Shown here: positions 1 through 64,000 of the stretch, piece after piece
Layout of the letters: the number at the start of each line of letters is the position of its first letter
Position numbering within the stretch: position 1 is the stretch's first letter
From: Patescibacteria group bacterium
GTDB taxonomy: Bacteria; Patescibacteriota; JACPGU01
Direction of reading: 5' to 3'
Assembly (NCBI GenBank): GCA_022703645.1
Contig: JAKLDG010000001.1
Location: forward strand, 75,756 to 139,755
Length of the DNA stretch: 64,000 nucleotides
Translations under genes and position numbers: made by a program
Notes under the pieces: generated by a model
Told to the model about the DNA's origin: nothing
What the model saw: only the letters and a program-made list of their open reading frames with translations
Databases searched by the model: none

Positions 1-138
1 ACCTGAACCGGAAGGACCCATAATCGCGATGAACTGTCCTTCGGGAATCGCAAAATCAATTCCATTTAGAACTGGAATTTCTTTTTCATCAACTATATAT
101 GACTTATGCAGATTTTTGACCTCAATAATATTAGACAT
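1..138 (-). CDS. ABC transporter ATP-binding protein (MacB/LolD-like), N-terminal part only; gene continues past the window start
   Basis: Reverse-strand translation from the ATG at 138 gives MSNIIEVKNLHKSYIVDEKEIPVLNGIDFAIPEGQFIAIMGPSGSG, a typical ABC ATPase N-terminus with the start of the Walker A motif. It lies 13 nt downstream of the membrane-fusion-protein gene on the same strand. Confidence 0.8.
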   Translation of the reverse strand, partial: MSNIIEVKNLHKSYIVDEKEIPVLNGIDFAIPEGQFIAIMGPSGSG

Positions 139-151
139 AAAATTCTCTAAA

Positions 152-1906
152 TTATTTCTTCGCTACCGGCGTTGCAATTTTATCTCCTTCTTTTAATCCA
201 AGAAGTAATTCAACATTGCCGTCAGATCCTACTAAACCGATTTCAATTTTCACTTCGTGTGAAGTTTTTCCGTCATCAGATACCAAGACAAAACTTTCGC
301 CGTCTTTCTTAATAATAGATCTTTGTGGAACAACTAGAACATTATCTTTTTTTGCTGTTCCGATAGTAATATTTGCAGTCATTCCGGATTTTGCCCTCTC
401 GTCATCCTTGATAAATTCAAAACTAACTTTGTATGTGGAAACCCCATCGATAACAGTTTCGGCCGGGTCAATTTTTACAACCTTTGCGTCAAATAAAGTA
501 TCAGATCCATAAGCATCGAGAGTAACTACAGCAGTATTATCAACTTTTATCTTTGCAATATCAGCCTCTGGTACGTTCGCTTCCATTTTGAATTTTGCAT
601 CAGTCATCACAGAAATCACCGGTTTGCTTGGTGAAGACATTTCACCCGCTTTCACATCCACTTTTGTAACAGTTCCGTCAATCGTAGTAGTGAGAACAGT
701 TTTTGCTAACATCGCAGAAGCTGAACCATATGAAGCTTGGGCAGACCTGATTTGCGCAGCTTGCGTGCTCATATTTGCTTCGATTTGTTTGACTGCCGCT
801 TCTTGGGCTTGGATAGCTTCAGCGGATGCTCCAGCTTTTTTGGTTACCATTTCCTGGTTGGCTAGATCCAGATTTGCATTTGCTTGGTTGAGAGCTGTTT
901 GCGCTGCATTAATCTGATTACTGTTCGTTATTTTTTGAGTATCAATACTTTTTATCTTTGCCGAAATCATAGACATTTGCGTTGTGGTACTCGTTCTTTC
1001 GAGAAGCAGACTTGCTTTTTCGCTCGCGGTCAAAGTAGATGAGCTAATAGGAATAGAATCAATTGTCGCGGATATTTTTTGCAGTGCGCTAAAAGTATCA
1101 TAGAGAGCTTTAGATGAGTTTAACTCATTGGGGGTTGCAATAGCTGTTGCTACTGAAGCTCTCGCTCCGCCAGTTGCGGAATTTATATATTGAAAAATCC
1201 AATTTCCTGCGTTAACACCGCCAACGAGAGCATTAACTGCCAAGGCTTTATTGCTTGAAATTAAACTTGAATCCTGATCGCCTGTATTAAAGTGAGCATA
1301 TTGAATATCAGTAATCACGCTTAAGGAATTCAACCCTGAGTTTACAGCGGTTGAAGCGCTATTGGCGCAATCGATGAAAACTTGCGTAAGGTTGTTGTCG
1401 GCACTTGCTTTTGCGTTTGCCAGATTTGTTACTGCATCATCAACCGCTCTTTTGGCGTTATCAATTTTTATCTGCGTCATAGCAATTTCTTCCGGTCGCG
1501 CGCCAGATTTGAGTTCATTAAGCCTGGCTCTTTGCGCATCGAGTTGCGCTTGGTATTGGGCTACCATACTTCTAGCAGCATCTACTCCGGCAGCAGCTTG
1601 CGCGACAGAAGATGAGACATCGCTGTTGCTGAGAGACGCTAGAACCGTTCCGCTGGTGACTTTGTCGCCAACTTTTACATTAACTCTTGCAACCTTACCG
1701 CTCGCTTCAAAGGCAAAGTCGATAGCTTCAGCCGGTTTTACTTTTCCCGTAACACTGACCTCTTGAGTAACATTTCCTTTTGAAATTGTATAATACTCAA
1801 ATTTTGGGGCGTTGTTTTTCTTTGAAATAGAAATAACAATTGATAAAATAATAATCACTAAAAATATTCCACCTCCAATTAAAAACCATTTTCGTTTTTT
1901 TAGCAT
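152..1906 (-). CDS. HlyD/MacA-family efflux transporter periplasmic adaptor (membrane fusion protein)
   Basis: N-terminal transmembrane anchor, then a biotin-lipoyl-like beta domain, a long Ala/Gln-rich coiled coil and a C-terminal beta-barrel (VVPQRSIIKKDGESFVLV). It sits in an operon with the ABC ATPase. An AAGGGA ribosome-binding site precedes the ATG. Confidence 0.8.
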   Translation of the reverse strand: MLKKRKWFLIGGGIFLVIIILSIVISISKKNNAPKFEYYTISKGNVTQEVSVTGKVKPAEAIDFAFEASGKVARVNVKVGDKVTSGTVLASLSNSDVSSSVAQAAAGVDAARSMVAQYQAQLDAQRARLNELKSGARPEEIAMTQIKIDNAKRAVDDAVTNLANAKASADNNLTQVFIDCANSASTAVNSGLNSLSVITDIQYAHFNTGDQDSSLISSNKALAVNALVGGVNAGNWIFQYINSATGGARASVATAIATPNELNSSKALYDTFSALQKISATIDSIPISSSTLTASEKASLLLERTSTTTQMSMISAKIKSIDTQKITNSNQINAAQTALNQANANLDLANQEMVTKKAGASAEAIQAQEAAVKQIEANMSTQAAQIRSAQASYGSASAMLAKTVLTTTIDGTVTKVDVKAGEMSSPSKPVISVMTDAKFKMEANVPEADIAKIKVDNTAVVTLDAYGSDTLFDAKVVKIDPAETVIDGVSTYKVSFEFIKDDERAKSGMTANITIGTAKKDNVLVVPQRSIIKKDGESFVLVSDDGKTSHEVKIEIGLVGSDGNVELLLGLKEGDKIATPVAKK

Positions 1907-2007
1907 GGTAAATTTCCCTTTCTTAGTTTATTTTTTACCCTATTATTTTGTTCTTAAATCCGTCTTTTGTCAATATCCAAGTATTTTTAGCCAAAAAAAG
2001 CTTCCCC

Positions 2008-2041
2008 TTGACAAAAATGGCTTAAATGTGCTAAAATCTTA
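2008..2041 (+). promoter_or_regulatory. sigma70-like promoter: TTGACA, 18 nt, TAAAAT
   Basis: cTTGACAaaaatggcttaaatgtgcTAAAATctt lies upstream of the secreted-protein gene and would give a 5' leader of about 155 nt. Confidence 0.5.
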
Positions 2042-2199
2042 ATATCACAGAATGGCAAGTTCTTTTATATTTGAGAAACAAAAATTATTCTAATTTCAGT
2101 GCGATCCTTTCTTTAAAGGTTTGAAATAAATTTAGGTATAAACTCGCCGTTGGCGGAAAAAATCTGAACTATCCTTAAATGGATGAAAGGAGAATCGCG

Positions 2200-3936
2200 A
2201 TGAAAAAATACGCGATGTTGGCAGTAGCAGTTCTGATGGTGTTTTTTGCGCTGGTGCAGTCTGCGAAGGCTGAGAAGATGATCCTGATCGGCCAGAATTA
2301 CGGCGCTGACGTAACACCATTGATCGAACCGGCTGGGTACAGTCTAACGAGTGAACGCTGGTCTTCGACTTGCATGAAAGAGAAGCCGAAGCATATCAGC
2401 GGAAGTCAATTTGAGATTGTAGGTTTCAAGCTCAAGTGCGGTACGCTATGCACATGCAGTTCGGAAGGTTTTCTTGAAGCCTACGACAATGGGTTGACAA
2501 CTGATCTGGGCGGCGATCTCGGCTATATCATTTCGGTACCTGCAGGAAAAGGCAAATATGATTACTATGCCATTTTCCGAAATGGAGATGATTCAGATTC
2601 TCAGTCGGCGGTACGCGAAGAAGATCAGACTGAAGAAGAAGCCCCCCCGGCGCCACCGGAAAAAACTCCGGAAAATACAACCGCGGCCGCTCTAAACCAG
2701 ACTGACGTGAAAACTGAATATCTGGTTTTTGGCATGGAATCCGAAGATGTCAATAAAGTGCTGAAAATGTTCAACTTTGATATCTGTTCTTCCGGCTGGC
2801 AAAAAGTATGCGTTTTGAAGGGCTATCCCAAGGAAAGTGGGAAGACATCCGAGGGCAAGACGCAGTATGAAGTTAGATACGTCGAACGCGATTGCAACTC
2901 TGCTCAGTCGAAAAAAGCCTTTTTCACTTGCTTTACTTATCAAGGTCAAGATGCTGGAGTGACAATTTCGATCGAGACCGGAAAACCGGGAATTTACGGG
3001 CTCTATGGGAGGATCAATCCGGATCTGAAGAAGAACACGGCTGACAACACAGAATCGAAGGCTCCTGCAGAAAATCAGGCGTCTGCGGCAAAAACTGTCT
3101 CCAGTGCAAAGACGATGGCAACTATCGAAAGAGTAGAGTCTTCGGATGGTGAATCTGAGGGTGGCGGAATACCGCTGAAATTATCGGGAAATGATTCCGA
3201 AGAATCAGAGACATCGTCAAAAGACCTACCGAAAAGCTTATTGATCGCAAAAGTTCCGGAAGCCAAGAGGGAGCTTATTGTCGAGTCCGAGAAAAAACAA
3301 GAAACGAAACCGGTTTCTGCTCCCGAATGTAATGCTACGTCCAGAATGTCAGTCTCTTGTTCGGATGTTTTAATCTCTCTGCTCGACAAGAAGGAAATGA
3401 AAGAAGCGATGGAATTCGCTGCTGCCCAGAAGAAAGATGCTATTATGGTTTATCAAACTTTAGCTGGAAACCGCAGAGTTCTGGGTGTTATGACGCAGGA
3501 AGACAAGAAACTCTATCATTTCTTCGGAGATTTTGGGCCAGAAGACGTGCTCAATCTCGAATGCACCTTTTCGCTCAATGAAGTTCGGCTTGCGATCCTC
3601 AAGATCAAAGGGGAGAAATTGAGTGAAAAGAATGAGATCGGGATATACTTCTCTTATAAAGTAACTGAAGAATCATCGGTCTCCTCGGAGGTCATCGAGC
3701 ATATCGAAAAAGCATCCGGACCGCTTGTGAAATTGAACTTCACTGATACGGATGGAATCGTTTTGGATATTGCGCGGGGCAAGAAGAGCGATAAAACATT
3801 CTCAGTCCCGATCTGCAATATCTATGATGTCAGATCGAAAAATGAGGCGGACACGAACGTCATCCTCGACCTTTATGACAATGCGGCTTGCGCGCCGATG
3901 AAAACAAAAAAAGGCGAGAAGATATCCGCTGAATGA
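2200..3936 (+). CDS. secreted hypothetical protein with a signal peptide and Cys-containing acidic domains
   Basis: Start chosen at the ATG at 2200, 8 nt after an AAAGGAG site. The N-terminus MKKYAMLAVAVLMVFFALVQSAKA is a classic signal peptide. The gene is visibly more GC-rich than its neighbours. I recognise no conserved domain. Confidence 0.6.
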   Translation: MKKYAMLAVAVLMVFFALVQSAKAEKMILIGQNYGADVTPLIEPAGYSLTSERWSSTCMKEKPKHISGSQFEIVGFKLKCGTLCTCSSEGFLEAYDNGLTTDLGGDLGYIISVPAGKGKYDYYAIFRNGDDSDSQSAVREEDQTEEEAPPAPPEKTPENTTAAALNQTDVKTEYLVFGMESEDVNKVLKMFNFDICSSGWQKVCVLKGYPKESGKTSEGKTQYEVRYVERDCNSAQSKKAFFTCFTYQGQDAGVTISIETGKPGIYGLYGRINPDLKKNTADNTESKAPAENQASAAKTVSSAKTMATIERVESSDGESEGGGIPLKLSGNDSEESETSSKDLPKSLLIAKVPEAKRELIVESEKKQETKPVSAPECNATSRMSVSCSDVLISLLDKKEMKEAMEFAAAQKKDAIMVYQTLAGNRRVLGVMTQEDKKLYHFFGDFGPEDVLNLECTFSLNEVRLAILKIKGEKLSEKNEIGIYFSYKVTEESSVSSEVIEHIEKASGPLVKLNFTDTDGIVLDIARGKKSDKTFSVPICNIYDVRSKNEADTNVILDLYDNAACAPMKTKKGEKISAE

Positions 3937-3973
3937 AATATTCTTGAAGTAACCATTTATTAAATATCTACAA

Positions 3974-4002
3974 CTGCCCCCGGGAACCGGGGGCAGTTTT
4001 TT
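3974..4002 (+). terminator. rho-independent terminator
   Basis: CTGCCCCCGG-gaac-CGGGGGCAG followed by TTTTTT. Confidence 0.8.
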
Positions 4003-4240
4003 AATTACCCTGAATTGTCATCCTCGAACTCTATTTTGTGCTTATAAAAATATAATAAAAAAAGCACAAAGAGAATATCAAGGATCTTTTCGCAGTAATA
4101 GGTGGTGTTTCTAATTAGCTCCCATAATTTGTTAGAAGATCAGAGTAGTTTCTATAAAAACATTTTAAAATTATCAAAAATGATATACAATAATTTTGCA
4201 TTTTGATTTTTGCATTTTTAATTATTAAACGAAAAATACT

Positions 4241-6031
4241 ATGAAACAAGAAAAAGCTTCACTCGATTCTATGCGTCATTCAACGAGCCATCTGATGGCA
4301 GCGGCAGTATTAAAATTATATCCTGATACGAAATTTGCGATCGGACCGTCAATCGAAGACGGTTTTTACTATGATTTCGAATTTAGTAAACCTTTGGTTG
4401 AAGAGGATTTAAAAAAGATTGAGAAAGAAATGATTGATATTAAGAATAAAAAACACGCGATAGTTGGTAAACAGATTAGTTTTGATGAAGCTAGAAAACT
4501 TTTTAAAGATCAGCCTTACAAATTGGAACTAATTGATGGACTCGAAAAAGATGGCGAAAAAGAAGTTTCGGTTTACGAGCTTGGGAACTTTATTGATCTC
4601 TGTAAAGGTCCGCATCTGGACAACACCGAAAAAATCGGAGCATTTAAATTGATGTCATTAGCTGGCGCATATTGGCGAGGTGATGAAAAAAATAAGATGT
4701 TAACGCGTATTTATGGTACGGTTTTCCCAACCAAGGAAGAACTTCACAAGCACTTGGAATTAATCGAAGAAGCGAAGAAAAGAGACCACAGAAAATTAGG
4801 TCGTGAGCTCGATCTATTTCATATCGATGATCAAGTTGGGCTCGGGCTACCACTTTGGCATCCAAAGGGCGCGATGCTTTGGCGCGTAATCGAAGATTTT
4901 TGGTATAAAGAGCATCTGAAAAATGGCTATCAATTAGTCCGCTCTCCTCATATTGGCAACAGACGTCTTTGGGAAACTTCGGGTCACTGGGGTTTTTATA
5001 ATTCCAGCATGTACCCACCAATGGAAGTAGGGCAATCGCTTGAAGAAAGACAAGAAGGAAAGAAAGCGGAAGTAAGCGAAGAATATCTTTTGAAACCAAT
5101 GAATTGTCCTTTTCATGTTCAGATCTATAAAAATGATTTACGATCTTATCGAGAACTTCCAATGCGATGGGCGGAATGCGGAACGGTATATAGATTTGAA
5201 AAAAAAGGTGAATTATCAGGACTTACTCGTGTTCGTGGTTTTACCCAAGATGATGCGCATATAGTTTGTGCTAAAGAGCAAGTCGAAGAAGAATTGGAAA
5301 AGGTAGTTGATTTTATATTATTTATCTATAAATCATTCGGTTTCGATATCGAAAGTGTGAAAGTTTATCTTTCAGTACGTGATCCAGAGATTAAAAAATA
5401 TGCCGGTACTGACGAGGGATGGGCATTAACAGAAAGTGTGCTTGAAAAAGTCGCAAAGAAAAAAGGTTTAAATTATGATAAAGATATTGGTGGAGCAGTT
5501 TTCTATGGACCAAAATTGGATTTCAAAATCAAGGATTCTCTTGGACGTGAATGGCAATGCTCAACCCTTCAATTTGATTTCAATCTTCCAGAAAGATTTG
5601 ATATGACTTTCAAAAATGCGAAAGGCGAAGATGAAAGACCATATATGTTACATCGCGCGCTATTTGGGTCTTACGAAAGATTCATAGGTTTGTTAATTGA
5701 GCACTATGCAGGGGCATTTCCTTTCTGGCTGGCTCCTGTTCAGATAAAGGTTTTGCCGGTAAATGATAAGCTCAGTGATTACGTCAATGAAGTTGTCGCG
5801 AAATTACAAGCACAAGAATATCGTGTCGAAGTAGATAATAAGGAAGAATCTCTTGGCAAAAAAATCCGCAACGCTGAAATGGAAAAAGTGCCATATATGC
5901 TGGTAATTGGGGATAAAGAAAGAGATGAAGGGGTGGTTGCGGTTCGTTCGAAAAAAGATGGGGACATCGGGTCTTTGGATGTAGAAGAATTTATTGTGAA
6001 AATCAAAAAAGAAATAGAAGAGAAGAAATAG
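4241..6031 (+). CDS. thrS: threonyl-tRNA synthetase (lacks the N-terminal TGS domain)
   Basis: RHSTSHLMAAAV matches the HxxxH motif of the ThrRS second additional/editing domain, followed by a class II catalytic core and an anticodon-binding domain. It aligns with E. coli ThrRS from about residue 70. Confidence 0.9.
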   Translation: MKQEKASLDSMRHSTSHLMAAAVLKLYPDTKFAIGPSIEDGFYYDFEFSKPLVEEDLKKIEKEMIDIKNKKHAIVGKQISFDEARKLFKDQPYKLELIDGLEKDGEKEVSVYELGNFIDLCKGPHLDNTEKIGAFKLMSLAGAYWRGDEKNKMLTRIYGTVFPTKEELHKHLELIEEAKKRDHRKLGRELDLFHIDDQVGLGLPLWHPKGAMLWRVIEDFWYKEHLKNGYQLVRSPHIGNRRLWETSGHWGFYNSSMYPPMEVGQSLEERQEGKKAEVSEEYLLKPMNCPFHVQIYKNDLRSYRELPMRWAECGTVYRFEKKGELSGLTRVRGFTQDDAHIVCAKEQVEEELEKVVDFILFIYKSFGFDIESVKVYLSVRDPEIKKYAGTDEGWALTESVLEKVAKKKGLNYDKDIGGAVFYGPKLDFKIKDSLGREWQCSTLQFDFNLPERFDMTFKNAKGEDERPYMLHRALFGSYERFIGLLIEHYAGAFPFWLAPVQIKVLPVNDKLSDYVNEVVAKLQAQEYRVEVDNKEESLGKKIRNAEMEKVPYMLVIGDKERDEGVVAVRSKKDGDIGSLDVEEFIVKIKKEIEEKK

Positions 6032-6072
6032 AATATTTGTTCTAAAAGCCATTTTTTGGTAAAATATTTCTC

Positions 6073-7497
6073 ATGAAATACTTTCTTTATATTACAGGTT
6101 GCGATATGAATTATAGCGATGCCGAGCGAATCGCCACGGTTTTTAATGAACACGGATTTTCTTTAGCTTCAAGCGAAGGCGAGTCTGATATTATTGTTGC
6201 TGTCGCTTGTTCGGTTAGAGAAAAAGCGGTACATAAGATTTATGGAAAGGTTGAGAAATGGAGGAAGATCAATAAAACAAGAAATCAAGAAAACAAAAAA
6301 ACAAAAATCATGGTTACGGGGTGTGTCTTACCGCATGATAAGAAGAAGCTGGAGGAGAAGGTTGAACTGGTATTCGAAATTAAAGAAATTGAGAAATTAA
6401 GAAATTTCTTACAAAAAATTTCCAATTTTCAATTTTCAATTTCCAATAAATTTTCAATGACCAATGACCAATATTTAAGTATCAATCCTCAATACCATTC
6501 AAAATACTCTGTTTTCGTACCAATTATGACTGGTTGTGATAATTTTTGTTCATATTGCGCAGTGCCATATACGAGAGGAAGGGAAGTTAGCAGACCGCAA
6601 GAGGAGATCTTGGAAGAAATACGAAGCTTGGTTGAAGCCGGTTACAAAGAAATAACTTTGCTTGGGCAAAATGTGAATAGTTATGGGAAAATTCTCAATT
6701 CCCAATTCTCAATTCTCAATCAAATCTCAAATCACAATGATCAAAATTTGAAAATTGAAACATTGAAGAATTCAATGGAAATTGAAAATTGTAAATTGAA
6801 AATTAATAATCCATTTTTAACCCTTCTCAAACAAATTGACCAATTAGAAGGCAATTACTGGGTTCGATTTTATGCCAATCATCCAAAAGATATGAGCGAT
6901 GAGTTGATAAATTTTTTGGTGCAATCAAAACATTTCTGCCATTATATTCACCTGCCTTTGCAATCTGGAGATGATGAGATTCTGAAGAAAATGAACCGGC
7001 ATTATACTGCTAAACAATACTTAGATCTAGTAAAAAAAATCCGCAAAAAAATTCCGGATGTTGTTTTGACAACGGATATAATTGTTGGATTTCCAGGAGA
7101 AGATGAGAAAGCATTTAACAACACGGTTGATGTTATGAAAAAATCCAAGTTTGATATGGCGTTTATCGCGGAGTATTCCACTCGTTCTGGTACGGTTGCG
7201 AGTAAACTGAATGACGATGTAACGCATGCCGAAAAAGAACGCAGAAAGAAGTATCTTAATGACGAGATCTTGGCAAAAAGTATTTTGGAAAATAACAAAA
7301 AAATGGTTGATAAAAAAGTAAGAATTTTGCTTTCAGGTATAGATAATAAAGGATTTTTGAAAGGAAAAACTGCAGGATTGAAAGATGTAAAAATACCTTT
7401 CGTGAAAACCGAACATACGACCGAAATTGGCGATTTTATCGACGTGGTAATTACGAAAGCTGGAAGTTGGGGTTTGGAAGGAAAGTTTCAAGAATAG
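6073..7497 (+). CDS. miaB: tRNA methylthiotransferase, MiaB family (radical SAM plus TRAM domain), carrying two in-frame repeat insertions
   Basis: UPF0004 N-terminal domain, a CDNFCSYCAVPY radical-SAM CxxxCxxC motif and a C-terminal TRAM domain. Low-complexity inserts ISNFQFSISNKFSMTNDQ and KILNSQFSILNQ...ENCKLKINNP are encoded by the intergenic repeat family. A TGGTAAAAT -10 box lies 7 nt before the ATG. Confidence 0.85.
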   Translation: MKYFLYITGCDMNYSDAERIATVFNEHGFSLASSEGESDIIVAVACSVREKAVHKIYGKVEKWRKINKTRNQENKKTKIMVTGCVLPHDKKKLEEKVELVFEIKEIEKLRNFLQKISNFQFSISNKFSMTNDQYLSINPQYHSKYSVFVPIMTGCDNFCSYCAVPYTRGREVSRPQEEILEEIRSLVEAGYKEITLLGQNVNSYGKILNSQFSILNQISNHNDQNLKIETLKNSMEIENCKLKINNPFLTLLKQIDQLEGNYWVRFYANHPKDMSDELINFLVQSKHFCHYIHLPLQSGDDEILKKMNRHYTAKQYLDLVKKIRKKIPDVVLTTDIIVGFPGEDEKAFNNTVDVMKKSKFDMAFIAEYSTRSGTVASKLNDDVTHAEKERRKKYLNDEILAKSILENNKKMVDKKVRILLSGIDNKGFLKGKTAGLKDVKIPFVKTEHTTEIGDFIDVVITKAGSWGLEGKFQE

Positions 7498-7502
7498 TAA
7501 AA

Positions 7503-7526
7503 GGGCCGCGATAGCGGCCCTTTTGA
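7503..7526 (+). terminator. rho-independent terminator
   Basis: GGGCCGC-gata-GCGGCCC followed by TTTTG. Confidence 0.75.
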
Positions 7527-7590
7527 ATGGACTTTGAGAATCTTCAATAAAAAATCTATTAGTATGCCGATTTCAATTTGTTAACCTCGA

Positions 7591-8052
7591 TTAACAGCGA
7601 GCTTGAATTCCGATGTGTTGAAGCGCTCCTCTGTGGCGCGGGTGCAATCTTTCTTTAATCGGCTGCGTAGTTTCGGTTTTTTCGTCGCTGATTTGCGTGA
7701 CGATATTGGCGCCTGAATTGATAAGCCGGAGAAATCTGCTGGGAATCCAGTAGTTTTTCTTTGTTTTGATATCCACCGCTCCGAGTTCGCAGAGTTCGTT
7801 ATTCTCTTTCTTAAGTCTCGGTTGCAGGCAGCGCACTTTTCCGCTGGCAATAAAAACATGTCCCTTTTTGAATTCATCGAAGGTGCGAGTTTTCCCCGAG
7901 CAGTCAACAAAGTTATCAAAAAGGATGTAATGCCTCTGTCCTCCTTTGATTTCCTCGATCTGCGATACCCCTCCTTCATAGAAGAATTTTTCTCTCGGGA
8001 TCTCATTCACCATCTCTTTTAAAGTGCGCCGGCCTTCCTGCTTTTCTACCAT
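7591..8052 (-). CDS. hypothetical protein; a GC-rich gene lying between miaB and miaA
   Basis: A strong GGAGG site sits 7 nt upstream of the ATG. GC content is clearly above the local background. No family recognised. The overlapping alternative frame 7581..8006 is considered spurious. Confidence 0.5.
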   Translation of the reverse strand: MVEKQEGRRTLKEMVNEIPREKFFYEGGVSQIEEIKGGQRHYILFDNFVDCSGKTRTFDEFKKGHVFIASGKVRCLQPRLKKENNELCELGAVDIKTKKNYWIPSRFLRLINSGANIVTQISDEKTETTQPIKERLHPRHRGALQHIGIQARC

Positions 8053-8172
8053 ACACTTACCTCCTCAGTTAGAATTTTGTGGCAGTTGTATTGTATGGCA
8101 TATTGGTTATATAGTCAAGGGAAAAGGATGCCTTTATGAAGCAAATTTTAGAGATTGTGGTATAATATTAAT

Positions 8173-9123
8173 ATGGTGGAAAAAGATAACGAAATGCCAA
8201 AAATCATTGTTGTGTGCGGACCGACCGGGAGTGGGAAAACATCCTTGGCTGTACAGCTGTGCAAAAAATTCAATGGAGAAATTATTAATGCGGATAGCCG
8301 GCAAGTTTATCGAGAAATGGATATAGGGACGGGGAAGGGGGAAGTTAAAAGTGAAAAGTTAAAAGTGAAAAGTTTTGGAGTGCCTTCGGCACAATATTTA
8401 GAAGGGGTCAGAATTCATTTAGTAAATATTATTGAACCGAATAATAGGTATACCGTTGGGCAGTTTAAGATTAACGCGGAAGAGGCGATTGCGGATATTA
8501 TTTCGAGAGGAAAAGTTCCATTTATAGTTGGAGGTACGGGGATGTATATTGATGCGTTAGTGGATAATTTTCAATTTTCAAGTTTCAATTTTCAATCAAT
8601 TTCCAATAATCAATTCTCAATCAAAGAAAAAAGCTTAGAAGAATTGGTTAAACTTTTAGAAAAACTAGACCCGCAGGCGTTAAACGTTGTCGATCTGAAA
8701 AACCGCCGCCGTGTTGAACACGCTATTGAAGTTTGTTTGGCTACTGGAATTCCTTTTAGTAAACAGCGAACAAAGGGTGAGAGAAAATATAAAGTATTGA
8801 AATTGGCTCCCTTAGTTTCGCTCGAGCGTGAAAAGTTATATGAAAAAATAAATAAGCGGGTTGATGAGATGATTGAACAGGGGCTGGAAAATGAGGTTAA
8901 ATCGTTAGCAGAAAAATATGGTTGGGAGAGCGAGGCTATGACGGGTATCGGTTACCGTGAATTTCGCGATGAAAGCGATATCGAAAAGGTTAAGGATAAA
9001 ATTAAACAGGACACTCGCAACTATGCCAAGCGGCAAATGACTTGGTTTAAAAGAGATAAAGAAATAGGTTATATAGACCTAAAGAAAGCGGAGATGTTGG
9101 TAAAAGATTTTTTGAAAAAATAA
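8173..9123 (+). CDS. miaA: tRNA dimethylallyltransferase with two in-frame repeat insertions
   Basis: KIIVVCGPTGSGKTS P-loop and QVYREMDIGTGK motif. The start is taken at the ATG at 8173, 6 nt after the extended -10 box TGGTATAAT; the alternative start is the ATG at 8194. Inserted peptides: GEVKSEKLKVKSFGVPSAQYLE and DNFQFSSFNFQSISNNQFS. Confidence 0.8.
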   Translation: MVEKDNEMPKIIVVCGPTGSGKTSLAVQLCKKFNGEIINADSRQVYREMDIGTGKGEVKSEKLKVKSFGVPSAQYLEGVRIHLVNIIEPNNRYTVGQFKINAEEAIADIISRGKVPFIVGGTGMYIDALVDNFQFSSFNFQSISNNQFSIKEKSLEELVKLLEKLDPQALNVVDLKNRRRVEHAIEVCLATGIPFSKQRTKGERKYKVLKLAPLVSLEREKLYEKINKRVDEMIEQGLENEVKSLAEKYGWESEAMTGIGYREFRDESDIEKVKDKIKQDTRNYAKRQMTWFKRDKEIGYIDLKKAEMLVKDFLKK

Positions 9124-9146
9124 TTCATTCATGTTACATTGGGAGT

Positions 9147-10673
9147 ATGTCATTAGCCAAACTTTATTCTGCGACAGTCGTGGGATTGGATGCCGAACCT
9201 ATCGAGGTTGAGGTAGATATTTCTTCTGGAAAAATAATGTTCAATCTCGTGGGGTTGCCGGATAAAGTTGTTGAGGAATCAAAAGAGCGCGTCCGTTCGG
9301 CTGTAAAAAATTCAGACACTACTTTTCCAATGAAGCGCATTACAGTCAATCTTGCTCCGGCCGATATCCGCAAAGAAGGACCGGTTTTTGATCTTGCGAT
9401 TGCAGTTGGGATATTATCCGCGAGCAAACAAGTCGAATTTGATTTTACCAAAACCATCATTCTTGGTGAATTGTCTCTGGATGGAACACTGCGCGCTATT
9501 AAAGGAGTTCTTCCAATTACCGCAATGGCTATCGAGCAAGGATACGAAAAAGTATTTTTGCCTTATGATAATCTCGAAGAAGCGCGGATTTTACCAGGAT
9601 TAGAAATTTACCCTTTGAAAAATCTGAAAGAATTAGTTGATCATTTTAATGGAACAGCATTGGTTATCCCGGTTGTTTCTGGCGGAATATTGGAAAAAGA
9701 AGTTATCGAAGAAAGTAAGTTTGATTTCTCATTCGTGAAAGGTCAGGATCAAGCAAAAAGAGCGCTCGAAATCGTGGCGGCGGGCGGGCACAATATTCTC
9801 ATGAATGGTCCGCCCGGAAGCGGCAAAACACTACTTTCAAGATCACTGCCAACAATTCTACCCGCAATGACGCTGGAAGAAATGCTCGAAGTAACAAAAA
9901 TTCATAGTGTTTCAGGAATATTGCCGGAAGGCGAAGCGCTGGTTCGAACCCGTCCTTTTCGCGCGCCGCATCACACCAGTTCTGCCGTTTCGATAGTTGG
10001 TGGAGGAGCTTTCCCAAAACCAGGCGAAATATCTCTCGCACACCGTGGGATTCTTTTTCTGGACGAATTACCGGAGTTTCCAAGATTTGTCCTGGAAGTC
10101 CTGCGGCAGCCGCTGGAAGACGGTGTGGTGAATGTTTCCAGAGCTAGCGGCGCAGTCTGTTTCCCAGCGAAATTTATCCTTGTAGCTGCGCAAAATCCCT
10201 GTCCTTGCGGGTACTTGACAGATCCAGTAAAGCAATGCACTTGTTCTTCTTCAACCATCGCCAGATATCAGAAGAAGATTTCCGGGCCTCTGCTGGATCG
10301 CATTGATCTGCACATTGAGGTTCCAAGAGTAGAATATTCAAAACTTGCTTCTACTGAATCAGGTGAGGCTTCAGCATCGATCCGAAAACGCGTTGAAGCA
10401 GCGCGTAAAATTCAACAGGAAAGATTCAGGAGCAACAAAAGTAAAATATTTTCCAATAGCGAAATGGGTTCGGACGAGGTAATTAAGTATTGCATTCTTG
10501 ATGAAGGCGCAAAAGCGCTGATCAAAAATGCGGTGAGTCAAATGCATCTTTCTGCGCGCGTTTACCATCGGTTGCTCAAGATTTCCCGAACCATCGCGGA
10601 TCTTGATAGCAGCGATATTATAGAACAAAAACATATTGCAGAAGCATTGCAATATAGAGTGAGAGAGAAATAA
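9147..10673 (+). CDS. comM: YifB/ComM-family Mg-chelatase-like AAA+ ATPase
   Basis: N-terminal Lon-protease-like domain, then an AAA+ core (GPPGSGKT) and the C-terminal ChlI-type domain. Full length, about 508 aa. Confidence 0.85.
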   Translation: MSLAKLYSATVVGLDAEPIEVEVDISSGKIMFNLVGLPDKVVEESKERVRSAVKNSDTTFPMKRITVNLAPADIRKEGPVFDLAIAVGILSASKQVEFDFTKTIILGELSLDGTLRAIKGVLPITAMAIEQGYEKVFLPYDNLEEARILPGLEIYPLKNLKELVDHFNGTALVIPVVSGGILEKEVIEESKFDFSFVKGQDQAKRALEIVAAGGHNILMNGPPGSGKTLLSRSLPTILPAMTLEEMLEVTKIHSVSGILPEGEALVRTRPFRAPHHTSSAVSIVGGGAFPKPGEISLAHRGILFLDELPEFPRFVLEVLRQPLEDGVVNVSRASGAVCFPAKFILVAAQNPCPCGYLTDPVKQCTCSSSTIARYQKKISGPLLDRIDLHIEVPRVEYSKLASTESGEASASIRKRVEAARKIQQERFRSNKSKIFSNSEMGSDEVIKYCILDEGAKALIKNAVSQMHLSARVYHRLLKISRTIADLDSSDIIEQKHIAEALQYRVREK

Positions 10674-10675
10674 AA

Positions 10676-10702
10676 AAAGAGAGGCTTGGCCTCTCTTTTT
10701 TT
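10676..10702. terminator. bidirectional intrinsic terminator
   Basis: AAAAAAGAGAGGC-ttgg-CCTCTCTTTTTTT lies between convergent genes. Confidence 0.8.
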
Positions 10703-11018
10703 ATTTCACGTTCTGCAAGATATTGAAAAGCTTTGTCGCGATGCTTAGTAGAAATCCTGTTTGACGGTCGATGAAGTAGATGATTATAAACATTACGATA
10801 ACCGAGATTATCAGGGTGAGCGAAAGCCTGATATCTTTTTTTATTAACGCAAATTCACTCACTTCTTTATCAGAAATCGTTATAGGTTTCGTAGCTGTTG
10901 TGGCAGCGCTAAATGTTGAAGCGAATCCGGTCGGTGCGCCAACGCCAGATACACCTTGGGTGCCTGATTGAATTTGTGATTTGATGAGTTGTTTGAGAGC
11001 CTTGTTTTTCTTAGACAT
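10701..11018 (-). CDS. small hypothetical membrane protein
   Basis: The first ATG (MSKKNK) is at 11018; the longer ORF begins with TTG. There is one C-terminal transmembrane helix. Confidence 0.45.
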   Translation of the reverse strand: MSKKNKALKQLIKSQIQSGTQGVSGVGAPTGFASTFSAATTATKPITISDKEVSEFALIKKDIRLSLTLIISVIVMFIIIYFIDRQTGFLLSIATKLFNILQNVK

Positions 11019-11202
11019 CGTTGTTTTTTTAATAGTATTCGGTGCGATAAAGATATTGTAGAGCAAAAATGATGGTAAATCAATAAACAAAATTGTTAAA
11101 TGGTTACATTGCTACATTGCTAAGGGGGTGGGTAGGTACTGTTAAAAGTTTAAAGAATAATGTAGTAATTCAACAATGTGGCCATGTTAAGCCATAAAAG
11201 TA

Positions 11203-11231
11203 TTGACAAGAATAGAAAAGTATGCTAATAT
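11203..11231 (+). promoter_or_regulatory. sigma70 consensus-like promoter: TTGACA, 17 nt, TAATAT
   Basis: TTGACAagaatagaaaagtatgcTAATAT. A second TTGACA occurs at 11269. Confidence 0.5.
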
Positions 11232-11417
11232 ATGCATATAGTACAATATTTAAGACATAATGTATATATTGACAAAATATTAAAAATTGGCGATATTACT
11301 GCCTTTCATCTAGGAAAAATTAAAAAGACGGCTTTTAAATAATATTTATACCGTCGCCTATGAAGGGTAGCAATCTCGTCAATTTTTTAAAAAATTATCA
11401 CCTGAGGAGGTGAGAAC

Positions 11418-11519
11418 ATGGAAGCAGTAATTCCTTTCGCGATACCGATATTTGGTGTGTTCGTGTGGCATATGTTTACGTGCAGACCAAAACATCCCGG
11501 GCATGTAATCCGCCCGTAA
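11418..11519 (+). CDS. small ORF 1 (33 aa, hydrophobic N-terminus)
   Basis: GAGGAGGTG lies 6 nt before the ATG. Product: MEAVIPFAIPIFGVFVWHMFTCRPKHPGHVIRP. Confidence 0.4.
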   Translation: MEAVIPFAIPIFGVFVWHMFTCRPKHPGHVIRP

Positions 11520-11544
11520 AAAACAATCGGGAGGTGGTGGAGGT

Positions 11545-11688
11545 ATGTGTCAACAATGTCCAAAAGAGAAACGCGAAGGATGCTCATTTCTGCTTGATGC
11601 GGAAACGAGCAATCTCGCAGCGGGGGGAATTGATTTTTGCCTCGCAGAACACGAGATGAAGAATGTACGGAAACGCGCAGTAGCATGA
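11545..11688 (+). CDS. small ORF 2 (47 aa, CxxC-containing)
   Basis: GGGAGGTGGTGGAGGT lies immediately upstream of the ATG. Product: MCQQCPKEKREGCSFLLDAETSNLAAGGIDFCLAEHEMKNVRKRAVA. Confidence 0.4.
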   Translation: MCQQCPKEKREGCSFLLDAETSNLAAGGIDFCLAEHEMKNVRKRAVA

Positions 11689-11719
11689 AAAAATCAGAAA
11701 TGGAAAGGATGTGGAGGAA

Positions 11720-11806
11720 ATGTCAAATTTGGAAATTGCTGAGGTGGTTGCTGAAGAATTCGACATCACCATTCAAGAGGCATTGAGCATAATTCTTTCG
11801 AAGTAG
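11720..11806 (+). CDS. small ORF 3 (28 aa, acidic helical peptide)
   Basis: AAAGGATGTGGAGGA lies upstream. Product: MSNLEIAEVVAEEFDITIQEALSIILSK. Confidence 0.3.
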   Translation: MSNLEIAEVVAEEFDITIQEALSIILSK

Positions 11807-11831
11807 TTCTGATCACCCGAAAAGGGTTTTA

Positions 11832-11858
11832 AACCGCCTAGTAAAGGCGGTTTTTTAT
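11832..11858 (+). terminator. rho-independent terminator
   Basis: AACCGCC-tagtaaa-GGCGGTT followed by TTTTTATTTT. Confidence 0.8.
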
Positions 11859-11885
11859 TTTACCAAAAAATGATAGAATGAAGTT

Positions 11886-13937
11886 ATGTTTGTAGATATA
11901 GCCGTTAATACAAAAAGCTCAAAGCGTGATGATCTTTTTACCTACTCTATTCCTTCCGAATTAGAGAAAGATATTTTAGTGGGTCAAATGGTGATGATTC
12001 CGTTAGGCTCCAGAAAGGTGAATGGAATTATCATAAAAATTCACGATAAAAAACCTACGTTTAAAACGAAAGATATCGAGAAAATCATCGAACCAATCCC
12101 GATAATTGACGATAAACAAGTTCAATTAGCTTATTTTATCTCAGAGCATTATTGGTGCGGATTTTCTCAAGCGTTGTTTCATATGATACCGGCGAATTTA
12201 CGTAAAAGGAAGACGGCGATTTTTAAGAATTTAGAATCTAAAATAACAAATCTAGGAATGAAAGACAAGATTCTAGCTTCTAGATTCCAGCTTCAATTAA
12301 CTTCCCAACAGCAAAAAGCTCTCAAAAAAATTAACGATGCTTTGAATAGTAAAAAACCCGCAACATTTCTCCTCCACGGTGTTACGAATAGCGGTAAGAC
12401 AGAAGTATATCTACGCGCTTTTGCTCAAGCTTTGGAATCTGGAGGTAGCGGAATTTTTATCGTTCCGGAAATTTCTCTAACCCCGCAAAGCCTGGCAAGA
12501 TTTGAAGAAGTTTTTGGAAAAGACGGTGTTGCGCTAGTGCACAGCCAAATGAGTATTTCCCAAAGGCTAAAAACTTGGATAGAAATAAAAACCGGTAAGA
12601 AAAAAATTGTGGTTGGGTCGCGCAGCGCGGTATTTTCGCCGGTAAAAAACTTAAAAATCATGATTGTCGATGAAGAACATGATCTGATTTCTTTCAAATC
12701 CGATCAAACACCAAGATATGAACTTCACACGGTGGCAGAAAAATTGGCGCAGCTTTCGGGTGCAGTTTTGGTTTTTGGTTCGGGTACGCCACTGGTAACC
12801 AGTTACAAACGCGTGATAGATGGTGAGTGGGAGTATCTTTCAATCTCCGAAAGGGTTGATGGTTCACTTCCACCTCAAATCAAAGTTGTAAATATGGAAG
12901 AGGAAAAGCCAAATGGTGGAGACGGGATATTCAGCGAGTATTTCATCAAGGCTCTTGATATGGTGCTCAAAAATGGCAAACAGGCACTGTTATTCTTAAA
13001 TAGACGCGGAATGGCATCATTTATAATTTGTAATGATTGCAAGAAGATTTCGATGTGCGAGCAGTGCGATTCAGCACTCGTATTTCATTCCATAGATAAT
13101 AAAATGTGGTGCCATCATTGCGGGAGAAAATATCTGCCGCCAACCAGATGCGAAATTTGTGGAGGATTAGATTTTCGATTTCTTGGAAAAGGTACGGAAA
13201 AAATCGAGGAAGAAATCAAAAAGTATTTTCCAGATACCAGAATTGCGCGCATGGATCGCGATACAATGATTGATGATCGAGCTTATGATGAAATTTTTGA
13301 AAAATATAAAAAAGGCGAAATAGATATTCTTGTCGGGACTCAGATGATCGTGCACGGCTGGGATATTCCATCGGTAGATCTGGCGGCTGTTATTTCAATT
13401 GATGAATCACTTCTTATACCCGATTATACTTCAGAGGAAAAGGTTTATGAGCTGGTTACTCAGCTGGCTGGACGTACTGGTAGAAGTAGCGCCAGGGGGC
13501 TTTTAGTTCTGCAGACCGCTACGCCTGATATTTGGATATTTGACACGATCCAGAAAGGCGACTATCTATCTTTTGTTAAAAGGGAACTTCTGACCCGGGA
13601 AAAATTCGGTTATCCGCCATTTGGTCAGCTGATTAAATTGTCAATGTCCGGTTTTGACCGAACTGTGATTGAAAAAAAAGCGATAGAATTATTTGGAAAG
13701 TTGCAGGAAATTAAAAATAAATTAGGAGAAATTAAGGTAGAAATTATCGGGCCGATTAGCCCCTTAGTTGAACGTAAATACGGGAGATACTGGAAAAACA
13801 TAATCATAAAAACAAAAAATCAATCCCCCTTCACTAAAGTTACGGAGGACAGGGAAAACAAAAAATTAATTGAGGGATTATTGAACATGGTACCGAAAGA
13901 ATGGGTTATTGATGTAGATCCGATATCATTATTATAG
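11886..13937 (+). CDS. priA: primosomal protein N' (replication restart helicase PriA)
   Basis: N-terminal 3'-DNA-binding domain, Walker A GVTNSGKT, a DEEH box (IVDEEHD), Cys4/Cys4 zinc fingers (CNDCKK...CEQC...CHHCG...CEICG) and a helicase C-terminal domain. TGATAGAAT lies 6 nt before the ATG. Confidence 0.9.
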   Translation: MFVDIAVNTKSSKRDDLFTYSIPSELEKDILVGQMVMIPLGSRKVNGIIIKIHDKKPTFKTKDIEKIIEPIPIIDDKQVQLAYFISEHYWCGFSQALFHMIPANLRKRKTAIFKNLESKITNLGMKDKILASRFQLQLTSQQQKALKKINDALNSKKPATFLLHGVTNSGKTEVYLRAFAQALESGGSGIFIVPEISLTPQSLARFEEVFGKDGVALVHSQMSISQRLKTWIEIKTGKKKIVVGSRSAVFSPVKNLKIMIVDEEHDLISFKSDQTPRYELHTVAEKLAQLSGAVLVFGSGTPLVTSYKRVIDGEWEYLSISERVDGSLPPQIKVVNMEEEKPNGGDGIFSEYFIKALDMVLKNGKQALLFLNRRGMASFIICNDCKKISMCEQCDSALVFHSIDNKMWCHHCGRKYLPPTRCEICGGLDFRFLGKGTEKIEEEIKKYFPDTRIARMDRDTMIDDRAYDEIFEKYKKGEIDILVGTQMIVHGWDIPSVDLAAVISIDESLLIPDYTSEEKVYELVTQLAGRTGRSSARGLLVLQTATPDIWIFDTIQKGDYLSFVKRELLTREKFGYPPFGQLIKLSMSGFDRTVIEKKAIELFGKLQEIKNKLGEIKVEIIGPISPLVERKYGRYWKNIIIKTKNQSPFTKVTEDRENKKLIEGLLNMVPKEWVIDVDPISLL

Positions 13938-13963
13938 GGGCAGGTTTGAAACCTGCGCCCCTA
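13936..13963. repeat. GC-rich hairpin repeat GGGGCAGGTTTGAAACCTGCGCCCC, overlapping the priA stop codon
   Basis: The same hairpin sequence recurs at 42291..42319 inside a coding region. Confidence 0.7.
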
Positions 13964-13967
13964 CCTA

Positions 13968-13995
13968 TTGACTCGATTTTTAATTAATATATAAT
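13968..13995 (+). promoter_or_regulatory. sigma70-like promoter: TTGACT, 16 nt, TATAAT
   Basis: TTGACTcgatttttaattaataTATAAT sits directly upstream of the ORF-free GC-rich region. Confidence 0.5.
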
Positions 13996-14002
13996 CTAAT
14001 TA

Positions 14003-14494
14003 CATCGGCCGAATTCAAGATGCTCAGAAGTTGTCGTTCGTTTATGAGGCCCCCAGCTTACATAGAAAAAAGAACGATTCGAAACTTATCAAGAAGAGCA
14101 ATAAGGCCGAACACTACGTCGTTATTTTCAAGGCTTAAAAGAGTTTTGAAATGCATTAATTAAAGTTTTGACATGAAAAATCAATCATTTCTGGGGGCCC
14201 AAGAAAATTGGCTGAAGGGCATTCCTTAAAAAAGAGTACCTTTCGGCTGATAGGTTTATCCTCTTTTTAGAGGAGCGGGTTTTTAGGGGATGGACTGCCG
14301 ATCACAGTATTGCACGATCGAATGTACGCATAAAATAGTTTAGCGTCAGATGACGGCAGGAAAGATTTTTTATCCGTAGTACGGTCGCCAAAGAGCTGCT
14401 TGAGCGTAGGGCTCGCGACCACGTTTTACAAGGGGCCGAATGCCCCCCAAACTCTGTGCGCCGAGGATTCCTCGGCGCACTTTCATTTACTTTT
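14003..14494 (+). ncRNA. candidate structured ncRNA of unknown class, about 490 nt
   Basis: No ORF of 60 aa or more on either strand across 13938..14576, in an otherwise gene-dense window. GC is elevated. It has its own promoter and an intrinsic terminator. Long-range complementarity: GAGGCCCCCAG at 14046 pairs with CTGGGGGCC at 14191, and CTGCCG at 14295 pairs with CGGCAG at 14356, plus several local hairpins. No RNase P, tmRNA or SRP signature motifs were found. Confidence 0.35.
14456..14494 (+). terminator. rho-independent terminator
   Basis: GTGCGCCGAGG-att-CCTCGGCGCAC followed by TTTCATTTACTTTT. Confidence 0.8.
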
Positions 14495-14576
14495 CCCGGC
14501 CTTTTATGTTATAATATCAGGGAATAATTAAACAATAAAGCAAGAAATCAAAAAAAACAATAAATCAATATATTTC

Positions 14577-15035
14577 ATGAATAAATATAAATTAGTTGAA
14601 ACGAAAGATATAAAAAAGATCCCGAAGATTTTGCGAGAAAAATCAAAAGAAATTACCGAGATTACCCCGGAGCTATTAGATTTAGCCAAACAAATGAAAA
14701 AAATAATGAAAGAAAATAAAGGAGTAGGTATATCGGCAATTCAGGTTGGAGTGCCAGTACGTATGTTGGTAGTGAAAAATTGCGGTCAGGATATGATTTT
14801 TATTAATCCCGATATAATCCGTATGAGCAGACATGAAGTAGTTTACTCCGAAGGCTGTCTCAGTTTTCCGGAAGTTTTTCGCGAAATTAGCAGGCCTGAG
14901 AAAATTAAAGTTAAAGCAAAAAATGAAAATTTTGAAGATTTAGAGATCGAAGCGGAAGGATTGGTAGCGAGAACACTAGAACACGAAATTGATCACTTGA
15001 ATGGGATAGTGTTTTTGGATAGGGTAGGTGATTAG
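14577..15035 (+). CDS. def: peptide deformylase
   Basis: GVGISAIQVG, EGCLSFP and HEIDHLNG motifs. An extended -10 box TGTTATAAT lies at about 14503. Confidence 0.9.
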   Translation: MNKYKLVETKDIKKIPKILREKSKEITEITPELLDLAKQMKKIMKENKGVGISAIQVGVPVRMLVVKNCGQDMIFINPDIIRMSRHEVVYSEGCLSFPEVFREISRPEKIKVKAKNENFEDLEIEAEGLVARTLEHEIDHLNGIVFLDRVGD

Positions 15036-15086
15036 TAGATAGTAGATGGTAGTTAGGTTTTCTAGCTGCTAACTACTAACTACTAA
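15034..15086. repeat. imperfect palindrome between def and fmt: TAGTAGATAGTAGATGGTAGTTAGG ... CTAACTACTAACTACTA
   Basis: Seen directly. It could be an intercistronic stem-loop. Confidence 0.5.
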
Positions 15087-15094
15087 AACTTAGA

Positions 15095-16060
15095 ATGATC
15101 AATAAAAAAGAAATTAAACTTGTTTTCATGGGTACACCCGAATTTTCCGCTAAGATTTTAGATGGCCTTCTGAACGATGGCTATGATATTATCGGTGTTA
15201 TTACTGAACCGGATAAGCCAACAGGAAGAAAAATGGAGGTTTTGCCTACTCCGGTAAAAAAATTCGCGCTCGAAAAAGGGTTAAAATTATTTCAGCCATC
15301 TACTAAAGCCGAAGTTCAACTTACAACTTACAACTTACAACCTGATATAGTTGTGGTGGCCGCATATGGTAAAATCATAACAGCTGAAACTTTGGAAATC
15401 CCTAAATACGGTTGTGTGAATTTTCACGCGTCGCTTTTGCCAGCCCTTCGCGGTCCTTCGCCAGTTCAATCCGCTATACTTGAAGGACTAGATAAAACCG
15501 GTGTTACGATAATGATAATGGATGAAAATATGGATACAGGGCCAATGTTATCTCAGGTTGAAATCACACTTGATTCTAATGAAACCGCAACTACTTTACG
15601 GGCAAAAATGTTAGAGAAGGGATTGCCCTTGCTTCTTAAAACACTCAAAGAATATATCGCAGGGGAAATTAAACCCAAAAAACAAGAAAACAAAAAAGCG
15701 ACTTATTGTAAAATGATAAATAAGGAAGATGGTAGGGTTGATTTTAGCAGTAGTGCGGAGATTGAAGAAAGAAAAACCCGCGCTTTCAATGAATGGCCTG
15801 GGGTATACGCTTTTTTCGGTGAAAAAAGGATTAAGTTCTTGGAAGTTGGGTTGAGCGGTGGAAACACTTCTGCCACAAATGACCAATTTTCAAATTACAA
15901 AAATGGAGAGGTTTTTTTGGATGTGAACGGTGATGTGTGTGTTTCATTTGCGCAAGGATATTGGGTGATTAATCGACTTCAGCTCGAAGGGAAAAAAGAA
16001 ACGACCGCTCATGAATTTCTGAACGGTCATAAAAGCATCATTGGTTCAATACTTAGATAA
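15095..16060 (+). CDS. fmt: methionyl-tRNA formyltransferase
   Basis: N-terminal formyltransferase domain (KLVFMGTPEFSAKIL, HASLLP) and a C-terminal domain. A tandem CAACTTA x3 repeat is encoded in-frame as QLTTYNLQ. Confidence 0.9.
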   Translation: MINKKEIKLVFMGTPEFSAKILDGLLNDGYDIIGVITEPDKPTGRKMEVLPTPVKKFALEKGLKLFQPSTKAEVQLTTYNLQPDIVVVAAYGKIITAETLEIPKYGCVNFHASLLPALRGPSPVQSAILEGLDKTGVTIMIMDENMDTGPMLSQVEITLDSNETATTLRAKMLEKGLPLLLKTLKEYIAGEIKPKKQENKKATYCKMINKEDGRVDFSSSAEIEERKTRAFNEWPGVYAFFGEKRIKFLEVGLSGGNTSATNDQFSNYKNGEVFLDVNGDVCVSFAQGYWVINRLQLEGKKETTAHEFLNGHKSIIGSILR

Positions 16061-16205
16061 AAAATATTATAAAAATATTAATCCAAAGCATCTTCAATAT
16101 TTCTTAAATATTTTTTTCATATTTGGTAATATTTCCTGAGTGCGACAAATTTGAAATATGACAAAATATTATTTTAGAAAAAACTTTTAAATGTTGTCTA
16201 CCGTT

Positions 16206-17180
16206 CTAATTCATTACCTCAAATATCTCATTTCTTCTCACAAAACTTTTTAAGAAATTCAACATAGAAATAGTTTTTATTTGGCTGGTGTTCTCATCTA
16301 TTGCTTTTAATTTCCTGTCTTGTTGGACGTTCGTAAGGTCAAAGCTATACCATCCTTCTTTAGAAAAAAGTCTATTTGGCGGATACATAAAAGAGTTTTG
16401 CAGTAATTTTTTTTGTGCGGGATAGAGCGAATAATGAACGAGATAAGAATATACTTTTGGATTGTTCTCTTGACCGATCAAAGATTTTACCAGAAATTGA
16501 TAACTTGCAGAATGATCCGGATGTCGGTCACGTAGGTGGGAAACGAAAATAATGTTTGGTTCAAAGTTCTTAATAATTTCTTTCAGATCATTTACGACAT
16601 TGATTCCGAGGTGCTGTTGTTTTGGTATGTATGTACCTGTGTACGGACTATAATTAAACCTTGTTGCTTTTGATGTATATGCTGCTCTATAGTATGTCGT
16701 TAACATTGGATTAAGCCCTCCATCAGGGAATCCAAGATAAATCAGATTGTCATCTGTCAGTCCAAGGTCATTTGTAGCCTTTTTCCCCTCTGCCATTCTT
16801 TGTTCGCCCAGAGCAACAAATTCATTTGGGTCAAGATTGAGATTCCTTTTTTCACTAATAATTGCTCCGACAGCGTCGTCACCATTGGTCATATAAACCA
16901 CTTTAACTGCCGCACCTTTGCTAACCGCTTCCTGAATCACTCCTCCGGTAGCAATAATCTCATCATCAATATGCGGAGAGATGATTAATATTTTATCATT
17001 CGAAGTAATATCGGGAAGATCGGAAAGAGAACCTTTATTTAGCAGATAACCACCAAGCATTCCCAGCCCGAAAAACCAGAAAGCATAAAGAATCGCTACG
17101 AAAACCAAAAACTTTCTGTAACGATGAGCTAACTTTAAAGACCCTTTCAAAAAAGCTTTGAAATGATTAAACGGTGTCAT
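16206..17180 (-). CDS. PIG-L/LmbE-family N-acetylglucosaminyl deacetylase with an N-terminal membrane anchor
   Basis: ISPHIDDEIIATGG and HPDH motifs characteristic of LmbE-like deacetylases. There is an N-terminal transmembrane helix. Confidence 0.7.
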   Translation of the reverse strand: MTPFNHFKAFLKGSLKLAHRYRKFLVFVAILYAFWFFGLGMLGGYLLNKGSLSDLPDITSNDKILIISPHIDDEIIATGGVIQEAVSKGAAVKVVYMTNGDDAVGAIISEKRNLNLDPNEFVALGEQRMAEGKKATNDLGLTDDNLIYLGFPDGGLNPMLTTYYRAAYTSKATRFNYSPYTGTYIPKQQHLGINVVNDLKEIIKNFEPNIIFVSHLRDRHPDHSASYQFLVKSLIGQENNPKVYSYLVHYSLYPAQKKLLQNSFMYPPNRLFSKEGWYSFDLTNVQQDRKLKAIDENTSQIKTISMLNFLKSFVRRNEIFEVMN

Positions 17181-17370
17181 CTATTATTGCTATTTATTTT
17201 TATTTTATTGTAGCACAATTATACAAAAACAACCAGAAATGAGAAGGTATTTTTATTTATTGACTTTTAGCCATTTTTGCCTTAGAATATCTTATGTGCG
17301 AGATGCATCGCCGGTTTTTTTTATTTATAGCGATTCCTCGCATGGAATATAATTTATATAAAAGAAAAAA

Positions 17371-17850
17371 ATGCTAAGAATTAAATTAGTTAAAACAGGG
17401 AAAAAAGACCGTCCAACATGGCGCGTGGTTGTTGTTGAAAAAACTAGAACTGGCAAAGGCGCAGTTACTGACTATATTGGTAACTATAATCCGCATCTTC
17501 ATCCAAAGGAATTTAAACTCGATATAGAGAAATATGACAAATGGGTAGGCAGCGGTGCACAACCAACTGATACAGTAAAAAGATTAAAAGGGAAAATGAT
17601 TGATAAGACAAAAGATTATCAAAAGGAAGTTGAGATAAAGGTATATAAGAGCAAGAAACCAGAGGAAGCAAAGAAAGAAGCTCCAAAGCCGGCAGAGAAG
17701 AAGGAAGAAACTAAAGAGGAAATTGGAGAAATTAAGGGAGAACCGGTTGTAGAGGATGAAAATGTGCAGACTGAAAATGTAGAGGCGAACGGCGGTTCGT
17801 CTGAAGAAACAGTTGTTGAAGATAAAAAAGCTGAAGAGAAAGCCGAATAA
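17371..17850 (+). CDS. rpsP: 30S ribosomal protein S16 with a Lys/Glu-rich C-terminal extension
   Basis: MLRIKLVKTGKKDRPTWRVVVVE...NYNPH matches the S16 family. There are about 80 extra charged residues at the C-terminus. Confidence 0.9.
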   Translation: MLRIKLVKTGKKDRPTWRVVVVEKTRTGKGAVTDYIGNYNPHLHPKEFKLDIEKYDKWVGSGAQPTDTVKRLKGKMIDKTKDYQKEVEIKVYKSKKPEEAKKEAPKPAEKKEETKEEIGEIKGEPVVEDENVQTENVEANGGSSEETVVEDKKAEEKAE

Positions 17851-17951
17851 AAGTAGCTTTACATTTTTTTGCAGATTGCTACTATGAGTATAGTATCGGT
17901 ATCTGATCGATAGGGTCGAGCTACTACAAATAAAAATGTAGGATTAAAGAA

Positions 17952-18257
17952 ATGGAAGATATCAAACTTTTAGAAACGATAGTGAAAGCTATCGTTGCTA
18001 ATCCTGACAAGGTAAAGATTGAAAGAAAAGTTGATGAGATGGGAGTGTTGTTGGAGCTTTTGATCGATCCTTCTGATATGGGGACTATTATCGGAAAAGA
18101 AGGAAAGACGGCAAAAGCTTTAAGGACAATTCTAAGAGCTTTTGGCGCAAAAAACCAAGCTCGAATCAACCTCAAGATCATCGAGCCAGAAGGTTCTATG
18201 AGACCTCCTCGACCAGCTCCATCTGCGCTTGAGTCAGCGCTTAGCAATGATATATAA
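17952..18257 (+). CDS. KH-domain RNA-binding protein (KhpA/YlqC family)
   Basis: KH fold with GxxG (IIGKEGKTAKAL). It has the conserved position downstream of rpsP. Confidence 0.75.
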   Translation: MEDIKLLETIVKAIVANPDKVKIERKVDEMGVLLELLIDPSDMGTIIGKEGKTAKALRTILRAFGAKNQARINLKIIEPEGSMRPPRPAPSALESALSNDI

Positions 18258-18275
18258 TTTAAGAATTACAAATTA

Positions 18276-18304
18276 AAAATCCCTACACAAGTAGGGATTT
18301 TTAA
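18276..18304 (+). terminator. rho-independent terminator
   Basis: AAAAATCCCTAC-acaa-GTAGGGATTTTT. Confidence 0.8.
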
Positions 18305-18358
18305 TTTGTAATAAAAAAATCCCATTTTGATTTTGTGTTTTTAGTATATAATAAAATC

Positions 18359-18946
18359 ATGATAGCAAGTATAAGAGGTCAGGTAACATTAATCAAAGAA
18401 ACATATATAGTTGTCGAGACAGGTGGGATCGGCTACAAAGTTTTTGTTGCCGGTTCAGTGCTAACCGCGAGCCGTCTTGGCGAAGAAGTGTCGCTAAATA
18501 TTTACCACAATATTACCGAGAGTTCGCAAGCACTTTACGGTTTCCATACCACTGATGAGCAGGAATTTTTTGAAATGCTCTTAACCATAAATGGTATTGG
18601 ACCAAAAGTAGCAATTAGCGTCTTGAATGCTGCATCTCTGAACGATATTCGCGAGGCGGTGATATCAAATAACCCTGAAATTCTCACAAATATTTCCGGA
18701 ATTGGCAAAAAGACTGCCGAGAGGATAGTGTTGGAACTGAAAAATAAAATCACGATCGGTGATGTTCGCCCTATTGGTACGAAATCCATTGATGTCGGTT
18801 CGCATGCAAATATGGATGTCTATGAAGCTCTGATAAAACTCGGTTATAATGCAGTAGAAGCCAGAACGGCTCTGAAGATGGTTGATCAATCTATAAAAGA
18901 ACCGGAAAAGAAGCTTAAAGCAGCGTTGAAGAGTCTGGGGAGATAA
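18359..18946 (+). CDS. ruvA: Holliday junction DNA helicase RuvA
   Basis: OB-fold N-terminus (MIASIRGQVT) and two helix-hairpin-helix motifs (INGIGPKVA, ISGIGKKTAERI). The start is taken at the ATG at 18359, 6 nt after a TATATAAT -10 box; the longer ORF begins with GTG. Confidence 0.85.
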   Translation: MIASIRGQVTLIKETYIVVETGGIGYKVFVAGSVLTASRLGEEVSLNIYHNITESSQALYGFHTTDEQEFFEMLLTINGIGPKVAISVLNAASLNDIREAVISNNPEILTNISGIGKKTAERIVLELKNKITIGDVRPIGTKSIDVGSHANMDVYEALIKLGYNAVEARTALKMVDQSIKEPEKKLKAALKSLGR

Positions 18947-19094
18947 TAATATAAAATTTCCTTGTGTTTTTCTGATTTTTTTGCTAAAATGTTTATAACA
19001 ATCAATAATCCTTTTTCCTTGCATAACCAAGTGCAGGGCATTAGACCAAAGAAAGGACTCTTCTTCGCGTAAAGCTATGAAGGGTAAATATAAA

Positions 19095-19814
19095 ATGAAG
19101 CAGTACGAAATTACTTTTATTGTTAGTGAAAACTATAACGAAGACAAGGCGAAGTCAATCGCCAAAGAAGTTCGTGAGTTAATTGAATCTCGCGGCGGGA
19201 AAATAGAAAAAGACGTTTTTTGGGGCAAGAGAAAACTTGCTTATAAAATAGCCAAGAATACATTCGGCTATTATTTTGTTTTTGTATTTGTAATAGATAG
19301 TGTTAAAGTTAACTCGCTTAATCGAGATCTAAACCTGAATGAGAAAATTATGCGCTACTTGATTGGTGACTATATAGAAAATACATCATTCTTTGAAGAA
19401 GTCGGAACCAAGAAAAAAGAAGGTGGACAAAAACCGGACTTCAATAAATCAAGAAAGCAAGAAATCAACAAATCAAAGAAACGAGAAATCAAGGAAGAAA
19501 TTGAAGAAGTTCCAGTAGAGAAAGTTAAGGAGGAAGCTCCGGAAATTAAAATTGAGACCCCAGAAGTTATTGAAGAGCCAGTAGAAACCAAAGAGGAGAT
19601 TGAAGAAACAAAGGAAAAAATTCCAGAAGAAATTTCTGAAAAGAAATTAGAGGAAGAGGAAATTAAGGAAGTACCTGAAATTATTGAAGAGAAAAAAGAG
19701 GTTAAAGAGGAAAAAGAAGAAGAGGAACAGCCAAAGAGAAAGAAAATGACAGATGACGAGAGAAAAGCAGCTTTAGATGCAAAATTAGCAGAATTATTGA
19801 AGGATGAGGAGTAA
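19095..19814 (+). CDS. rpsF: 30S ribosomal protein S6 with a Glu/Lys-rich repetitive C-terminal extension of about 130 aa
   Basis: MKQYEITFIV...GKRKLAYKI is the S6 core. A long EEIKE-type tail follows. Confidence 0.85.
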   Translation: MKQYEITFIVSENYNEDKAKSIAKEVRELIESRGGKIEKDVFWGKRKLAYKIAKNTFGYYFVFVFVIDSVKVNSLNRDLNLNEKIMRYLIGDYIENTSFFEEVGTKKKEGGQKPDFNKSRKQEINKSKKREIKEEIEEVPVEKVKEEAPEIKIETPEVIEEPVETKEEIEETKEKIPEEISEKKLEEEEIKEVPEIIEEKKEVKEEKEEEEQPKRKKMTDDERKAALDAKLAELLKDEE

Positions 19815-19932
19815 GAAATTTTCATTTCTCAATTCTCAATTCACAATAAATTCTCAATGATTCAATGGTCAAATATTAAGAACTGCAAAATTGTAAAATT
19901 GATTGAAAATTGGAAATTGGAAATTGAAAATT
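19815..19932. repeat. MITE-like AT-rich palindromic repeat (TTTTCAA 7-mer family), full copy
   Basis: Left arm TTCTCAATTCTCAATTCACAAT; right arm GATTGAAAATTGGAAATTGGAAATTGAAAATT, the inverted repeat of the left arm. Nearly identical to the copy at 27393..27512, which is in inverse orientation. Confidence 0.8.
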
Positions 19933-19994
19933 AAAAAAAATTTAGATATATAACATTATTAGTAAGAGTTCCAAACAATTAGAAGGGAATTACT

Positions 19995-20489
19995 ATGTTG
20001 AGTTTAAATCGCGCGCAAATTATTGGGAATTTAACAAGAGATCCAGAACTTCGCTATACTCCAAATGGTCAGGCTGTCGCATCTTTTGCAGTAGCAACAA
20101 ACAGAGTCTGGGTAGATGCATCAGGAGAAAAGAAAGAAGCAGCAGAATTCCACGATGTAGTTACTTGGGGGAAATTAGCGGAAATCTGTGGGCAAATATT
20201 GTCTAAAGGCAGAAAAGTATATATTGAAGGACGTCTTCAAACTAGAACTTGGGAAGGCCAAGATGGGGTAAAGAGACAAAAGACCGAGATAGTTGCTGAA
20301 AACATGTTAGTTTTAGACAAGCCAAAAGAAGGGACTGCGGCAGGTAACGCATATGGCGCTGCAGCAAGCAATAGTGCTCCAGTTAGCGATCCAGGTATCG
20401 GGGGAGTTCCAATGCAAGACAGCAGCGCGTCAGTTGATGTGGGAATGAGTGGAAATGCAGAAGTAAACTTGGATGATATACCATTCTAA
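19995..20489 (+). CDS. ssb: single-stranded DNA-binding protein
   Basis: OB fold (RAQIIGNLTRDPELRYTPNGQ), a Gly/Ala-rich linker and the acidic C-terminal tail DDIPF. Confidence 0.9.
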   Translation: MLSLNRAQIIGNLTRDPELRYTPNGQAVASFAVATNRVWVDASGEKKEAAEFHDVVTWGKLAEICGQILSKGRKVYIEGRLQTRTWEGQDGVKRQKTEIVAENMLVLDKPKEGTAAGNAYGAAASNSAPVSDPGIGGVPMQDSSASVDVGMSGNAEVNLDDIPF

Positions 20490-20516
20490 AAATCACGAAG
20501 CGATTTTTAGAAAATA

Positions 20517-20590
20517 CTAATATCTAAATTCTAAATCCTAAATTTGAAAATTAGAATTTTAGATTTGTTTAGAGATTAGATATTAGTGCT
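20517..20590. repeat. AT-rich palindrome: CTAATATCTAAATTCTAAATCCTAAATTT, loop, AGAATTTTAGATTTGTTTAGAGATTAGATATTAG
   Basis: Seen directly, between ssb and rpsR. Confidence 0.6.
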
Positions 20591-20661
20591 TAGAATTTTG
20601 ACAGTTAACATTGATAAACAGTAATAAAGAAATAATCTTTTAGAAATAATAATATAATCGC

Positions 20662-20868
20662 ATGAAAAACAAAATTTGTGTTTTTTGTTCAAAAGGAATC
20701 AAAGAAGTTGATTATAAGCAGGTAGAAGTCTTAAAAAGATCCACTTCTTTTCTTGGAAAAATCGAAACCAGGAGAAGAACCGGTGCTTGTGCTTATCACC
20801 AAAGACGCCTTGCCCAAGCTATAAAGCGAGCAAGACATCTGGCTTTAGTTCCATATATAAACAGATAG
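20662..20868 (+). CDS. rpsR: 30S ribosomal protein S18
   Basis: CVFCSKGIKEVDYK...AYHQRRLAQAIKRARHLAL. It is in the conserved rpsF-ssb-rpsR cluster. Confidence 0.9.
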   Translation: MKNKICVFCSKGIKEVDYKQVEVLKRSTSFLGKIETRRRTGACAYHQRRLAQAIKRARHLALVPYINR

Positions 20869-20957
20869 AATATTAATAATCTCAAATGTAATATGTTAAA
20901 TGTTAAATCTCTGGTATGGTTTTGATATTTTACATTTAAGATCTAACATAAAAATTT

Positions 20958-21512
20958 ATGCAGATGACCGACCTGAAACCAGGTATCAAGATTGAATACA
21001 ACGGCGCTCCACACGAGGTAATAAGCGCCAATTTTTCGCGTTCTTCCCAATCAAAAGGATTTATGACGACCCGTTTGCGCAATCTAATTGCGGGCAATGT
21101 TTTTGAAGTAGTATTCCGCGATCGCGATACTATAAATGGGGTGGAAATGGATAAAAGAAAAACGCAGTTTCTCTATAAAGAAGGAGAAAACTTTGTTTTT
21201 ATGGATAATAACACATTTGAACAATTTGAAATAAAAGACAGCATTCTTGGTGAAAAAAGCGGTTTTCTGAAAGACGGAATGGATGTTGAAATAATGATTT
21301 ACAAAGATGCTCCAATTTCAGTAGAATTGCCAGCAAAGGTTACATTGAAAATTATTCAAACTGAACCTGGAATCAAATCTGCTACAGCTTCCGATGTCCG
21401 CAAACCAGCTATCGTAGAAACTGGTTATAAATTAACAGTTCCAGCATTCATAAACGAGGGCGATATGATAAGAATCAATACGAGTACTGGAGAATACGTC
21501 GAACGTGCGTAG
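20958..21512 (+). CDS. efp: elongation factor P
   Basis: Three-domain EF-P (KPGIKIEYNGAPHEV, KDAPISVELP, C-terminal OB domain). Confidence 0.85.
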   Translation: MQMTDLKPGIKIEYNGAPHEVISANFSRSSQSKGFMTTRLRNLIAGNVFEVVFRDRDTINGVEMDKRKTQFLYKEGENFVFMDNNTFEQFEIKDSILGEKSGFLKDGMDVEIMIYKDAPISVELPAKVTLKIIQTEPGIKSATASDVRKPAIVETGYKLTVPAFINEGDMIRINTSTGEYVERA

Positions 21513-21524
21513 GCACGTTCTAGT

Positions 21525-21571
21525 TTAAAGTTAAAAGTGTAAAGTTCAAAGTTTTGGAGTCGCTTCGCGAC
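21525..21571. repeat. Repeat family C: AAAGTTAAAAGTGTAAAGTTCAAAGTTTTGGAG plus hairpin GTCGC-TTCG-GCGAC
   Basis: Related copy at 8341..8392 with the hairpin GTGCC-TTCG-GGCAC; the stem differs by compensatory changes around the same TTCG loop. Confidence 0.65.
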
Positions 21572-21762
21572 GATATTAATAAAATACAAAAAAATGCTAA
21601 AAAAATTGCTGAATTTTTTGAAAAAACTTTTTAACTTCCAAGCTAGTTCATATAAAGGAAATCTGAAGGATAGACCAACTGATTTTATTGATGATTAATT
21701 GAAAAATGAAGTATTGTTAAAACTGTCTTTTTGAGGCGGTTTTTTTGTGCTATAATTTTCCT

Positions 21763-22944
21763 ATGGTAAATATACAAAACCCAGTTAGTTCAACCTGGAT
21801 TTTTGCTGTTATCTTTGGGATAGCGCTGATTTTTTCTATACGGCGCGACAAGCTGAGGGATTTTTTTCCTATTTCGACCACCGAAGAGTTGAAGGGGTTG
21901 GCAATTCTTACGGTTATATTTGGCCATATTGGGTACTTTCTTGTCTCAGACCAGAGGTTTCTCTATCCATTGTCAATTGCTTCCGGTGTCGGGGTTGATC
22001 TTTTTCTTTTTCTCTCGGGATTCGGATTAACAGTCAGTACACTAAAGAAAAGTACTTCTATTGCGAAATTCTACCTTAAAAGATTACCAAGATTATTTGT
22101 TCCTTTTTGGATCGTCTTGACACTGCTCTTTCTAATCGATTTTTTCTTTTTAAAGGTTTCCTATCCTTGGGATTATATAGTAAGATCTTTTTTTGGAATT
22201 TTTACCAGGGCAAACATCTATATAGATATCAATTCACCGCTGTGGTATTTCACGGTTATTTTGTTCTATTATCTGGTTTATCCAATGGTTTTTTCGAAAA
22301 AGGCACCTTGGGTTTCCGCGCTTGTTATTTACCTTATAACATATTTGGTAGTGTTCCAGATTAATCCTTCGGTGATTTCACAGGTAAAAAACCTTTATCA
22401 AGTACACCTTCTTGCCTTCCCTCTTGGAATTGTCGCGGGATGGGGTTACTACAAAAGGGGTGCGATCAACGACTGGATGGCAAATTTGGTTGATCAGTAC
22501 AAAGCAAAAAATAAGAAGTTTTTCAATTTAGCAGCGAAAATGGCAAGGATTTCTTCAGTCAGAAATCTAAAAAAGAACCTATTTATTTCTTTCCGCTATT
22601 TTATTATGGCTCTAATGATTGTTGCAATATTATATACTTCGGTAAATTCTGGTGTTGGCAACCTTGATATTGTCGGCTATATCAGTATGGTAACAGTGTT
22701 AGTAGTTTTTGCGCTATTTGTTTTAAAGAAAATCGATTTTAAACTGCTTAGCCTTTTAGGTGTTTACAGCTATGAAATATACTTATTACACTGGCCAATA
22801 CTCCTAAGATTCAATGGTCTCTATAAATGTTTCCCGGCATGGTTAGCAACAGTTCTTTACCTTTTGATATTCTTGAGCCTTGCATGGGTTTTGCATAAAA
22901 TTACAGAAAAAATCTTAAGAAGAAAACTAGTAAAGTTAAAATAA
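21763..22944 (+). CDS. acyltransferase family 3 (OafA-like) integral membrane protein
   Basis: About 10 transmembrane helices with an LKGLAILTVIFGHIGYF motif. The start is at the ATG 6 nt after a TGTGCTATAAT -10 box. Confidence 0.7.
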   Translation: MVNIQNPVSSTWIFAVIFGIALIFSIRRDKLRDFFPISTTEELKGLAILTVIFGHIGYFLVSDQRFLYPLSIASGVGVDLFLFLSGFGLTVSTLKKSTSIAKFYLKRLPRLFVPFWIVLTLLFLIDFFFLKVSYPWDYIVRSFFGIFTRANIYIDINSPLWYFTVILFYYLVYPMVFSKKAPWVSALVIYLITYLVVFQINPSVISQVKNLYQVHLLAFPLGIVAGWGYYKRGAINDWMANLVDQYKAKNKKFFNLAAKMARISSVRNLKKNLFISFRYFIMALMIVAILYTSVNSGVGNLDIVGYISMVTVLVVFALFVLKKIDFKLLSLLGVYSYEIYLLHWPILLRFNGLYKCFPAWLATVLYLLIFLSLAWVLHKITEKILRRKLVKLK

Positions 22945-23081
22945 GTTTATGGTTTCTATATTTAATTTGGCAAAAATAATTTCAAATTAGGCGATTTTTG
23001 TTTTGATAAAATATTATAGTCCCTCGGACTTACTCGGGACATTTTTATTCTTATGTAGTATAATTGTATTAAGGAGTAAAA

Positions 23082-23813
23082 ATGAAAAAACGCCTTGATA
23101 TGCTTGTTTTTGAAAAAGGATTAGCTGATTCTCGTGAGAAAGCTCAGCGACTAATTATGGCTGGGTCAATTTCGCTTAACGGCAAAAAAGAAACCAAACC
23201 TGGATCAAGGTTTGATGAAGATGCTAAGATTGAGGTTGTTGAAAAACAAAGATACGTAGGTCGCGGAGCAGAAAAGCTTGGGAAGGCTGCCAATGTGTTC
23301 CAAATCGATTTTAAAGGCAAAACAGTAGCTGACATTGGTTCATCAACCGGAGGTTTTACTGACTTCGCGCTTCAACATGGAGCCAAGAAGGTTTTTGCGA
23401 TAGATGTTGGTCGCGGCCAGCTGGCTTGGACGCTGCGTAACGACAAAAGAGTTGTGGTAATGGAGGAGACGAATTTTAAAGATGTGAAAGAGTTACCGGA
23501 GAGAATTGATATTTTTGTTATTGACGTGTCATTTATTTCGGTTAAAAGGATTTTAGAAAATATTTCAAAATATTTCAAAATATTTAATAATATTCAAATA
23601 ATATTACTTTTCAAACCACAGTTTGAAGCAGGCAAGGCGATTGCCGATAAATACAAAGGGGTAATAAAAGATCCTGATATTCATGAGAGTCTTCTCGCAG
23701 ATTTCCGACTCTGGTGTATAGAGAATGGGTTTGAGATACGTGGAGAGGTTGAATCGCCAATTAAAGGTAGCAAAGGGAACACTGAGTTTTTATTCCATTT
23801 AAAAATAATTTAA
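23082..23813 (+). CDS. tlyA: TlyA-family rRNA 2'-O-methyltransferase (S4 domain plus FtsJ fold)
   Basis: S4 RNA-binding N-terminus, SAM-binding DIGSSTGGFTD motif and an AAGGAG ribosome-binding site. It contains the in-frame low-complexity insert ENISKYFKIFNNIQII, encoded by a (CAAAATATTT)n repeat. Confidence 0.8.
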   Translation: MKKRLDMLVFEKGLADSREKAQRLIMAGSISLNGKKETKPGSRFDEDAKIEVVEKQRYVGRGAEKLGKAANVFQIDFKGKTVADIGSSTGGFTDFALQHGAKKVFAIDVGRGQLAWTLRNDKRVVVMEETNFKDVKELPERIDIFVIDVSFISVKRILENISKYFKIFNNIQIILLFKPQFEAGKAIADKYKGVIKDPDIHESLLADFRLWCIENGFEIRGEVESPIKGSKGNTEFLFHLKII

Positions 23814-23928
23814 TTTTCAATTTCCAATTTTCAGTTTTCAATAAATTTCCAATGATTCAATGAACCAATATTGAGAATTGCAAAATTATTACATTGATTG
23901 AAAATTGAGAAATGATAATTGAAAATTT
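23812..23928. repeat. MITE-like AT-rich palindromic repeat, diverged full copy
   Basis: AATTTTCAATTTCCAATTTTCAGTTTTCAAT...CATTGATTGAAAATTGAGAAATGATAATTGAAAATTT. It abuts the tlyA stop and the next gene's start. Confidence 0.75.
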
Positions 23929-24471
23929 ATGCTATTATATGCTTCAAAATTAGTCGGGAAAAACATTATCGATTCTTTAACGTTGCATAAAATTGGTACG
24001 ACCGGCAGTATTATAATTGACCCGAATAATGGTCAGGTATTGGCTTTTACTCTTAATAAAAAATTCTTTTGGGAGAAACCATTAATACTAACAATGCAGG
24101 ATGTCTCAGGGGCATATATAGATGGTATAGTAGTGAGAAGCATAGAAAGCATAGTTCCAATAGATGAGGTTGTGCGGGTAAAAAAGGTTTGGGATCAAAA
24201 GATTTTTCTACTAAAAGCTAGGGTTACTACGCAGAATGGTAATCGAATCGGCTATATTGAGGACTTTATTTTTGATACAGTAGATGGGCGTCTCGCAACG
24301 ATAGTCGTCAAGAAGTTGTTTTCAGGAGAGAGGAGAATTATAAATGCAAACCGAATTATTTCGATTGATAGATATGGTGTCGTAGTCCGCGATCTGCTTG
24401 GAAAAGTGGAATTCACGCCCTCGAGCAAAAAGATCAAGGGGGAGGTTGGTTTTTCTCCCGCGGTAGAATAG
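23929..24471 (+). CDS. PRC-barrel domain protein (two tandem PRC-like units)
   Basis: The pattern LVGKNIID...IGTTGSIIIDPNNGQVLAFTL appears twice, which is typical of the PRC barrel. Confidence 0.5.
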   Translation: MLLYASKLVGKNIIDSLTLHKIGTTGSIIIDPNNGQVLAFTLNKKFFWEKPLILTMQDVSGAYIDGIVVRSIESIVPIDEVVRVKKVWDQKIFLLKARVTTQNGNRIGYIEDFIFDTVDGRLATIVVKKLFSGERRIINANRIISIDRYGVVVRDLLGKVEFTPSSKKIKGEVGFSPAVE

Positions 24472-24476
24472 ATCTA

Positions 24477-25622
24477 TTATTTTGCTTTCTCTCTTTTCAC
24501 CTTTTCTGATAAAGATTTTATGATCTGTCCGAAAGATATCAGGAAGAATGCGAATATTATTATCCAACCGACTATCGGTATTAGACCCAAAATCATTGTT
24601 AGGATCGCACCGATTGCGCAAACCTTCCAATCGATAGGGTATTCTTTTGTTTTATTCATCTGCTTGGTTAGTAGACTACCGATTAGCAGTGAACTTAATA
24701 TTGAAGCGAGTATCAATAACGCGATGTAGATAAGCATGCAAATAATTCCGATGTTTGTTCCGATTGCCGAGAAAATCAAAGCGATAAAGATTACCGGGAT
24801 GATTATCAAGGAAATAAATCCCCAAACTAAGGCCGAAACTGGGCTTGATAGCGCTTTTTGTACGAAGCTCTTTGTTGGCTTAACGCTAAAATATGTGATT
24901 AGGAGCAGTGTCAGGAATAGAGAAATCAGTTTTAATAGGATACTAAATACCGCCATGCCTGTGGTCATCCCATAAATTTTATATTGTTTCTCAGTCTTTT
25001 TGAAATCAATTCCGCCGATGATCTTGGCGTTTGGAGATATAGTAGCTTCTTTGGTTGAAGAATAGATTAATTTACCGCCAATGACAGCGCCGTCTCCAAT
25101 CGTAAGGTTTGCTACACCATCAATCTGTAGGTCTTTTGCTATTTCTCCATTGATAACAATTTTTTCACCGATAACTCTGGCATTTCCAGAAACTTTTCCA
25201 TCGATATTTACCTGACTTCCTGCCGCCACCAAGTCGCCAAAAACGCCCGCATCCTTACTTAGTTTTACCGTTCCACCAACTGCAACCAAGTCTTCAGTAA
25301 CTTTGCCATTGACGATGACATTTCCACCGGCAACCCGGGCGCTTTGTCCGACGTCATTATTTAGTGTTACATTTCCACCAGCAGCAAGCAGGCCTTTTTC
25401 GATATTAGCGTTAATATCAATATTGCCGCCTGCGGTTACGAGATCGCCCAGTACGGCATTGCGGATATCAACATTTGAACCTGCGGTGTAAAGATTGCGA
25501 ACCTTATCATCTTTGCCCACGGTAACACTTCCAGTTTCATCCGGAGTTTTGAAATCAGCAGCAAATGCGATGCTTGGGATTAATAATAAAGAAAGGAACA
25601 CAGCGAAAAGAATCTTCTTCAT
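24477..25622 (-). CDS. secreted polymer-forming (bactofilin-like) beta-helix repeat protein with a C-terminal multi-transmembrane domain
   Basis: Signal peptide, then about 10 G-x-V-x-x-G-x-V repeats (DLVTAGGNIDINANI, DLVAVGGTVKLSKDA and similar), then four transmembrane helices. Confidence 0.5.
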   Translation of the reverse strand: MKKILFAVFLSLLLIPSIAFAADFKTPDETGSVTVGKDDKVRNLYTAGSNVDIRNAVLGDLVTAGGNIDINANIEKGLLAAGGNVTLNNDVGQSARVAGGNVIVNGKVTEDLVAVGGTVKLSKDAGVFGDLVAAGSQVNIDGKVSGNARVIGEKIVINGEIAKDLQIDGVANLTIGDGAVIGGKLIYSSTKEATISPNAKIIGGIDFKKTEKQYKIYGMTTGMAVFSILLKLISLFLTLLLITYFSVKPTKSFVQKALSSPVSALVWGFISLIIIPVIFIALIFSAIGTNIGIICMLIYIALLILASILSSLLIGSLLTKQMNKTKEYPIDWKVCAIGAILTMILGLIPIVGWIIIFAFFLISFGQIIKSLSEKVKREKAK

Positions 25623-25715
25623 TTTTGTTCTGTTAATAATAAAAATATGCTTAAGTTAGTGTTTTCTTGATTATACAGCATTGAAAAAGAGCTGTCAAAA
25701 ATACGGAAAATCAAA

Positions 25716-25745
25716 AGCCGCCGGTTTTTAATAAAACCGGCGGCT
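25716..25745 (-). terminator. intrinsic terminator downstream of groEL
   Basis: AGCCGCCGGTTTT-aat-AAAACCGGCGGCT, with a T-run on the minus strand. Confidence 0.75.
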
Positions 25746-25767
25746 GTTTTGTTCTTTAAATTAATTT

Positions 25768-27512
<1,745 letters not shown>

Positions 27513-27803
27513 TTACTTAATTATTGCTAATACATCCGACTCGGATAAAATGAATAGCTCCTCGTCTTCATTTTTTATAGCGGTAGGGGAATATTTCGTA
27601 AATAGAACTTTATCACCAACCTTGACTTCCATAGGAAGCAGTTTTCCTTCAGCTGTTATTTTTCCTTTTCCAACTGCAATTACCTCTCCTTTTTGCGGCA
27701 AGTCAGCAGATATGGTTTCCGGGATAACAATTCCCGATTTTGATTCTATTTTTTCCTTGATAGGGCGGACAACAATTTTGTCTTTTAGCGGTACGAGATT
27801 CAT
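27513..27803 (-). CDS. groS: co-chaperonin GroES
   Basis: MNLVPLKDKIVVRPIKEKIESKSGIVIPE... An AGGAGA ribosome-binding site is present. Confidence 0.95.
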   Translation of the reverse strand: MNLVPLKDKIVVRPIKEKIESKSGIVIPETISADLPQKGEVIAVGKGKITAEGKLLPMEVKVGDKVLFTKYSPTAIKNEDEELFILSESDVLAIIK

Positions 27804-27822
27804 GTGGTTCTCCTATAATCAA

Positions 27823-28755
27823 TTAATTATAATTTGATAAATCATGGATCACTTTATTCCAGTCCTTCGTTTGCAATCTTTTCCAATTATTAACATGAAA
27901 TTTTAAAAGATGGTCATTAAATATAACCGAAAATGGGTTTCCCAATTTTTCCTGTTTTTTTGCAATCATTTTCGTCTGCAAGTACCTAAAAAAGTTCTCA
28001 AAGATTTTTGGTTGGAAAAGCAGCGAAAGGGCATTCCTTACGGATTTTGCCAAAAGAGGCTGTCTGAAATTGATAAAATAATCGGTGATGAAATGGCTTG
28101 AATTTGGCAGATACTTTTTTATCCATTCATTTTCTTTTTTATATTTTTGAAAAGTCTTATCATAGTCTAGAATCGGCGCGTTTTCGGCAATCCAGAAGGG
28201 CAGGAAAAACTCTCTATCTTTTGGTGCCAAGTAATCGATATTCATCTCACTTTCTGATAAGTACATACTTAGGCATACTCTCTTGGCAACTTTTCTGCCC
28301 TGTCTTTTTAATCTGAAAATCCAAAGCAGTGTGCTTGAAAGAAGTTTTACAGTCCAAATCTTATCTTTTTGCGTAATGATTAAAAAATCAATATCACTAT
28401 CTTTATCACAATTAAATCGTGCCAGGGAATTATTTACAATAACTGATTTAATAAAAGGCAGATAAGATAAAATCCGCGCGGCACGAATAGCCCTATTCCA
28501 AAGCTTTTCCGAAATATCGTATCTTTTCTGGCGGATATCAAGATAGTGGCTCTTCCCTGGTAAAAAATAAAAACCATTTTTTTCTTCTATTTCTCCACGT
28601 CTAATCAATTCATCCAACCTCAAGATCACATGATCGATGGTCGCTTGGTAGCAAAAAAGATAGCGCCAGACTTCAAAAAAAGTTGGCGGGTGTTGGTAGG
28701 TATCAAAATAGTGTACCGTGAAAAGGATTGCTTGATCAATATTCGTGACTTTCAT
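27823..28755 (-). CDS. hypothetical protein with a nucleotidyltransferase-like motif
   Basis: DKDSDIDFLII resembles the GS-x(n)-[DE]-x-[DE] pattern of the Pol-beta-type nucleotidyltransferase fold. Otherwise unrecognised. Confidence 0.35.
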   Translation of the reverse strand: MKVTNIDQAILFTVHYFDTYQHPPTFFEVWRYLFCYQATIDHVILRLDELIRRGEIEEKNGFYFLPGKSHYLDIRQKRYDISEKLWNRAIRAARILSYLPFIKSVIVNNSLARFNCDKDSDIDFLIITQKDKIWTVKLLSSTLLWIFRLKRQGRKVAKRVCLSMYLSESEMNIDYLAPKDREFFLPFWIAENAPILDYDKTFQKYKKENEWIKKYLPNSSHFITDYFINFRQPLLAKSVRNALSLLFQPKIFENFFRYLQTKMIAKKQEKLGNPFSVIFNDHLLKFHVNNWKRLQTKDWNKVIHDLSNYN

Positions 28756-28860
28756 ACTGGTATTATAGCAAAAAAAGGCTTAAAGTGCGAGTAGTTTTAA
28801 AAAATATTGGTATTGCCGCAAAAACATAGTATACTTTAATAAAATCAGTAACTATTTTTT

Positions 28861-29796
28861 ATGAAGAAAACTATTTTGACCGGGTTTCAACCGACAGGCG
28901 CAATTCATATTGGGAATTATCTTGCTGTAATGGCAGGGATTAGGCAGCAGCAAGAACAATATGATTGCTATTTTTTTATTGCAGATTGGCATTCTTTAAC
29001 AGTTGATTATAAGGTTGAAGAAAAAAGAGCAATGATTAAAGATCTGATAGCGATACTTCTTGCTTCAGGATTGGATCCGGAAAAATGTGTATTTTTCCGT
29101 CAATCAGATATTCTGGAGCATGCTGAGTTGGCGTGGTATTTCAATTGTGTGACTCCAATATCATTTCTGGAGAGAATGACGCAATACAAAGATAAAGCAG
29201 CTAAGAATGTGAAAAATATTAATGCTGGGCTAATGCTTTACCCCGTGTTAATGGCTGCTGATATTCTAATGTATGATTCTGACCTCATTCCAGTTGGTGT
29301 GGACCAAGTTCAACACATTGAGCTAGCCCGTGATACGGCAAAATTTTTCAATAATAGATTTGGCGAAACTTTTAAAGCACCGGAACCACTTCTTACCGAC
29401 ATGCCAAAGATTATGAGTCTTACCGAACCGACAAAAAAAATGAGTAAAAGCGATAATCCTAAGTCCGCGATTTTAGTTGCGGATGAACCGGAAGTGATAA
29501 TGGAAAAAATCAAGAAAGCCACAGCTGATGAAGTTGGAATAAGTAATTTATTGGGACTTGGAAAAAAATTTATCAAAAACTTTGACGCGGCTGACTACAA
29601 AGATAATAATCTGAAGTTAAAAACAGAATTAGCGCAAGGGTTGGCAGACTATTTTGCTGAAATTCGCGAGAAAAGAAAAGAGTGGTTGACAAAAGATGCG
29701 GAAATCGAGAAAATATTAGCAAAAGGCGCAGAAAAAGCGCGTTCTATTGCGCAGAAAAAAATGGATGATGTAAGAAGAAAAGTGGGGTTAAAATAA
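28861..29796 (+). CDS. trpS: tryptophanyl-tRNA synthetase
   Basis: Class I HIGH motif (TGAIHIGN) and KMSKS motif (KKMSKSD). Confidence 0.9.
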   Translation: MKKTILTGFQPTGAIHIGNYLAVMAGIRQQQEQYDCYFFIADWHSLTVDYKVEEKRAMIKDLIAILLASGLDPEKCVFFRQSDILEHAELAWYFNCVTPISFLERMTQYKDKAAKNVKNINAGLMLYPVLMAADILMYDSDLIPVGVDQVQHIELARDTAKFFNNRFGETFKAPEPLLTDMPKIMSLTEPTKKMSKSDNPKSAILVADEPEVIMEKIKKATADEVGISNLLGLGKKFIKNFDAADYKDNNLKLKTELAQGLADYFAEIREKRKEWLTKDAEIEKILAKGAEKARSIAQKKMDDVRRKVGLK

Positions 29797-29815
29797 TTTA
29801 ATATTAAAACAAAAA

Positions 29816-30412
29816 ATGTTTAGTGAAAAACAATCGCAAGATGAAAGACCAAATCTTGATGAGAAAATAAAAAAATTAGGTTTAAACGAATCTCTCAAAG
29901 AAATAAAAGAGGTTTCTGCGCAAATTGAAGCGCTTGGACTTTTTCATAATGAAGAATTTATAACGCTTTCGAGTGATAAAGATGAAAAAGTCGGACAATA
30001 CTCCAAGGAAGGGGAGTTAAGTAAAGAAGAAAGGGCTAATTATAAACATCTAATGGAATTGCGTAAAAAGCTTATTTTTCGTGCATTAAAGCTTCTGTAT
30101 GATGAATATAACAAAGGAGGTGGTGCGAGCATTACACGTGAGCAAGCTTTTTTATTAGTTCAGTTTACTAGAGTAAAAATGAACGCCCTTTTTGGTAGCG
30201 AACAAGGGACATTGCCGTCATGGAAACAGGATCTTCAACTACAAGCCGAGATAAGATTGCACGAACTTGAACATTTTGCTTCATCAAAACCCTTATCTCG
30301 AGAAAAACAAAATGAGACATTGTGGCAATATGGTTTTATAAATCAAGAAGAATATAGTAAAGAGTCGAAAGAAATAGAGAAATTAAAAGAGCTCCAAAAA
30401 GAAGCTGCTTAA
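29816..30412 (+). CDS. hypothetical protein
   Basis: ORF only. Charged, helical, no recognised domain. Confidence 0.4.
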   Translation: MFSEKQSQDERPNLDEKIKKLGLNESLKEIKEVSAQIEALGLFHNEEFITLSSDKDEKVGQYSKEGELSKEERANYKHLMELRKKLIFRALKLLYDEYNKGGGASITREQAFLLVQFTRVKMNALFGSEQGTLPSWKQDLQLQAEIRLHELEHFASSKPLSREKQNETLWQYGFINQEEYSKESKEIEKLKELQKEAA

Positions 30413-30415
30413 TTA

Positions 30416-31831
30416 TTAATCGAGCTCTTTTTCGAAATGTATTTCAGGATACTTAAGTAATTCTGTTTTAAGTATCTTTTTTATTTGTTGTAGGTCTTGT
30501 TCAGTTCTACCTTCAGCTCTGGCAATTAGAACCGGTTCAGTGTTACTTTGACGCACCAGACACCAACCGTTGTCAAATATGACTCTAGCGCCATCAATAT
30601 CCAGCACTTTGTATTTTTCTTTAAATGAAGCGACGATTTTTGCCACTGTCTCGGTTTTTTTTGATTCTTCGCATTCAAGTCTTAATTCTGGAGTTGCATA
30701 GTATTTTGGAATTGTAGCGAGAATCTGAGACAAAGTTTCTTTAGTCTTAGACAGTATCTCGTAAATCCTTGCTCCGGCATACATAGCATCGTCATAGCCA
30801 TTATTTCCGCGGTCTGCAAAGAATATATGTCCGCTCATTTCCCCTGCCAATAACGCTCCTTCCTCTTTCATTTTGGATTTAATCAAGGAGTGGCCGGTTT
30901 TCCAGATAATCGGCACGCCTCCATGTTGGACAATATCATCGGTTACGGCTTGAGAAGCTTTCACTTCTGTTATAACTTTTGCTCCAGGGGACTCTTCAAG
31001 CGTCTGGCGGGAAAGAATCGTTAAGATCTGGTCGCCATACATAATCTCGCCCTTTTCCGTTACTAATCCGATTCGATCCGCATCTCCGTCAAAAGCGATA
31101 CCAAAATCAGCATTTACCTCAGCCACTTTTGCGATCAAATCAGTCAAGTTTTTTGGAATAGTTGGGTCAGCAATATGATTGGGAAAATTTCCGTCAGGTT
31201 CTTCGTAAAGATTCACGGGCGGATAGCTACCCACCCCTACAATATTTTCATAGAGTTTTTTCCCAACGACACTGCCAACGCCATTGCCATAATCAATAAC
31301 CATCTTTAGTTTCTTATCACCGAGTTTTATATTTTTCAAAACATTTTCAATATAGGCGTCATAGATATTGATTTGTTGGTTTTCGATTGGTAGGAATTGA
31401 TTACTATCAATCCCTACGGAGAATGAATCGTTTTGAATTATTTCTAATAATTTTTGCAGGTTTTCCCCATAAAAAGGTTGGTAGTCGAATGTTACCTTGC
31501 AGCCATTAAAATCTTTTGGGTTATGACTGGCGGTGATCATCATACCGTTTCCACAAGCAAGATGATAAGAGGAGAAATAGAAAACAGGTGATGCTACTAG
31601 TCCTATGTCTAAAACTGCTATTCCGGTCGCATTCAAACCTTCTGTTACGGCTTTTGCGAATTGGGGAGAGGTCAATCTAGCATCTCGTCCAACGATACAT
31701 TGAGATTGGCCGTTTTGTTTTAGGATAGTTCCAAAAGCCATGCCAATGACTTTCATCTTTTCTGTGTCTAAGTCCTTGTCATTCAGGCCGCGGATATCAT
31801 ATGTGCGGAAAATATGGGGATTAATCTGCAT
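30416..31831 (-). CDS. phosphomannomutase/phosphoglucomutase (alpha-D-phosphohexomutase family)
   Basis: Active-site TASHNP, metal-binding FDGDADR and the sugar-binding GEMSGH motif. Confidence 0.85.
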   Translation of the reverse strand: MQINPHIFRTYDIRGLNDKDLDTEKMKVIGMAFGTILKQNGQSQCIVGRDARLTSPQFAKAVTEGLNATGIAVLDIGLVASPVFYFSSYHLACGNGMMITASHNPKDFNGCKVTFDYQPFYGENLQKLLEIIQNDSFSVGIDSNQFLPIENQQINIYDAYIENVLKNIKLGDKKLKMVIDYGNGVGSVVGKKLYENIVGVGSYPPVNLYEEPDGNFPNHIADPTIPKNLTDLIAKVAEVNADFGIAFDGDADRIGLVTEKGEIMYGDQILTILSRQTLEESPGAKVITEVKASQAVTDDIVQHGGVPIIWKTGHSLIKSKMKEEGALLAGEMSGHIFFADRGNNGYDDAMYAGARIYEILSKTKETLSQILATIPKYYATPELRLECEESKKTETVAKIVASFKEKYKVLDIDGARVIFDNGWCLVRQSNTEPVLIARAEGRTEQDLQQIKKILKTELLKYPEIHFEKELD

Positions 31832-31929
31832 GGTTATTTCTTATTGATAATCATTTGTATTAGATAGTACCTTAATAATATAGTTAATATATAGCCAGTT
31901 TGTTATTAGTAATCATTATCAATAATAAA

Positions 31930-32685
31930 CTACTTTTTTGGTAAAGATATAAAAAAGGTCGTTCCTTTTTTTAATTTAGATTCAAACCAAACTTTTCCAC
32001 CGTGGCCTGACACAATCTCATTGACTATATAAAGTCCGAGTCCAGTACCGCCGGAATTTGTGAGAACCGCATTATCGCAGCGATAAAACTTTTCAAAAAT
32101 CTTTTTTTGTTGTGATTTTGGTATTCCAATACCATCATCCTTTATTTTTATCAATACCTTTTTTGCTGTTTCTTTGCAATTAATCTTTACCGTACCGCCA
32201 TCCTTGGAATATTTGACGGCATTATTCACAATATTCTGAAGCGCCTGTTGGATTTTTTCCCTATCGGTTAATATATGGATTGGTTTTTTTGCATTTTGTT
32301 TATAAACAATTTTAACATCTTTGGTATCGCCGGTGATCATCTGCTCTTCGATCACTTTTGCGATTAGATTGGTTAGATTGACTTTTTCAAAAACATAATC
32401 GAATTTACGATGCATGTCTATTCGCGAAATCGTTAATAGGTCTCCGATCAGACGCGACATATTTGAGACACTAACATTTATATCTTGGAGAAAATCTTTT
32501 TGATCAGCAGTTAAATTTTCCAGAGAGCTTTTTTTCATCAATTCAATAGACCACCGAATGGCAGTCAAGGGTGTGCGAAGCTGATGAGAGGCTATAGAAA
32601 CGAATTCATTTTTGGCATTTTCAACCTCTTGAATCTGGGCGAGAAGCTCTTCTCGTGACGGTTGTCTAGGAATATTTAAATTCAT
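31930..32685 (-). CDS. sensor histidine kinase, cytoplasmic (HisKA plus HATPase_c)
   Basis: H-box ASHQLRTPLTAI, an N box and the G2 box GGTGLGLYIV. Confidence 0.8.
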   Translation of the reverse strand: MNLNIPRQPSREELLAQIQEVENAKNEFVSIASHQLRTPLTAIRWSIELMKKSSLENLTADQKDFLQDINVSVSNMSRLIGDLLTISRIDMHRKFDYVFEKVNLTNLIAKVIEEQMITGDTKDVKIVYKQNAKKPIHILTDREKIQQALQNIVNNAVKYSKDGGTVKINCKETAKKVLIKIKDDGIGIPKSQQKKIFEKFYRCDNAVLTNSGGTGLGLYIVNEIVSGHGGKVWFESKLKKGTTFFISLPKK

Positions 32686-32689
32686 ATAG

Positions 32690-33040
32690 TTAGTTTTGGG
32701 ATTCTATTGCTGTTGGTAATTCTTGTCCGGCAGTGCTATTTGGCGCTACTGTTAATGTAAGGAATGCAAAAATGGCTATCAAAAACAATAATATAAAAAG
32801 AAAAATAAAACTAATCTCTCTTTTCAGTTTATAAACTTTTATTTCTTCTTTGGGCAAGCCTTTGGTTTTCTTAATGAAAAGATAGCTGGGCAGAGAAATC
32901 AAGAAGAAATATACCTCAACTATAATAAGCCAGAGGCAGAGAAGGGTCGTTGCGAGATTGCCGGCCATGCGGATTTTTTCTTTGATCCGATAGATGTAGC
33001 TTGAAGTCTTCAAAATCTGATTGAGCCAAAATTTTTCCAT
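32690..33040 (-). CDS. small membrane protein (2 transmembrane helices)
   Basis: ORF with two hydrophobic helices. It lies between the response regulator and the kinase on the same strand. Confidence 0.45.
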   Translation of the reverse strand: MEKFWLNQILKTSSYIYRIKEKIRMAGNLATTLLCLWLIIVEVYFFLISLPSYLFIKKTKGLPKEEIKVYKLKREISFIFLFILLFLIAIFAFLTLTVAPNSTAGQELPTAIESQN

Positions 33041-33047
33041 TTTGTTT

Positions 33048-33407
33048 TTATTTTATCTTTAGTATCTTATTGATCTTTTTTGTAATTTCGGAAAGGTTTG
33101 TTGCTGATTTTATGAAATAATCTATTGCGCCAAGCTTTGTTGCCCGAGCTTTATCTTCATCTTGAGATAGGTTTGTTAGCACAATAACCGGCACTTTAGT
33201 TTTTAATTTTTCTAAGAATTCAAAGCCGTTCATTTTCGGCATCAGCAGGTCGAGGAGTATTAAGTCCGGTTTCGCTTTCTTACAAACTTCTATCCCTACA
33301 GCTCCGTTTTCCGCTGAAAAAACTTGAAAACCAGCAGAGAGTAACTCCATATTAAGAGCTTTCATTAATATTTGGTCGTCTTCGACGACAAGTATTTTTT
33401 TATTCAT
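33048..33407 (-). CDS. single-domain response regulator (CheY-like receiver)
   Basis: Receiver domain with the Asp pocket (VVEDD, LLDLLMP, K near the C-terminus). The start is at the ATG 6 nt after TGTTATAAT. Confidence 0.8.
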   Translation of the reverse strand: MNKKILVVEDDQILMKALNMELLSAGFQVFSAENGAVGIEVCKKAKPDLILLDLLMPKMNGFEFLEKLKTKVPVIVLTNLSQDEDKARATKLGAIDYFIKSATNLSEITKKINKILKIK

Positions 33408-33448
33408 GTTTTTATTATAACAAATCAAATGATTTTGGAAAGATATGT

Positions 33449-34123
33449 TTATTTTTTCTTCTTTGTTATATTCGGTTTTTTTATGTAAAGGGGGAGTGCT
33501 TGAGTTGCTGGCTTTAACTTATTATTGATAATCATTTGCAATAAATAATCAATCCTATTTAACGACGAAACGCTCATAAATTCATTGGAACCCCATGATC
33601 CGCAATGTTTTTTCTGCAGATCGCCAACGGTTAGATCTTCTTTCTTGATCCTATTTGGCAGGTTATTTACGACATCGACAATCTCTATTTTTCCAATCAT
33701 CTTCCCTCTTATAAATCGCGCGAAAAAGACTTCGGTATTTGAAGCAGAAAGAATGGAAACGACATTATTAATCTCTTTTGGTACTTGTGCTGTCAATGTG
33801 TCAATTGAATAAACCGGCACTTTTAACGCATAGCTAATCGTATTTGCGATTACGACTCCAGTCCGAACGCCCGTGAATGTTCCAGGCCCGTTAATAACAC
33901 CGACAGCAGTTAGTTTTTCTGGAGTGACACCCGTAAGGGTGTTTTCTTTTTTTGACATCCTTACGGATGTCATTCCAGATTCCTTTTCTATAAATTTTTT
34001 AATGATTCCAATAATCTTCCGGTTGTTTTCCGGATTGGATTCGATAGTTTTGGTTTGTAGCTTCTTTCCATCCCATAAACCGATTGCTGTTGGGTTGATT
34101 GTAGTATCGATTAATAATATCAT
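33449..34123 (-). CDS. tsaB: tRNA threonylcarbamoyladenosine biosynthesis protein TsaB
   Basis: MILLIDTT...GPGTFTGVRTGV motif of the inactive Kae1 paralog. The longer ORF starts with TTG at 34141. Confidence 0.75.
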   Translation of the reverse strand: MILLIDTTINPTAIGLWDGKKLQTKTIESNPENNRKIIGIIKKFIEKESGMTSVRMSKKENTLTGVTPEKLTAVGVINGPGTFTGVRTGVVIANTISYALKVPVYSIDTLTAQVPKEINNVVSILSASNTEVFFARFIRGKMIGKIEIVDVVNNLPNRIKKEDLTVGDLQKKHCGSWGSNEFMSVSSLNRIDYLLQMIINNKLKPATQALPLYIKKPNITKKKK

Positions 34124-34127
34124 TTTT

Positions 34128-34565
34128 TTATTTTTTACCAAAGTTCTCCACTATCCATTTTTTACCTTTTTGTACTACTTTATGGCCTTCTTTTTTTAGC
34201 GCGGACTTTTGGAACATTATTCCGCCTGGGTATTTATCGTTCAATTCTCCGCCGGTTTTGAGGGTTCTCCAATAGGGGATTCCAAGATCAGCTTCTTCGG
34301 AAGCATTTGCCGCTATCCAGGTAAAAATACCGGTTGTAAGCGGACAGCCAGCTTCGGCTTTGTATTTCTTAGCAATCTTTGTCCGGATATCGCCCGTTGT
34401 GATCACTTTTCCTTTTGGGACTTTTTTCATTATTGCCGCAACATCTTCAGGGCAAGGGATAGCAAGCGTTTTACCGCCCCATCTTTTTGCTTTGTTTCCG
34501 CTAAGTTTTACGACTTTTGGCAAGTCGCCTTTTTTCTTTAATTTTTCAAGCCAAGTTGGTTTCAT
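34128..34565 (-). CDS. MGMT/ATL-family (alkyltransferase-like) protein with PYWRT in place of the PCHRV active site
   Basis: The C-terminus IPYWRTLKTGGEL parallels MGMT's IPCHRVVGSNGSLGGY, with Cys replaced by Tyr-Trp as in ATL proteins. This assignment is tentative. Confidence 0.4.
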   Translation of the reverse strand: MKPTWLEKLKKKGDLPKVVKLSGNKAKRWGGKTLAIPCPEDVAAIMKKVPKGKVITTGDIRTKIAKKYKAEAGCPLTTGIFTWIAANASEEADLGIPYWRTLKTGGELNDKYPGGIMFQKSALKKEGHKVVQKGKKWIVENFGKK

Positions 34566-34598
34566 GGTAAAATTTTTAATTTTATAATTTTATAATTT

Positions 34599-35030
34599 TT
34601 AAAAAATGGTTATTTTTCTCTTATTTTCGTCTAACGATTCAAAACATAAATCAATCTTTTTCTCGGGTAGAATTTCGGAAATTTTATCAGCCCATTCGAT
34701 AGCGATAATATTATGTGGGTCTGACCAGATTTCTTCAACTCCCAAGTCCAAAGCTTGTTCGGGTTCGGTTAAGCGGTAAACATCTAAGTGATAAAAATTC
34801 TTGATTCTTGATTTTTTATTCATGATTCTATACTGTTTCATCAAAACGAATGTTGGGCTGGTTACGTTTTCTTTAACTCCTAATGCCTTTGCCAAAGCTT
34901 GGATAAAGGTCGTTTTTCCCGTTCCCAGGTTTCCATAGAGACACAAAATCTCACCGCCTTTCAATTTTTTGGCAAAATCGGAGGCGATTTTTTGTGTTTG
35001 CTTGCGAGATTTAGAGGTAAATTTTTGCAT
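34599..35030 (-). CDS. tsaE: tRNA threonylcarbamoyladenosine biosynthesis ATPase TsaE
   Basis: P-loop GNLGTGKTT and the SPTF motif. TGATAGAAT lies 6 nt before the ATG. Confidence 0.85.
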   Translation of the reverse strand: MQKFTSKSRKQTQKIASDFAKKLKGGEILCLYGNLGTGKTTFIQALAKALGVKENVTSPTFVLMKQYRIMNKKSRIKNFYHLDVYRLTEPEQALDLGVEEIWSDPHNIIAIEWADKISEILPEKKIDLCFESLDENKRKITIF

Positions 35031-35055
35031 GAGAATATTCTATCACAAAAAAGAC

Positions 35056-36768
35056 TTATTTTCTCAACTTTATTGCTGCTTCAACTAAACCCACAAAAAG
35101 CGGGTTTGGGGAGAGAGGTCGAGAAGTGAATTCAGGATGGAATTGAGAGGCCATGAAAAATGGGTGATCTTTTAGCTCCAAGATCTGCATAATATTTTCT
35201 CCCGGCGCACGTCCTGAAAAGATAATGCCGTTTTCTTCAAACTTTTTTATGTATTTTGGGTTACATTCGTAGCGGTGGCGGAATCTTTCGTGAATGGTTG
35301 TCTTGCTGCCATATAGTTTATATACTTGCGAATCCTTTTTCGCATCGATATCTCTTCCTCCTAATCGCATTGATCCGCCGAGCTGATCAATATTTTTTTG
35401 TCCTGGCAAGATATCTACAACGGGATAAGGAGTTTCTTTATTCATTTCAGTAGAATTAGCATTCTTTAACCCACAAACATTTCTGGCAAATTCGATCAAG
35501 GCGATTTGAAAACCTAAGCAGAGTCCAAGATAGGGAATTCCGTTCTCCCGCGCATACCTCACACATTCAATTTTTCCTTCGGTTCCTCTTTTACCAAATC
35601 CACCAGGTACTATGAGTGCATCAATGCTTTTTAATTCAGAAAGAGCCGGTTTGCCACCATTCTCAATCTTCGTGGTTTCTATCCACTTTATATCAATATC
35701 AGTATCTAGATACGCTCCGCAGTGTTCCAGGGCCTTTATAATACTCGCATATGAATCACGCAGCCCCGTATATTTTCCTGCGATTCCGACAGTCGCTTTG
35801 TTCTTTTTCTTTTTCAGAACCTTCTGTGTGAAATCATCCCATGCATAATTGCCCGCCTTATCTTCTTTTGCTTTGCTGTCGAGCCCGAGTAGTTTCATCA
35901 CTTCGATCTCAAGTTTCTCCTCCCGCATCATTTTTGGTATAAGATAGATGCTTTCCACATCATGCATAGAAAAAACTCTTTCAACGGGAACATTAGTATA
36001 AATACTGATTTTTTCTTTTACCTTTTCTGTTACTGGATTCTCTGCCCGGCAGGCGATAATATCCGGGTGAATTCCCTTTTCCATTAATAGCCTGATGCCC
36101 AGTTGGGCGGCTTTGCTTTTTTGCTCTCCCAAGAACCCTGGTTCAAGCACATAGGTGAGAGCTGCGAAACAGACATTGCCGCGTCCTTCTTCGTAGCTCA
36201 ATTCCCTCAAGGCCTCGACATAATGCGAATTTTCAATATCTCCAATCGTTCCGCCGACTTCTACCAGCACTACATCAGCTCCGGAACTCATTGCTAGCTC
36301 TCTTAAATGACGCTTTATCTCCCCAGTAACATGCGGGATAAATTGAACATCGCGTCCAAGATATTCTCCTTTTCTTTCGCGCTCAAAAATTTTGCTGAAT
36401 ATCTGTCCATTGGTAACAAAACACTGGCGGTTCAGGTTTTTATCCATCATGCGCTCATAAGTTCCCAGATCCATATCACATTCTGTTCCGTCATCTAATA
36501 CAAAGACCTCGCCATGCCGGTAAGGATTAAGCGTGCCAGAATCGATATTCAGATAACCTTCCATTTTTATCGGCATGCATTTCAAACCTTGATTTTCGAG
36601 CAGTTTTGATAGCGAAGAAGAAAATATCCCCTTGCCCAGTCCGGACATAACTGTTCCGGTCACAATAACAAATTTAGTCTTTCCTTTCTTGTAGCCATCC
36701 GGAATTGGCGTGTAGAATTCATGTTCTTCGGTCTTACTAGCGAGCTGTTCAAGTTCTCTTTTTTTCAT
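35056..36768 (-). CDS. pyrG: CTP synthase
   Basis: Synthetase domain (FVIVTGTVMSGLGKG) and a glutamine amidotransferase domain (GLCLGFQ). An AAGGAG ribosome-binding site is present. Confidence 0.9.
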   Translation of the reverse strand: MKKRELEQLASKTEEHEFYTPIPDGYKKGKTKFVIVTGTVMSGLGKGIFSSSLSKLLENQGLKCMPIKMEGYLNIDSGTLNPYRHGEVFVLDDGTECDMDLGTYERMMDKNLNRQCFVTNGQIFSKIFERERKGEYLGRDVQFIPHVTGEIKRHLRELAMSSGADVVLVEVGGTIGDIENSHYVEALRELSYEEGRGNVCFAALTYVLEPGFLGEQKSKAAQLGIRLLMEKGIHPDIIACRAENPVTEKVKEKISIYTNVPVERVFSMHDVESIYLIPKMMREEKLEIEVMKLLGLDSKAKEDKAGNYAWDDFTQKVLKKKKNKATVGIAGKYTGLRDSYASIIKALEHCGAYLDTDIDIKWIETTKIENGGKPALSELKSIDALIVPGGFGKRGTEGKIECVRYARENGIPYLGLCLGFQIALIEFARNVCGLKNANSTEMNKETPYPVVDILPGQKNIDQLGGSMRLGGRDIDAKKDSQVYKLYGSKTTIHERFRHRYECNPKYIKKFEENGIIFSGRAPGENIMQILELKDHPFFMASQFHPEFTSRPLSPNPLFVGLVEAAIKLRK

Positions 36769-36874
36769 AAAAAAATATCTCCTTTCAAACCTTAATAATT
36801 TTGTATGGGGTTTTTTTGGGAGATTACAATATCACTATTTTACTATTAAGACAAAAAAGCGCAAGATACTTTTT

Positions 36875-36897
36875 GGGGCGGGGATAATCCCCGCCCC
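36875..36897. repeat. GC hairpin GGGGCGGGGAT-AA-TCCCCGCCCC; a possible terminator
   Basis: Perfect 10-bp stem. It belongs to the TAGGGGC...GCCCCTA hairpin family. Confidence 0.6.
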
Positions 36898-36904
36898 TAT
36901 AAAT

Positions 36905-37669
36905 TTATTTCACTACATATGTCAAATTCATTGTTACCGTGATCTCCTGTTGTCCGGTTTGGATATCCGGTGCGCTTACAGCTGATCCGCCTCCCATTCC
37001 TGTTGCCTTATCGGCTGTTGCATACATTGGGACAGGAGAGCTGACTCCGCTACCTTCGTAAACGTTTATCAATTTACCAAGTTTTAGCCCTGAAGACGAA
37101 GCCATGTCGTTTGCTTTGGTCTTTGCTTTTTCAATAGCAGATTTCATGGCCTCATTTTTTGCCTTGTCTGGGTTATCAACGCTGAAAGTTAGCTGGCTGA
37201 CAGAATTCGCTCCCAAAGATGTGGCTTTTTGAATTGCCTGGCTAATCTTGGTAAAATCTCTTATCTTTAAAGTTACATTTTGAGTTAATGTATAGCCATC
37301 AATGAAGCTACCTTTATTATCTGTATAATTATATTTTGGTGAAAGATTATAGCTGCTGGTTTGAATATCTTTCTCATCAATTCCCAGAGCTTTCAACTCT
37401 TTAATGATGTTATTCATTTTGTCATTGTTTGCTGAAACGACTTCTTCGGACTTTACCCCTTCCGAGATTAATCCAAGTTGCGCAACAGCGACATCTGGGG
37501 CGACATAGGACTTGCCTTCGCCACTGACAGTAATTGTCCTTGGTTGCATATTATTCGCTCCCATGAAGCCGATATATATTGCGATAGCGCAGCCGACAAT
37601 TATTTCAATTAGCACGATTAGAACCAATACGTAAAGGCGGTTTGAGAGATCAAAACGTTTAGTTTCCAT
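36905..37669 (-). CDS. SIMPL-domain (BP26/OMP28-like, DUF541) protein
   Basis: Transmembrane anchor plus the SIMPL signature ITVSGEGKSYVAPDVA. Confidence 0.7.
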   Translation of the reverse strand: METKRFDLSNRLYVLVLIVLIEIIVGCAIAIYIGFMGANNMQPRTITVSGEGKSYVAPDVAVAQLGLISEGVKSEEVVSANNDKMNNIIKELKALGIDEKDIQTSSYNLSPKYNYTDNKGSFIDGYTLTQNVTLKIRDFTKISQAIQKATSLGANSVSQLTFSVDNPDKAKNEAMKSAIEKAKTKANDMASSSGLKLGKLINVYEGSGVSSPVPMYATADKATGMGGGSAVSAPDIQTGQQEITVTMNLTYVVK

Positions 37670-37728
37670 TTGAAATCCTTTCTAAAAAGTTAATTATTTA
37701 TTGATATTTTTACTTAAATTTAAAGTCT

Positions 37729-37854
37729 TGGAAAATTTTCAATTTTCAATTCTCAATTTCCAATCAATGTGTCAATTCTTCAATTTCTAAATTTTAATTC
37801 ATTGATTCATTGAAAATTCAATGAAAATTGTAAATTGTAAAATTGAAAATTTCC
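37729..37854. repeat. MITE-like AT-rich palindromic repeat, copy flanking the GerMN gene (downstream side)
   Basis: About 95% identical to the copy at 38787..38902 in direct orientation. Confidence 0.8.
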
Positions 37855-37856
37855 TT

Positions 37857-38750
37857 CTATGGTTGTAATATATCTTCGGTTCTTCCACCTATTGAAATAA
37901 CAACATTTTTTACGGTTCCGAACTGTTTGAGCGTCTCAGTAATCTGAGCGCGGATAGCTGAAACTTTACATGAACCGCCGACACCAGCTTGCAGCATATC
38001 ATCGAAATCAGCAGTTGCGGTATAGTTTTTTATCGTTACACTATTTAGTTTAACCCCAGTATTTATTGAGGAATAAAATCCGTTCTTGGCTTCATCTTTT
38101 GTTGGGCCTTTTAGCAGTTCTTGCAATGCCACATTTGCAGTATCTTTTGCCCAGCCGACTCTGCGAGTGGTTTCAAAAACTTTATTGCAATTCATTGTAT
38201 TCGGGTCTTTGATAGAATTGCTAAAATATACTTTTATATACATAGACTGCACATAACCGAATTTGACCGGAATAGTAACTTTATCTATTTCAGAACCATC
38301 TTTCGCGGAATACTGAAAAACTTCTAAAATTCCATCGGATCCTTTTGGTTGAGGGTAATTCATCTCTTTATTAAATAAATTAAATTCTCCAGCATCTCCC
38401 GGCAAAGTCATTCCAGATTCTTCTGCGAGAATATTCCCGCCTTTTTCTTTCAATCTTACTATATATGTCGATTCAAATACCCGCGCTTCTCCTAATATTT
38501 TCAAAGGCAGCCCAATAGTCTCGCCTTTTTTTGGTGAGAAAATATGGATATTTGTTGAACTATTATCACTTGTTATGGTCTTGTCCACTGTCGATAAATC
38601 CTGCGTGCTCTCCTTTGTTTGTTCTTGAGTAGTTGTTTGCGCGGCATCTTTTTTGGTAACCGCAGAAAAATAACCCATATAAGCTACAATAGCAAGAAGA
38701 CAGATGACGAGGATGATGATTAAGATGGCTTCAAGGTTGGTTTTCTTCAT
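37857..38750 (-). CDS. GerMN-domain protein (Ig-like domain plus GerMN, membrane-anchored)
   Basis: The C-terminus VALQELLKGPT...GGSCKVSAIRAQITETLKQF is the GerMN signature. There is an N-terminal transmembrane helix. Confidence 0.65.
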   Translation of the reverse strand: MKKTNLEAILIIILVICLLAIVAYMGYFSAVTKKDAAQTTTQEQTKESTQDLSTVDKTITSDNSSTNIHIFSPKKGETIGLPLKILGEARVFESTYIVRLKEKGGNILAEESGMTLPGDAGEFNLFNKEMNYPQPKGSDGILEVFQYSAKDGSEIDKVTIPVKFGYVQSMYIKVYFSNSIKDPNTMNCNKVFETTRRVGWAKDTANVALQELLKGPTKDEAKNGFYSSINTGVKLNSVTIKNYTATADFDDMLQAGVGGSCKVSAIRAQITETLKQFGTVKNVVISIGGRTEDILQP

Positions 38751-38786
38751 AAGTTTATTATAGCAGAAATATTGTTTATTACTAAT

Positions 38787-38902
38787 AAATTTTCAATTCT
38801 CAATTTCCAATCAATGTCTCAATTTTCCAATTTCTAAAAAGTTAATTCATTGATTCATTGAAAATTCAATGAAAATTGTAAATTGTAAAATTGAAAATTT
38901 CC
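38787..38902. repeat. MITE-like AT-rich palindromic repeat, copy flanking the GerMN gene (upstream side)
   Basis: See 37729..37854. It abuts the DUF456 stop codon. Confidence 0.8.
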
Positions 38903-39388
38903 TTATTTATTTATTACAAAAAAGACAAAAAGGAAAACGAATATTACGGCTAAAACTAATGTTGCAACCATACCCACAATTGACCCAATCAATCCACCCG
39001 TGGCAGCTTTGGCCGCCCTTTCTTTGTTTCCATGATTGAGAATCTCAGCGACCAAAATTCCAAGGAATACTCCCACAAGTCCGCCGAAAGGAGGAAGCAG
39101 AAGCGTTCCGATGATCATACCGATGATTCCAAAAAACATCGATTTCTGCGCTGCTCCTCCATACTTGGCTCCAAGCATTCCAGTTAGGTAATCATTAAGC
39201 ATAGATATTAGGGCGATGCCTGCTAAAACTCCCAATTCCCATGGTTGTAATCTTTCAAACTTATCAATAAACCCATAAATAAGGGAAATTATAAACATAT
39301 AAAGCAGCCCTGGGATAGGAAGAAATATACCAGCAAAACCAGGTAGGAGAAGAATGACAAAACCAATAAATATAATCATTTGGCTCAT
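38903..39388 (-). CDS. DUF456-family membrane protein
   Basis: Four-transmembrane protein with the PGFAGIFLPIPG and GGLVG motifs typical of DUF456. Confidence 0.6.
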   Translation of the reverse strand: MSQMIIFIGFVILLLPGFAGIFLPIPGLLYMFIISLIYGFIDKFERLQPWELGVLAGIALISMLNDYLTGMLGAKYGGAAQKSMFFGIIGMIIGTLLLPPFGGLVGVFLGILVAEILNHGNKERAAKAATGGLIGSIVGMVATLVLAVIFVFLFVFFVINK

Positions 39389-39416
39389 GGTTTCATTTTA
39401 GACCACAATCTTTTAT

Positions 39417-40337
39417 TTATTTCTTATAATATTTAATTACATCCTTAACATCTTTTGCTGTTACTCTTGGAGTTTTGATTTTTTTCTTATCAACATTTTC
39501 CAGTTTTACCTTTGCGCAAGCTTCGTCGATCAGATCGATGGCTTTATCGGGATAATTTCTATCTTTAAGGTATATTTTTGATAAGCTGATTGCTGCGTTA
39601 ATGGCTCCATCTTCAATTATCACATTATGGAATTTCTCAAATTTTGCGCGGCTTCCCATTAAAATCTCTTTAGTGTCTTTCGCATTTGGTTCATCCACAT
39701 AAACGGGTTGAAAACGTCGCTCCAGCGTTACGTCGCTTTTGATATATTTATCAAATTCACCTGCTGTTGTAGCACCAACCATCTGTAAATCTCCACGGGC
39801 AAGGGCGGGTTTGAAAATATCCTCTGCTTTAATAGCGCCTTCTGCGCCGCCGGCGGAGATTAACATGTGCACTTCATCGACGAAAAGAATAATACTTCTG
39901 TTTGCTGAAGTAATTTCTTGCATTAATTTTTTAACTCTTTCTTCAAATTCACCGCGGTATTTCGTTCCGGAAACCATTTCAGAGATATCCAGAACATAAA
40001 CTTTTTTATCTAATAATTCCTGAGGAACCTGCCCGGCTGCAATTTTTTGCGCTAATCCTTCTACGATTGCCGTTTTACCAACACCGGCTTTACCGATCAG
40101 AATAGGATTGTTTTTTGACCTTCGGGAAAGGATTTGGATAACGCGCGTTATCTCATCTTTTCTGCCGATTACCGGATCAAGTTTTCCTGATTTTGCGAGT
40201 TGGGTTAGTTCTTTGGTGAACATTCCTAAAACTGATCCACCACCTTTAAAGCTATCTTTTTTATAAATTATAATAAATATGATAGTGGCTATTACGAATA
40301 CTACAATCCCCGGATTTAGGCTTGATAGAAATTCCAT
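39417..40337 (-). CDS. membrane-anchored AAA+ ATPase resembling the D1 domain of ClpA/ClpB (Hsp100)
   Basis: N-terminal transmembrane helix, Walker [10 protein letters not shown], Walker B ILFVDEVH and a sensor region. There is no second AAA domain and no ClpP-binding loop. Confidence 0.65.
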
Positions 40338-40368
40338 TTTCTCTCCTTTTAATTTTTGTATTTATTTT

Positions 40369-41469
40369 TTAGATTCCCGAAAAAGCAATCGTAACGGTCA
40401 TGTTTGATTCTTTGAAATTATCGTATTTTTGTCCAACGTAGAATATTGTATTGAATGTAATATTGTTTCCGGATTTTGCAATATTGGAAATCTCAAGCCT
40501 ATTATATTCGCTTCTTGCTCCAGAGTAGCTACCGGTAGTTCTTTTTGTTTTTGAATCCCAAATGGCAGTGTAATTCGTATAGTTCGTTTTCAGATTAATA
40601 TTTACCGCCAGACGACTCTTACTTAGCAAACTACTTGGTATTGGCGCGGTGTGGCTGACAATCTTTGTGCTACTTAATCCAGTACAATTATTTTTTGTCA
40701 AGAATGCTAAGCCAGTATTATCTGTTGGGCAGGCGCCTCCTTTTCCTGATACCGGTTTTAATTCGTATGTACAAGTAATGGTATTGCCACTTGATTTACA
40801 TACAGAGCTTGCACTCGATCCAGGAGTGGTTATGGTCCCAGCGTTAGGCGCTATTATAACACCATTATTAGTAGTATTTGTTGTAGGGGCGATAATTGAA
40901 CCCTCGCTTTTCTGGTTAGTGCTTACGCTGGCGCAGGTGCTTGGAGGCACGGGTCCATAGATAGTTTTTTGTGTTCTATTTCCGTTAAAATATCCTTGCG
41001 TAGGTTTATTCCAACTTTTTATCCATGTCCAGTCATTATAATAGGTTTTTGTTTCGCCCCATTTCTTTTTATAATATACGCGGGCTGAAGCACCTGTTAC
41101 ATTACCTTTTTTATCAGTTGTTTTCATAACAGTGATAGCTTTCATATAAAATGAATATGGCCCTTCACCATAGCTAGTATATGTTGAGCCGCTCATTGTG
41201 GCTGTCGGGCTGGCCATAGGGTAGTATTTCTTGAGTTCATTTGTGACGTCACAATTCGTGATAGAGGCAAGAGGATCTGAATTGTTTTTAACTGTGAAGG
41301 GAATTGTCTTATTCGTTGTCGCCTGAGTTTTAATTTTTGCTTGCGCCGCAGGAGTTAGTTTGATCGTTGCTGCTGCATAAGATAGTCCCGCAATACCAAG
41401 TATAGCTGCGCCAACCAAAATAGTGGTTTTTGTCGTTACTTTCGTTTGTAATTTTTGTTTTTTTGACAT
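40369..41469 (-). CDS. secreted Thr/Ser/Asn-rich hypothetical protein
   Basis: Signal/anchor at the N-terminus, low-complexity and Cys-containing. No recognised domain. Confidence 0.45.
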   Translation of the reverse strand: MSKKQKLQTKVTTKTTILVGAAILGIAGLSYAAATIKLTPAAQAKIKTQATTNKTIPFTVKNNSDPLASITNCDVTNELKKYYPMASPTATMSGSTYTSYGEGPYSFYMKAITVMKTTDKKGNVTGASARVYYKKKWGETKTYYNDWTWIKSWNKPTQGYFNGNRTQKTIYGPVPPSTCASVSTNQKSEGSIIAPTTNTTNNGVIIAPNAGTITTPGSSASSVCKSSGNTITCTYELKPVSGKGGACPTDNTGLAFLTKNNCTGLSSTKIVSHTAPIPSSLLSKSRLAVNINLKTNYTNYTAIWDSKTKRTTGSYSGARSEYNRLEISNIAKSGNNITFNTIFYVGQKYDNFKESNMTVTIAFSGI

Positions 41470-41601
41470 GCCAAAATATTAATAATATTAACAGGTATTT
41501 CCTGCTTACGATCATTGTATATTCTGTGTGAGTTTAGTCAAGAGGTAAAAACAATTAAACAAAAAAGAAAAAAACAAGAAAACAAGAATTCAGAAAAAAG
41601 A

Positions 41602-42006
41602 TTAAGAGCCGCGTATTTTTTTGGCAGTTTCTTCAAGAGAAGTATCCTTGAAATCACTTTTTGGCCAGGTGTCGAGTCCATCATTTGTAAATCGCGGAAT
41701 GATATGGAAATGGAGATGAAAAACTGTTTGTTGAGCATCAATCCCGCTGGCATTCATCAGATTTACTCCTGTTGCGCCAAGGTCTTGCTTTATTAAACTT
41801 GAAACCTTTTTCAGCGCAGCAGTTATTTCTTTCAAATATTCATCATCTGCATCAAAGATATCCATGCAGTGCTTTTTGGGGATTACCAATGTGTGGCCTT
41901 TTGCAATAGGGTTAACATCTAAGAAAGCTAATACGTGATCGTTTTCCCAGATCTTGTGAGCTGGGATTTCTCCTGCAACGATTTTACAAAAAATACAATT
42001 TTCCAT
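41602..42006 (-). CDS. HIT-family (histidine triad) hydrolase
   Basis: HLHFHIIPR histidine triad. The start is at MENCIFCKIV; the longer ORF would overlap the upstream gene. Confidence 0.8.
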   Translation of the reverse strand: MENCIFCKIVAGEIPAHKIWENDHVLAFLDVNPIAKGHTLVIPKKHCMDIFDADDEYLKEITAALKKVSSLIKQDLGATGVNLMNASGIDAQQTVFHLHFHIIPRFTNDGLDTWPKSDFKDTSLEETAKKIRGS

Positions 42007-42049
42007 TTTTATTAAATTATTAATATTATCTTTTTGCTTTATTGTTTTC

Positions 42050-43762
42050 TTAATTAATTGTCTTAACCATATATGTATCTTCAAGTTTATATCCGATTTT
42101 TTTATAATATTCACGCGCTCCAACTCCGGAAATTACAGCGATTTTTTTATAACCCGCTTTCCTCGCTATTTGTTCAGCTTGGACAATTAAATTCTTACCA
42201 AGTCCCTTATGCTGCTTCGCGTCTTCTCCGATTTGTCCAACGTCGAGAGCCTGACCATATGTATGGACTTCACGAATGATAGCGGTTTCTGTAGGGGCAG
42301 GTTTGAAACCTGCCCCTACGGGTAGGCGTAACCGTAATAATGCATATAAATGAGAATGATTATCAATAAGTTCAAGGAATACTTCTTCACCGCCGGAGGC
42401 ATTGTATTCGATCTTATTTAATTTGGGCGTATACAATACGCCCCTACGAGATATTTTTGTTTTGTTGATTTCTTGTTCATTTGTTTCTTTGTCCTTGATT
42501 TCACGGCAACGGATACACTGGCACTGCCAACCCTCTTTTTGCGAATGATTATCAATAAGCTGTCTTAGATTTGTGGTTTTATTCCCTGCGATGATACTCT
42601 CTTCTGGAATATCGCGGATGAGGCGGCTGATGCGAACATATGGCGGAATGATCTTTTTTATATCACAAATTAGCTTTAGAAGTTGTTTATCTGTGTAGGC
42701 TTTATATTTTTTTTCTTTCCAGAGTTTATACAGATCAGAATCTTTGACAACAACGCAGGGATAAATTTTCAACTGATCCGGCTGGAAGTCTTGGCTAGAA
42801 AACAGGTCTTTAAACATTTGTAGGTCTTTCTTCAGATTTGAACCATAGAGTCCCGGCATCATATGATAGGAAACTTTAAATCCAAAGTCCTTCATAAGTT
42901 TGGTAGCGCGGATAGTTTCAGATACATCGTGTCCTCTGCGGTTCTTTTTCAACACTTCATTGTAGATACTCTGAACACCAATCTCGATACGGGTTGCGCC
43001 CATATCACGAAATTTCACAAGTTCTTTTTCAGTAATCAGATCAGGACGAGTTTCGAGAGTGAGACCGATAACTCGAGATTTGGTGGATTCATTTTTTGAT
43101 TGTTCAATCTGTAGCTGTCGTTTTAGTTCAACTAAATTCAACTTGCTATCTTGATATCTTGTTATCTTGTTTTTTTTCTTCTTTTGATAATTGATCATTG
43201 GGAATTGATTGAAAATTGAAAATTGAAAATTGTTGCAAGCCCTATAACATTCTTTCACAAACCAATATTGGTATTTAGTAGGCAGAGCATTAAAACTTCC
43301 TCCCATGATAATCAACTCAATCTTGTCCGTGGAGTGCCCGGATTTTTCGAGCGCAGTGAGACGAATTTCAATTTGGCGATAAGGATCAAAATCTGCGAGA
43401 ATAGCGCGCATCACAGCAGGCTCATTGGACAAATAAGATTTAGGCATATTCTTTTCGGTTGGACAATATAAACAATTTCCCGGGCAACCGTATTCCTTAG
43501 TCAGCACGGAAACAACGGCTACTCCCGAAAGGGTGCGCATTTTTGCTTTTCGCAATAATCTTTCAATATCTGAGTTTTTCTTAACCTTTTTCTTTTTCAG
43601 TAATTCTTCATAAACCTGAGTTAGCCCGTAGTTTGGCAGAGAATCTATCTTAAACTGCGTACTAATCTCGTTTTTCAGTATCATAAAATCGCGCAGCTTT
43701 GTTATTCCCCGTTCGCAAGCGCGAATAATCAGTTCTTGTTTTGCATTATTTATACTCTGCAT
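42050..43762 (-). CDS. Elp3-like radical-SAM plus GNAT protein (tRNA wobble-uridine modification family), with in-frame repeat insertions
   Basis: CPGNCLYCP radical-SAM cluster motif and a C-terminal GNAT domain (QHKGLGKNLIVQAEQIARKAGYKKIAV). The insert NNFQFSIFNQFP derives from the 7-mer repeat. The insert VGAGFKPAPT is encoded by the GC hairpin at 42291..42319. Confidence 0.75.
   Translation of the reverse strand: MQSINNAKQELIIRACERGITKLRDFMILKNEISTQFKIDSLPNYGLTQVYEELLKKKKVKKNSDIERLLRKAKMRTLSGVAVVSVLTKEYGCPGNCLYCPTEKNMPKSYLSNEPAVMRAILADFDPYRQIEIRLTALEKSGHSTDKIELIIMGGSFNALPTKYQYWFVKECYRACNNFQFSIFNQFPMINYQKKKKNKITRYQDSKLNLVELKRQLQIEQSKNESTKSRVIGLTLETRPDLITEKELVKFRDMGATRIEIGVQSIYNEVLKKNRRGHDVSETIRATKLMKDFGFKVSYHMMPGLYGSNLKKDLQMFKDLFSSQDFQPDQLKIYPCVVVKDSDLYKLWKEKKYKAYTDKQLLKLICDIKKIIPPYVRISRLIRDIPEESIIAGNKTTNLRQLIDNHSQKEGWQCQCIRCREIKDKETNEQEINKTKISRRGVLYTPKLNKIEYNASGGEEVFLELIDNHSHLYALLRLRLPVGAGFKPAPTETAIIREVHTYGQALDVGQIGEDAKQHKGLGKNLIVQAEQIARKAGYKKIAVISGVGAREYYKKIGYKLEDTYMVKTIN
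42291..42319. repeat. GC-rich hairpin GTAGGGGCAGGTTTGAAACCTGCCCCTAC located in-frame inside the Elp3-like CDS
   Basis: Perfect 13-bp stem. The same sequence occurs after priA at 13936..13963. Confidence 0.75.
43195..43243. repeat. 7-mer repeat segment (AATTGAAAATTGAAAATTGAAAATTG) in-frame in the Elp3-like CDS
   Basis: Its orientation matches the gene strand, so it is read as NFQFSIFNQF. Confidence 0.7.
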
Positions 43763-43841
43763 ACTTCTTATTTTACCACTTTCTCTTGCAAAAACCAGTA
43801 GTTAAAGTAAAATTAAGGAAATATTAGTAATAATTATATAT

Positions 43842-45185
43842 ATGAAAAAAATTGTTTTAGTTTTTGCTTTGCTTGCAGCAGTTTTGATTCCAATGGCAGC
43901 CAAGGCCGATGGGGGGATTATGCCGCCGCCAAACTACTGGATTCATGAGACGGATCAAAAGGCAGTTATCGTTTCAGAAAATGGGGTTGAGACATTAGTT
44001 CTATCGACTAGTTTTCAGGGAGATGCCAAAGATTTTGCTTGGATTGTGCCAACTCCAAGCAAACCGGAAGTGATGAAGGGCGCAGTGAAGATTTTTGAAG
44101 CGCTGGAAGATTATACCCGCGTTTCTTATGGTGATGGCAGGATTTATAATAGTCTGCCGCTTGGGTTAGAGTCTTCAGTACCAGCTCCGGCAGTTAATGT
44201 CATCGAAGAAAAAAAGATTGGTATTTATGATATCACGGTTTTGGAAGCCAATGACAAAGAAGCGCTTTATACTTGGCTCAAAGAAAAAGGCTACAATTAT
44301 CCTGAATATGGCAAGACTATTTTGGACGATTATATCCAAAACAGGTGGTTCTTCACGGCAGTAAAAATAAATTCGCAAGATCTGGCCTACGCTTCGGTAG
44401 ATCTCAAAAGCGGTACTATTACACCGCTAAAACTGGTTTTTGCTACGGATAAAATAGTGTATCCATTGAAAATTTCTTCTATCACTATGGCAAACCCGAA
44501 AGTAAACGGTGATACACCTGTGAGCTCAATAGAAAGTTCGTCCAGTAGTGGAACAGCAACTAACACAAAAGAAATAGTTGCGGTACCACCAAATACAGTT
44601 ATCCCAAGCAATTATATGGATGTAAAATTGTATGTTTTTGCCGATCACAAAAAACAGATTGACGGATTTACGACTAAATACGCGAACTGGGTGGATGCAA
44701 AAACGATTTCCGGATTTGCTCTCGATGATAATGGAAATGCTTGGTATTCTCCAAAAAAAGAGATGTTTCTAACAGTGCTTTATGATAATATGAGTACCCG
44801 CGATATGAAGACTGACGTATTTCTGACAAATGCGCAGGATAATGATACTATCCCGCCTTCGCAGTTCTGGGTGTATGTATTAGCCACAATTGCCGTACTA
44901 TTAATTATTATTATTTCTCCATTTGGGCTTTTCTATATTATTCTAATGCTCTTGGTGATTTTCCTTAGATCTAAAATAACTAAGATATTCTTCTTATTAT
45001 TCCAAGGAATAATTGCCCTATTTGGCGTGGTAGTATCGATAGTACTTTCCTTTGAGCTAGGCCAAGGATATTCTGACCCTTATAGCTCCCTGCCAGTATT
45101 AATTGCTGCTGCGTTAACAACGGTTGCTATGGTTGTAGGTATGGTATTGGAAATAGTTCTAGGAAAGAAAAAAGGTAAATTATAA
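43842..45185 (+). CDS. secreted/membrane hypothetical protein (signal peptide, C-terminal transmembrane helices; possibly DUF2330-like)
   Basis: Signal peptide MKKIVLVFALLAAVLIPMAAKA, a central beta-rich region and three C-terminal transmembrane helices. Confidence 0.45.
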   Translation: MKKIVLVFALLAAVLIPMAAKADGGIMPPPNYWIHETDQKAVIVSENGVETLVLSTSFQGDAKDFAWIVPTPSKPEVMKGAVKIFEALEDYTRVSYGDGRIYNSLPLGLESSVPAPAVNVIEEKKIGIYDITVLEANDKEALYTWLKEKGYNYPEYGKTILDDYIQNRWFFTAVKINSQDLAYASVDLKSGTITPLKLVFATDKIVYPLKISSITMANPKVNGDTPVSSIESSSSSGTATNTKEIVAVPPNTVIPSNYMDVKLYVFADHKKQIDGFTTKYANWVDAKTISGFALDDNGNAWYSPKKEMFLTVLYDNMSTRDMKTDVFLTNAQDNDTIPPSQFWVYVLATIAVLLIIIISPFGLFYIILMLLVIFLRSKITKIFFLLFQGIIALFGVVVSIVLSFELGQGYSDPYSSLPVLIAAALTTVAMVVGMVLEIVLGKKKGKL

Positions 45186-46970
45186 TTTCGATCCGCTAAA
45201 GCTTCCATTACAACCAACACTGACTCCTTGGGTGCTTACATGAACAGTGAATGTACCGGAAACGCTGGTGCCATTAAAATTAAATATCTGCTGAACGGTT
45301 CCCATGCCGGAAAGATTCATTGACCAAACGGCTCTACCGCTGGAATTGATTTTTGCGCTCTGACCATCTCCAAAGTACACAACATTATTTTTGACGGTCA
45401 AACTATCATCGAATACTCCAAGGTTTCCAAGATTAACGCCTGGTACATTTGTGCCACAGTTTCCGTAGCTGTATCTTACGTTGTAATTACCGTTAAAAGA
45501 AACTGGCGTTGGAGTTGGTGTTGGGCTTGGATTTGGGTTTGGAGTAGGAATTATTTTTGGGACCACCACAGGAGCTTTTGGAACCAGTCCAAGTTCTGGA
45601 CAACCAGTACCACCACCGGCATAAGTTCGTCCGGAATAAGTCATAAATTCCCAGCATCCGCCGATTTTGCAATTATATCCACCTTCGGTGGTTGGTAGTC
45701 TTTCTTTGGTCAAAGAAGATGGGTCAGGATCTCCGCCACGCGATTTACAACTATTCCGGAAAGCTTCAACTCTCGGAGGAAATTGAGGCGCTACATTTGG
45801 TTCTGCCGGAGTGATTCCTACGCCACCTAATGGAAGAACGTCTAAACCCTCTCCAATCGGTTGAAAAGAATTGTTCCAATCAGCAGTAGTCGTTTCAGGC
45901 GCAGCTGGTCCGACAGTATAATTTTTCTGCGCAATAGCTCTGGCTTTGCCAACCGAATCTCTAGATTGAGCAAGACAAATGCTTTTACCTCCGCTAGTTG
46001 GGAAACAAATGCTTCTTGTTCGTATTACCGCAGCACCGGTTCGAGTTGCCGCATAGGCAGGAGTTACGATAGTTCCTTGCGCGTAAGATTGGTAAGTCTC
46101 TATAGAAGTGAAAAAATGATCGAGCGTGGTAAGACGCGCAGCAATAAAGCGCAATTTGTCCCGATTCTGATTTTTCAGAGCATCGAGTCCTAAATCTCTC
46201 AATGTTGCAATGTCCTCTACATTATTTCCAAATAAACCCCTGATCCATGAATCAGAAACCAGAATCTCAAATTTTTCCGGTTCATCTGATAGAGCTGTCC
46301 AGCTAGCATAATCTTTCGCGCCGACAATTTTATCCGCCCATGCCGATACGGAATCAACGTAGCCTTTCAATTCTGAAGGATAAGAAACTTCATTCAATCG
46401 CGTTTTTTCTGCCGCCGCAGCATCAGTAACGTTTTGCAGCGTTACTCCGGAAACTGGCAGCGATCCCTGTTTCATAATTGTATCGCCAAGCAATTTTGCT
46501 GCGGAAATTTCAGTGACTTTATCTTGGATAAAACTAACTCTGCTCGCAATTTGGTTATATTTGTATGAGCGGTATGATAGAAATGATACCAAAATAACCA
46601 ATATCAACAAAACTAAAGCAATCAAGGCAATCTTCGGTTTTTTTATCCCGGCTTTAACCAATTTTTTTATTAATGCAAAAATACCGATCACTATAAATAC
46701 AATCAATGCAATCCCAATCAATCCATAAATAGCACTTTGCTGATCGTTAGAAGACATAATTAGGTAAGGGACCACCATTATGATTAAAAAAATACCCAAA
46801 GCAACAAGACACCCATTCCCTTGTTTCTTTTTTTTCGCGAGAACCGCTTTATCATCAACTGTTTTAATGTCTTCTTTCTTCTCTCCCGCATCTTTTTTTA
46901 CAGGATCACCGCACTTCGGACAAAATTTTGATTGCGCCGAAATTTTTGCACCGCAATTAGAACAAAACAT
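45180..46970 (-). CDS. zinc-ribbon membrane protein with a large extracytoplasmic domain and a Pro/Thr linker
   Basis: N-terminal CSNCG...CPKCG zinc ribbon, two transmembrane helices, a PTPNPNPSPTPTPTP linker and a beta-rich C-terminus. Confidence 0.5.
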   Translation of the reverse strand: MFCSNCGAKISAQSKFCPKCGDPVKKDAGEKKEDIKTVDDKAVLAKKKKQGNGCLVALGIFLIIMVVPYLIMSSNDQQSAIYGLIGIALIVFIVIGIFALIKKLVKAGIKKPKIALIALVLLILVILVSFLSYRSYKYNQIASRVSFIQDKVTEISAAKLLGDTIMKQGSLPVSGVTLQNVTDAAAAEKTRLNEVSYPSELKGYVDSVSAWADKIVGAKDYASWTALSDEPEKFEILVSDSWIRGLFGNNVEDIATLRDLGLDALKNQNRDKLRFIAARLTTLDHFFTSIETYQSYAQGTIVTPAYAATRTGAAVIRTRSICFPTSGGKSICLAQSRDSVGKARAIAQKNYTVGPAAPETTTADWNNSFQPIGEGLDVLPLGGVGITPAEPNVAPQFPPRVEAFRNSCKSRGGDPDPSSLTKERLPTTEGGYNCKIGGCWEFMTYSGRTYAGGGTGCPELGLVPKAPVVVPKIIPTPNPNPSPTPTPTPVSFNGNYNVRYSYGNCGTNVPGVNLGNLGVFDDSLTVKNNVVYFGDGQSAKINSSGRAVWSMNLSGMGTVQQIFNFNGTSVSGTFTVHVSTQGVSVGCNGSFSGSKL

Positions 46971-47146
46971 AAGTTTTAATTTACTTATAAATATATTAAA
47001 TTACTTACGTTTATTCTATCATAAAATAAAAAATAGTTGTAAATGGTTTATTATAAAAAAATCAGCTGCCATTCTTCTCTTCCGGTTTAAGTTCGGTGCA
47101 CCAGAGAATTTCGCAAAGAAAATTCTTTTTTGGTATAATGAGAGTT

Positions 47147-47869
47147 ATGGAAAATATTAAAGACGATATTCGAAAAGGATACGATATTATTTCAAGAAGT
47201 TTCTGTCATACCAGAAACTATCTTTGGCGTGAGATGGAGCCGATTCGGGATTTAGTTACTGAAGGCGAAGTGCTGGATCTTGGATGTGGAAATGGGAGGC
47301 TTTATGAACTCTTTGCTAATAATCCGAAAATTCAATACACGGGAGTTGATTTCAGCGAAAAATTAATCGAATTTGCAAGATCGCGCTATGTTACAAAAGA
47401 CTTTGAGAGCAAAAGAAAAGACTTACCAGAGCAGAAAGGTCCGACGCCAAAGTTTATCATCGCAGATATTACAGAATTTGAAATTAAGCCGAAGACCTAT
47501 AATCTGATTGCGCTAATAGCTTCATATCATCATATCCCTGATAGGAAAGAGCGCTTGGAATTATTAAAAAAAGTTCATGATGGTTTGAAAGAAAACGGAA
47601 CGGCTATTATTACCATCTGGAATCTATGGAATAGCAAAACGATTCTAAAAGTTTTAGATTCCTGGAAAAGAAAAATATTGAGGCAAGAGAGAGGTGGGAT
47701 GTTTGATATTTTCTATCCTTTCAATGATAATGGCACGATTGTTTACCGCTATTATCGGATGTTTAGCAGGCGAGCTATTCGAAAAGAATTAAAAAAGTAT
47801 TTCATTATTACGAAAGAGGAGAAATGGAAGAAGGGGCAGAACCTGCCATTTTATTTAAAAGCCAAGTAA
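47147..47869 (+). CDS. class I SAM-dependent methyltransferase
   Basis: VLDLGCGNGR motif I. The start is at the ATG 7 nt after TGGTATAAT; the longer ORF begins at 47096. Confidence 0.7.
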   Translation: MENIKDDIRKGYDIISRSFCHTRNYLWREMEPIRDLVTEGEVLDLGCGNGRLYELFANNPKIQYTGVDFSEKLIEFARSRYVTKDFESKRKDLPEQKGPTPKFIIADITEFEIKPKTYNLIALIASYHHIPDRKERLELLKKVHDGLKENGTAIITIWNLWNSKTILKVLDSWKRKILRQERGGMFDIFYPFNDNGTIVYRYYRMFSRRAIRKELKKYFIITKEEKWKKGQNLPFYLKAK

Positions 47870-47939
47870 AGGCAGGATATTGGATATTGAATATTAGACA
47901 TTTTGGTTTACAATAGTTCTGTGGTAAACATTAAATTTT

Positions 47940-49538
47940 ATGCAAAAAGTTATAGATAAGATATCACAAGTTGGGAGTAATGCGATTATTATCGCGGCGG
48001 CTTCTTTGGCCAGCCGTCTGCTTGGAATTTTCCGAGACAGAGTTCTGGCTTCCGAATTTGGCGCAGGACAAACACTAGATACATATTATTCTGCTTTCAG
48101 GATTCCTGATCTGATTTTCAATCTTCTAATTCTTGGCGCTTTATCATCGGCGTTTATACCGGTTTTTTCAAAATTATTCTTCAAAGATGAAAAAGCGGCT
48201 TGGAAAATGGTGGGGAATTTCATTAATGTGGTTTTAAGCGTTCTCGTGGTTGCAATGATAGTGGTTTTTATTTTTGCGCCTTGGTTAATGAAGTTAATTA
48301 GTCCCGGATTTAATACGGTTCAACTCGAGGACGTTACCATGCTTACCCGCATAATGCTTCTCTCCCCGCTTTTCTTTGCGGTTTCATCAATTATCGGTGG
48401 AGTACTAAATAGCCTTGGCCGTTTCTTTGTTTACTCGCTGGCACCGATACTTTATAACATTGGTATAATAATCGGCGCGCTGTATCTGGTTCCGCTCTGG
48501 GGAATTTCAGGTCTTGCTTGGGGAGTGGTGTTTGGAGCAATGGCGCATATGTTGGTTCAAACTCCGACATTTTTCAAAGCCGGATTTAGAATTCAGAAAG
48601 TATTTGATTATAAAGAAAAATATCTTTTGAGAATTATAAAATTGATGCTGCCGGTTACTATTGGGCTGGCGGTCGTGCAAATAAATCTACTGGTTGACAA
48701 TATTATCGGTTCGACACTGGAGAATGGAAGCATCGCGATCATAAATCTGGCAACGAATATTATTAGTATGCCGGTTGGGCTGGTGGGAATATCATTTGCG
48801 GTGTCGGTTTTTCCGGTTCTCTCTTATGCGTATTCGCAGAAAAAGGAAGATGTTTTTGTCGAAAATTTTGTCAGTACTTTCAAAATGATACTATTCCTCA
48901 TTATTCCATCGATGATTTTTGCAATTATTTTCCGCGCGCATATCGTGCGTATATTACTTGGTGCCGGTCTTTTCAATGTGAGCAACACTATTTGGACCAG
49001 CCGTACTCTCGGATACATGGCATTCGGATTAGTAGCGCAAGCCTTGATACCATTCTTGACTCGTGCTTTTTATGCTTCAGGAGATACCAAGACTCCGGTA
49101 AAAATAGTTTTTATTTCCGTGTTAGTGAACGTTGTTGCGAGCATTTTCTTTACCAAAGTTCTTGATTACAAAGTAGTGGGGTTAGCTCTTTCTGCTACGA
49201 TCGCAGCTTTTGTAAATGTATTTTTCCTGCTAGGGCTCTTAACGAAAAAATTTCATCATATTGATTTCAATAGACTTTTTATGGCAACAGGGGAATATCT
49301 GGCTTTCAGTATAATTGCCGGGCTGGCTTCTTATGGAACGCTATATTTTATCGAGCCTTATTTCTATACGATCCGAACCATCGGTCTGATTGGTCAGACA
49401 GCAATAGCAGTCTTCGTCGGAGTATTCGTCTATTTACTCCTATCAACTATTTTCAAATCAAAAGAAGCGCAGAAATTTACGGACTCTTTTGCGGGAATTT
49501 TCAGGAGGTTGTCGGGAATAGGTAAAGAATTGGGGTAG
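47940..49538 (+). CDS. murJ: lipid II flippase MurJ (MviN)
   Basis: 14-transmembrane MOP-superfamily protein (AASLASRLLGIFRDRVLASEFGAG). Confidence 0.85.
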   Translation: MQKVIDKISQVGSNAIIIAAASLASRLLGIFRDRVLASEFGAGQTLDTYYSAFRIPDLIFNLLILGALSSAFIPVFSKLFFKDEKAAWKMVGNFINVVLSVLVVAMIVVFIFAPWLMKLISPGFNTVQLEDVTMLTRIMLLSPLFFAVSSIIGGVLNSLGRFFVYSLAPILYNIGIIIGALYLVPLWGISGLAWGVVFGAMAHMLVQTPTFFKAGFRIQKVFDYKEKYLLRIIKLMLPVTIGLAVVQINLLVDNIIGSTLENGSIAIINLATNIISMPVGLVGISFAVSVFPVLSYAYSQKKEDVFVENFVSTFKMILFLIIPSMIFAIIFRAHIVRILLGAGLFNVSNTIWTSRTLGYMAFGLVAQALIPFLTRAFYASGDTKTPVKIVFISVLVNVVASIFFTKVLDYKVVGLALSATIAAFVNVFFLLGLLTKKFHHIDFNRLFMATGEYLAFSIIAGLASYGTLYFIEPYFYTIRTIGLIGQTAIAVFVGVFVYLLLSTIFKSKEAQKFTDSFAGIFRRLSGIGKELG

Positions 49539-49600
49539 TTATAATATAAAGGTTATAAAATGGGGTGCAAAAATCCCATTTTTTTGATAGAATGGTATTT

Positions 49601-51442
49601 ATGGATAACATAAGAAATTTTTGTATTATAGCGCATATCGATCACGGGAAGTCAACTTTGGCTGACCGATTATTGGAGTTGACTGGAACGGTGAGTAAAC
49701 GCGATATGAAGGCGCAGCTTCTTGATTCGATGGATCTGGAGCGCGAAAGAGGTATAACGATAAAACTTCAGCCCGCACGAATGGACTATCATTACGAAAT
49801 GACAAATGACAAATTTCAAATGTCAAATCAAATCCAAAATCCAAATGTCAAAAAGGGGAAGTTTATTCTTAACCTGATAGACACACCGGGGCATGTGGAT
49901 TTTGGTTATGAAGTCAGCCGATCGCTGGCTGCTGTTGAAGGGGCGCTACTAATCGTAGACGCTGCGCAAGGGATCCAGGCGCAAACGCTGGCCAATGCTT
50001 ATCAAGCGCAAGATCAAGGACTCGTAATGATTCCAGTAATAAATAAAATCGACCTGCCGGCTGCAGAACCGGAAAAGGTGGCGAATGAATTAATTAATAC
50101 TTTTGGATTTAAAAAAGAAGAAATGATTTATGTGTCGGCCAAGACTGGACAGGGCGTTGACGAAGTTCTGGACGCGATAGTTGAGAGAATCCCAGCACCT
50201 ACTGGAAATGCGACAGGAGATCTACGCGCGTTAATTTTTGATTCAAAATATGATTCTTACCGCGGAGTTATCACTTATGTTCGTGTCGTTGATGGCGAGA
50301 TAAAAAGTGGCGATATTATAAACTTAATGTTTGCAAATAAAAAAACGGATGCTCTGGAAGTGGGTTATTTCAAACCGGAAATGGTGAAATCAGGAAAACT
50401 TTTGGCCGGGGAGATAGGTTACATCGTTACTTCGCTTAAAGACATATCTCTGGCCGGAGTAGGTGATACTGTAACTCTGGAAAAAACGAAGGAAACTGTC
50501 CAATCATTACCGGGCTATATGAAAGTGAAGCCGACAGTATTCGCGGGAATTTATCCGGCGGATAGCAATGATCTCAATAAACTTCGCGAAGGATTATCAA
50601 AGCTCAAAATGAATGACGCAGCGCTGGAATTTACGGGCGAAAACTCACCAGTCCTTGGACTTGGTTTTCGCGTTGGATTTCTAGGAATGCTTCACCTTGA
50701 TATTATAAAAGAACGTCTCGAGCGCGAGTTTTCCTTGGAACTTATTATCACACATCCGACAGTTGGTTATGAAATAGATCTGACGAATGGAGATAAAATT
50801 CGCACGAGTAACCCGGCAGATTTTCCGGGAGTTGATAGAATAAAATCGATTGCTGAACCTTGGGTACGTACGGAAATATTATTACCGAAAAGCTACGTCG
50901 GTCAGGTAATTGAAATGTTGGCGAGATACCGCGGGATATTTAAAGAGGTAAAATACTTAGATGAAAATAAAGCACTGATACTTTATGAAATTCCGCTGGC
51001 TGTAATGATTAAAGATTTTTATGACGATCTGAAGTCAGTTTCTTCCGGTTATGCTTCGCTAAACTACGAACACATCGGGCTTCGGGTAGGCGACCTAGTA
51101 AAAATGGATGTATTGCTTGCTGGTGATAAAATAGAATCACTGAGCCAAATAGTTGATCGGGGAGAAGCGCAGAAATTGGGGAATGAGATAGTAAGCAAGC
51201 TCAAAAAATTAATTCCAAAACAGATGTTTGAGGTTTCAATCCAAGCCGCAATCGGTTCAAAAATATTAGCGCGTGAAAATATGTCGGCAATGAAAAAAGA
51301 TGTTGCAGGATATCTGTACGGAGGCGATCGAACTCGAAAAGATAAACTCATAAATAAGCAAAAAGAAGGCAAAAAAAAGATGAAGGCGCTCGGACGAGTG
51401 AATGTGCCGAGCTCGGTATTCTTGGATTTGATGAAGAAATAG
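49601..51442 (+). CDS. lepA: elongation factor 4 (LepA) with an in-frame low-complexity insertion in the G domain
   Basis: IRNFCIIAHIDHGKSTL and NLIDTPGHVDF motifs. The start is at MDNIRNF, 7 nt after TGATAGAAT. The insert EMTNDKFQMSNQIQNPNVKKGKF comes from an AAATGAC/AAATCCA 7-mer repeat at 49795..49860. Confidence 0.85.
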   Translation: MDNIRNFCIIAHIDHGKSTLADRLLELTGTVSKRDMKAQLLDSMDLERERGITIKLQPARMDYHYEMTNDKFQMSNQIQNPNVKKGKFILNLIDTPGHVDFGYEVSRSLAAVEGALLIVDAAQGIQAQTLANAYQAQDQGLVMIPVINKIDLPAAEPEKVANELINTFGFKKEEMIYVSAKTGQGVDEVLDAIVERIPAPTGNATGDLRALIFDSKYDSYRGVITYVRVVDGEIKSGDIINLMFANKKTDALEVGYFKPEMVKSGKLLAGEIGYIVTSLKDISLAGVGDTVTLEKTKETVQSLPGYMKVKPTVFAGIYPADSNDLNKLREGLSKLKMNDAALEFTGENSPVLGLGFRVGFLGMLHLDIIKERLEREFSLELIITHPTVGYEIDLTNGDKIRTSNPADFPGVDRIKSIAEPWVRTEILLPKSYVGQVIEMLARYRGIFKEVKYLDENKALILYEIPLAVMIKDFYDDLKSVSSGYASLNYEHIGLRVGDLVKMDVLLAGDKIESLSQIVDRGEAQKLGNEIVSKLKKLIPKQMFEVSIQAAIGSKILARENMSAMKKDVAGYLYGGDRTRKDKLINKQKEGKKKMKALGRVNVPSSVFLDLMKK

Positions 51443-51493
51443 GGAGAAGGGTTTAGGGTATAGGTTGCAGGGTTTAGAATATAGGTATTTGTA

Positions 51494-51519
51494 GGGGCGA
51501 GCCGTTGGCTCGCCCTTTG
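51494..51519. terminator. GC hairpin terminator GGGGCGAGCC-gttg-GGCTCGCCC followed by TTT, between convergent genes
   Basis: Seen directly. Same hairpin family as 13936 and 42291. Confidence 0.65.
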
Positions 51520-51553
51520 AATTGGGCGGCTCACCGATCCGCTCGTACAGATA

Positions 51554-51799
51554 TTATTCAGATTCCTTTACAAATTTGAATCTTGGGACTTTCTTGCCCT
51601 CGAATTCTATTTTTTCCAGAAACATTTCAGTCGGGCGAACCCAGAGAGCGTTTGGGTCAAATTGTTCTGATTCATAGAGAGCGCGGTAAACAACAAATTT
51701 CTCGAGAGTTTCGGAGTGATAAGCCAATCCGATTACTTTATAGAGATTGCCTTTGTAATGCTGGTAAATGCCAGTTTTAGTTTTATTCAATAAGTTCAT
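51554..51799 (-). CDS. DUF1653-domain protein
   Basis: The YQHYKGNLYKVIGLAYHSETLEKFVVYRALY...WVRP pattern is typical of DUF1653. Confidence 0.7.
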   Translation of the reverse strand: MNLLNKTKTGIYQHYKGNLYKVIGLAYHSETLEKFVVYRALYESEQFDPNALWVRPTEMFLEKIEFEGKKVPRFKFVKESE

Positions 51800-52679
51800 A
51801 AGCTAATTTTTTTAATTGCTGACGCCAAAAAATATTTTGTGGGTTTCTTTCTTCACCGAAATTATTAAAAGGTTTCTTTTGCCAAGGATCGGCGACGATC
51901 TGTTCTTCATCTTCCGGTTCTAAAACGGCTTTTTCTATTGTCAAGAAAGATTCGACGCCATTTATATTTGGGGGCTCTTTTTTGATTAATTGGTTTACAT
52001 CATCTTTTGCGGTGTTGTAGTAATGCCGGGAGGCGCTAAACCATTCAGAATACACTGTTGAGCTCGGATAAGTTTTTTCAAAAAGAAGACTTGCGAAAAC
52101 CAGAGTTATCCCAGAGACCATAACTTCATCTATAATACAGATTTTTTTATGTTTAAATTTTTCCCCAAAAGTGGAAACCAGGTTTTTTTGAAGATTTTTT
52201 ACTCTTTCTTTACTGAGATCGCCTGTTTTTTCTGTTCCGATATTTACAAAACTAATTCTTGGTTTTGGCTCTCCGAGATATATAGCTTCCCAAGATTTTG
52301 ATATAAAATATCCAATTAACCTCGCGCTTTTATCTAGGAAAACCAGCTCTTCTATCCCCTTTTCATGTGCCGCTTCTACAATCTCTCTTGCTCTTAGTTT
52401 GAATTGTTCCCGCGTTTTTTCACTAATAAATATTGCGCGGTGTTCTATGTTGGAAAGAAATTTTTTTTCTTGTTTTATGCGAAGGGTTGCTGCCTCTTTA
52501 TTTATCTCTTTTGGATCAGTATTTTGAGGAAAATCTCCTTTTATCTTTTCTACAAGAGATAGTTCTTTTTTATGTTCCTCATCTTCTTCTGCTTGAGCAA
52601 AAAAATCTCTAAGTTCCAGAATGTCTCTTTTGATTCCGGGGCTTCCCATCGTTTCAAGATAATAATCAAAGTTAGACAT
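51783..52679 (-). CDS. hypothetical protein with a phosphoribosyltransferase-like motif
   Basis: ICIIDEVMVSGITL resembles the PRPP-binding loop of type I phosphoribosyltransferases. It overlaps both neighbouring genes by 8 and 17 nt. Confidence 0.4.
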   Translation of the reverse strand: MSNFDYYLETMGSPGIKRDILELRDFFAQAEEDEEHKKELSLVEKIKGDFPQNTDPKEINKEAATLRIKQEKKFLSNIEHRAIFISEKTREQFKLRAREIVEAAHEKGIEELVFLDKSARLIGYFISKSWEAIYLGEPKPRISFVNIGTEKTGDLSKERVKNLQKNLVSTFGEKFKHKKICIIDEVMVSGITLVFASLLFEKTYPSSTVYSEWFSASRHYYNTAKDDVNQLIKKEPPNINGVESFLTIEKAVLEPEDEEQIVADPWQKKPFNNFGEERNPQNIFWRQQLKKLAYELIE

Positions 52680-53733
52680 GTTTGTTTTTTATTTTTATAT
52701 TTACCACTGACATTCCTATTATTAATAAAATCAAAAGACTTAGTAAAGCGAAAAACTTGAAAACTGTTCCAGAAACCAAAGATATCCCAGCGAAAAAAGC
52801 GGTGATGGTCCAAAAGATAAAAACAACATTTCTTTTTGATATCCCAATATCAATCAATTTATGATGCAGGTGGTCTCGTCCTGCTGCCCAAGGTTTTTTG
52901 CCATGATAAATTCTGGCGGTAGCGACCCAAACACCGTCAAAAATCGGTAACCCCAAGACCAAAAACGCGGTTGCCATTTTACCACCGGAAACAATTGCCA
53001 GAGTAGCGAGCAAAAAACCTAGAAACATTGAACCGGTATCTCCCATAAACATTTTGGCAGGGTTTAGATTGAAAGGCAAAAAACCTAAAACTGCTCCCAA
53101 GGCAATAAGAGCAATGATAGCCGAAAGAGGTTGGCTAACAGTGCTTAACATACTCAATAAATAGATAGCAATAAAAGCGATCGCGGAAACACCTATGGCC
53201 AGTCCATCAAGACCATCAAGGAAATTTACCACATTAATCATTCCGACAATCCAGAGTAACGCTAGTAGGTCAGCAATAAGTGTAATATTATAAGTTATAC
53301 TATTAATAGTTATAATAGGAATTTGGATCTGATTGAGATAAATAAATCCTCCAAAGGGATTATTAATAAAAGTAATCCCTACGCCGGCAGCTATTACGGT
53401 TAGGCCAGCTAATATTTGTGCGATTAATTTGATGCTAGGATTTATTTTTTTACGATCATCAATAACCCCAGTAATAAATAAAATTATGGATCCAATAAAA
53501 AGCCCAAAAATGTATTTCAAATACGCGCCTTGTACCTGATTAAAATACAAAAAAGCGATCATTGATATCCAGAAAGCAAAAAACATAGCAATACCGCCGA
53601 GATTTGGAGTTGGTTTTATATGGATACGTCTTTCTTCATCTGGAATATCTAACCATTTTTTCCGAAGAGAAAGTTTGAGTATTGCAAAAGAGAAGAGAAG
53701 TGATAATATGGTTGTAATAATAAAATATTGCAT
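52672..53733 (-). CDS. MraY/WecA-family (glycosyltransferase family 4) polyprenyl-phosphate sugar-1-phosphate transferase
   Basis: VNFLDGLDGLA and DRxHxHHKL motifs (WecA/TagO-like), 10-11 transmembrane helices. Confidence 0.75.
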   Translation of the reverse strand: MQYFIITTILSLLFSFAILKLSLRKKWLDIPDEERRIHIKPTPNLGGIAMFFAFWISMIAFLYFNQVQGAYLKYIFGLFIGSIILFITGVIDDRKKINPSIKLIAQILAGLTVIAAGVGITFINNPFGGFIYLNQIQIPIITINSITYNITLIADLLALLWIVGMINVVNFLDGLDGLAIGVSAIAFIAIYLLSMLSTVSQPLSAIIALIALGAVLGFLPFNLNPAKMFMGDTGSMFLGFLLATLAIVSGGKMATAFLVLGLPIFDGVWVATARIYHGKKPWAAGRDHLHHKLIDIGISKRNVVFIFWTITAFFAGISLVSGTVFKFFALLSLLILLIIGMSVVNIKIKNKHV

Positions 53734-53790
53734 AATATATTGAAGTTTTTTGGTTTATATAAATAAAAATAAAAAAATTAATTTAATTTT

Positions 53791-54684
53791 ATGGGTAAGA
53801 AAAAAATTTTTATAATCATTGGCGTTGTAGTCGTTTTCATTGTTGTTATAGTTATTATAGCAAAATTATCATCAAGTACAACTTCGACTCCAGAAGTTGT
53901 AAATAATAGCTCAGCTCTGCCTGTTACAATAATTCTTGGAAAAGGCGTTGTAAATAAACAATTAGTAAATAAGACAGACGCATTTCTTGTGACAGATAAA
54001 GAAATAAACGCGGCAATTTATTATAATTCATTACCTGCCGGATCTCTAGTCGAATATCAATGGTATAATTTTCGCAGCGGAAAAAATATTGTGGTTACTC
54101 CGAGGATCACAACACGCACTACAGCAATACAGAGCTCAACTAATCCTGATTTCGCAAAGCTTACCAATGATGGTAAAAAGATTGTCTGGGGGCCAGGAGA
54201 ATACGCTTTTCGTATCGCCATAGATACTGTTGCGATAGATCCGGAAACAGGAAAAACATTAGCGCCAAAAAAGACTTTGTATGAAAGAAGATATAATGTC
54301 TATACTCAAACTGAAATGGATAAGATAAATACGATCAATGCTTTTACTTCTTTCAGCCTAACTACGGCGGTAGATACAAAAGGAAATTTAAAGGAAAAAT
54401 CCACGACTACTTTTTCACCAACGACATCTGATATTTATGCAGTTATCAAATACGACGGTATTCCAACACAAGCTCATTTTGAAGCAAAATGGATTTATCT
54501 TGCTGCTGACAGGCAAATAGACAGCTTTGATAAATATATATCCGGTAGCGGTTCTGTGGTATTTAATATAAATGCGAAAGAGGATATTTGGACGCCAGTA
54601 AAAGAATGGCCAAAAGGACAGTATCAATTGCAGTTGTTGATTAATGGAGAGGACTTCAAGAATATCGATTTCTCAGTTGAATAA
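53791..54684 (+). CDS. membrane-anchored hypothetical protein
   Basis: N-terminal transmembrane helix. No recognised domain. Confidence 0.4.
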   Translation: MGKKKIFIIIGVVVVFIVVIVIIAKLSSSTTSTPEVVNNSSALPVTIILGKGVVNKQLVNKTDAFLVTDKEINAAIYYNSLPAGSLVEYQWYNFRSGKNIVVTPRITTRTTAIQSSTNPDFAKLTNDGKKIVWGPGEYAFRIAIDTVAIDPETGKTLAPKKTLYERRYNVYTQTEMDKINTINAFTSFSLTTAVDTKGNLKEKSTTTFSPTTSDIYAVIKYDGIPTQAHFEAKWIYLAADRQIDSFDKYISGSGSVVFNINAKEDIWTPVKEWPKGQYQLQLLINGEDFKNIDFSVE

Positions 54685-54686
54685 TA

Positions 54687-54719
54687 AATCGCCCTCCGAA
54701 TCGGAGGGCGATTTATTTT
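54687..54719. terminator. bidirectional intrinsic terminator
   Basis: AAATCGCCCTCCGA-atc-GGAGGGCGATTT followed by ATTTT. Confidence 0.85.
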
Positions 54720-55224
54720 ACCAAATATGTATCTCATCTACCCTGGAATATTTCACAAGTTCATTGGGTTTAAACCAAAGCTTTAGTTCTCTTTTCGCGT
54801 CTTTCTCATCTGCCGAAGCGTGGATGATATTACGGACCGTTAGTGTATTATTATTCGCGTAGTCTTTGCTAATATGGCAATAATCCCCGCGAATAGTTCC
54901 AGGAGCTGATTCATTGGGATAGGTAGTACCGCACATTGCGCGTACAACCTTAATAGCTTCAACCCCTTCCAAGACTATTGCAATCACAACTCCTTCTGAT
55001 AGGTATTTAATTAATCCTTCAGCAATTACTTTTCCATGTCTGACAACCACATCATAGTAATGAGCTTCTGCTAATTTTCGGGAAGGTGCAAGCATTTTCA
55101 TACCGCAAATTTTTAAGCCTCTATTTTCAAACCGTTTTAAAATTTCTCCGACCAGTCCTCTTTCAACCCCATCAGGTTTTATCAGAACAAGGGTTTTGTA
55201 GCGGTGGATAGATAGGTCTTTCAT
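54718..55224 (-). CDS. ndk: nucleoside diphosphate kinase
   Basis: TLVLIKPDGV and NIIHASAD (active-site His) motifs. Confidence 0.85.
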   Translation of the reverse strand: MKDLSIHRYKTLVLIKPDGVERGLVGEILKRFENRGLKICGMKMLAPSRKLAEAHYYDVVVRHGKVIAEGLIKYLSEGVVIAIVLEGVEAIKVVRAMCGTTYPNESAPGTIRGDYCHISKDYANNNTLTVRNIIHASADEKDAKRELKLWFKPNELVKYSRVDEIHIW

Positions 55225-55246
55225 AAGAAAGGGATTTATTAGTAGT

Positions 55247-56185
55247 TTATTTTTTCTTTTTTAAGATTAGCAAGACAATAGTGGCGATGATAAATATTAA
55301 GGCGCTGATTAACTGCCCGAGCGTTAAATGCAAAAAGATTTTTGGCTCAATACGAACAAATTCAATTCCGAATCTTATTACTGAATATATCATTAAATAC
55401 AAAGCAAAAATCATACCAGCTTTTAATTTCTTCTTTTTCGCTAAGACTGCGAGAATGATAAATGCAACAAGAGATAAAATCGATTCATAGAGAAACACCG
55501 GATGGAAAAAAGAATCATTGCGATATTCCCAGGGGCGGTTGAAGGGTGTTATATACATTTTGAGAAAGAGGCGAGTCGGGTAGCCAATTAGTTCTTGGTT
55601 AAAGAAATTTCCCCAGCGTCCAAAAACCTGTCCAAGCAGCATGGCAGGCGCGAAGATGTCGAGAATTTTCCAAGTATTTAATTTTCTAATCTTGCAATAA
55701 ACCAGGATCGCGATGAATCCTAATAAAACGGCTCCATAGAGGGTAAGTCCTCCCTCCCAAATATTTAAAGTTTCAAGAGGATGTTTCAGGTAATAACTCA
55801 AGTTTAGCGCGACGAAAGCTAATCTGGCTCCGAGCATTCCAAAAACCGCGCCAATAAAAACCATGTTTACCGTATCGTCGAGACTTTCTCCTTCATCTCT
55901 TCCACGATAAAGCACGTAGATAAGAGAAGGGATAAAGCCGATAATGAAACAGATTCCGTACCAATGGACTTTGAATTGCGCGATCTGAAATGCTATGGGG
56001 TTAAGATTTATGTCATCGCTAAATACGCGCGCAACCCAGTAGGAAAAAAGTGAAAGGGCAGTTGCTGCCACGATGATCAATACAATTTTTGATATTTTTT
56101 TGGCCAAAGTTGGGTTGATCTTTCTGTGCTCAGGTTTCTTGGAAGTCTTTTTTAGGCTGATGTTTAAGTTTTTGTTTTTAGGCAT
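55247..56185 (-). CDS. lgt: prolipoprotein diacylglyceryl transferase
   Basis: FHPVFLYESI and GARLAFV motifs. A GGAGG ribosome-binding site is present. Confidence 0.8.
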   Translation of the reverse strand: MPKNKNLNISLKKTSKKPEHRKINPTLAKKISKIVLIIVAATALSLFSYWVARVFSDDINLNPIAFQIAQFKVHWYGICFIIGFIPSLIYVLYRGRDEGESLDDTVNMVFIGAVFGMLGARLAFVALNLSYYLKHPLETLNIWEGGLTLYGAVLLGFIAILVYCKIRKLNTWKILDIFAPAMLLGQVFGRWGNFFNQELIGYPTRLFLKMYITPFNRPWEYRNDSFFHPVFLYESILSLVAFIILAVLAKKKKLKAGMIFALYLMIYSVIRFGIEFVRIEPKIFLHLTLGQLISALIFIIATIVLLILKKKK

Positions 56186-56193
56186 ACTTCCTC

Positions 56194-57480
56194 CTATAGT
56201 TTAATTAATTTAAGATATTTGTTTTCTTGTTTTTTATCGATCGGAGCAACAATAACAAGATTTAGATTCTTTGGTTGGAATAACTCCCCCGCCATTTTTT
56301 TTAGATCTAAAGCCGTTACTTTTTTTATACTACGCGCGATGTTTTCTGGCAAGTCGATATCTTTTTCATAAAGCGCTTGGTTGGCGATATTTGCCGCCCA
56401 GGAAGATGAAGCTTCAATCGATAGATCAAGCCTACCCAGCTCAAAGTCTTTTGCTCTTTTGATATATTCAGGTTTTAAACCATTATTTTTAATTTCTTTT
56501 AATTTTTTTAGTATTGCCGATACGGACTCTTCTAATTTTGCGCAATTAACACCGGCGCTAATTACAAATGCTCCTGTCTCATCGAAACAACGAGTCCATG
56601 AAGAAATATCATAAACCAAGGCTCTTTTTTCCCTAATTTCGTCAAAAAGAATTGAGCTGGAATAGCCGCCGATAATTCGGGAAAGTAGATCAATCGTTGT
56701 ACGGTCATGATCTGATCGATTTCGTCCAAAAGCTCTAAATCCCATCAGTATATTGGCTTGCTGAGAATCTCTTTTATAAATCTTTACGAGAGGGCTGTCC
56801 TGTTTTAAAATAGTTTTTTCGCTGGTATTGAGAGAAGCTTTTTTGATCTTACCGAATTTTTTTGTTAATAACCCTTTTAGTTTTACTTCAGAAAACTTTC
56901 CGCCGACTGCGATGACAGTATTTTGCGCTGAATAAAATCGGTTCTTAAAGTTAATGAGGTCTTTGCGTGTCATTTTTTTTATCGAATCAATTGACCCAGC
57001 AATATCGCTTCCAAGAGGGTTTTTGCCGAAAATCAACTCCTCGAATTTCATAAAAGCATAATCGGCCGGCATATCGTCATACATTTTTATTTCCTCAATA
57101 ATCACGCCTTTTTCTTTCTCGATATCCTTAGTATCAAACCTAGAATTAAGTAAAATATCGGAGAGTATATCGACTCCCAGTTCAACTTTGCGCGCCGGCA
57201 AGGAAACATAATAGCCGGTAGTTTCTTTGCTGGTATAGGCATTGATGGTACCGCCGACCTGGTGAATTTCCTTTTTTATATCAGTTGACTTTAGGCGTTT
57301 TTTGGTGCCTTTAAAATTCATATGTTCAATGAAATGCGCAACCCCGTCAATTCCTATATTTTCGTAGCGTGATCCAACACGGAAAATAACATTTATAAAA
57401 ATACCCATTGTTTCTTTTTTGGGAACAGTGAAAACTCTTACTCCATTTGGCAGGCTATAGTGATTGTACTTGAGTTTCAT
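56194..57480 (-). CDS. M16-family (pitrilysin-like) zinc peptidase
   Basis: Inverted zinc motif HFIEH...E (GVAHFIEHMNFKG), followed by the M16 C-terminal domain. Confidence 0.75.
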   Translation of the reverse strand: MKLKYNHYSLPNGVRVFTVPKKETMGIFINVIFRVGSRYENIGIDGVAHFIEHMNFKGTKKRLKSTDIKKEIHQVGGTINAYTSKETTGYYVSLPARKVELGVDILSDILLNSRFDTKDIEKEKGVIIEEIKMYDDMPADYAFMKFEELIFGKNPLGSDIAGSIDSIKKMTRKDLINFKNRFYSAQNTVIAVGGKFSEVKLKGLLTKKFGKIKKASLNTSEKTILKQDSPLVKIYKRDSQQANILMGFRAFGRNRSDHDRTTIDLLSRIIGGYSSSILFDEIREKRALVYDISSWTRCFDETGAFVISAGVNCAKLEESVSAILKKLKEIKNNGLKPEYIKRAKDFELGRLDLSIEASSSWAANIANQALYEKDIDLPENIARSIKKVTALDLKKMAGELFQPKNLNLVIVAPIDKKQENKYLKLIKL

Positions 57481-57518
57481 AATTTAGTTTATTATATATA
57501 AACGTTGGTTGCCAAAAA

Positions 57519-57625
57519 ACTTTCAGTTTTCAATTTCCATTACAGGTATCGCTTCGCGATATATTAAATATAAGAATTGAATCATTGATAATTGATTGAG
57601 AATTGGAAATTGTAAAATTGAAAAT
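57519..57625. repeat. MITE-like AT-rich palindromic repeat copy containing an embedded ATCGC-TTCG-GCGAT hairpin
   Basis: TTTCAGTTTTCAATTTCCAT...GATTGAGAATTGGAAATTGTAAAATTGAAAATTT. It abuts the dut stop codon. Confidence 0.7.
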
Positions 57626-58054
57626 TTATCCGGTTGAACCAAATCCTCCTCTATTTTTATCATCCATTTTCTCTACTTGAATCAGTCCCACTTTTTCTAC
57701 CGGTAAGAACATTCCCTGCGCGATGCGTTCGCCTTTTTCTATTCTTACGATCTCATCAGTAAAATTATAAGCACAAAACAGCACCTCATCACTTTCTCCG
57801 CAATAGTCCTGATCGATAACGCCAATGTGATTTCCTTGAAATAATCCTTTTTTCTTTGCCAGAGAGCTGCGCGGAGAAATAAGAAAAACATAACCTTCCG
57901 GAGTTTTAACAATAATATTAAGAGGTACGAGCACGATTGACTTTGGCGCTACTTCAATATCGATTCTTGAATACAAATCAAAAGCTACAGAGCCAGCCGT
58001 TTGATAGGCAGGCAAGGGGAGGGAAGGGTCAATCAATTTAATTTGAACATTCAT
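57626..58054 (-). CDS. dut: dUTP diphosphatase
   Basis: GSVAFDL, RSSLA, GVIDQDYCGE and RGGFGSTG motifs. The start is chosen at MNVQIKL, 6 nt after a TATACT -10 box; the alternative ATG is 6 nt upstream at 58060. Confidence 0.8.
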   Translation of the reverse strand: MNVQIKLIDPSLPLPAYQTAGSVAFDLYSRIDIEVAPKSIVLVPLNIIVKTPEGYVFLISPRSSLAKKKGLFQGNHIGVIDQDYCGESDEVLFCAYNFTDEIVRIEKGERIAQGMFLPVEKVGLIQVEKMDDKNRGGFGSTG

Positions 58055-58198
58055 ACGCATAGTATAACTTGGAGAGACATAATATTCAAGGCATAAAAAA
58101 TGAAAATGTCTAATGTCTAATTTCTAAACAATTTCAAAAATAATTTCCAAATGTTTTTTTATGTTATAATATTTGTGCGACATAAATAATCCCAATCT

Positions 58199-59179
58199 AT
58201 GAATCTTAACGACCTGCTTCAGCAATTTCTCGAACATATCGAAGTTGAAAAAGGACGAAGCTTCAAGACGCAAGAAAACTACAAGCATTATCTACAAAGG
58301 TTTATCGACTTTGCGGCTGGTTTTGGCGTTAGTGACCCTGCTGCGATCGACCAAGATTTAATTCACCAATATAGACTCTATCTCAATCGTCTTAAAGATA
58401 AAAATTCTAGTGAAACTATCATGAAAGTAACACAGAATTACCATATTATAGCGCTTCGCGCATTTCTAAAATACTTGGCGAAAATAGATGTGAAAACACT
58501 ATCTGCGGAAAAGGTGGAATTGGCAAAACAAGAACAGCGCGAAGTTCATTTTCTTACACCCGAAGAATTGGATAGAATTATGATGGCTCCTTCGCTTTAT
58601 GAAGAAAACCCATTGAAACGTAAAAGAGATGAGGCGATTCTGCAGGTTTTATTTTCTACCGGTTTACGTGTTTCGGAATTAACAGGATTGAACCGCGACC
58701 AAGTTGATCTTACTCGCGGAGAATTTAGCGTTCGCGGAAAAGGTAGCAAACTTCGACTCGTATTTTTATCAAATGAAGCAAAAGAGGCTTTGCAAAAATA
58801 TATTGAAAGGCGCAAGGATAAAAATAAAGCGGTTTTTGTTCCACTGTATAAAGGGAAAAAACAAGCGGAGGAGCAGGAATTAAAATCAGAAAACCCTTCT
58901 TCGCATAAAGCTAAGAAGGGCAAGGAGGTTCGCCTGACGCCTCGATCTGTGCAGAGAATGATCAGCCGATATGCAAAGTTGGCAGGAATTGTGAAAGAAG
59001 TAACGCCGCATACGATGCGCCATTCCTTCGCAACAGATCTGCTCATGAATGGCGCCGATATCCGTTCTGTTCAAACTATGTTGGGACATTCTTCAATAAC
59101 TACGACACAGATCTATACGCATGTGACGAACCAACAGTTGAAGGACGTTCATAAGGCATTTCATAGTAAGAAGAAATAA
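58199..59179 (+). CDS. tyrosine recombinase, XerC/XerD family
   Basis: N-terminal SAM-like domain. The catalytic domain carries R...HTMRHSFAT...LGHSSITTTQIYTHV (the Tyr). A Lys/Glu-rich insert precedes the catalytic core. Confidence 0.8.
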   Translation: MNLNDLLQQFLEHIEVEKGRSFKTQENYKHYLQRFIDFAAGFGVSDPAAIDQDLIHQYRLYLNRLKDKNSSETIMKVTQNYHIIALRAFLKYLAKIDVKTLSAEKVELAKQEQREVHFLTPEELDRIMMAPSLYEENPLKRKRDEAILQVLFSTGLRVSELTGLNRDQVDLTRGEFSVRGKGSKLRLVFLSNEAKEALQKYIERRKDKNKAVFVPLYKGKKQAEEQELKSENPSSHKAKKGKEVRLTPRSVQRMISRYAKLAGIVKEVTPHTMRHSFATDLLMNGADIRSVQTMLGHSSITTTQIYTHVTNQQLKDVHKAFHSKKK

Positions 59180-59183
59180 AAAA

Positions 59184-59208
59184 GCGCGACCTAAAAGGTC
59201 ACGCTTTT
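59184..59208. terminator. intrinsic terminator between convergent genes
   Basis: GCGCGACC-taaaa-GGTCACGC followed by TTTT. Confidence 0.65.
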
Positions 59209-59214
59209 GAAGAT

Positions 59215-60993
59215 TTACAATGCTTTGGACCAACTGGCGAACGCGTCCCATTCTTCCATCGTGAAGTCGAGCTTATCAATCGCTTCTTTCATACTGAATT
59301 CGAGATTTAGAAAGGTAGTCACGCGGATCTTTTTGAATTTCTTAGGATTCGACTTCCACGTGCCTTTTTTGAAACCGAGCTTTTGAGCGCATGCCTGTTG
59401 AATGATATTCAGCTCATCCCAATTTTTCTGAAAGAATTCGCGGATTCTCGCGCATTTTTCGAATTGGTCTTTCAGATTTTCGGGACTGTTTGCGGTATCG
59501 CATCTTTCAGCTCCTACTCTCAAGTCAGTGTAGTTCAGTGGTGCTGCAGTCGGAGGTTCTTCATCGGTATTTTGTCTAATCAACACTTGCTTTTTTATTT
59601 CAATAGCAGACAGCAGCATTTCGATATCTTTGCGAAAAGCGTCGGCTTCGTCAGAAGTATCTTCCGCGATCTGTAAAAGTATTTCGTAAGCATAATTTTT
59701 TACTGCTGTATTGTCGCCTTTGCTATCATGGATAAGACCCATAAGTTCGAGTCTGAATGATTGAATAATATCCTTATCCAGTTTCGAATTCGCGGTTTCA
59801 TCTGTCGGTATTTCGGCAGGGGCTTCTTCGCTGATTTTAGCTCCTTCATTCAAGATTGCAGTTCTTATATAACCACACCTTAAACGCAGAGCGATAGCCT
59901 CAAATGAAGAGTCATGTTTGATTCCTTCCAGAATCTCAGCGGTCACTTCGAGAATGGTAGCGGGATTATCGGGGTTATTCGTGACGACTATATTGAGTGC
60001 TTTATCAAGCTCCGCAATATTGATATTCAGTGTTGCTGTCTGCTGTTCAGATGCGGTTTCCGGTTGAACGTTTTTTTCTGCTACCGGTTCAAAATAGTCG
60101 ATGAGATGTTTGACGCCTTCAGACCCATTATCTTTAAAGGACTCTTCGATAAGTTTCCTTGCCTGTTCAGTATCTTGAAGAATCATACCGGATTGAAACC
60201 CAATACTTCCATCCTGATAGAATAAGTCCGAGTTACACTTTGCGCCGAGAATCTTTTCCATTGCATGATTGAAGAGCTCTTTGCTCATGTCCGCTATATC
60301 GTACTTTACCGGTGCGGGTTCTTCGATCACGCTACTCAGCGCGTCGAATGCGTCGAGTAGTTCTTTTACTTCCGGAGAATCGTCATTCTGGAAAACAACA
60401 TGGGCTGATTTAATAATTCCCAACAGTACATCTTTTTCGCAATCAGGACGAGGGTTTTTCAGCTCTTCCAGCAAGTTTCTCCATACAACTATCATTTGAG
60501 CTTTGATATCGCCGGAAAGGGCAACAGTCTGCGTGGACCGTGTTGGATCTTCTGAATTACAGATCATAAGTTCCGCGGCAAGGAAGAGCGGAGTGTCGCA
60601 ATCTATACAGAATATATCGTACGATGAGTTTACGCATCCGCAGATTTTACAGATTCCGACAAATTCCATGTTTTTTTCGTATTCTGCGACTTCAAAAAGC
60701 GCTTGGTTGCATTCTTCGCAGAAAACCGCGCCGATCTTGTTTGCCGAACCGCAGAATCTGCATATAACGGCTTCATTCGCTGCCTGTTCTTTGAGGCTTT
60801 CTATCATCGCGCTTATGTTTTCTCTCAGAGTCCAGCTATCTCTACTTACGGACGCGGCTTTTTCCTGAATTTCCTTTCCTTGTTTCAGGTTCATGTACAG
60901 CAGGACCAATCCGATAATTCCGATGAAGATGAGCGCAATGACGCCCCAGTAAATCGTTAACTGGTTTCCAAGTGCAAGAAGATCTGGCATCAT
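59215..60993 (-). CDS. membrane-anchored double zinc-ribbon hypothetical protein
   Basis: N-terminal transmembrane helix, then CRFCGS...CEEC and CKICGC...CIDC zinc ribbons, then a long helical region. Confidence 0.5.
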   Translation of the reverse strand: MMPDLLALGNQLTIYWGVIALIFIGIIGLVLLYMNLKQGKEIQEKAASVSRDSWTLRENISAMIESLKEQAANEAVICRFCGSANKIGAVFCEECNQALFEVAEYEKNMEFVGICKICGCVNSSYDIFCIDCDTPLFLAAELMICNSEDPTRSTQTVALSGDIKAQMIVVWRNLLEELKNPRPDCEKDVLLGIIKSAHVVFQNDDSPEVKELLDAFDALSSVIEEPAPVKYDIADMSKELFNHAMEKILGAKCNSDLFYQDGSIGFQSGMILQDTEQARKLIEESFKDNGSEGVKHLIDYFEPVAEKNVQPETASEQQTATLNINIAELDKALNIVVTNNPDNPATILEVTAEILEGIKHDSSFEAIALRLRCGYIRTAILNEGAKISEEAPAEIPTDETANSKLDKDIIQSFRLELMGLIHDSKGDNTAVKNYAYEILLQIAEDTSDEADAFRKDIEMLLSAIEIKKQVLIRQNTDEEPPTAAPLNYTDLRVGAERCDTANSPENLKDQFEKCARIREFFQKNWDELNIIQQACAQKLGFKKGTWKSNPKKFKKIRVTTFLNLEFSMKEAIDKLDFTMEEWDAFASWSKAL

Positions 60994-61572
60994 AATTCAT
61001 TACCTCGACTTTCGTAGGATTTTTCAGGCCTTGCCTGATTATGAAGAATACAATTATTTTATTTTCACCTTTTTTGCAAAAGGGTTGAACAATGCTAAGA
61101 ATTAAAGTACATTTAATGGGTTAATTATAGAGGTTTTTTACCATGTTGTCAATGATAATCGCATAACAAAGCGGTTTTTAATCTATGTATAGCGATGTAT
61201 CTCCGCAGTATTATGATATATTGCGAGGGGAAATAATGTTTTTTTCAAAGTTAAAAAATGAGCGGAAACTTTATATTGATGGCATTGAAGATGAATAAAA
61301 ATAAAAAAACCGCTTAGTGTAAGCGACGTTTTTATGTCCTTATGGTGATAATGGCTTGAATAAGCAATAATATCAAAAAACTAGACCAGATAGTCTAGTT
61401 TTTTAGTTCATGTTATACCGAAAAATACCAAACAAACAATCATGGGGAGTTCCAGCATGGGAAGGGTAGCTTGCTTTAATGGGGCGGGGAGTGCTTGCTT
61501 CGCTTTATGTCTTTTTTGCTATGATTCTTGTATATTAAGTTCTCCCGTGGCTGGAAAGATTTTGAGATGTTC

Positions 61573-62826
61573 TTATTTCGCCAATAACCACTTCCAAAGA
61601 GGCAGGAAGGTTATTTTCTTGCCGTTGACCTGTTTTTCTTCTTCTCGGCCGTCAAAGACCAATATAGTGCCTTTATTGAGGTTGTATTTGTTCAGTGCTT
61701 CTAGTAATCCATTTATTTCTCTTTCTTTAGTTTCACTATTAGAAACATTGTCAGTCACTTGGATTGCTTCAACTATTTTTCTGCCCTCTTTTAATACAAA
61801 ATCACACTCATATTTATCCTTATGATAGAAAATCTCTTTATTTCTGTTCTTTAGTTCTATAAAAACAAGGTTTTCCAGTAGTTTCCCTTTGTTTTCTGAA
61901 AAAGCGAATGAAACAGCATTGACCAACCCTGTATCTATGGCATAAATCTTTCTATCGTTGATTATTTGCTTTTTTAACGAATAATCATATTTTGGAACGG
62001 AAAAATTGATGTATGATTCTTCCAAATAATCAATATAGCTTTTGACGGTAGAAACGCTATTGAATTCCAATACTTTCTTCAAATTATTAAAGCTGATTAA
62101 GGAAGAGATATTTGATAGCAGGTAAAGAGAAAGCTCTTTAAATGCTTTGGTTTCTTTGATATTAAATCTAATCAAAAGGTCTTTTATAAGAATGTCTTGA
62201 TAGATTTGGCGAAGTTCCGCCTTGTTTTTGCTTTTTACTATTTCAGGAAAACCGCCATATTCAATATACTCCTTTAAATACCTATTCATCAAAGACGATT
62301 CTTCGGTAGTATAATATTTTTTGGTTTCAAAACTTTTATATTTTAATAATTCTTGAAAGCTAAAAGGATAAAGTTCTATTTTTAAGTGCCTGCCAGTTAG
62401 AGAAGTGGCCAATTCCGAGCTTAATAGTTTTGCATTGCTTCCTGTAACGAATATCTTATATCCGTTGTCAAACAATCTTCTGACAAACTTTTCCCATCCA
62501 TAGACATTTTGGATTTCATCAAAGAAGAAAACTTTTTGTTTTCCATAGGCTTCAAGAAATATCTCATACAGAGTGGCAAAACCCTTATTTTCAAAGCCAA
62601 TCAAGCGGTCATCTTCAAAGTTGAGATAATAATATCCTTTATAGTTCTGTGATATTTGCTTGAGCAAGGTGGACTTTCCGCTTCTTCTTACCCCGCTGAT
62701 AACCGATATTTTCTTGTTTTCAAGAAAGCTCTTTGGTACTTCTCGGGGAATATAATCAAACCTTTTTTCAAAGGTTTTTCTTTGGTCTAGCACCACTTGC
62801 TCAATTATCTTTTTATCCAATGCCAT
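61573..62826 (-). CDS. COG1373-type AAA+ ATPase (AAA_14 plus DUF4143 architecture)
   Basis: Walker A GVRRSGKST, Walker B FFFDEIQ and a C-terminal DUF4143-like region. Confidence 0.7.
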   Translation of the reverse strand: MALDKKIIEQVVLDQRKTFEKRFDYIPREVPKSFLENKKISVISGVRRSGKSTLLKQISQNYKGYYYLNFEDDRLIGFENKGFATLYEIFLEAYGKQKVFFFDEIQNVYGWEKFVRRLFDNGYKIFVTGSNAKLLSSELATSLTGRHLKIELYPFSFQELLKYKSFETKKYYTTEESSLMNRYLKEYIEYGGFPEIVKSKNKAELRQIYQDILIKDLLIRFNIKETKAFKELSLYLLSNISSLISFNNLKKVLEFNSVSTVKSYIDYLEESYINFSVPKYDYSLKKQIINDRKIYAIDTGLVNAVSFAFSENKGKLLENLVFIELKNRNKEIFYHKDKYECDFVLKEGRKIVEAIQVTDNVSNSETKEREINGLLEALNKYNLNKGTILVFDGREEEKQVNGKKITFLPLWKWLLAK

Positions 62827-62872
62827 TGTATATTATTGGTTAATAGTATCCAATGCCATTGTATATTATTTT
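62819..62872. repeat. 33-bp tandem duplication spanning the ATPase start codon (CCAATGCCATTGTATATTATT x2)
   Basis: The upstream copy encodes only MALDTINQ-stop. Confidence 0.7.
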
Positions 62873-63070
62873 AACGGCTTTGTCAATATCTACTAATTTT
62901 GCTTAATAAACGCATTTAAAAAACGGTGATTTCAAAAAATTTTCGCAAATTTTTTAAACAATGCTTGATAGTTGGCAAGTAAGTATTTATTATTTTGTTT
63001 GTTTTTATTATAGTACCTTTTCTAATTTCTTAAAATAATTTATACTAGAAAGTGAAATAAAAAATTAGTT

Positions 63071-63757
63071 ATGAACAACAAAAAAATTGAAAAATTTATC
63101 AAGGAGCTTGCCAAACATGAGAGAGAAAAAACTTCTTATCAATTTGATGACTCTAGAAATAGCATTTTAATTACATCTGGACTTCATCTAAATTGGATTG
63201 GCGACTTTTTTTCTAATCCTAAAATAAAATGGGAAGAAAAGGAAATAGCTGTTGAGAAAATAAAATTTACAGGAACTAACCCGAAGATGAATGATATTCT
63301 TTTGAACCAATGCCATCGTTCTCCTAAAGAATTTAGAAAGCTAATCAAGGATAATCCTAAAATCAAAAAAGAATTTGAAAAATATGCTTCCTTTGGCAAT
63401 GAACCAATCCTTGTTAGAAAAGATGAAGATAACAAGGGATATTATAAGGTATTAGATGGTATGCACAGATTTGTTGGAGCTTCATTAAGTAATAAGCCAA
63501 AAATAAAAGTCTGGCTACCAATCAATGAAGATGAGGAACTGCCATATTGTGAACCCCATGTAGTTTATGACCTAATGCGAGGATATATGAGGCATGCAAA
63601 AGATAAAGAAGGGCAAAAAGAATTATACTATGCTCTAAAGCTTCTAAATCGCACTTATGCTAATGTTAATGATTTACTCAAAGGAAGATTAGGTGAGAAA
63701 TGGGTTTTAGATAAAGATGTGCAGAATATAATTAGAAAGGTTCTCAAGGAAAAATAA
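63071..63757 (+). CDS. ParB/Srx-fold (DGQHR-like) nuclease-domain protein
   Basis: YKVLDGMHRFVGA resembles the ParB-like nuclease / DGQHR signature (DGxHR). Confidence 0.45.
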   Translation: MNNKKIEKFIKELAKHEREKTSYQFDDSRNSILITSGLHLNWIGDFFSNPKIKWEEKEIAVEKIKFTGTNPKMNDILLNQCHRSPKEFRKLIKDNPKIKKEFEKYASFGNEPILVRKDEDNKGYYKVLDGMHRFVGASLSNKPKIKVWLPINEDEELPYCEPHVVYDLMRGYMRHAKDKEGQKELYYALKLLNRTYANVNDLLKGRLGEKWVLDKDVQNIIRKVLKEK

Positions 63758-63874
63758 ATTTTGTTCTAAATAGCTAAATCATTGATAATAACAAGCCAGA
63801 TTTGACAAATTGGCTTATTTGTGCTATTATTCTAGTGTATTTAAAAAATGCACATTGAAAAGGAGATGATATTG

Positions 63875-64000
63875 ATGAAAACCAAGTCCATAACCATTGC
63901 GGGGCTCGTGATGATTCTTGCTGGCATTGGGGTAATGGTTTTTTCCCAATGCATGGTAAAAGTGGATGGCAGTACCGCTTTCTGGAATTACAAGTGGGCG
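63875..64000 (+). CDS. hypothetical membrane/secreted protein, N-terminal fragment; gene continues past the window end
   Basis: AAAGGAGA lies 9 nt upstream of the ATG. The product MKTKSITIAGLVMILAGIGVMVFS... has a hydrophobic N-terminus. Confidence 0.45.
   Translation, partial: MKTKSITIAGLVMILAGIGVMVFSQCMVKVDGSTAFWNYKWA

What the first reader, a model, noticed from the sequence alone, without database searches (positions are those of the whole stretch)
6405..6836. MITE-like AT-rich palindromic repeat family inserted in-frame into essential genes
The same roughly 120-bp element, built from TTTTCAA/TTCTCAA 7-mers, fills intergenic gaps at 19815, 23812, 27393, 37729, 38787 and 57519. It has terminal inverted repeats of the form AAATTTTCAATTYTCAATTTCCAAT. 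It also occurs inside coding sequences: twice in miaB (6405..6492 and 6690..6836), in miaA (8566..8632) and in the Elp3-like gene (43195..43243). In each genic copy it is in the orientation and frame read as N-F-Q-F-S-I, so the ORF stays open. The 7-bp period means the forward strand cannot form a stop codon, whereas the reverse strand carries TGA in all three frames, which would explain the orientation bias. This parallels the Rickettsia palindromic elements that create new peptide segments in proteins. That in-frame persistence is the reason to follow it up.
Basis: seen in the sequence. Interest (0 to 1): 0.8.

Follow-up and report, generated by a model that had tools for sequence, protein, structure and literature searches.

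The report
Gene-less relics of rRNA-intervening-sequence cassettes
A 115-bp AT-rich palindromic repeat that is scattered between genes and read through in frame inside three tRNA-modification genes of an uncultured CPR bacterium appears to be the gene-less remnant of a small selfish cassette, the kind known from ribosomal RNA "intervening sequences", which gives a concrete origin for these protein insertions.

Summary
Six fill intergenic gaps. One full copy and three half copies lie in frame in MiaB (two), MiaA and Elp3.

The MiaB loop copy and the Elp3 copy are true insertions: orthologue loops are 3-13 aa, and a 73%-identical Elp3 lacks exactly 15 aa. The other two copies add no net length. 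The genes are tRNA-modification enzymes, and I did not test whether they are essential.

The same element occurs in many Patescibacteria classes, in hosts of 34-56% GC. In 57 of 80 unrelated loci its 5' arm sits just upstream of a ~120-aa PF05635 gene (23S rRNA intervening-sequence protein, S23p, Avd-like), and in 39 its 3' arm sits just downstream. The start and stop codons fall at the junction kept in the short copies. I therefore read the short elements as ORF-less derivatives of that cassette. They behave like Rickettsia palindromic elements, but no transposase partner was found.

PF05635 genes on 12 of 12 sampled plasmids from five other phyla are also flanked by 7-bp-period arrays. How the element moves is unknown.

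The parts
6415..6481 (+). Half copy (5' arm plus core) in frame in the MiaB linker, read as (K)ISNFQFSISNKFSMTNDQ. It abuts the conserved YLSINPQY segment.
   Evidence: nhmmer E=8e-9 with the independent HMM. Alignment. No hairpin, z +0.83. Linker length is 24 aa against an orthologue median of 21 aa. pLDDT 57, coil.
6686..6810 (+). Full-length copy in frame in MiaB, residues about 205-246, after the NVNSY strand of the radical-SAM core.
   Evidence: 53-56 bits on both strands. Open in only one of six frames. Absent from B. uniformis MiaB 7mjz. The orthologue loop is 3-13 aa, and 33 of 119 orthologues carry other long inserts there. AF2 predicts two helices, 209-218 and 224-244, with pLDDT 67-81.
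8561..8619 (+). Half copy in frame in MiaA (DNFQFSSFNFQSISNNQFS). No net length change.
   Evidence: 24.6 bits, E=7e-7. Aligns without a gap to S. epidermidis MiaA 3d3q and to Patescibacteria orthologues. The conserved MiaA motif DNFQ[FLI]P is itself encoded by GATAATTTTCAATT, which equals the element terminus (and sequence).
43183..43232 (-). Half copy in frame in the Elp3-like gene (NFQFSIFNQFPMINYQ).
   Evidence: 24.6 bits, E=7e-7. A 73%-identical orthologue (L050) lacks exactly 15 aa, QFSIFNQFPMINYQK. The loop is 38 aa against 5 aa in PDB 6iaz.
19814..19932 (+). Intergenic full copy between rpsF (S6) and ssb. It starts 2 nt after the rpsF stop codon.
   Evidence: 67.5 bits. 98% identical to the 27391-27513 copy. 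Neighbours identified.
23812..23931 (+). Intergenic full copy after the FtsJ/S4 methyltransferase gene. The host stop codon TAA overlaps the first two bases of the element.
   Evidence: 66.5 bits..
27391..27513 (-). Full copy between groES (27513-27803) and groEL (25768-27393), inside the groESL operon.
   Evidence: 66.4 bits. Cpn10 and Cpn60 Pfam matches. The GGAGG Shine-Dalgarno sequence of groEL lies 5 nt past the element.
37731..37854 (-). Intergenic full copy. It fills the gap after the stop codon of gene 37857-38750.
   Evidence: 67.7 bits. 89% identical to the 38786-38902 copy. Best hairpin, z -4.6.
38786..38902 (-). Intergenic full copy after the stop codon of the DUF456 gene 38903-39388.
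   Evidence: 62 bits. z -4.8.
57518..57630 (-). Intergenic copy after the dUTPase gene (57626-58060). Its centre is replaced by a small GC hairpin, ATCGCTTCGCGAT.
   Evidence: 42 bits..
6073..7497 (+). Host gene miaB. It is intact and retains the CDNFCSYC radical-SAM motif.
   Evidence: Pfam UPF0004 and Radical_SAM. PDB 7mjz match at E=3e-70. AF2 mean pLDDT 90.9.
8155..9123 (+). Host gene miaA.
   Evidence: Pfam IPPT, E=1e-65. PDB 3d3q.
42050..43762 (-). Host gene encoding an Elp3-like radical-SAM/GNAT protein.
   Evidence: Pfam Radical_SAM and Radical_SAM_C. PDB 6iaz match at E=5e-123.

Best explanation
The ten loci are copies of a roughly 115-bp, ORF-less derivative of a small selfish cassette. 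The complete cassette is a ~120-aa PF05635 gene (23S rRNA intervening-sequence protein, S23p, an Avd-like four-helix bundle). It is embedded between two inverted arrays of four or five heptamers: AATTNNC upstream and GNNAATT downstream.

The short form keeps both arms, the first 3-4 codons (ATGAWTCAATG) and the last codon plus stop (TTTGA). In other words, it is the cassette with its ORF deleted internally. This short form propagates as a lineage of its own within and between Patescibacteria genomes.

Copies settle in the short spacers just after stop codons, including inside operons. Occasionally they settle in coding DNA. Genic copies survive only where three conditions hold. The host loop tolerates extra residues. 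The element lies with its stop-free 5' arm on the sense strand. The stop-rich 3' arm is either missing (three of four copies) or happens to be open in the frame used (MiaB 6686-6810).

Shown: family membership, sharp boundaries, spread across CPR classes, the relation to the cassette, the in-frame state, and presence/absence against orthologues.

Inferred: that the elements are mobile, that the short form arose by deletion, and that the inserted peptides are translated and tolerated. The movement mechanism is unknown. It could depend on S23p, on a host recombination or replication process acting on hairpins, or on an RNA intermediate.
For: Family and chance: an independent HMM finds ten loci at 24.6-67.7 bits, against at most 10.2 bits in shuffles.

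Dispersal: the 24-nt core occurs in 47 stretches of GTDB species genomes. Record titles name Saccharibacteria, Levy-, Curtiss-, Azam-, Kaiser-, Yanofsky-, Vogel- and Uhrbacteria and Paceibacterota. Eleven stretches are titled Gammaproteobacteria or Bdellovibrionales; the one such label I tested (L024) is wrong. nhmmer finds full-length copies with sharp ends and unrelated flanks. Host GC ranges from 34 to 56% while the element stays AT-rich, with 7 copies in 8 kb of a 56%-GC Kaiserbacteria contig. Two window copies are 98% identical.

Cassette link:
- In L047 and L039 the same arms flank 119/124-aa ORFs that match PF05635 (E=3e-18 and 8e-15).
- Among 80 metagenome loci chosen only by S23p protein similarity, the short-element HMM hits directly upstream of the ORF in 57, downstream in 39, and on both sides in 35.
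- By eye about 75 of 80 have four heptamers upstream and inverted heptamers downstream.
- Arm subtypes (AATTTTC, AATTTTG, AATTTTA, AGTTTTC) are matched by their right arms and group with protein similarity.
- The ATG lies in the CAATG core and the stop in TTTGA|AAATTG, which is the junction of the short form.
- Short copies sit directly next to cassettes in L059, L068 and L076.

Insertion:
- The MiaB loop is 3-13 aa in most orthologues and 43 aa here. 33 of 119 orthologues carry other repeat-derived peptides at the same site.
- A 73%-identical Elp3 lacks exactly 15 aa.
- Relatives carry other heptamer-palindrome families in frame in MiaB, MiaA, ThrRS and PriA, and L051 has an intergenic sibling of its MiaA copy.
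- One MiaA orthologue has a nested insertion.

Precedent: the Coxiella 23S IVS is an S23p ORF with terminal inverted repeats and tandem GACAGAT heptamers (PMC4990558). 23S_rRNA_IVP ORFs occur in insertions of CPR 16S and 23S rRNA genes (PMC11270868).
Against: - There is no PF05635 gene in the 64-kb window, and I could not search the rest of the genome.
- No target-site duplication is visible.
- There is no close relative (nearest MiaB is 59% identical), so no empty site at nucleotide level and no direct evidence of recent movement.
- The direction of derivation is inferred from the shared junction only. The reverse, an S23p gene landing inside pre-existing hairpins, is not excluded.
- S23p has no known enzymatic activity, so nothing yet explains transposition.
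- Two genic copies (MiaB linker, MiaA) add no length. They could reflect gene conversion or replacement rather than simple insertion.
- Translation of the inserts is untested.
Confidence: 0.72

Rival explanations
1. It is a classical MITE: an internally deleted insertion sequence mobilised in trans by a transposase that recognises the terminal inverted repeats.
For: Small size, terminal inverted repeats AATTTTCAAT...ATTGAAAATT, many copies, sharp boundaries and unrelated flanks. Near-identical pairs within the window.
Against: No target-site duplication in 48 aligned copies. The only longer elements found with these arms carry a PF05635 gene, not a transposase. The arms are arrays of 4-5 heptamers rather than a single terminal repeat. 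I did not screen the whole window or genome for transposases.
Confidence: 0.08
2. The elements are functional cis-elements kept by selection for the host: terminators, mRNA-stabilising or RNase III hairpins, or promoters. The genic copies are by-products.
For: All six intergenic copies begin 0-6 nt after the stop codon of a co-oriented gene. The sequence is conserved across CPR classes despite host GC of 34-56%. The 3' arms give weak TTGAAA-N17-GAAAAT promoter-like matches pointing outwards. This does not exclude a selfish origin.
Against: None is called terminator-like, whereas the genome has a canonical GC-rich bidirectional terminator at 25716-25745. Two copies lie inside conserved operons, groES-groEL and rpsF-ssb. 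Within an element the variable positions of the two arms are not complementary (arm identity 0.76 within elements against 0.78 between, permutation p=1). Orientation relative to neighbouring genes is mixed in other genomes, about 13 the same and 10 opposite. Hairpin stability is modest. There is no Rfam match.
Confidence: 0.12
3. These are local heptamer microsatellites made in situ by polymerase slippage. The similarity between loci is compositional convergence, and the genic segments are ordinary low-complexity loops.
For: Heptameric repeats are over-represented among bacterial SSRs, and slippage has been proposed as the cause (PMC4692102). The window holds many other period-7 arrays. The MiaA segment starts from a conserved motif that already encodes AATTTTCAATT.
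Against: The copies share a non-periodic 24-nt core and the same order of arm, core, centre and arm. The half copies share it too. Shuffles reach at most 10 bits. The same architecture recurs in distant genomes of different GC. Slippage may still change the number of units within a copy.
Confidence: 0.04
4. The genic copies are assembly or binning artefacts: repeats collapsed into genes.
For: The sequence is a metagenome assembly, and repeats are a known source of misassembly.
Against: The identical MiaB and MiaA proteins occur on three contigs, including an 867-kb one held by three archives. All four copies leave the reading frames open. Orthologues from many independent assemblies carry comparable inserts at the same loops.
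Confidence: 0.01

Closest known systems
Rickettsia palindromic elements (RPEs; Ogata et al. 2000, as summarised in PMC10969869)
   Same: Dispersed palindromic repeats of about 100-150 bp in a reduced genome. They are found both between genes and in frame inside unrelated housekeeping genes, adding a peptide segment without destroying the ORF. No associated transposase is known.
   Different: Different phylum and, as far as I can tell, unrelated sequence. I had no RPE sequences to test against. The arms here are arrays of heptamers. A full-length partner with a PF05635 gene exists. Three of four genic copies are half elements. To my knowledge RPEs are not described as having a coding parent.
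23S rRNA intervening sequences carrying an S23p / 23S_rRNA_IVP ORF (Coxiella, Leptospira, Salmonella; PMC4990558; CPR rRNA insertions, PMC11270868)
   Same: The full-length relatives of the window element have the same parts: a ~120-aa PF05635 ORF, terminal inverted repeats that can form a stem, and tandem heptamers just upstream of the ATG (GACAGAT in Coxiella, AATTNNC here). They are regarded as selfish and their mode of movement is unknown.
   Different: The window copies have lost the ORF. They lie in intergenic spacers and in protein-coding genes, not in rRNA helices. RNase III excision, which makes an rRNA IVS harmless, cannot rescue an mRNA, so here the sequence has to be translated.
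MITEs of bacteria (review PMC10969869)
   Same: Short non-autonomous derivatives that keep the ends of a longer element and outnumber it. They are occasionally intragenic, forming in-frame fusions.
   Different: No target-site duplication was seen. The parent encodes no recognisable transposase.
[quoted passage not shown]
   Same: Arrays of about four to six heptamers, sometimes arranged as inverted pairs, dispersed over the genome, and in Geobacter also inside genes.
   Different: Those reports treat the arrays as SSRs or putative regulatory sites and do not connect them to a gene. Here the arrays are the arms of a PF05635 cassette. The same holds for 12 of 12 PF05635 genes I sampled on plasmids.
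REP/BIME elements and their RAYT transposases
   Same: Imperfect palindromes dispersed in intergenic DNA, with a small gene flanked by inverted copies of the repeat.
   Different: The flanked gene is PF05635, not a Y1 (IS200-like) transposase. The repeats are 45-55-nt heptamer arrays rather than 20-40-nt hairpins.

Membership tests
Rickettsia palindromic elements | Dispersed palindromic repeat of about 100-150 bp with many copies per genome | tested here: met
   Ten copies in 64 kb. Seven are full-length, 113-125 bp, with inverted arms.
Rickettsia palindromic elements | Copies inside protein-coding genes, in frame, with the ORF preserved and extra residues relative to orthologues | tested here: met
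   All four genic copies are in frame. Net insertion is shown for MiaB 205-247 and Elp3, but not for the MiaB linker or MiaA.
Rickettsia palindromic elements | Sequence homology to RPE-1 to RPE-10 and occurrence in Rickettsiales | not tested
   No RPE reference sequences were available in the tools. The host is a Patescibacteria bacterium. The resemblance is therefore functional, and membership is not claimed.
MITE | Short non-autonomous element with terminal inverted repeats | tested here: met
   Termini AATTTTCAAT...ATTGAAAATT with sharp boundaries in 48 aligned copies.
MITE | Target-site duplication flanking each copy | tested here: inconclusive
   No repeat longer than 2 nt flanks the copies. 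A 2-4-nt AT-only duplication hidden in the AATT termini cannot be excluded.
MITE | Shares its ends with an autonomous element that encodes a transposase | tested here: not met
   Longer elements with the same arms encode PF05635, not a transposase.
S23p/IVS cassette (PF05635 gene in an inverted-repeat stem) | Encodes a PF05635 (23S_rRNA_IVP) protein | tested here: not met
   No window copy has the ORF, and tblastn finds no S23p in the window. Only 3-4 start codons and the stop remain. I therefore file them as derivatives, not as cassettes.
S23p/IVS cassette (PF05635 gene in an inverted-repeat stem) | Arms homologous to those flanking PF05635 genes, with the ORF start and stop at the junction | tested here: met
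   The short-element HMM hits upstream in 57 of 80 and downstream in 39 of 80 S23p loci. The ATG lies in CAATG and the stop in TTTGA|AAATTG.
S23p/IVS cassette (PF05635 gene in an inverted-repeat stem) | Tandem heptamers directly upstream of the ORF, as in the Coxiella IVS | tested here: met
   Four AATTNNC units lie upstream of about 75 of 80 ORFs. Coxiella has GACAGAT x3 (PMC4990558).
S23p/IVS cassette (PF05635 gene in an inverted-repeat stem) | Located in helix 25 or 45 of 23S rRNA and excised by RNase III | tested here: not met
   There is no rRNA in the window. The copies are intergenic or in CDS. RNase III cleavage cannot be tested with these tools.
REP/RAYT | Repeats flank a Y1 (IS200-like) transposase gene | tested here: not met
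   The flanked ORFs match only PF05635.
Intrinsic terminator | GC-rich stem followed by a T run | tested here: not met
   No element is called terminator-like. A genuine terminator is found at 25716-25745. Two copies lie within operons.
Heptameric simple-sequence repeat | Head-to-tail 7-nt units | tested here: met
   TRF reports period 7 with 3.4-9.6 copies in every arm. However, the copies also share a non-periodic core.

The most novel reading that the evidence does not exclude
PF05635 (S23p, Avd-like four-helix-bundle) genes embedded between inverted arrays of 4-5 heptamers may be a widespread class of selfish cassette. I found no paper making this link, within the limits of my searches.

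On this reading each cassette lineage has its own heptamer, and the pentameric S23p reads the heptamer array of its own cassette, as DNA or RNA, and promotes its spread or retention. The gene-less relics of these cassettes would then explain three separate puzzles:
- 23S/16S rRNA intervening sequences;
- the dispersed heptanucleotide repeats of cyanobacteria, Xanthomonas and Geobacter;
- a large share of the variable loop insertions that make CPR proteins differ in length.

The association itself is well supported: 80 CPR loci, 12 of 12 sampled plasmid genes from Cyanobacteriota, Bacteroidota, Chloroflexota, Bacillota and Spirochaetota, and 6 of the 7 period-7 arrays in 50 kb of a Nostoc plasmid lying next to its two PF05635 genes. 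The mechanistic part is speculation.
Probability: 0.3. Interest if true: 0.85.

Novelty: new variant of a known kind. Interest (0 to 1): 0.7.

Why it matters
In-frame palindromic DNA in housekeeping genes has so far been mainly a Rickettsia curiosity with no known source. Here the same behaviour appears in the Candidate Phyla Radiation, and it can be traced to a defined parent: the S23p cassette known from rRNA intervening sequences.

This matters for three reasons.
- It offers an explanation for why orthologous CPR proteins differ by tens of residues at a few loops. Different heptamer-palindrome families have hit the same loops of MiaB, MiaA and Elp3, and others sit in ThrRS, PriA and LepA. 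This affects gene calling, alignment and structure prediction for a group described (PMC8651080) as more than a quarter of microbial diversity.
- It links three old unexplained observations to one gene family: IVS elements, S23p proteins of unknown function, and over-represented heptamer repeats.
- It yields a direct experiment: does S23p bind the heptamer array of its own cassette?

I found no paper making this link, but the searchable library is incomplete.

Tried and rejected
1. Census of in-frame copies by peptide. phmmer with the 41-aa MiaB insert against 1.84 billion representatives gave only two weak hits (E about 1e-4). A short low-complexity query cannot reach significance there, so this was uninformative.
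2. Rfam at gathering threshold over the whole window gave no family.
3. Terminator idea: no element is terminator-like, and two lie inside operons.
4. Selection for base pairing: the variable positions of the two arms of one element are no more complementary than arms of different elements. Arm subtypes do match at the subfamily level, which does not separate protein recognition from pairing.
5. Strand-specific function: the 6/6 co-orientation with genes in the window does not hold in other genomes, where the split is about 13 to 10.
6. Spread outside CPR: eleven stretches are titled Gammaproteobacteria or Bdellovibrionales. The one I tested (L024) has a PheT 84% identical to Blackburnbacteria, so that label is wrong. 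The others were not checked.
7. Phage vehicle: neither the core pattern nor S23p relatives were found in IMG/VR.
8. Conserved position near groEL in other genomes: there is no GroEL in the other loci.
9. Target-site duplication: none seen.
10. Close relatives for empty-site comparison: none exist. The nearest MiaB is 59% identical.
11. Literature: ten searches found no report of such elements in Patescibacteria or of a heptamer-PF05635 link. Absence from this library is not proof.
Full report
**Source.** The window is part of JGI metagenome 3300009776, contig Ga0116154_10000039 (244,728 bp). MiaB and MiaA homologues carry names from Patescibacteria, with CPR3 and Microgenomates closest. GC is 31-45% per 2-kb window. 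There are no tRNA genes and no Rfam matches.

The ten stretches align as one family. The layout is a 5' arm of four AATTNNC units, a non-periodic core CAATNAATTTYCAATGAWTCAATG, a short variable centre, and a 3' arm of four or five GNNAATT units ending in GAAAATT. To avoid circularity I built an HMM from 41 copies found in other genomes. It recovers exactly these ten loci at 24.6-67.7 bits. The next hit scores 4 bits, and 20 Markov shuffles of the window never exceed 10.2 bits. Seven copies are full-length. The copies at 6415-6481, 8561-8619 and 43183-43232 hold only the 5' arm and core. Full copies fold as long imperfect hairpins of modest stability (z -1.1 to -4.8). The halves do not fold.

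**Reading frames.** None of the seven trinucleotides of AATTTTC is a stop, whereas GAAAATT contains TGA and shifts through all frames every 21 nt. The core is less forgiving: CAATGA and CAATAA close one or two forward frames, depending on the variant. Five of the six intergenic copies have stops in all six frames. Only c19815 is open, in the register that MiaB uses. The family is therefore not built to be translated, and the genic copies look like a filtered subset. That fits with three of the four lacking the stop-rich 3' arm. The one full genic copy passes through its 3' arm via TGT and other variants that intergenic copies also carry.

**Are the genic copies insertions?**
- MiaB 205-247: yes. 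It is absent from B. uniformis MiaB 7mjz, which has residues 220-232 there. Among 119 Patescibacteria orthologues the loop after NVNSY is 3 aa at minimum and 13 aa at the median.
- Elp3: yes. An orthologue from a syntenic CPR3-like contig (L050, 73% identical) lacks exactly QFSIFNQFPMINYQK. PDB 6iaz has 5 residues where the window has 38.
- MiaB linker: the copy occupies a linker of ordinary length, 24 aa against a median of 21.
- MiaA: the copy aligns without a gap to S. epidermidis MiaA and to CPR orthologues. The conserved MiaA motif DNFQ[FLI]P is encoded by GATAATTTTCAATT, which equals the element terminus. Replacement or conversion at a pre-existing microhomology is as likely as simple insertion.

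AF2 models MiaB at mean pLDDT 90.9. The linker copy is modelled as a coil (pLDDT 57) and the loop copy as two helices (pLDDT 67-81). Whether these three genes are essential was not tested. To my knowledge miaA and miaB are dispensable in E. coli.

**The same loops are hit again and again.** In the MiaB alignment, 33 of 119 orthologues carry more than 23 aa at the NVNSY loop. The peptides come from at least eight unrelated repeat families, for example NNKFQITNNKQISN, IKYKVLSIK...HNTKYLIHNT, DIKYSILDIK...NIQYPLSNI, VIPTEAEESL...ISRQARNDN and WIPACAGMTG. Three further hot spots exist. MiaA shows three hot spots and one nested insertion.

In three syntenic relatives (L049-L051) the DNA under these peptides is again made of 7-nt units: AGTATAA, GATATTG, CAAATCT, CAAATTA. 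Copies occur twice in one MiaB, in both MiaB and MiaA, and in ThrRS, PriA and MiaB. The MiaA copy in L051 has an intergenic sibling. The L050 Elp3 loop holds a different element containing GGAGTCGCTTCGCGAC, which also occurs in the window.

**Distribution.** The 24-nt core is present in 47 stretches of GTDB species representatives. Record titles name many Patescibacteria classes. Eleven stretches are titled Gammaproteobacteria or Bdellovibrionales. The one I checked, L024, has a PheT 84% identical to Blackburnbacteria, so that label is wrong. nhmmer finds 61 copies there, 59 of them intergenic. Their ends are sharp, and flanks diverge immediately outside AATTTTC and GAAAATT. Host GC ranges from 34 to 56% while the element stays AT-rich. 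This pattern, together with a 98%-identical pair inside the window, indicates copying and dispersal rather than local slippage.

**What the element is.** Two loci, L047 (Kaiserbacteria) and L039, have the 5' and 3' arms separated by about 350 bp holding a 119/124-aa ORF. [quoted passage not shown] The ATG is the ATG of the core CAATGA. The stop is the TGA of TTTGA|AAATTG, where the 3' arm of the short copies begins.

I then fetched 80 metagenome loci by S23p protein similarity alone. The short-element HMM hits within about 60 nt upstream of the ORF in 57, just downstream in 39, and on both sides in 35. For comparison, the element density in the window is about one copy per 6 kb. By eye about 75 of the 80 have four heptamers upstream and inverted heptamers downstream. 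Subtypes AATTTTC, AATTTTG, AATTTTA and AGTTTTC are matched by GAAAATT, CAAAATT, TAAAATT and GAAAACT on the other side, and they group with protein similarity. So the arms and the ORF evolve as one unit.

The short form retains ATGAWTCAATG and TTTGA. I therefore read it as an internally deleted cassette that propagates by itself, because the same junction is shared across genomes. Short copies also lie directly beside cassettes in L059, L068 and L076.

This architecture is that of the known rRNA intervening sequences. The Coxiella IVS is an S23p ORF with a 28-bp terminal stem and three tandem GACAGAT units before the ATG (PMC4990558). 23S_rRNA_IVP ORFs have been reported in insertions of CPR 16S and 23S rRNA genes (PMC11270868). 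PF05635 is related to Avd of diversity-generating retroelements (PMC10053308).

**Generality beyond CPR (a lead, partly followed).** tblastn of the S23p against PLSDB gives 31 plasmids, mostly Nostoc, Planktothrix and Anabaena. All 12 genes I inspected, from six cyanobacterial genera plus Bernardetia, Chondrinema, Chlorohelix, Monoglobus and Treponema, are flanked by period-7 arrays. At least nine have clearly inverted arms, each with its own heptamer: AATTCAA/TTGAATT, AAGTCGG/CCGACTT, AATCGTA/TACGATT, ATGAATT/AATTCAT, ATTTTAG/CTAAAAT, AATTCGT/ACGAATT and AATTAGG/CCTAATT. In 50 kb of Nostoc punctiforme pNPUN01, six of the seven period-7 arrays lie next to the two PF05635 genes. Only those two genes, out of the 34 scored, have inverted arrays on both sides. 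Heptamer over-representation has been noted without explanation (PMC4692102), as have four-heptamer elements inside and between Geobacter genes (PMC2700814).

**What it is probably not.**
- A canonical terminator. None is called, and a true GC hairpin terminator exists at 25716-25745. One copy lies between groES and groEL and another between rpsF and ssb.
- A structure maintained by compensatory change.
- A strand-specific RNA element, because orientation is mixed elsewhere.
- A phage-borne element, as far as IMG/VR shows.

One regularity remains unexplained. All six intergenic copies in the window start 0-6 nt after the stop codon of a co-oriented gene.

**Limits.**
- There is no PF05635 gene in the window.
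- No target-site duplication was seen, and no close relative exists for an empty-site comparison.
- There are no expression data.
- Mobility, the direction of derivation and any role of S23p are inferences.
- My literature searches found no prior report of these elements in Patescibacteria or of the PF05635-heptamer link. The library is incomplete.

**Verdict.** The element behaves like an RPE but is best described as a gene-less derivative of an S23p/IVS-type cassette. I rate it a new variant of a known kind, with interest 0.7.

Noticed in passing
window 8343-8398 (inside miaA) and 21522-21577 (intergenic, after efp): A second repeat family, 80% identical over 56 nt. It consists of AAAGTTA/AAAGTGA heptamers, then TTTTGGAGT, then a small GC hairpin with a TTCG loop. 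The genic copy reads EVKSEKLKVKSFGVPSAQ and is a 13-aa insertion relative to S. epidermidis MiaA. The same GC hairpin sits in the centre of the 57518-57630 copy and in the Elp3 loop of relative L050.
   Followed up: partly
window 20503-20597: A third heptamer palindrome (CTAAATT/CTAAATC units; RNA fold -26 kcal/mol) in the gap between ssb and efp. It is single-copy in the window.
   Followed up: no
window 49797-49846 (LepA/EF4 gene 49565-51442): An AAATGAC/AAATGTC heptamer run is read as MTNDKFQMSNQIQNPN. It forms a 17-aa insertion in the G domain relative to Aquifex LepA 2ywe. The peptide resembles the MTNYKQITNDKLQISN insert of the L051 MiaA.
   Followed up: partly
window 15317-15341 (fmt), 12268-12294 (priA), 6270-6304 (miaB), 19441-19493 (rpsF): Further short tandem arrays inside genes. 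These are CAACTTA x3.6 in Fmt (VQLTTYNLQ), a 14-mer in PriA, and 8-mers in MiaB and in the long C-terminal tail of a 245-aa S6 protein.
   Followed up: no
window 19814, 23812, 27513, 37856, 38903, 57628 (element ends): Every intergenic copy starts 0-6 nt after the stop codon of the co-oriented upstream gene. In the two near-identical pairs the shared sequence extends over the stop (AGTAAGA; AAGGAA). I have no explanation. It could reflect a target preference or the element supplying the stop codon.
   Followed up: partly
window 8566-8580 and MiaA orthologues (alignment A2): The conserved MiaA motif DNFQ[FLI]P is encoded by GATAATTTTCAATT, identical to the element's 5' terminus. The element-derived stretch in MiaA begins exactly there with no change in length.
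   Followed up: partly
MiaA orthologue P0125; MiaB orthologue P0011: P0125 has one repeat-derived peptide interrupted by another (HSISNF[SFDPELLSTRVEAPESRTEG]QFPISNK), which is a nested insertion. The NVNSY loop of P0011 joins halves of two different families.
   Followed up: no
L133, L135, L137, L139-L142, L144 (plasmids of Anabaena, Planktothrix, Chlorohelix, Pseudanabaena, Chondrinema, Gloeocapsa, Monoglobus, Dolichospermum): Four-helix-bundle (PF05635) genes with heptamer arms sit wedged between genes of operons, many of them defence operons. Examples are cas2-cas1, drmD-MmeI, helicase-methylase, hsdS-hsdR, DUF1156-HEPN, and the RND adaptor and permease genes.
   Followed up: partly
L024 and other TPA MAG records titled 'uncultured Gammaproteobacteria bacterium': The PheT of L024 is 84% identical to that of Candidatus Blackburnbacteria, so the record title is a wrong taxonomic label. 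The nine other 'Gammaproteobacteria' stretches and the one 'Bdellovibrionales' stretch were not checked.
   Followed up: partly
window 7591-8052 (-): A 153-aa ORF with no Pfam match lies on the opposite strand between miaB and miaA. Relatives L049-L051 also have small unannotated opposite-strand ORFs at the same positions.
   Followed up: no
window 25716-25745: A perfect 13-bp GC-rich hairpin with T runs on both strands lies between the convergent groEL and gene 24477-25622. It looks like a canonical bidirectional terminator.
   Followed up: no
window 62814-62837 and 62847-62870: An exact 24-nt direct repeat, 33 nt apart, begins at the start codon of gene 61573-62826 and extends upstream. The region folds as a small hairpin.
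   Followed up: no

Follow-up and report, generated by a model that had tools for sequence, protein, structure and literature searches.

Organisation of the miaA locus and of the repeat module

The window analysed here, a 64-kb stretch of an 867-kb contig, holds three copies of a short repeat module, one of them within the coding sequence of miaA. The module is made up of an A-rich heptamer array, a junction TT(T/A)GG(A/T), a hairpin of the form RT-SS-C / T-N-C / G-SS-AY and a (R)ATATT flank, and its copies are arranged as follows.

8173..9123, + strand: miaA, tRNA dimethylallyltransferase (Pfam IPPT, E 8e-66; ORF starts at 8155, 8173 and 8194)
8342-8398, + strand: module copy 1, in-frame in miaA
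8342..8374, + strand: A-rich tandem heptamer array of the miaA copy (TRF: AAAAGTK, 4.7 units; period 14 at 100% match)
8373..8379, + strand: junction TTTTGGA of the miaA copy, from alignments of the copies
8380..8392, + strand: mini-hairpin GTGCC-TTC-GGCAC, GTGCCTTCGGCAC, 5 bp with a 3-nt loop; bottom strand CCGAAGG
8393..8398, + strand: 3′ flank AATATT of the miaA copy
8566-8621, + strand: second repeat-derived insert in miaA, from ORF alignment
21522-21577, + strand: module copy 2, between the efp stop (21512) and a conserved small ORF
21522-21554, + strand: heptamer array of the efp copy (TRF, period 7)
21559-21571, + strand: mini-hairpin GTCGC-TTC-GCGAC, GTCGCTTCGCGAC, of the efp copy, preceded by TTTTGGA and followed by GATATT
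21595..21699, + strand: conserved 34-codon small ORF downstream of the efp copy and outside the repeat, with orthologous ORFs in L044 and L045
57535-57570, + strand: module copy 3, between dut and an M16 peptidase gene, both on the - strand (Pfam)
57548-57560, + strand: mini-hairpin (T)ATCGC-TTC-GCGAT(A), ATCGCTTCGCGAT, of the third copy, with GGT before and ATATT after

Copies 1 and 2 (8343-8403 and 21522-21582) are 79% identical across 61 nt and share the order of an A-rich period-7 array, TTTTGGA, a 13-nt perfect palindrome and (R)ATATT, in keeping with the proposal, made in a preliminary description of this DNA, that a repeat family exists. The covariance-model search suggested there was run and recovered the third copy (37 bits at 57535-57570; the efp copy at 21522-21577 scores 53 bits). 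That description had also placed a member within an element at 57519, and a member is indeed present, although at 57548-57560 and not at 57547..57559. A large heptamer palindrome of the AATTTTC type (57516-57627) surrounds this copy, which lies close to its centre, and both this element and that of L015 are long palindromes whose arms are made of heptamer arrays. AATATT, the flank of the miaA copy, recurs in this genome as the motif on which the large heptamer palindromes are usually centred.

The hairpins had been presented as 14-nt strings such as GTGCC-TTCG-GGCAC closed by a UUCG tetraloop. Such strings are absent from the sequence, the real ones being 13 nt long, and in TTCG the final G pairs with the closing C from the 3′ side, which leaves a TTC loop on a 5-bp stem. 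With this loop copies 1 and 2 each give five perfect pairs, whereas with a TTCG loop the stem stops (C-C or G-A comes next), and a search that forced a 4-nt TTCG loop on a stem of 4 bp or more misses both copies. Stem positions 3 and 4 change on both sides between the two copies with pairing retained. Palindromes with a C-TTC-G core and at least four further pairs number 5 in the window, with 0.75 expected, and none of 200 shuffles reaches 5.

A string 3′ of ssb, previously assigned to 20497-20509 and counted as a copy, was rejected as a member.

20492..20504, no strand assigned: ssb-3′ hairpin ATCACGAAGCGAT, with A5/T5 flanks and an A-C mismatch on the + strand

Its flanks differ from those of the family, with neither TTTGGA nor ATATT, and neither covariance model matches it at E <= 10; it folds at -2.8 kcal/mol on the + strand and -5.3 kcal/mol on the - strand and looks like an ordinary small bidirectional terminator hairpin. 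Hairpins at 33375 (GTCGTCTTCGACGAC, inside a response-regulator gene), 45679 and 58451 were treated as unrelated because they are without the array and flanks and are missed by the models. A candidate 'right arm' of the efp copy was likewise rejected, lying inside the conserved small ORF and being non-complementary in L045.

The miaA copy is translated

The miaA protein of the window is 100% identical to P0001. The module within it produces an insert of about 15-20 residues after DIGTGK, in which the array reads VKSEKLKVKS and the mini-hairpin codes V-P-S-A-(Q), the peptide running ...GEVKSEKLKVKSFGVPSAQYLEG... over this region. As had been claimed for E. coli MiaA, the insert is translated in-frame and absent from the solved MiaA proteins: it falls in a 15-residue gap of chain 2zm5, which we take to be the E. 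coli enzyme, and in gaps of 13-15 residues in 3d3q, 2qgn and 3eph. The AlphaFold model, otherwise confident with a mean pLDDT of 85, drops below 50 at residues 54-63, and we infer that the insert probably forms a disordered, stop-free surface loop that the enzyme tolerates.

The family in related Patescibacteria

Together with nine copies from related Patescibacteria the family comprises 12 copies, identified in the roughly 190 kb formed by the window and related loci and for the most part without requiring complementarity. Three of the nine occupy the orthologous miaA site and one the orthologous efp-3′ site; two lie in priA, one in thrS, one in an ELP3-like radical-SAM gene and one is intergenic, the priA, thrS and radical-SAM copies all being in-frame. 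The clade concerned is one within the Patescibacteria (CPR), near CPR3/Microgenomates. Every true family copy has a heptamer array 5′ of the hairpin, the foot of the hairpin reads GGAGT, GGTGT or GGTAT throughout the family, and matches to the covariance models reach scores of 37-53 bits (E 1e-6 to 1e-10). The loop is TTC in eight copies, TAC in two, TTT in one and TGAC in one, a lack of conservation contrary to what a cUUCGg tetraloop demands.

The stems at the miaA site are GTGCC/GGCAC in the window and in L001, whose hairpins are identical over the 13 nt, and GTGGC/GCCAC in L002 and L040, with arrays that differ among the orthologs (AAAAGTK, CAAAAAT, CAAATGY/CAAAAGT). The longest identity between window and L001 in miaA is a 21-nt run across the hairpin, and codons match for just 52% of identical residues. 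At the efp-3′ site the window has GTCGC-TTC-GCGAC, L045 having ATCGC-TTT-GCGAT. The alignments show that the module has been kept at its miaA and efp-3′ positions in relatives separated by deep divergence, and that in this time its heptamer units were replaced in concert and the hairpin was altered by paired substitutions only. Purifying selection on an RNA or DNA function could explain just as well why a perfect 5-bp stem has lasted so long and why a 21-nt core is identical where the proteins are about 69% identical.

The module is not a simple insertion, as the thrS copy in L043 substitutes for native codons with length unchanged and several module sites are reused in relatives by unrelated arrays or GC palindromes. 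The GTAG-tagged palindromes found at the same permissive sites (L043 miaA, L001 priA) are a separate family. More broadly, the module belongs to a population of heptamer arrays that, in these genomes, occupies the spacers between genes as well as permissive loops of proteins; TRF identifies 36 period-7 arrays in the window, 22 of which lie inside its intergenic 13%. The module itself is present at low copy number, three in 64 kb. Scans of a genome collection and metagenomes with the strict core gave 36 matches, three of which have complementary stems, exactly the three with heptamer arrays, and a high-copy family was rejected for the strict core on this count. A phage origin was also rejected, the three viral matches being unrelated.

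The same comparisons bear on whether a transposase has recently moved the module, as a miniature mobile element (a MITE, REP/REPIN or very small hairpin element) that homes into heptamer arrays. The core GGAGTCGCTTCGCGAC-ATAT is found at the non-orthologous window efp-3′, L015 intergenic and L003 radical-SAM sites, and a Magasanikbacteria miaA has the array and no hairpin at the same site (GTTTT-AATG-AATAT vs GTTTT-GGAGTGCCTTCGGCAC-AATAT). The recurrence of GTCGC and ATCGC stems at non-orthologous sites of different genomes and the unusual TAC loop common to both L002 copies suggest copying from masters, i.e. mobility, and not purely in-situ evolution. Against transposition, neither terminal inverted repeats nor target-site duplications can be defined in the miaA and efp copies, for which the empty orthologs L003 and P0012 are too diverged to fix boundaries, a GTAG or CGTC tag is absent, and no phage link was found. 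Copies with a common core differ in their arrays, retention is orthologous across deep divergence, and copy number is low, with one strict-core match in the species-representative genome JAQULF01. We judge a recently active element to be very unlikely.

Pairing is retained and the peptide is not

Of the 60 stem positions in the 12 copies, 59 form Watson-Crick pairs; three of the five pairs change on both sides, and none of 500 shuffles reaches the observed score, so that the compensatory stem differences first noted between two copies hold and are strengthened in the larger alignment with its nine additional copies. None of the 59 paired positions is a G-U pair and the sole mismatch is a C-A on the array (sense) strand. 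The peptide over the hairpin, by comparison, varies among copies (VPSAQ, VASPQ, VATPH, VASRQ, IADAM). Because the stems stay paired across the family while the peptide at the miaA site flips between VPSAQ and VASPQ among orthologs, what is maintained would appear to be the self-complementarity of the DNA, and neither the peptide nor a UUCG RNA tetraloop. If this reading holds, the module is a clean natural case of nucleic-acid pairing being conserved inside a coding region rather than the encoded peptide, as in the PSA/ASP swap.

These observations also weigh on a low-complexity coincidence, or on an insert selected at the protein level with fortuitously palindromic codons. The genome is AT-rich with many heptamer arrays, and the priA hairpin overlaps a semi-conserved S-L-R-D/E peptide. 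Such an origin is nevertheless largely refuted by the existence of non-coding copies (efp-3′, 57548 and L015) together with the covariation, and the palindrome count above every shuffle and the model scores given above also speak against it, making it extremely improbable.

RNA hairpin or DNA hairpin

The pairing had been attributed to selection on RNA structure, and a cis-acting mRNA hairpin might block 3′-exonucleases, be processed by an RNase or make translation pause, with the array as a protein-binding platform. The compensatory changes speak for such an element, the isolated RNA hairpins are stable at -6.4 to -9.7 kcal/mol (-7.1 kcal/mol for 8380-8392 as RNA, -4.5 as DNA), the efp copy is, in the window as in L045, intercistronic between efp and the conserved small ORF, and the in-gene copies, in four host genes, are all sense with the TTC side on the coding strand. 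In the 121-nt miaA context, however, the hairpin is absent from the minimum-energy fold and folding is no better than that of shuffles (z = +0.6). Furthermore, the lack of any G-U pair, the placement of the only mismatch on the sense strand, the lack of a UUCG loop, and the fact that two of the four intergenic copies (L015, 57548) are antisense to the flanking genes all argue against a transcript-level function. No Rfam family is matched at gathering threshold anywhere in the window, permissive scans giving sub-threshold chance matches only. The letters TTCG at the tip of a GC-rich stem recall cUUCGg tetraloops and intrinsic terminators, but here the G is paired (loop UUC) and the orientation to transcription is inconsistent. 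The hairpins are followed by AATATT or GATATTAAT with no U run, and a terminator scan makes no call at the module, including 21559-21571, but does make one at 21719-21743 after the small ORF. The attribution to RNA is thus not borne out by these features, and we regard an mRNA hairpin as unlikely.

A functional signal in single-stranded DNA has also to be weighed, in which a bottom-strand GNA-loop mini-hairpin is recognised when single-stranded (ssi-like priming, a replication pause or a hairpin promoter) and the arrays are a by-product or accessory binding site. The stability of GCGNAGC/GCGNNAGC mini-hairpins is far greater in DNA than in RNA, and such motifs are present at the complementary-strand origin of phage G4, with CCGAAGG in RSF1010 ssiA; phage N4 vRNAP promoters are hairpins of 5 bp with 3-nt GAA or GGA loops (PMC13037366). 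On the bottom strand the loops read GAA in eight copies, GTA in two and GTCA in one. The tip is GCGAAGC in the window efp, 57548, L040, L003, L015 and L043 priA copies, GCGTAGC in both L002 copies, GCGTCAGC in L043 thrS and CCGAAGG in the miaA copies of the window and L001, so that a mini-hairpin motif is found in 11 of the 12 copies (GCGNAGC or GCGTCAGC type in 9/12, CCGAAGG in 2/12). The conserved loop ends of this strand (G...A) fit the DNA mini-hairpin GCGNAGC better than any RNA loop motif, and the three window copies share one chromosomal orientation although gene orientation differs. The likeness thus extends from the exact motif to the 5-bp, 3-nt-loop geometry of the N4 promoters; unlike those phage and plasmid priming and promoter signals, the module is embedded in a chromosomal repeat and in coding sequence, where any such function is putative.

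Several points count against this signal. The sample is very small, the L045 copy has an AAA loop (GCAAAGC) that matches no mini-hairpin motif, no candidate binding protein was identified, and the window shows no clear excess of bare GCGNAGC, with 15 occurrences vs 7.3 on one strand (4 of 200 shuffles reach 15) and no significance on the other. A replication-strand test by GC skew is uninformative, and the direction of replication unreadable from it, because skew in the window follows gene orientation. A nearest-neighbour DNA fold, from a model without the sheared G-A pair, gives about -4.4 kcal/mol for both strands. We consider a single-stranded signal of this kind quite improbable, and give as little weight to the version in which the mini-hairpin is recognised by, or stalls, the replication or priming machinery of these reduced genomes with the arrays as a slippage footprint. 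Were it true, replication-linked structural signals would lie within the coding sequence of essential genes, and the in-frame peptides would amount to no more than a tolerated by-product.

Comparison with known repeats

The Rickettsia palindromic elements (RPE) were reportedly described by Ogata et al. in 2000 as 'selfish DNA in protein-coding genes'. Like RPE, the module is a small structured repeat found both between genes (efp-3′, 57548, L015) and in-frame in housekeeping genes (miaA, priA, thrS, ELP3-like radical-SAM); it adds a translated surface segment, which the solved MiaA proteins do not have, and is kept in related orthologs. Unlike RPE, which are 100-150 nt and form one long palindrome, it is set apart in size and architecture, being about 55-60 nt with a heptamer array and a 13-nt GC mini-hairpin; its array units turn over between orthologs and the miaA and efp copies have a single arm. 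MITEs inside genes in Coxiella (PMC5896051) and enterobacterial RU/ERIC elements (PMC2759123) provide related cases. With REP/REPIN elements and their RAYT transposases (PMC3733652, PMC3116915) the module shares a short GC-rich dispersed palindrome with conserved pairing and variable stem sequence; it differs in having no GTAG/CGTC at the hairpin foot, in its low copy number, in its location inside coding sequence and in the attached heptamer array. No RAYT was seen among the window proteins scanned, which were part of the window set.

Heptamer tandem repeats (STRR) of cyanobacteria, with very small dispersed repeats inserted in them, are said to have been described by Elhai et al. in 2008. 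Beggiatoaceae carry TAACTGA heptamer repeats (PMC4679880). The arrays of the window have, like both, a period of exactly 7 nt and are enriched outside coding sequence, and hairpin-capable units of about 20 nt lie alongside them. Unlike both, the module is from another phylum, its units differ and vary by locus, and it is often in-frame in essential genes and often in inverted pairs; TAACTGA arrays are untranslatable in forward orientation, unlike those of the module. The module is best read as a new variant among known small repeat classes. Literature searches found no account of these repeat elements in CPR.

A proposed reading: a dispersed DNA repeat tolerated as a protein loop

The explanation that most reasonably fits these observations, and to which we give a little more than even credence, is that the module is an old, lineage-specific dispersed hairpin-plus-heptamer DNA repeat, of which the DNA self-complementarity is maintained and the translation tolerated as a protein loop. 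Its maintenance and spread would most likely be due to replication-level processes at the stable hairpin. Slippage at the hairpin may make and remodel the adjacent heptamers, and template switching may re-perfect or copy the palindrome. If the reading of a dispersed DNA repeat holds, CPR/Patescibacteria genomes, which are usually called streamlined, carry lineage-specific repeats of heptamer arrays and mini-hairpins, and such repeats reshape surface loops of the core enzymes MiaA, MiaB, PriA, ThrRS and an ELP3-like protein. For annotation this would carry a warning, namely that DNA repeats are the source of low-complexity N/K/Q/S or F/Q/S/I inserts in CPR proteins. The module reveals no new RNA class and no new molecular machine; it supplies a covariance model and a testable DNA-versus-RNA question.

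Anatomy and membership of the module

The repeat recognised in the preliminary description is a genuine, non-random family. Its two main copies (8343-8403, in-frame in miaA, and 21522-21582, 3′ of efp) share 61 nt at 79% identity (repeat family D15), and both run in the same order from a period-7 A-rich array (TRF, 8342-8374 and 21522-21554) through TTTTGGA and a 13-nt perfect palindrome to AATATT or GATATT. These palindromes, GTGCCTTCGGCAC and GTCGCTTCGCGAC, have a 5-bp stem and a TTC loop. The original 14-nt parse with a UUCG tetraloop fails because the final G of 'TTCG' is base-paired to the C just before the loop, and a hairpin search forcing TTCG as a 4-nt loop recovered neither main copy. 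Requiring a C-TTC-G core plus 4 or more additional pairs returned both, together with 57547-57561, 33375-33389 and 45679-45691; these 5 palindromes compare with 0.75 expected in the window, a count reached in 0/200 shuffles. Directly ahead of the efp-3′ copy, a hairpin of 8 perfect base pairs (21501-21520, GAACGTGC-GTAG-GCACGTTC) has the efp stop TAG in its loop; this hairpin is not conserved in the related loci L044 or L045.

A covariance model, built on eight anchored copies and rebuilt on twelve, found exactly three copies in the window with filters off:

21546-21582, efp-3′ copy, 53 bits
8367-8403, miaA copy, 43-46 bits
57535-57570, 57548 copy, 36-37 bits

The third upholds the earlier assignment of the hairpin at 57548-57560. 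Beside this hairpin is the AATATT centre of a large heptamer palindrome of AATTTTC type, which has a minus-strand gene on either side. The string 3′ of ssb (20492-20504), also put forward as a copy, went undetected by the model and is rejected, having an A-C mismatch on the + strand, A5/T5 brackets and a weak fold; it looks like the ordinary A-tract/GC-stem/T-tract terminators elsewhere in the window (I12, I21, I25).

Copies in relatives and covariation of the stem

Scanned for the exact pattern TTGGAGTNNCTTCGNNACNATAT, 185,579 species-representative genomes gave 11 matches and JGI metagenomes a further 25. Complementary NN/NN occurred in only three, precisely those with a heptamer array upstream: miaA of MAG JAQULF01, a contig of the window's own strain and a new intergenic copy, L015. 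All others are chance matches with non-complementary stems, so the exact core is rare. More diverged copies were revealed in related Patescibacteria through orthologous loci and the covariance model, bringing the total to 12 copies in ~190 kb:

miaA site, L001: GTGCC-TTC-GGCAC as in the window, CAAAAAT array
miaA site, L002: GTGGC-TAC-GCCAC, CAAATGY/CAAAAGT array
miaA site, L040: GTGGC-TTC-GCCAC, CAAATGY/CAAAAGT array
efp-3′ site, L045 (EF-P 73% identical): TTATAAAG/TGGAAAG array, CATCGC-TTT-GCGATG, ATATTAT
ELP3-like radical-SAM gene, L003: GTCGC-TTC-GCGAC, 52-54 bits
priA: copies in L002 and L043
thrS, L043: ATCGC-TGAC-GCGAT, 4-nt loop

The module is absent from the efp-3′ site of L044 (EF-P 78% identical), and one Magasanikbacteria miaA carries an AAAGT-type array at the corresponding place with the hairpin absent. 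In the L043 thrS copy (3722-3759) native codons are replaced with length unchanged: the module spans 24 codons, exactly as many as the unrelated native stretch has in the window and L003, which makes it a replacement, not an insertion. Both L002 copies, in miaA (1492-1504) and priA (~7656-7668), have a TAC loop, and most other genomes TTC, which may point to homogenisation within the genome or to a constraint particular to it.

Compensatory evolution of the hairpin stem is well supported, and the twelve copies strengthen the original claim of compensatory changes: 59/60 stem positions are Watson-Crick, and 3/5 stem pairs have changed on both sides (G-C/A-T, C-G/G-C, G-C/C-G). No shuffle reached the observed pairing and covariation scores, and sliding the partner column by one drops pairing to 7-25%. 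Ascertainment does not explain the covariation, since orthology or a pattern that imposed no complementarity led to most of the copies. In miaA the paired change converts VPSAQ to VASPQ or VATPH; what is conserved is therefore not the peptide.

RNA or DNA level

Selection on RNA structure, as first proposed, is not supported, and several observations count against a specifically RNA-level element. The stems contain no G-U pairs, their lone mismatch being C-A on the array strand; 2/4 intergenic copies (57548, L015) are oriented against flanking genes; and no U-tract follows the hairpin. In the 121-nt miaA context the hairpin is outside the minimum-energy structure, and shuffles of the region fold at least as well. 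At efp a terminator-like hairpin (21719-21743) lies past a 34-codon small ORF, making the module intercistronic, not terminal. This ORF, MLKKLLNFLKKLFNFQASSYKGNLKDRPTDFIDD in the window, is conserved at 34-41 codons downstream of efp and shares SSYKGNLKD(K/R)P with relatives; the ORF lists have a minimum of 50-120 aa, above its length:

21595-21699 (+), window
10685-10810, L045
~9144-9269, L044

The loop ends T...C are constant and the middle variable, the opposite strand having GAA, GTA or GTCA. That strand reads GCGNAGC or GCGNNAGC in 9/12 copies and CCGAAGG in 2, motifs described as 'extraordinarily stable mini-hairpin DNA', which melt near 76 C as DNA and far lower as RNA, and which occur at the phage G4 origin, RSF1010 ssiA (CCGAAGG) and the phage N4 hairpin promoters, with 5 bp and a 3-nt loop (PMC13037366). 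The likeness of the module hairpin to these motifs does not demonstrate a function, and within the window the motif by itself shows no clear enrichment. A putative DNA mini-hairpin signal is a more novel reading that we regard as improbable.

The module is best classed as a variant on the small structured repeats already known. In behaviour it comes closest to the in-frame palindromic elements of Rickettsia (RPE) and to MITEs that lie within genes in Coxiella and enterobacteria; in anatomy it comes closest to cyanobacterial and Beggiatoa heptamer arrays, inside which very small hairpin repeats were reportedly noted by Elhai in 2008. The module fails the defining tests of a UUCG tetraloop, an intrinsic terminator and a GTAG/CGTC-tagged REP, and literature searches returned no description of heptamer-plus-hairpin elements in CPR bacteria.

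The miaA insert

Pfam confirms the gene names miaA (IPPT), ssb and efp, and adds a MiaB-like gene, rpsF, dut and an M16 peptidase gene. The miaA copy is translated in-frame as GEVKSEKLKVKSFGVPSAQYLEG, correctly described as an insert: it falls opposite a 15-residue gap of chain 2zm5 (E. coli MiaA) and 13-15-residue gaps in three other solved IPP transferases. In the AlphaFold model (mean pLDDT 85) residues 54-63 are the sole stretch below 50, and a second repeat-derived insert (residues ~126-145) is low too; both would behave as tolerated loops. The nearest named relative of this MiaA is from a CPR3 bacterium (64% identity). Between the window and L001, miaA codons match at 52% of identical residues, and the longest identical run, 21 nt, holds the hairpin.

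Heptamer arrays and proposed origin

The window, DNA of an uncultured Patescibacteria (CPR) bacterium (G+C 37.8%; searched whole for tRNA and Rfam families, with none found), has 36 period-7 arrays. Its intergenic 13% holds 22, often as inverted pairs abutting stop codons. The remaining 14 lie in-frame within genes (MiaB, MiaA, fmt, ELP3-like and others); those translated in core genes give FQFSI/NQ-rich or K/N/Q/S-rich low-complexity inserts:

6417-6472 and 6690-6804, MiaB-like (the latter being one complete palindromic element)
8566-8621, MiaA
15317-15341, fmt
43142-43232, ELP3-like radical SAM
49797-49845, in-frame array

The dominant repeat class is large AT-rich palindromes, inverted heptamer arrays (AATTTTC)n ... 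AATATT ... (GAAAATT)n that occupy intergenic spacers and adjoin stop codons:

19817-19937, 20512-20594, 23812-23927, 27395-27510, 37734-37851, 38788-38899, 57516-57627

We propose a dynamic, replication-driven repeat system in which slippage and template switching would act. This fits the facts better than classical cut-and-paste insertion, given that relatives reuse the same protein sites for different arrays or GTAG-tagged GC palindromes, that the Magasanikbacteria array is hairpin-less and that the thrS replacement is length-neutral. A copying or mobility component may also contribute, as hairpin cores are common to non-orthologous sites and both L002 copies share the TAC loop.

A different element takes up the same permissive sites in L043 miaA (10001-11053) and the L001 priA C-terminus (~19130-19190): GTAG...CTAC-tagged GC-rich double palindromes, e.g. 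GTAGGGGCAGAACATGTTCTGCCC...AGGGGCGCAATATATTGCGCCCCTAC, which look REP-like. Period-8 A-rich arrays (CAAGAAAA/TCAAGAAA) lie at 19432-19511, 6260-6315, 14523-14570 and 41547-41604; in ribosomal protein S6 one of them encodes part of a long C-terminal extension rich in K/E.

Follow-up and report, generated by a model that had tools for sequence, protein, structure and literature searches.

A covarying hairpin RNA precedes variable small open reading frames upstream of priA in CPR3 Patescibacteria

Dual-function RNAs such as S. aureus RNAIII-hld, B. subtilis SR1/SR1P and E. coli SgrS/SgrT combine a stable RNA structure with tiny open reading frames (ORFs) in one RNA that is strongly transcribed, a few hundred nucleotides long and closed by an intrinsic terminator. 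In small RNAs, the seed regions usually lie in accessible loops. 5' stabilisers (ompA, ermC, aprE) and antitermination RNAs (HK022 put, Bacillus EAR) are promoter-proximal, structured and found ahead of varied genes; the stabilisers usually occupy the very 5' end of the transcript and lack sequence conservation. Riboswitches and protein-binding leaders are built from covarying stems around invariant nucleotides in 5' untranslated regions, occasionally with terminator-like hairpins. To our knowledge, every established metabolite riboswitch or autoregulatory protein leader controls genes with a common function or family, and known leaders travel with the genes that they control. Integron cassettes and phage morons combine a fixed strong promoter and element with variable, compositionally distinct short genes that lack promoters of their own. 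We know of no cultured member of the candidate phylum CPR3, and of almost no regulatory RNA described from it.

We analysed a 64-kb window (the whole stretch of DNA under study, 64,000 nucleotides) from a Patescibacteria chromosome, in which positions 11203-11860 make up a compact transcription unit: three small ORFs follow a near-consensus extended -10 promoter and are closed off by a clean terminator. The original prediction, made from the letters of the sequence, had described a consensus promoter, three ORFs and a terminator at 11832, and all were present at those positions. The unit is flanked by priA and by a gene for a small membrane protein, and its neighbours encode ThrRS, a MiaB-type radical SAM protein (UPF0004), MiaA, ComM, PriA, Def, Fmt, PIG-L and S16. 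The promoter (11203-11231, + strand) consists of a -35 element TTGACA at 11203-11208, a 17-nt spacer that ends in TGc and carries the extended -10 TG at 11223-11224, and a -10 element TAATAT at 11226-11231. A promoter scan gave 10 of 12 consensus matches in addition to the extended -10 TG, from which we infer a transcription start near 11238. The pattern TTGACA-N14-TGnTAnnnT occurs twice in the 64-kb window, compared with 0.04 occurrences expected by chance. The promoter was found at the homologous place in all relatives, and is 86% identical to that of the closest relative, L117, compared with 51% for the spacer upstream. At the other end, the unit is closed by an intrinsic terminator (11831-11860, + strand) of the form AAACCGCC-UAGUA-GGCGGUUU, with a 9-bp stem and 5-nt loop (11831-11853) and a U run. 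The priA -10 element (TAGAAT) and the priA start at 11886 follow 3' of it, and equivalent terminators precede priA in relatives.

The first part of the 5' leader (11232-11280, + strand) is 80% identical to L117. It includes a short predicted stem-loop (CAAUAU/AUAUUG) and another copy of TTGACA at 11269-11274, which about half of the relatives share. As a candidate second promoter, this TTGACA lacks a -10 element conserved across relatives, and is missing from one subgroup.

The promoter-to-ORF1 interval is dominated by a conserved leader hairpin of about 109 nt (11281-11389, + strand), which begins about 45 nt into the transcript and folds with an energy of -34.8 kcal/mol (z-score -6.5). Its outer stem P1 (11282-11293 with 11376-11387) is variable in sequence and covarying, P2 pairs CUGCCUUUC at 11299-11307 with GAAGGGUAG at 11362-11370, and P3 pairs GACGG at 11327-11331 with CCGUC at 11351-11355 below an AU-rich apical extension; the 5' bulge ends in AAAA. 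In an alignment of 13 hairpin sequences, 95.3% of cells were paired (RNAalifold, pair counts), compared with 40-53% in slid controls. Compensatory changes on both sides were observed in 16 of the 28 pairs, and the observed values were reached in none of 500 shuffles; such changes beyond relatedness are the generic mark of a structured RNA. The alignment also contains an invariant G-U pair and an alternation of U-A and U-G, which assign the structure to the + strand. The invariant nucleotides lie mostly inside stems P2 and P3, a pattern of sequence conservation that suggests a specific partner or alternative pairings. Identity to L117 reaches 83% from promoter to ATG and 88% in the hairpin, and falls to 51% in the upstream non-coding spacer and 40% in ORF1. 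These results show that the hairpin is a real + strand RNA structure under strong purifying selection, outside known families. This leader RNA had no place in the original prediction; nowhere else in the interval is the sequence strongly conserved across the lineage.

The hairpin was found in 15 clear related CPR3/Patescibacteria loci and in one weak match. All relatives have the locus on the chromosome and in synteny, with the hairpin always between comM or the small membrane-protein gene and priA. A covariance model (R1) scored 90.9 bits on the window hairpin, which is the single copy in the window, as it is in each locus; the held-out loci L116 and L117 scored 82 bits each, and the distant loci L113 and L111 were also recovered, upstream of priA. 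Searches of Rfam 15 gave no match overlapping the hairpin at E<=1 (positions 10000-13000), no gathering-level match in the whole window, and tRNAs only in 10 related loci. A known RNA had been suspected from the raised GC content and a fold z-score of -5.8. RNase P, tmRNA, 6S, SRP, ROOL and GOLLD RNAs were discarded, with Rfam and ARAGORN searches empty, and inspection by eye showed neither the GNRA apex of SRP RNA nor the central bubble of 6S RNA. The 3' strand GGUAGUAACC resembles a T-box sequence; this candidate was dismissed, given no Rfam T-box match and no downstream aaRS gene. Scans of IMG/VR found no true member of the motif, and a literature search returned nothing on this locus.

The small ORFs behind the leader carry exceptionally strong Shine-Dalgarno (SD) sites. 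Calculated with a typical bacterial anti-SD tail, which may differ from the 16S rRNA end of this genome, the SD duplex energies of ORF1, ORF2 and ORF3 are -17.4, -16.6 and -14.3 kcal/mol. The predicted strength of these sites was thus borne out, as all three exceed every one of the 53 long ORFs of the window (median -5.4, minimum -14.0, even with the best candidate start for each). GGAGG occurs four times in 478 nt at the trio, against a total of 33 for the window's + strand, and the SD-to-start spacings are canonical. The ORF1 SD, GAGGAGGUGA at 11404-11413, is contained in a hairpin UCACCU-GAGG-AGGUGA (11398-11413, + strand; -8.3 kcal/mol) in which it is half-paired, with a predicted unpaired probability near 0 for its 3' half; the hairpin is retained in L117 (UCACCUGGGAGGUGA). 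The ORF2 SD region (GGGAGGUGGUGGAGGU, 11529-11544, + strand) is partly paired in the predicted local structure, while that of ORF3 (GGAAAGGAUGUGGAGGA, 11703-11719, + strand) is predicted to be largely unpaired. Two longer ORFs overlap the region and, as had been claimed, lack start signals: the only match upstream of a 64-aa ORF (+ strand, 11465-11659, GTG) is a 4-nt GGTG, and reading of the sequence upstream of a 99-aa ORF (- strand, 11387-11686) revealed nothing SD-like. The exact sequences of both are absent from the protein collection, in which ORF2 is present.

ORF1 (11418-11519, + strand) encodes 33 aa with a hydrophobic N-terminal segment (mean hydropathy of 1.68 over the first 20 residues) and a basic tail, in agreement with its description as hydrophobic and basic, and is probably a small membrane peptide. 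Its positional counterpart in L117 is also hydrophobic (MGLIIVFIAVPLGALVIHEVKKSTLP..) and follows the same SD hairpin. Over 26 residues, the alignment of the two gave z 2.65, with 64 of 5000 order shuffles as good (p ~0.013), at a nucleotide identity of only 40%, a faint hint that ORF1 may be conserved as a hydrophobic counterpart in this relative.

ORF2 (11545-11688, + strand; 47 aa) corresponds to NCBI HRY60090.1, annotated as a hypothetical protein. A search of 1.84 billion representatives gave a single homologue, P0123, encoded on L116, and a profile search agreed. The two proteins share 51% amino acid identity (alignment z 12.1) and the genes 56% nucleotide identity, with pS of 0.86, meaning saturated synonymous sites, and pN of 0.33, as measured on the single pair that makes up this two-member family. 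The comparison of synonymous and non-synonymous changes proposed with the original prediction thus shows a conserved reading frame, and at the sequence level ORF2 is a protein-coding gene under purifying selection. The predicted CxxC and two further Cys residues (positions 2, 5, 13 and 32) are invariant between the two known members, all four being kept in P0123, and from this pattern ORF2 probably binds metal, as a candidate small protein of the zinc-ribbon or zinc-finger kind. An AlphaFold2 model was of low confidence (pLDDT 51.5) and too poor for a fold search, and ORF2 had no Pfam match above threshold. Matches to P0122 and P0124, which are long repeat proteins, were rejected as low-complexity repeats of the AGGIDFLLAKY type, and tblastn matches at E=0.09 under a mycobacteriophage queuine tRNA-ribosyltransferase gene were treated as chance.

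ORF3 (11720-11806, + strand) encodes an acidic helical peptide of 28 aa from its ATG; the ORF list gives 31 aa from a GTG at 11711. A counterpart directly follows the ORF2 homologue in L116, with 32% amino acid identity (z 3.7; 4 of 2000 shuffles as good), and a profile built from the two sequences found only those two. ORF3 thus appears, from this one relative, to be conserved as a gene after ORF2, and the two probably work as a pair. A wider ORF3 family in L082, L084 and L101, seen by eye, gained no support from the profile search. Of the co-occurrence of three peptides that had been envisaged, the ORF2 and ORF3 part is found in L116, and ORF1 is missing there.

In each genome, the stretch behind the hairpin (340-1630 nt) carries a different set of small ORFs with strong SD sites, showing that the small-ORF content behind the same leader varies from genome to genome. 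In nine of nine loci examined, the GC content of this variable stretch (0.42-0.53, compared with 0.33-0.44 for the whole locus) exceeds that of its flanks. No conservation was detected at the nucleotide level downstream of the leader, and the downstream ORFs matched no Pfam family above threshold. Small-ORF families do recur between the loci of relatives (L082/L101, E 1.5e-12; L001/L083, E 1.4e-5; L083/L111, E 3.4e-5, with L116 added by profile), and the region is therefore generally protein-coding. The ends of many contigs just after the hairpin were considered as evidence of strain-level hypervariability and set aside, since k-mers common to co-occurring strains could explain them equally well; L101 and L115 overlap by 15 nt. 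The hairpin and the first SD are 2-23 nt apart in the window, L101, L113 and L111, with no separate terminator and no room for another promoter, which makes the hairpin part of the mRNA. L116, L082 and L001, and less clearly L081 and L084, have a terminator-like hairpin after the leader and ahead of the first ORF. These hairpins, in about five relatives, would be equally consistent with an attenuator or with a separate small RNA.

Taken together, we consider it somewhat better than an even bet that the locus is an operon of small proteins, highly expressed and evolving fast, that carries a new 5' leader RNA specific to the lineage. In the proposed model, the near-consensus extended -10 promoter would drive an RNA of about 620 nt from the chromosome of a CPR3-type Patescibacteria member. 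Its first ~150 nt would form the lineage-conserved leader, dominated by the 109-nt three-part hairpin, followed by the 33-aa membrane-type, 47-aa four-Cys and 28-aa acidic peptides, each translated from a strong SD, and then the terminator. Since the leader is conserved and the downstream genes are not, it is most likely a cis-acting, generic expression element, independent of its cargo; going by anatomy, it probably serves for general cis control or stabilisation. One option is that it stabilises or processes the 5' end; another is that a conserved cellular factor binds it and thereby sets transcription read-through or translation of the following ORFs. The small proteins would be abundant, fast-evolving accessory peptides. 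The small-protein module of the original prediction thus stands as a micro-operon, with an ORF2 homologue under purifying selection and counterparts of ORF3 and ORF1, while the toxin/antitoxin, RiPP and phage readings attached to it gained no support.

Because the hairpin is conserved whatever follows it, it might instead be a stand-alone, abundant small RNA gene (trans-acting, structural or protein-sequestering), with the ORFs reached by read-through and the leader-to-priA stretch serving as a permissive spot that gathers small ORFs, a dual-function arrangement like that of RNAIII/hld. The terminator-like hairpins directly 3' in L116, L082 and L001, the U6 run after P1 in the window and L117, and a promoter that is one of two perfect matches in the 64-kb window are consistent with such a gene. 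However, the U run of the window is base-paired to the A run on the 5' side of the AU-rich P1 and would be a poor terminator, the four loci with the first SD within 2-23 nt have no separate terminator, and the conserved bases sit in stems and not in accessible loops. We regard a stand-alone RNA as unlikely, though credible. Switching of the small ORFs by a ligand- or protein-sensing leader (riboswitch or attenuator) would suit the promoter-proximal position, the covarying outer stems and invariant core, the partial occlusion of the ORF1 and ORF2 SD sites by predicted local structure, and the hairpin CCGCAC/GUGCGG of L116, which overlaps the 5' strand of the terminator GCGGGGC/GCCCCGC. It is quite unlikely, given that no function or family unites the downstream genes of different genomes, that an expression platform is missing in about half of the loci, and that no Rfam riboswitch matched even at E<=1.

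The favoured operon was also weighed against readings that concern the ORFs themselves. ORF1 resembles the products of type I toxin mRNAs in being small and hydrophobic, with a charged tail and an SD occluded in a hairpin, ORF2 is Cys-rich with a GG pair, and the peptides diverge fast; the trio could thus be a toxin/antitoxin-like or bacteriocin/RiPP-like module, with ORF1 damaging membranes and ORF2 or ORF3 acting as precursor, immunity or neutralising partner. We consider such a module improbable. A consensus scan, which may miss weak promoters, found no - strand promoter-like site for a type I antitoxin in 11400-11860, and the neighbours include no modifying enzyme, C39 peptidase or ABC exporter; the nearby radical SAM protein has UPF0004, a domain of MiaB-type tRNA enzymes. 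On sequence reading the double-glycine context is off register, and ORF1 and the ORF2-ORF3 pair do not stay together in relatives, L116 having ORF2 and ORF3 without ORF1. The ORFs had no Pfam or PHROGs matches above threshold. A phage origin, also raised in the original prediction, found no backing in phage blastn, tblastn of ORF1, PHROGs searches with the ORFs of the window, or the IMG/VR scans. It is highly improbable that the 620 nt are one long structured non-coding RNA with structural SD-like purine runs and untranslated ORFs: folding of the ORF region is indeed a little more stable than that of shuffled sequences (z -2.6 to -3.1), SD-like and anti-SD-like runs pair in part with each other, and the variable regions are GC-richer than their flanks in all nine loci, but ORF2 is conserved at the protein level with saturated synonymous sites, three further small-protein families recur between loci, the SD-to-start spacings are canonical, and nucleotide-level conservation is missing downstream of the leader.

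Further, and rather unlikely, the promoter and hairpin could give CPR3 bacteria a fixed expression dock in the chromosome, behind which peptide genes are exchanged. The hairpin would then be recognised by a conserved host factor or mark a recombination or insertion boundary, and short, GC-rich peptide genes with strong SD sites would be gained, lost and exchanged without an integrase. If true, this would define a hypervariable small-protein island, perhaps for host or phage interactions of episymbionts, and, with the RNA leader as its hallmark, a cassette system of a new kind.

As part of the favoured operon, the leader adds a covariation-supported RNA motif absent from Rfam, and its model offers a specific marker for such small-protein loci in metagenomes. 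ORF2 is an example of a 47-aa gene that is doubtful to standard pipelines, yet under purifying selection. The partner of the hairpin, once identified, would explain very high small-peptide expression in reduced genomes, and might also be a clue to the role of the peptides in a symbiotic lifestyle. The architecture is unusual, with an invariant promoter and leader ahead of cargo that differs in every genome.

Among the known systems introduced above, integron cassettes and phage morons are matched in the fixed strong promoter and element, the variable and compositionally distinct short genes, and the mosaic distribution of gene families among relatives. Unlike integrons, the locus has no integrase gene within ~7 kb on either side and one hairpin copy per locus, and sequence reading showed no attC-like inverted repeats between the ORFs; unlike morons, it has no phage context and is chromosomal and syntenic. 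Riboswitches and protein-binding leaders share the 5' untranslated position, the covarying stems around invariant nucleotides and the occasional terminator-like hairpins; here, however, the invariant nucleotides lie mainly in the P2 and P3 helices and not in junctions, the downstream genes lack a common function, and no Rfam riboswitch matched. Dual-function RNAs are similar in their stable structure, tiny ORFs, size, strong transcription and intrinsic terminator, whereas this unit has three ORFs that are swapped for others in relatives, resembles them in neither sequence nor structure, and has no Rfam match. The antitermination RNAs and 5' stabilisers are likewise promoter-proximal, structured and followed by varied genes. 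The terminator-like hairpins of several relatives would need read-through, in analogy to antitermination, although neither similarity to put or EAR nor an Rfam match was found. In contrast to the stabilisers, this hairpin is preceded by the first ~45 nt of the transcript, and its core is invariant.

The locus at 11203-11860 lies between a gene for a 108-aa membrane protein (10701-11027, - strand), transcribed divergently from it, and priA (11886-13937, + strand), with comM further upstream and def-fmt downstream. The predicted consensus promoter, TTGACA-17 nt-TAATAT, was confirmed and additionally carries an extended -10 TG; the three predicted ORFs of 33, 47 and 28 aa were all found, and the terminator at 11831-11853 consists of a 9-bp GC-rich stem and a U run. 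The stricter promoter pattern TTGACA-N14-TGnTAnnnT has two matches in 64 kb, versus 0.04 expected. The sole other perfect match, at 63802-63830, precedes AAAGGAGAUGA and an ORF (MKTKSITIAGLVMILAGIG...) that has a signal or TM-like N-terminus and extends past the window end. The ORFs had also been described as having very strong Shine-Dalgarno (SD) sites, and this was borne out: duplex energies, computed with a typical anti-SD tail that may not be this genome's, were -17.4, -16.6 and -14.3 kcal/mol, compared with a median of -5.4 and a strongest value of -14.0 kcal/mol for 53 long ORFs, with the best candidate start allowed for each. GGAGG is ~16-fold enriched in 11203-11860. We infer that the transcription unit is highly expressed.

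Based on PriA, the window belongs to the CPR3 (candidate division) branch of Patescibacteria. Relatives' copies of the locus were collected by a GTDB genome scan (L001), from PriA homologues with 51-73% identity (L081-L084, L111-L115), by scanning JGI metagenomes with a gapped DNA motif (L088, L096, L101, L102, L110, plus duplicates), and by protein look-ups (L116, L117, L118); L101 and L115, which share a 15-nt overlap, are one locus. The gene order comM, membrane-protein gene (- strand), this locus, priA is common to all collected relatives.

The most significant feature of the locus is a strongly covarying leader RNA, new and lineage-specific, ahead of variable small-protein cargo. While the elements listed in the original prediction are present, this conserved hairpin had been overlooked. 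DNA-level alignment of the window with its relatives recovers just the promoter and, from ~45 nt past the inferred start site, a stretch of ~105 nt. The leader (11281-11389) folds into a long hairpin (-34.8 kcal/mol, z -6.5) comprising an outer stem P1 whose sequence varies, a stem P2 that is invariant (CUGCCUUUC with GRARGGURG), a 5' bulge of 12-17 nt with AAAA at its end, a stem P3 (GACGG with CCGUC) and an AU-rich apical extension. Across an alignment of 13 sequences (the analysis was also made as a 10-sequence version), 95.3% of cells are standard pairs and 16 of the 28 pairs are changed on both sides; none of 500 shuffles did as well, and pairing fell to 40-53% when the partners were slid. 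The structure can be assigned to the + strand, the strand transcribed from the promoter directly in front of it, from a G-U pair that never varies and from positions alternating between U-A and U-G. The evidence for the leader structure is solid.

Ten members were used to build a covariance model, which found exactly one copy in the window and scored L116 and L117, both outside the model-building set, at 82 bits each. More distant leaders scored 41 bits (L113) and 35 bits (L111), and L114 gave a weak match of 23 bits. The family is narrow, confined to CPR3 and close relatives, with 15 clear loci and one weak match. Rfam 15 contained no family match to the hairpin, even at E<=1. The closest relative is L117, with a membrane protein 90% identical to the window's. 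Its nucleotide identity to the window is 83% from the promoter to the ORF1 ATG and 88% in the hairpin alone, compared with 51% in the non-coding spacer just upstream and 40% in the ORF1 coding sequence. This implies that neutral sites are close to saturated, and the conservation of the leader indicates strong purifying selection. Inside the leader, a second TTGACA lies 17 nt 5' of GATATT (11269-11297); it is kept in about half of the relatives, while its -10 is not, and may be an alternative promoter starting inside the hairpin or an RNA-level element.

Among the window's own ORFs, ORF2 carries the NCBI annotation 'hypothetical protein'. When 1.84 billion representatives were searched exhaustively with HMMER, one homologue emerged, the 49-aa P0123, and a profile search confirmed a family of two members only. 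P0123 is encoded on L116 at the same locus type, behind the same promoter and hairpin. The two share 51% protein and 56% DNA identity (alignment z 12.1), with four invariant Cys, saturated synonymous sites (pS 0.86) and pN 0.33. The next gene in L116 encodes a 31-aa acidic peptide with 32% identity to ORF3 (z 3.7; 4 of 2000 shuffles as good), and a profile of this pair finds those two only. ORF1 has no counterpart in L116. The first ORF of L117 starts at the same position behind the same SD hairpin and is as hydrophobic as ORF1 (MGLIIVFIAVPLGALVIHEV...), with weak similarity above shuffles (z 2.65, 64/5000).

In relatives, 340-1630 nt of differing sequence separate the leader from a terminator and priA. 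Each variable stretch is packed with small ORFs bearing strong SD sites, has a consistently higher GC content (0.42-0.53 vs 0.33-0.45 for priA or the whole locus) and is moderately more structured than shuffles. Small-protein families recur between L082 and L101 (E 1.5e-12), L001 and L083 (E 1.4e-5), and L083 and L111 (E 3.4e-5); a profile of L083, L111 and the first ORF of L116 matches those three ORFs only, and Pfam gave no match above threshold to the recurring families. L082 (~2810-2875) and L084 (~2975-3040) have a common element, CUGCCUCCACCUCGGAAAAC, an anti-SD-like run that pairs with the next small ORF's SD across an intervening hairpin; this makes it a conserved structure sequestering an SD within the variable region. 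A complete tRNA-Cys gene lies within this region in L001 (3694-3767), and L113 has a T-arm and acceptor-like fragment (tcgcca...gcgggttcgaatcccgc tggcga) at the equivalent position (~3095-3145). L112, with no leader on the contig part covered, carries six tandem 22-nt units (catcggcggacaggtcccgcct) just 5' of priA (~530-680). At 154-380 of L116, the space separating the membrane-protein gene from the leader promoter contains a second promoter of consensus type. Behind it come a short structured stretch rich in GC, an ORF of 16 aa (MMSCSSYSQRAGAKTK) preceded by an SD, and a terminator; this element has no match in Rfam. Six contigs (L088, L096, L102, L110, L117, L118) end 10-150 nt after the hairpin, and L112 and L115 begin shortly before priA; such breaks could reflect strain-level cargo variation, or assembly tangles caused by co-occurring strains having leader k-mers in common.

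Nearby, comM and the membrane-protein gene converge on a hairpin (10666-10754) that is probably a bidirectional terminator, as it is flanked on either side by runs of U and A; it gave sub-threshold Rfam matches to 'sraA' and OrzO-P on both strands (34.6 bits vs gathering 56). The priA-def gap (13938-14576, ~640 nt) has no ORF >53 aa at a place where relatives have a - strand gene of 114-137 aa; the gap may mark the loss of a gene, or contain an atypical gene or a non-coding element. At 300-750 nt into priA, fold z is -5.7 to -7.8 in L001, L082 and L113, and +0.5 in the window; the PriA proteins of these three are longer (703-734 aa), that of L001 with Gly/Pro/Ser-rich insertions.

The suggested small-protein operon is partly supported, above all by selection on ORF2, which together with the recurring small-protein families contradicts a purely non-coding RNA. 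The specific module types proposed fared less well. ORF1 has the form of a type I toxin, but a promoter scan found no antisense promoter and ORF1 does not accompany ORF2 and ORF3 in L116, so a toxin-antitoxin module was set aside. A RiPP or bacteriocin module is not supported: housekeeping genes surround the locus, and the radical-SAM enzyme nearby is of the MiaB type. Phage origin found no support in similarity searches including PHROGs and IMG/VR: PHROGs gave the small ORFs nothing but one weak match (E 0.068, to a relative's ORF), and 65 IMG/VR candidate contigs held zero copies of the leader. An integron-like array was likewise set aside, with no integrase gene seen nearby and no attC-like repeats on reading the sequences by eye.

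The unit consists of a strong, conserved promoter, a conserved structured leader within the mRNA, canonical and unusually strong SDs, at least one peptide gene under selection and a terminator. The leader must belong to the mRNA, since the first SD comes 2-23 nt after it in four loci. A terminator-like hairpin between leader and first ORF in about five relatives keeps alive both a stand-alone small RNA, with the ORFs reached by read-through, and an attenuator. The lack of any shared function among the controlled genes makes a metabolite riboswitch unlikely. As the cargo is not conserved, the leader probably acts in cis independently of it, perhaps in 5' stabilisation or processing, or by binding a conserved host factor governing read-through or translation. 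In P2, a pyrimidine run resembling the 16S 3' tail (ACUGCCUUUCA vs ACCUCCUUUCU, by eye) is paired with an SD-like GGAGGG, and local hairpins are predicted to partly occlude the ORF1 and ORF2 SD sites; translational gating is therefore plausible from these predicted structures.

The architecture, a fixed leader with changing cargo, is unusual. Structured 5' leaders and dual-function RNAs with micro-ORFs are known as a general kind; what is undescribed here is the new RNA family, the orphan peptides and the combination of an invariant leader with exchangeable cargo.
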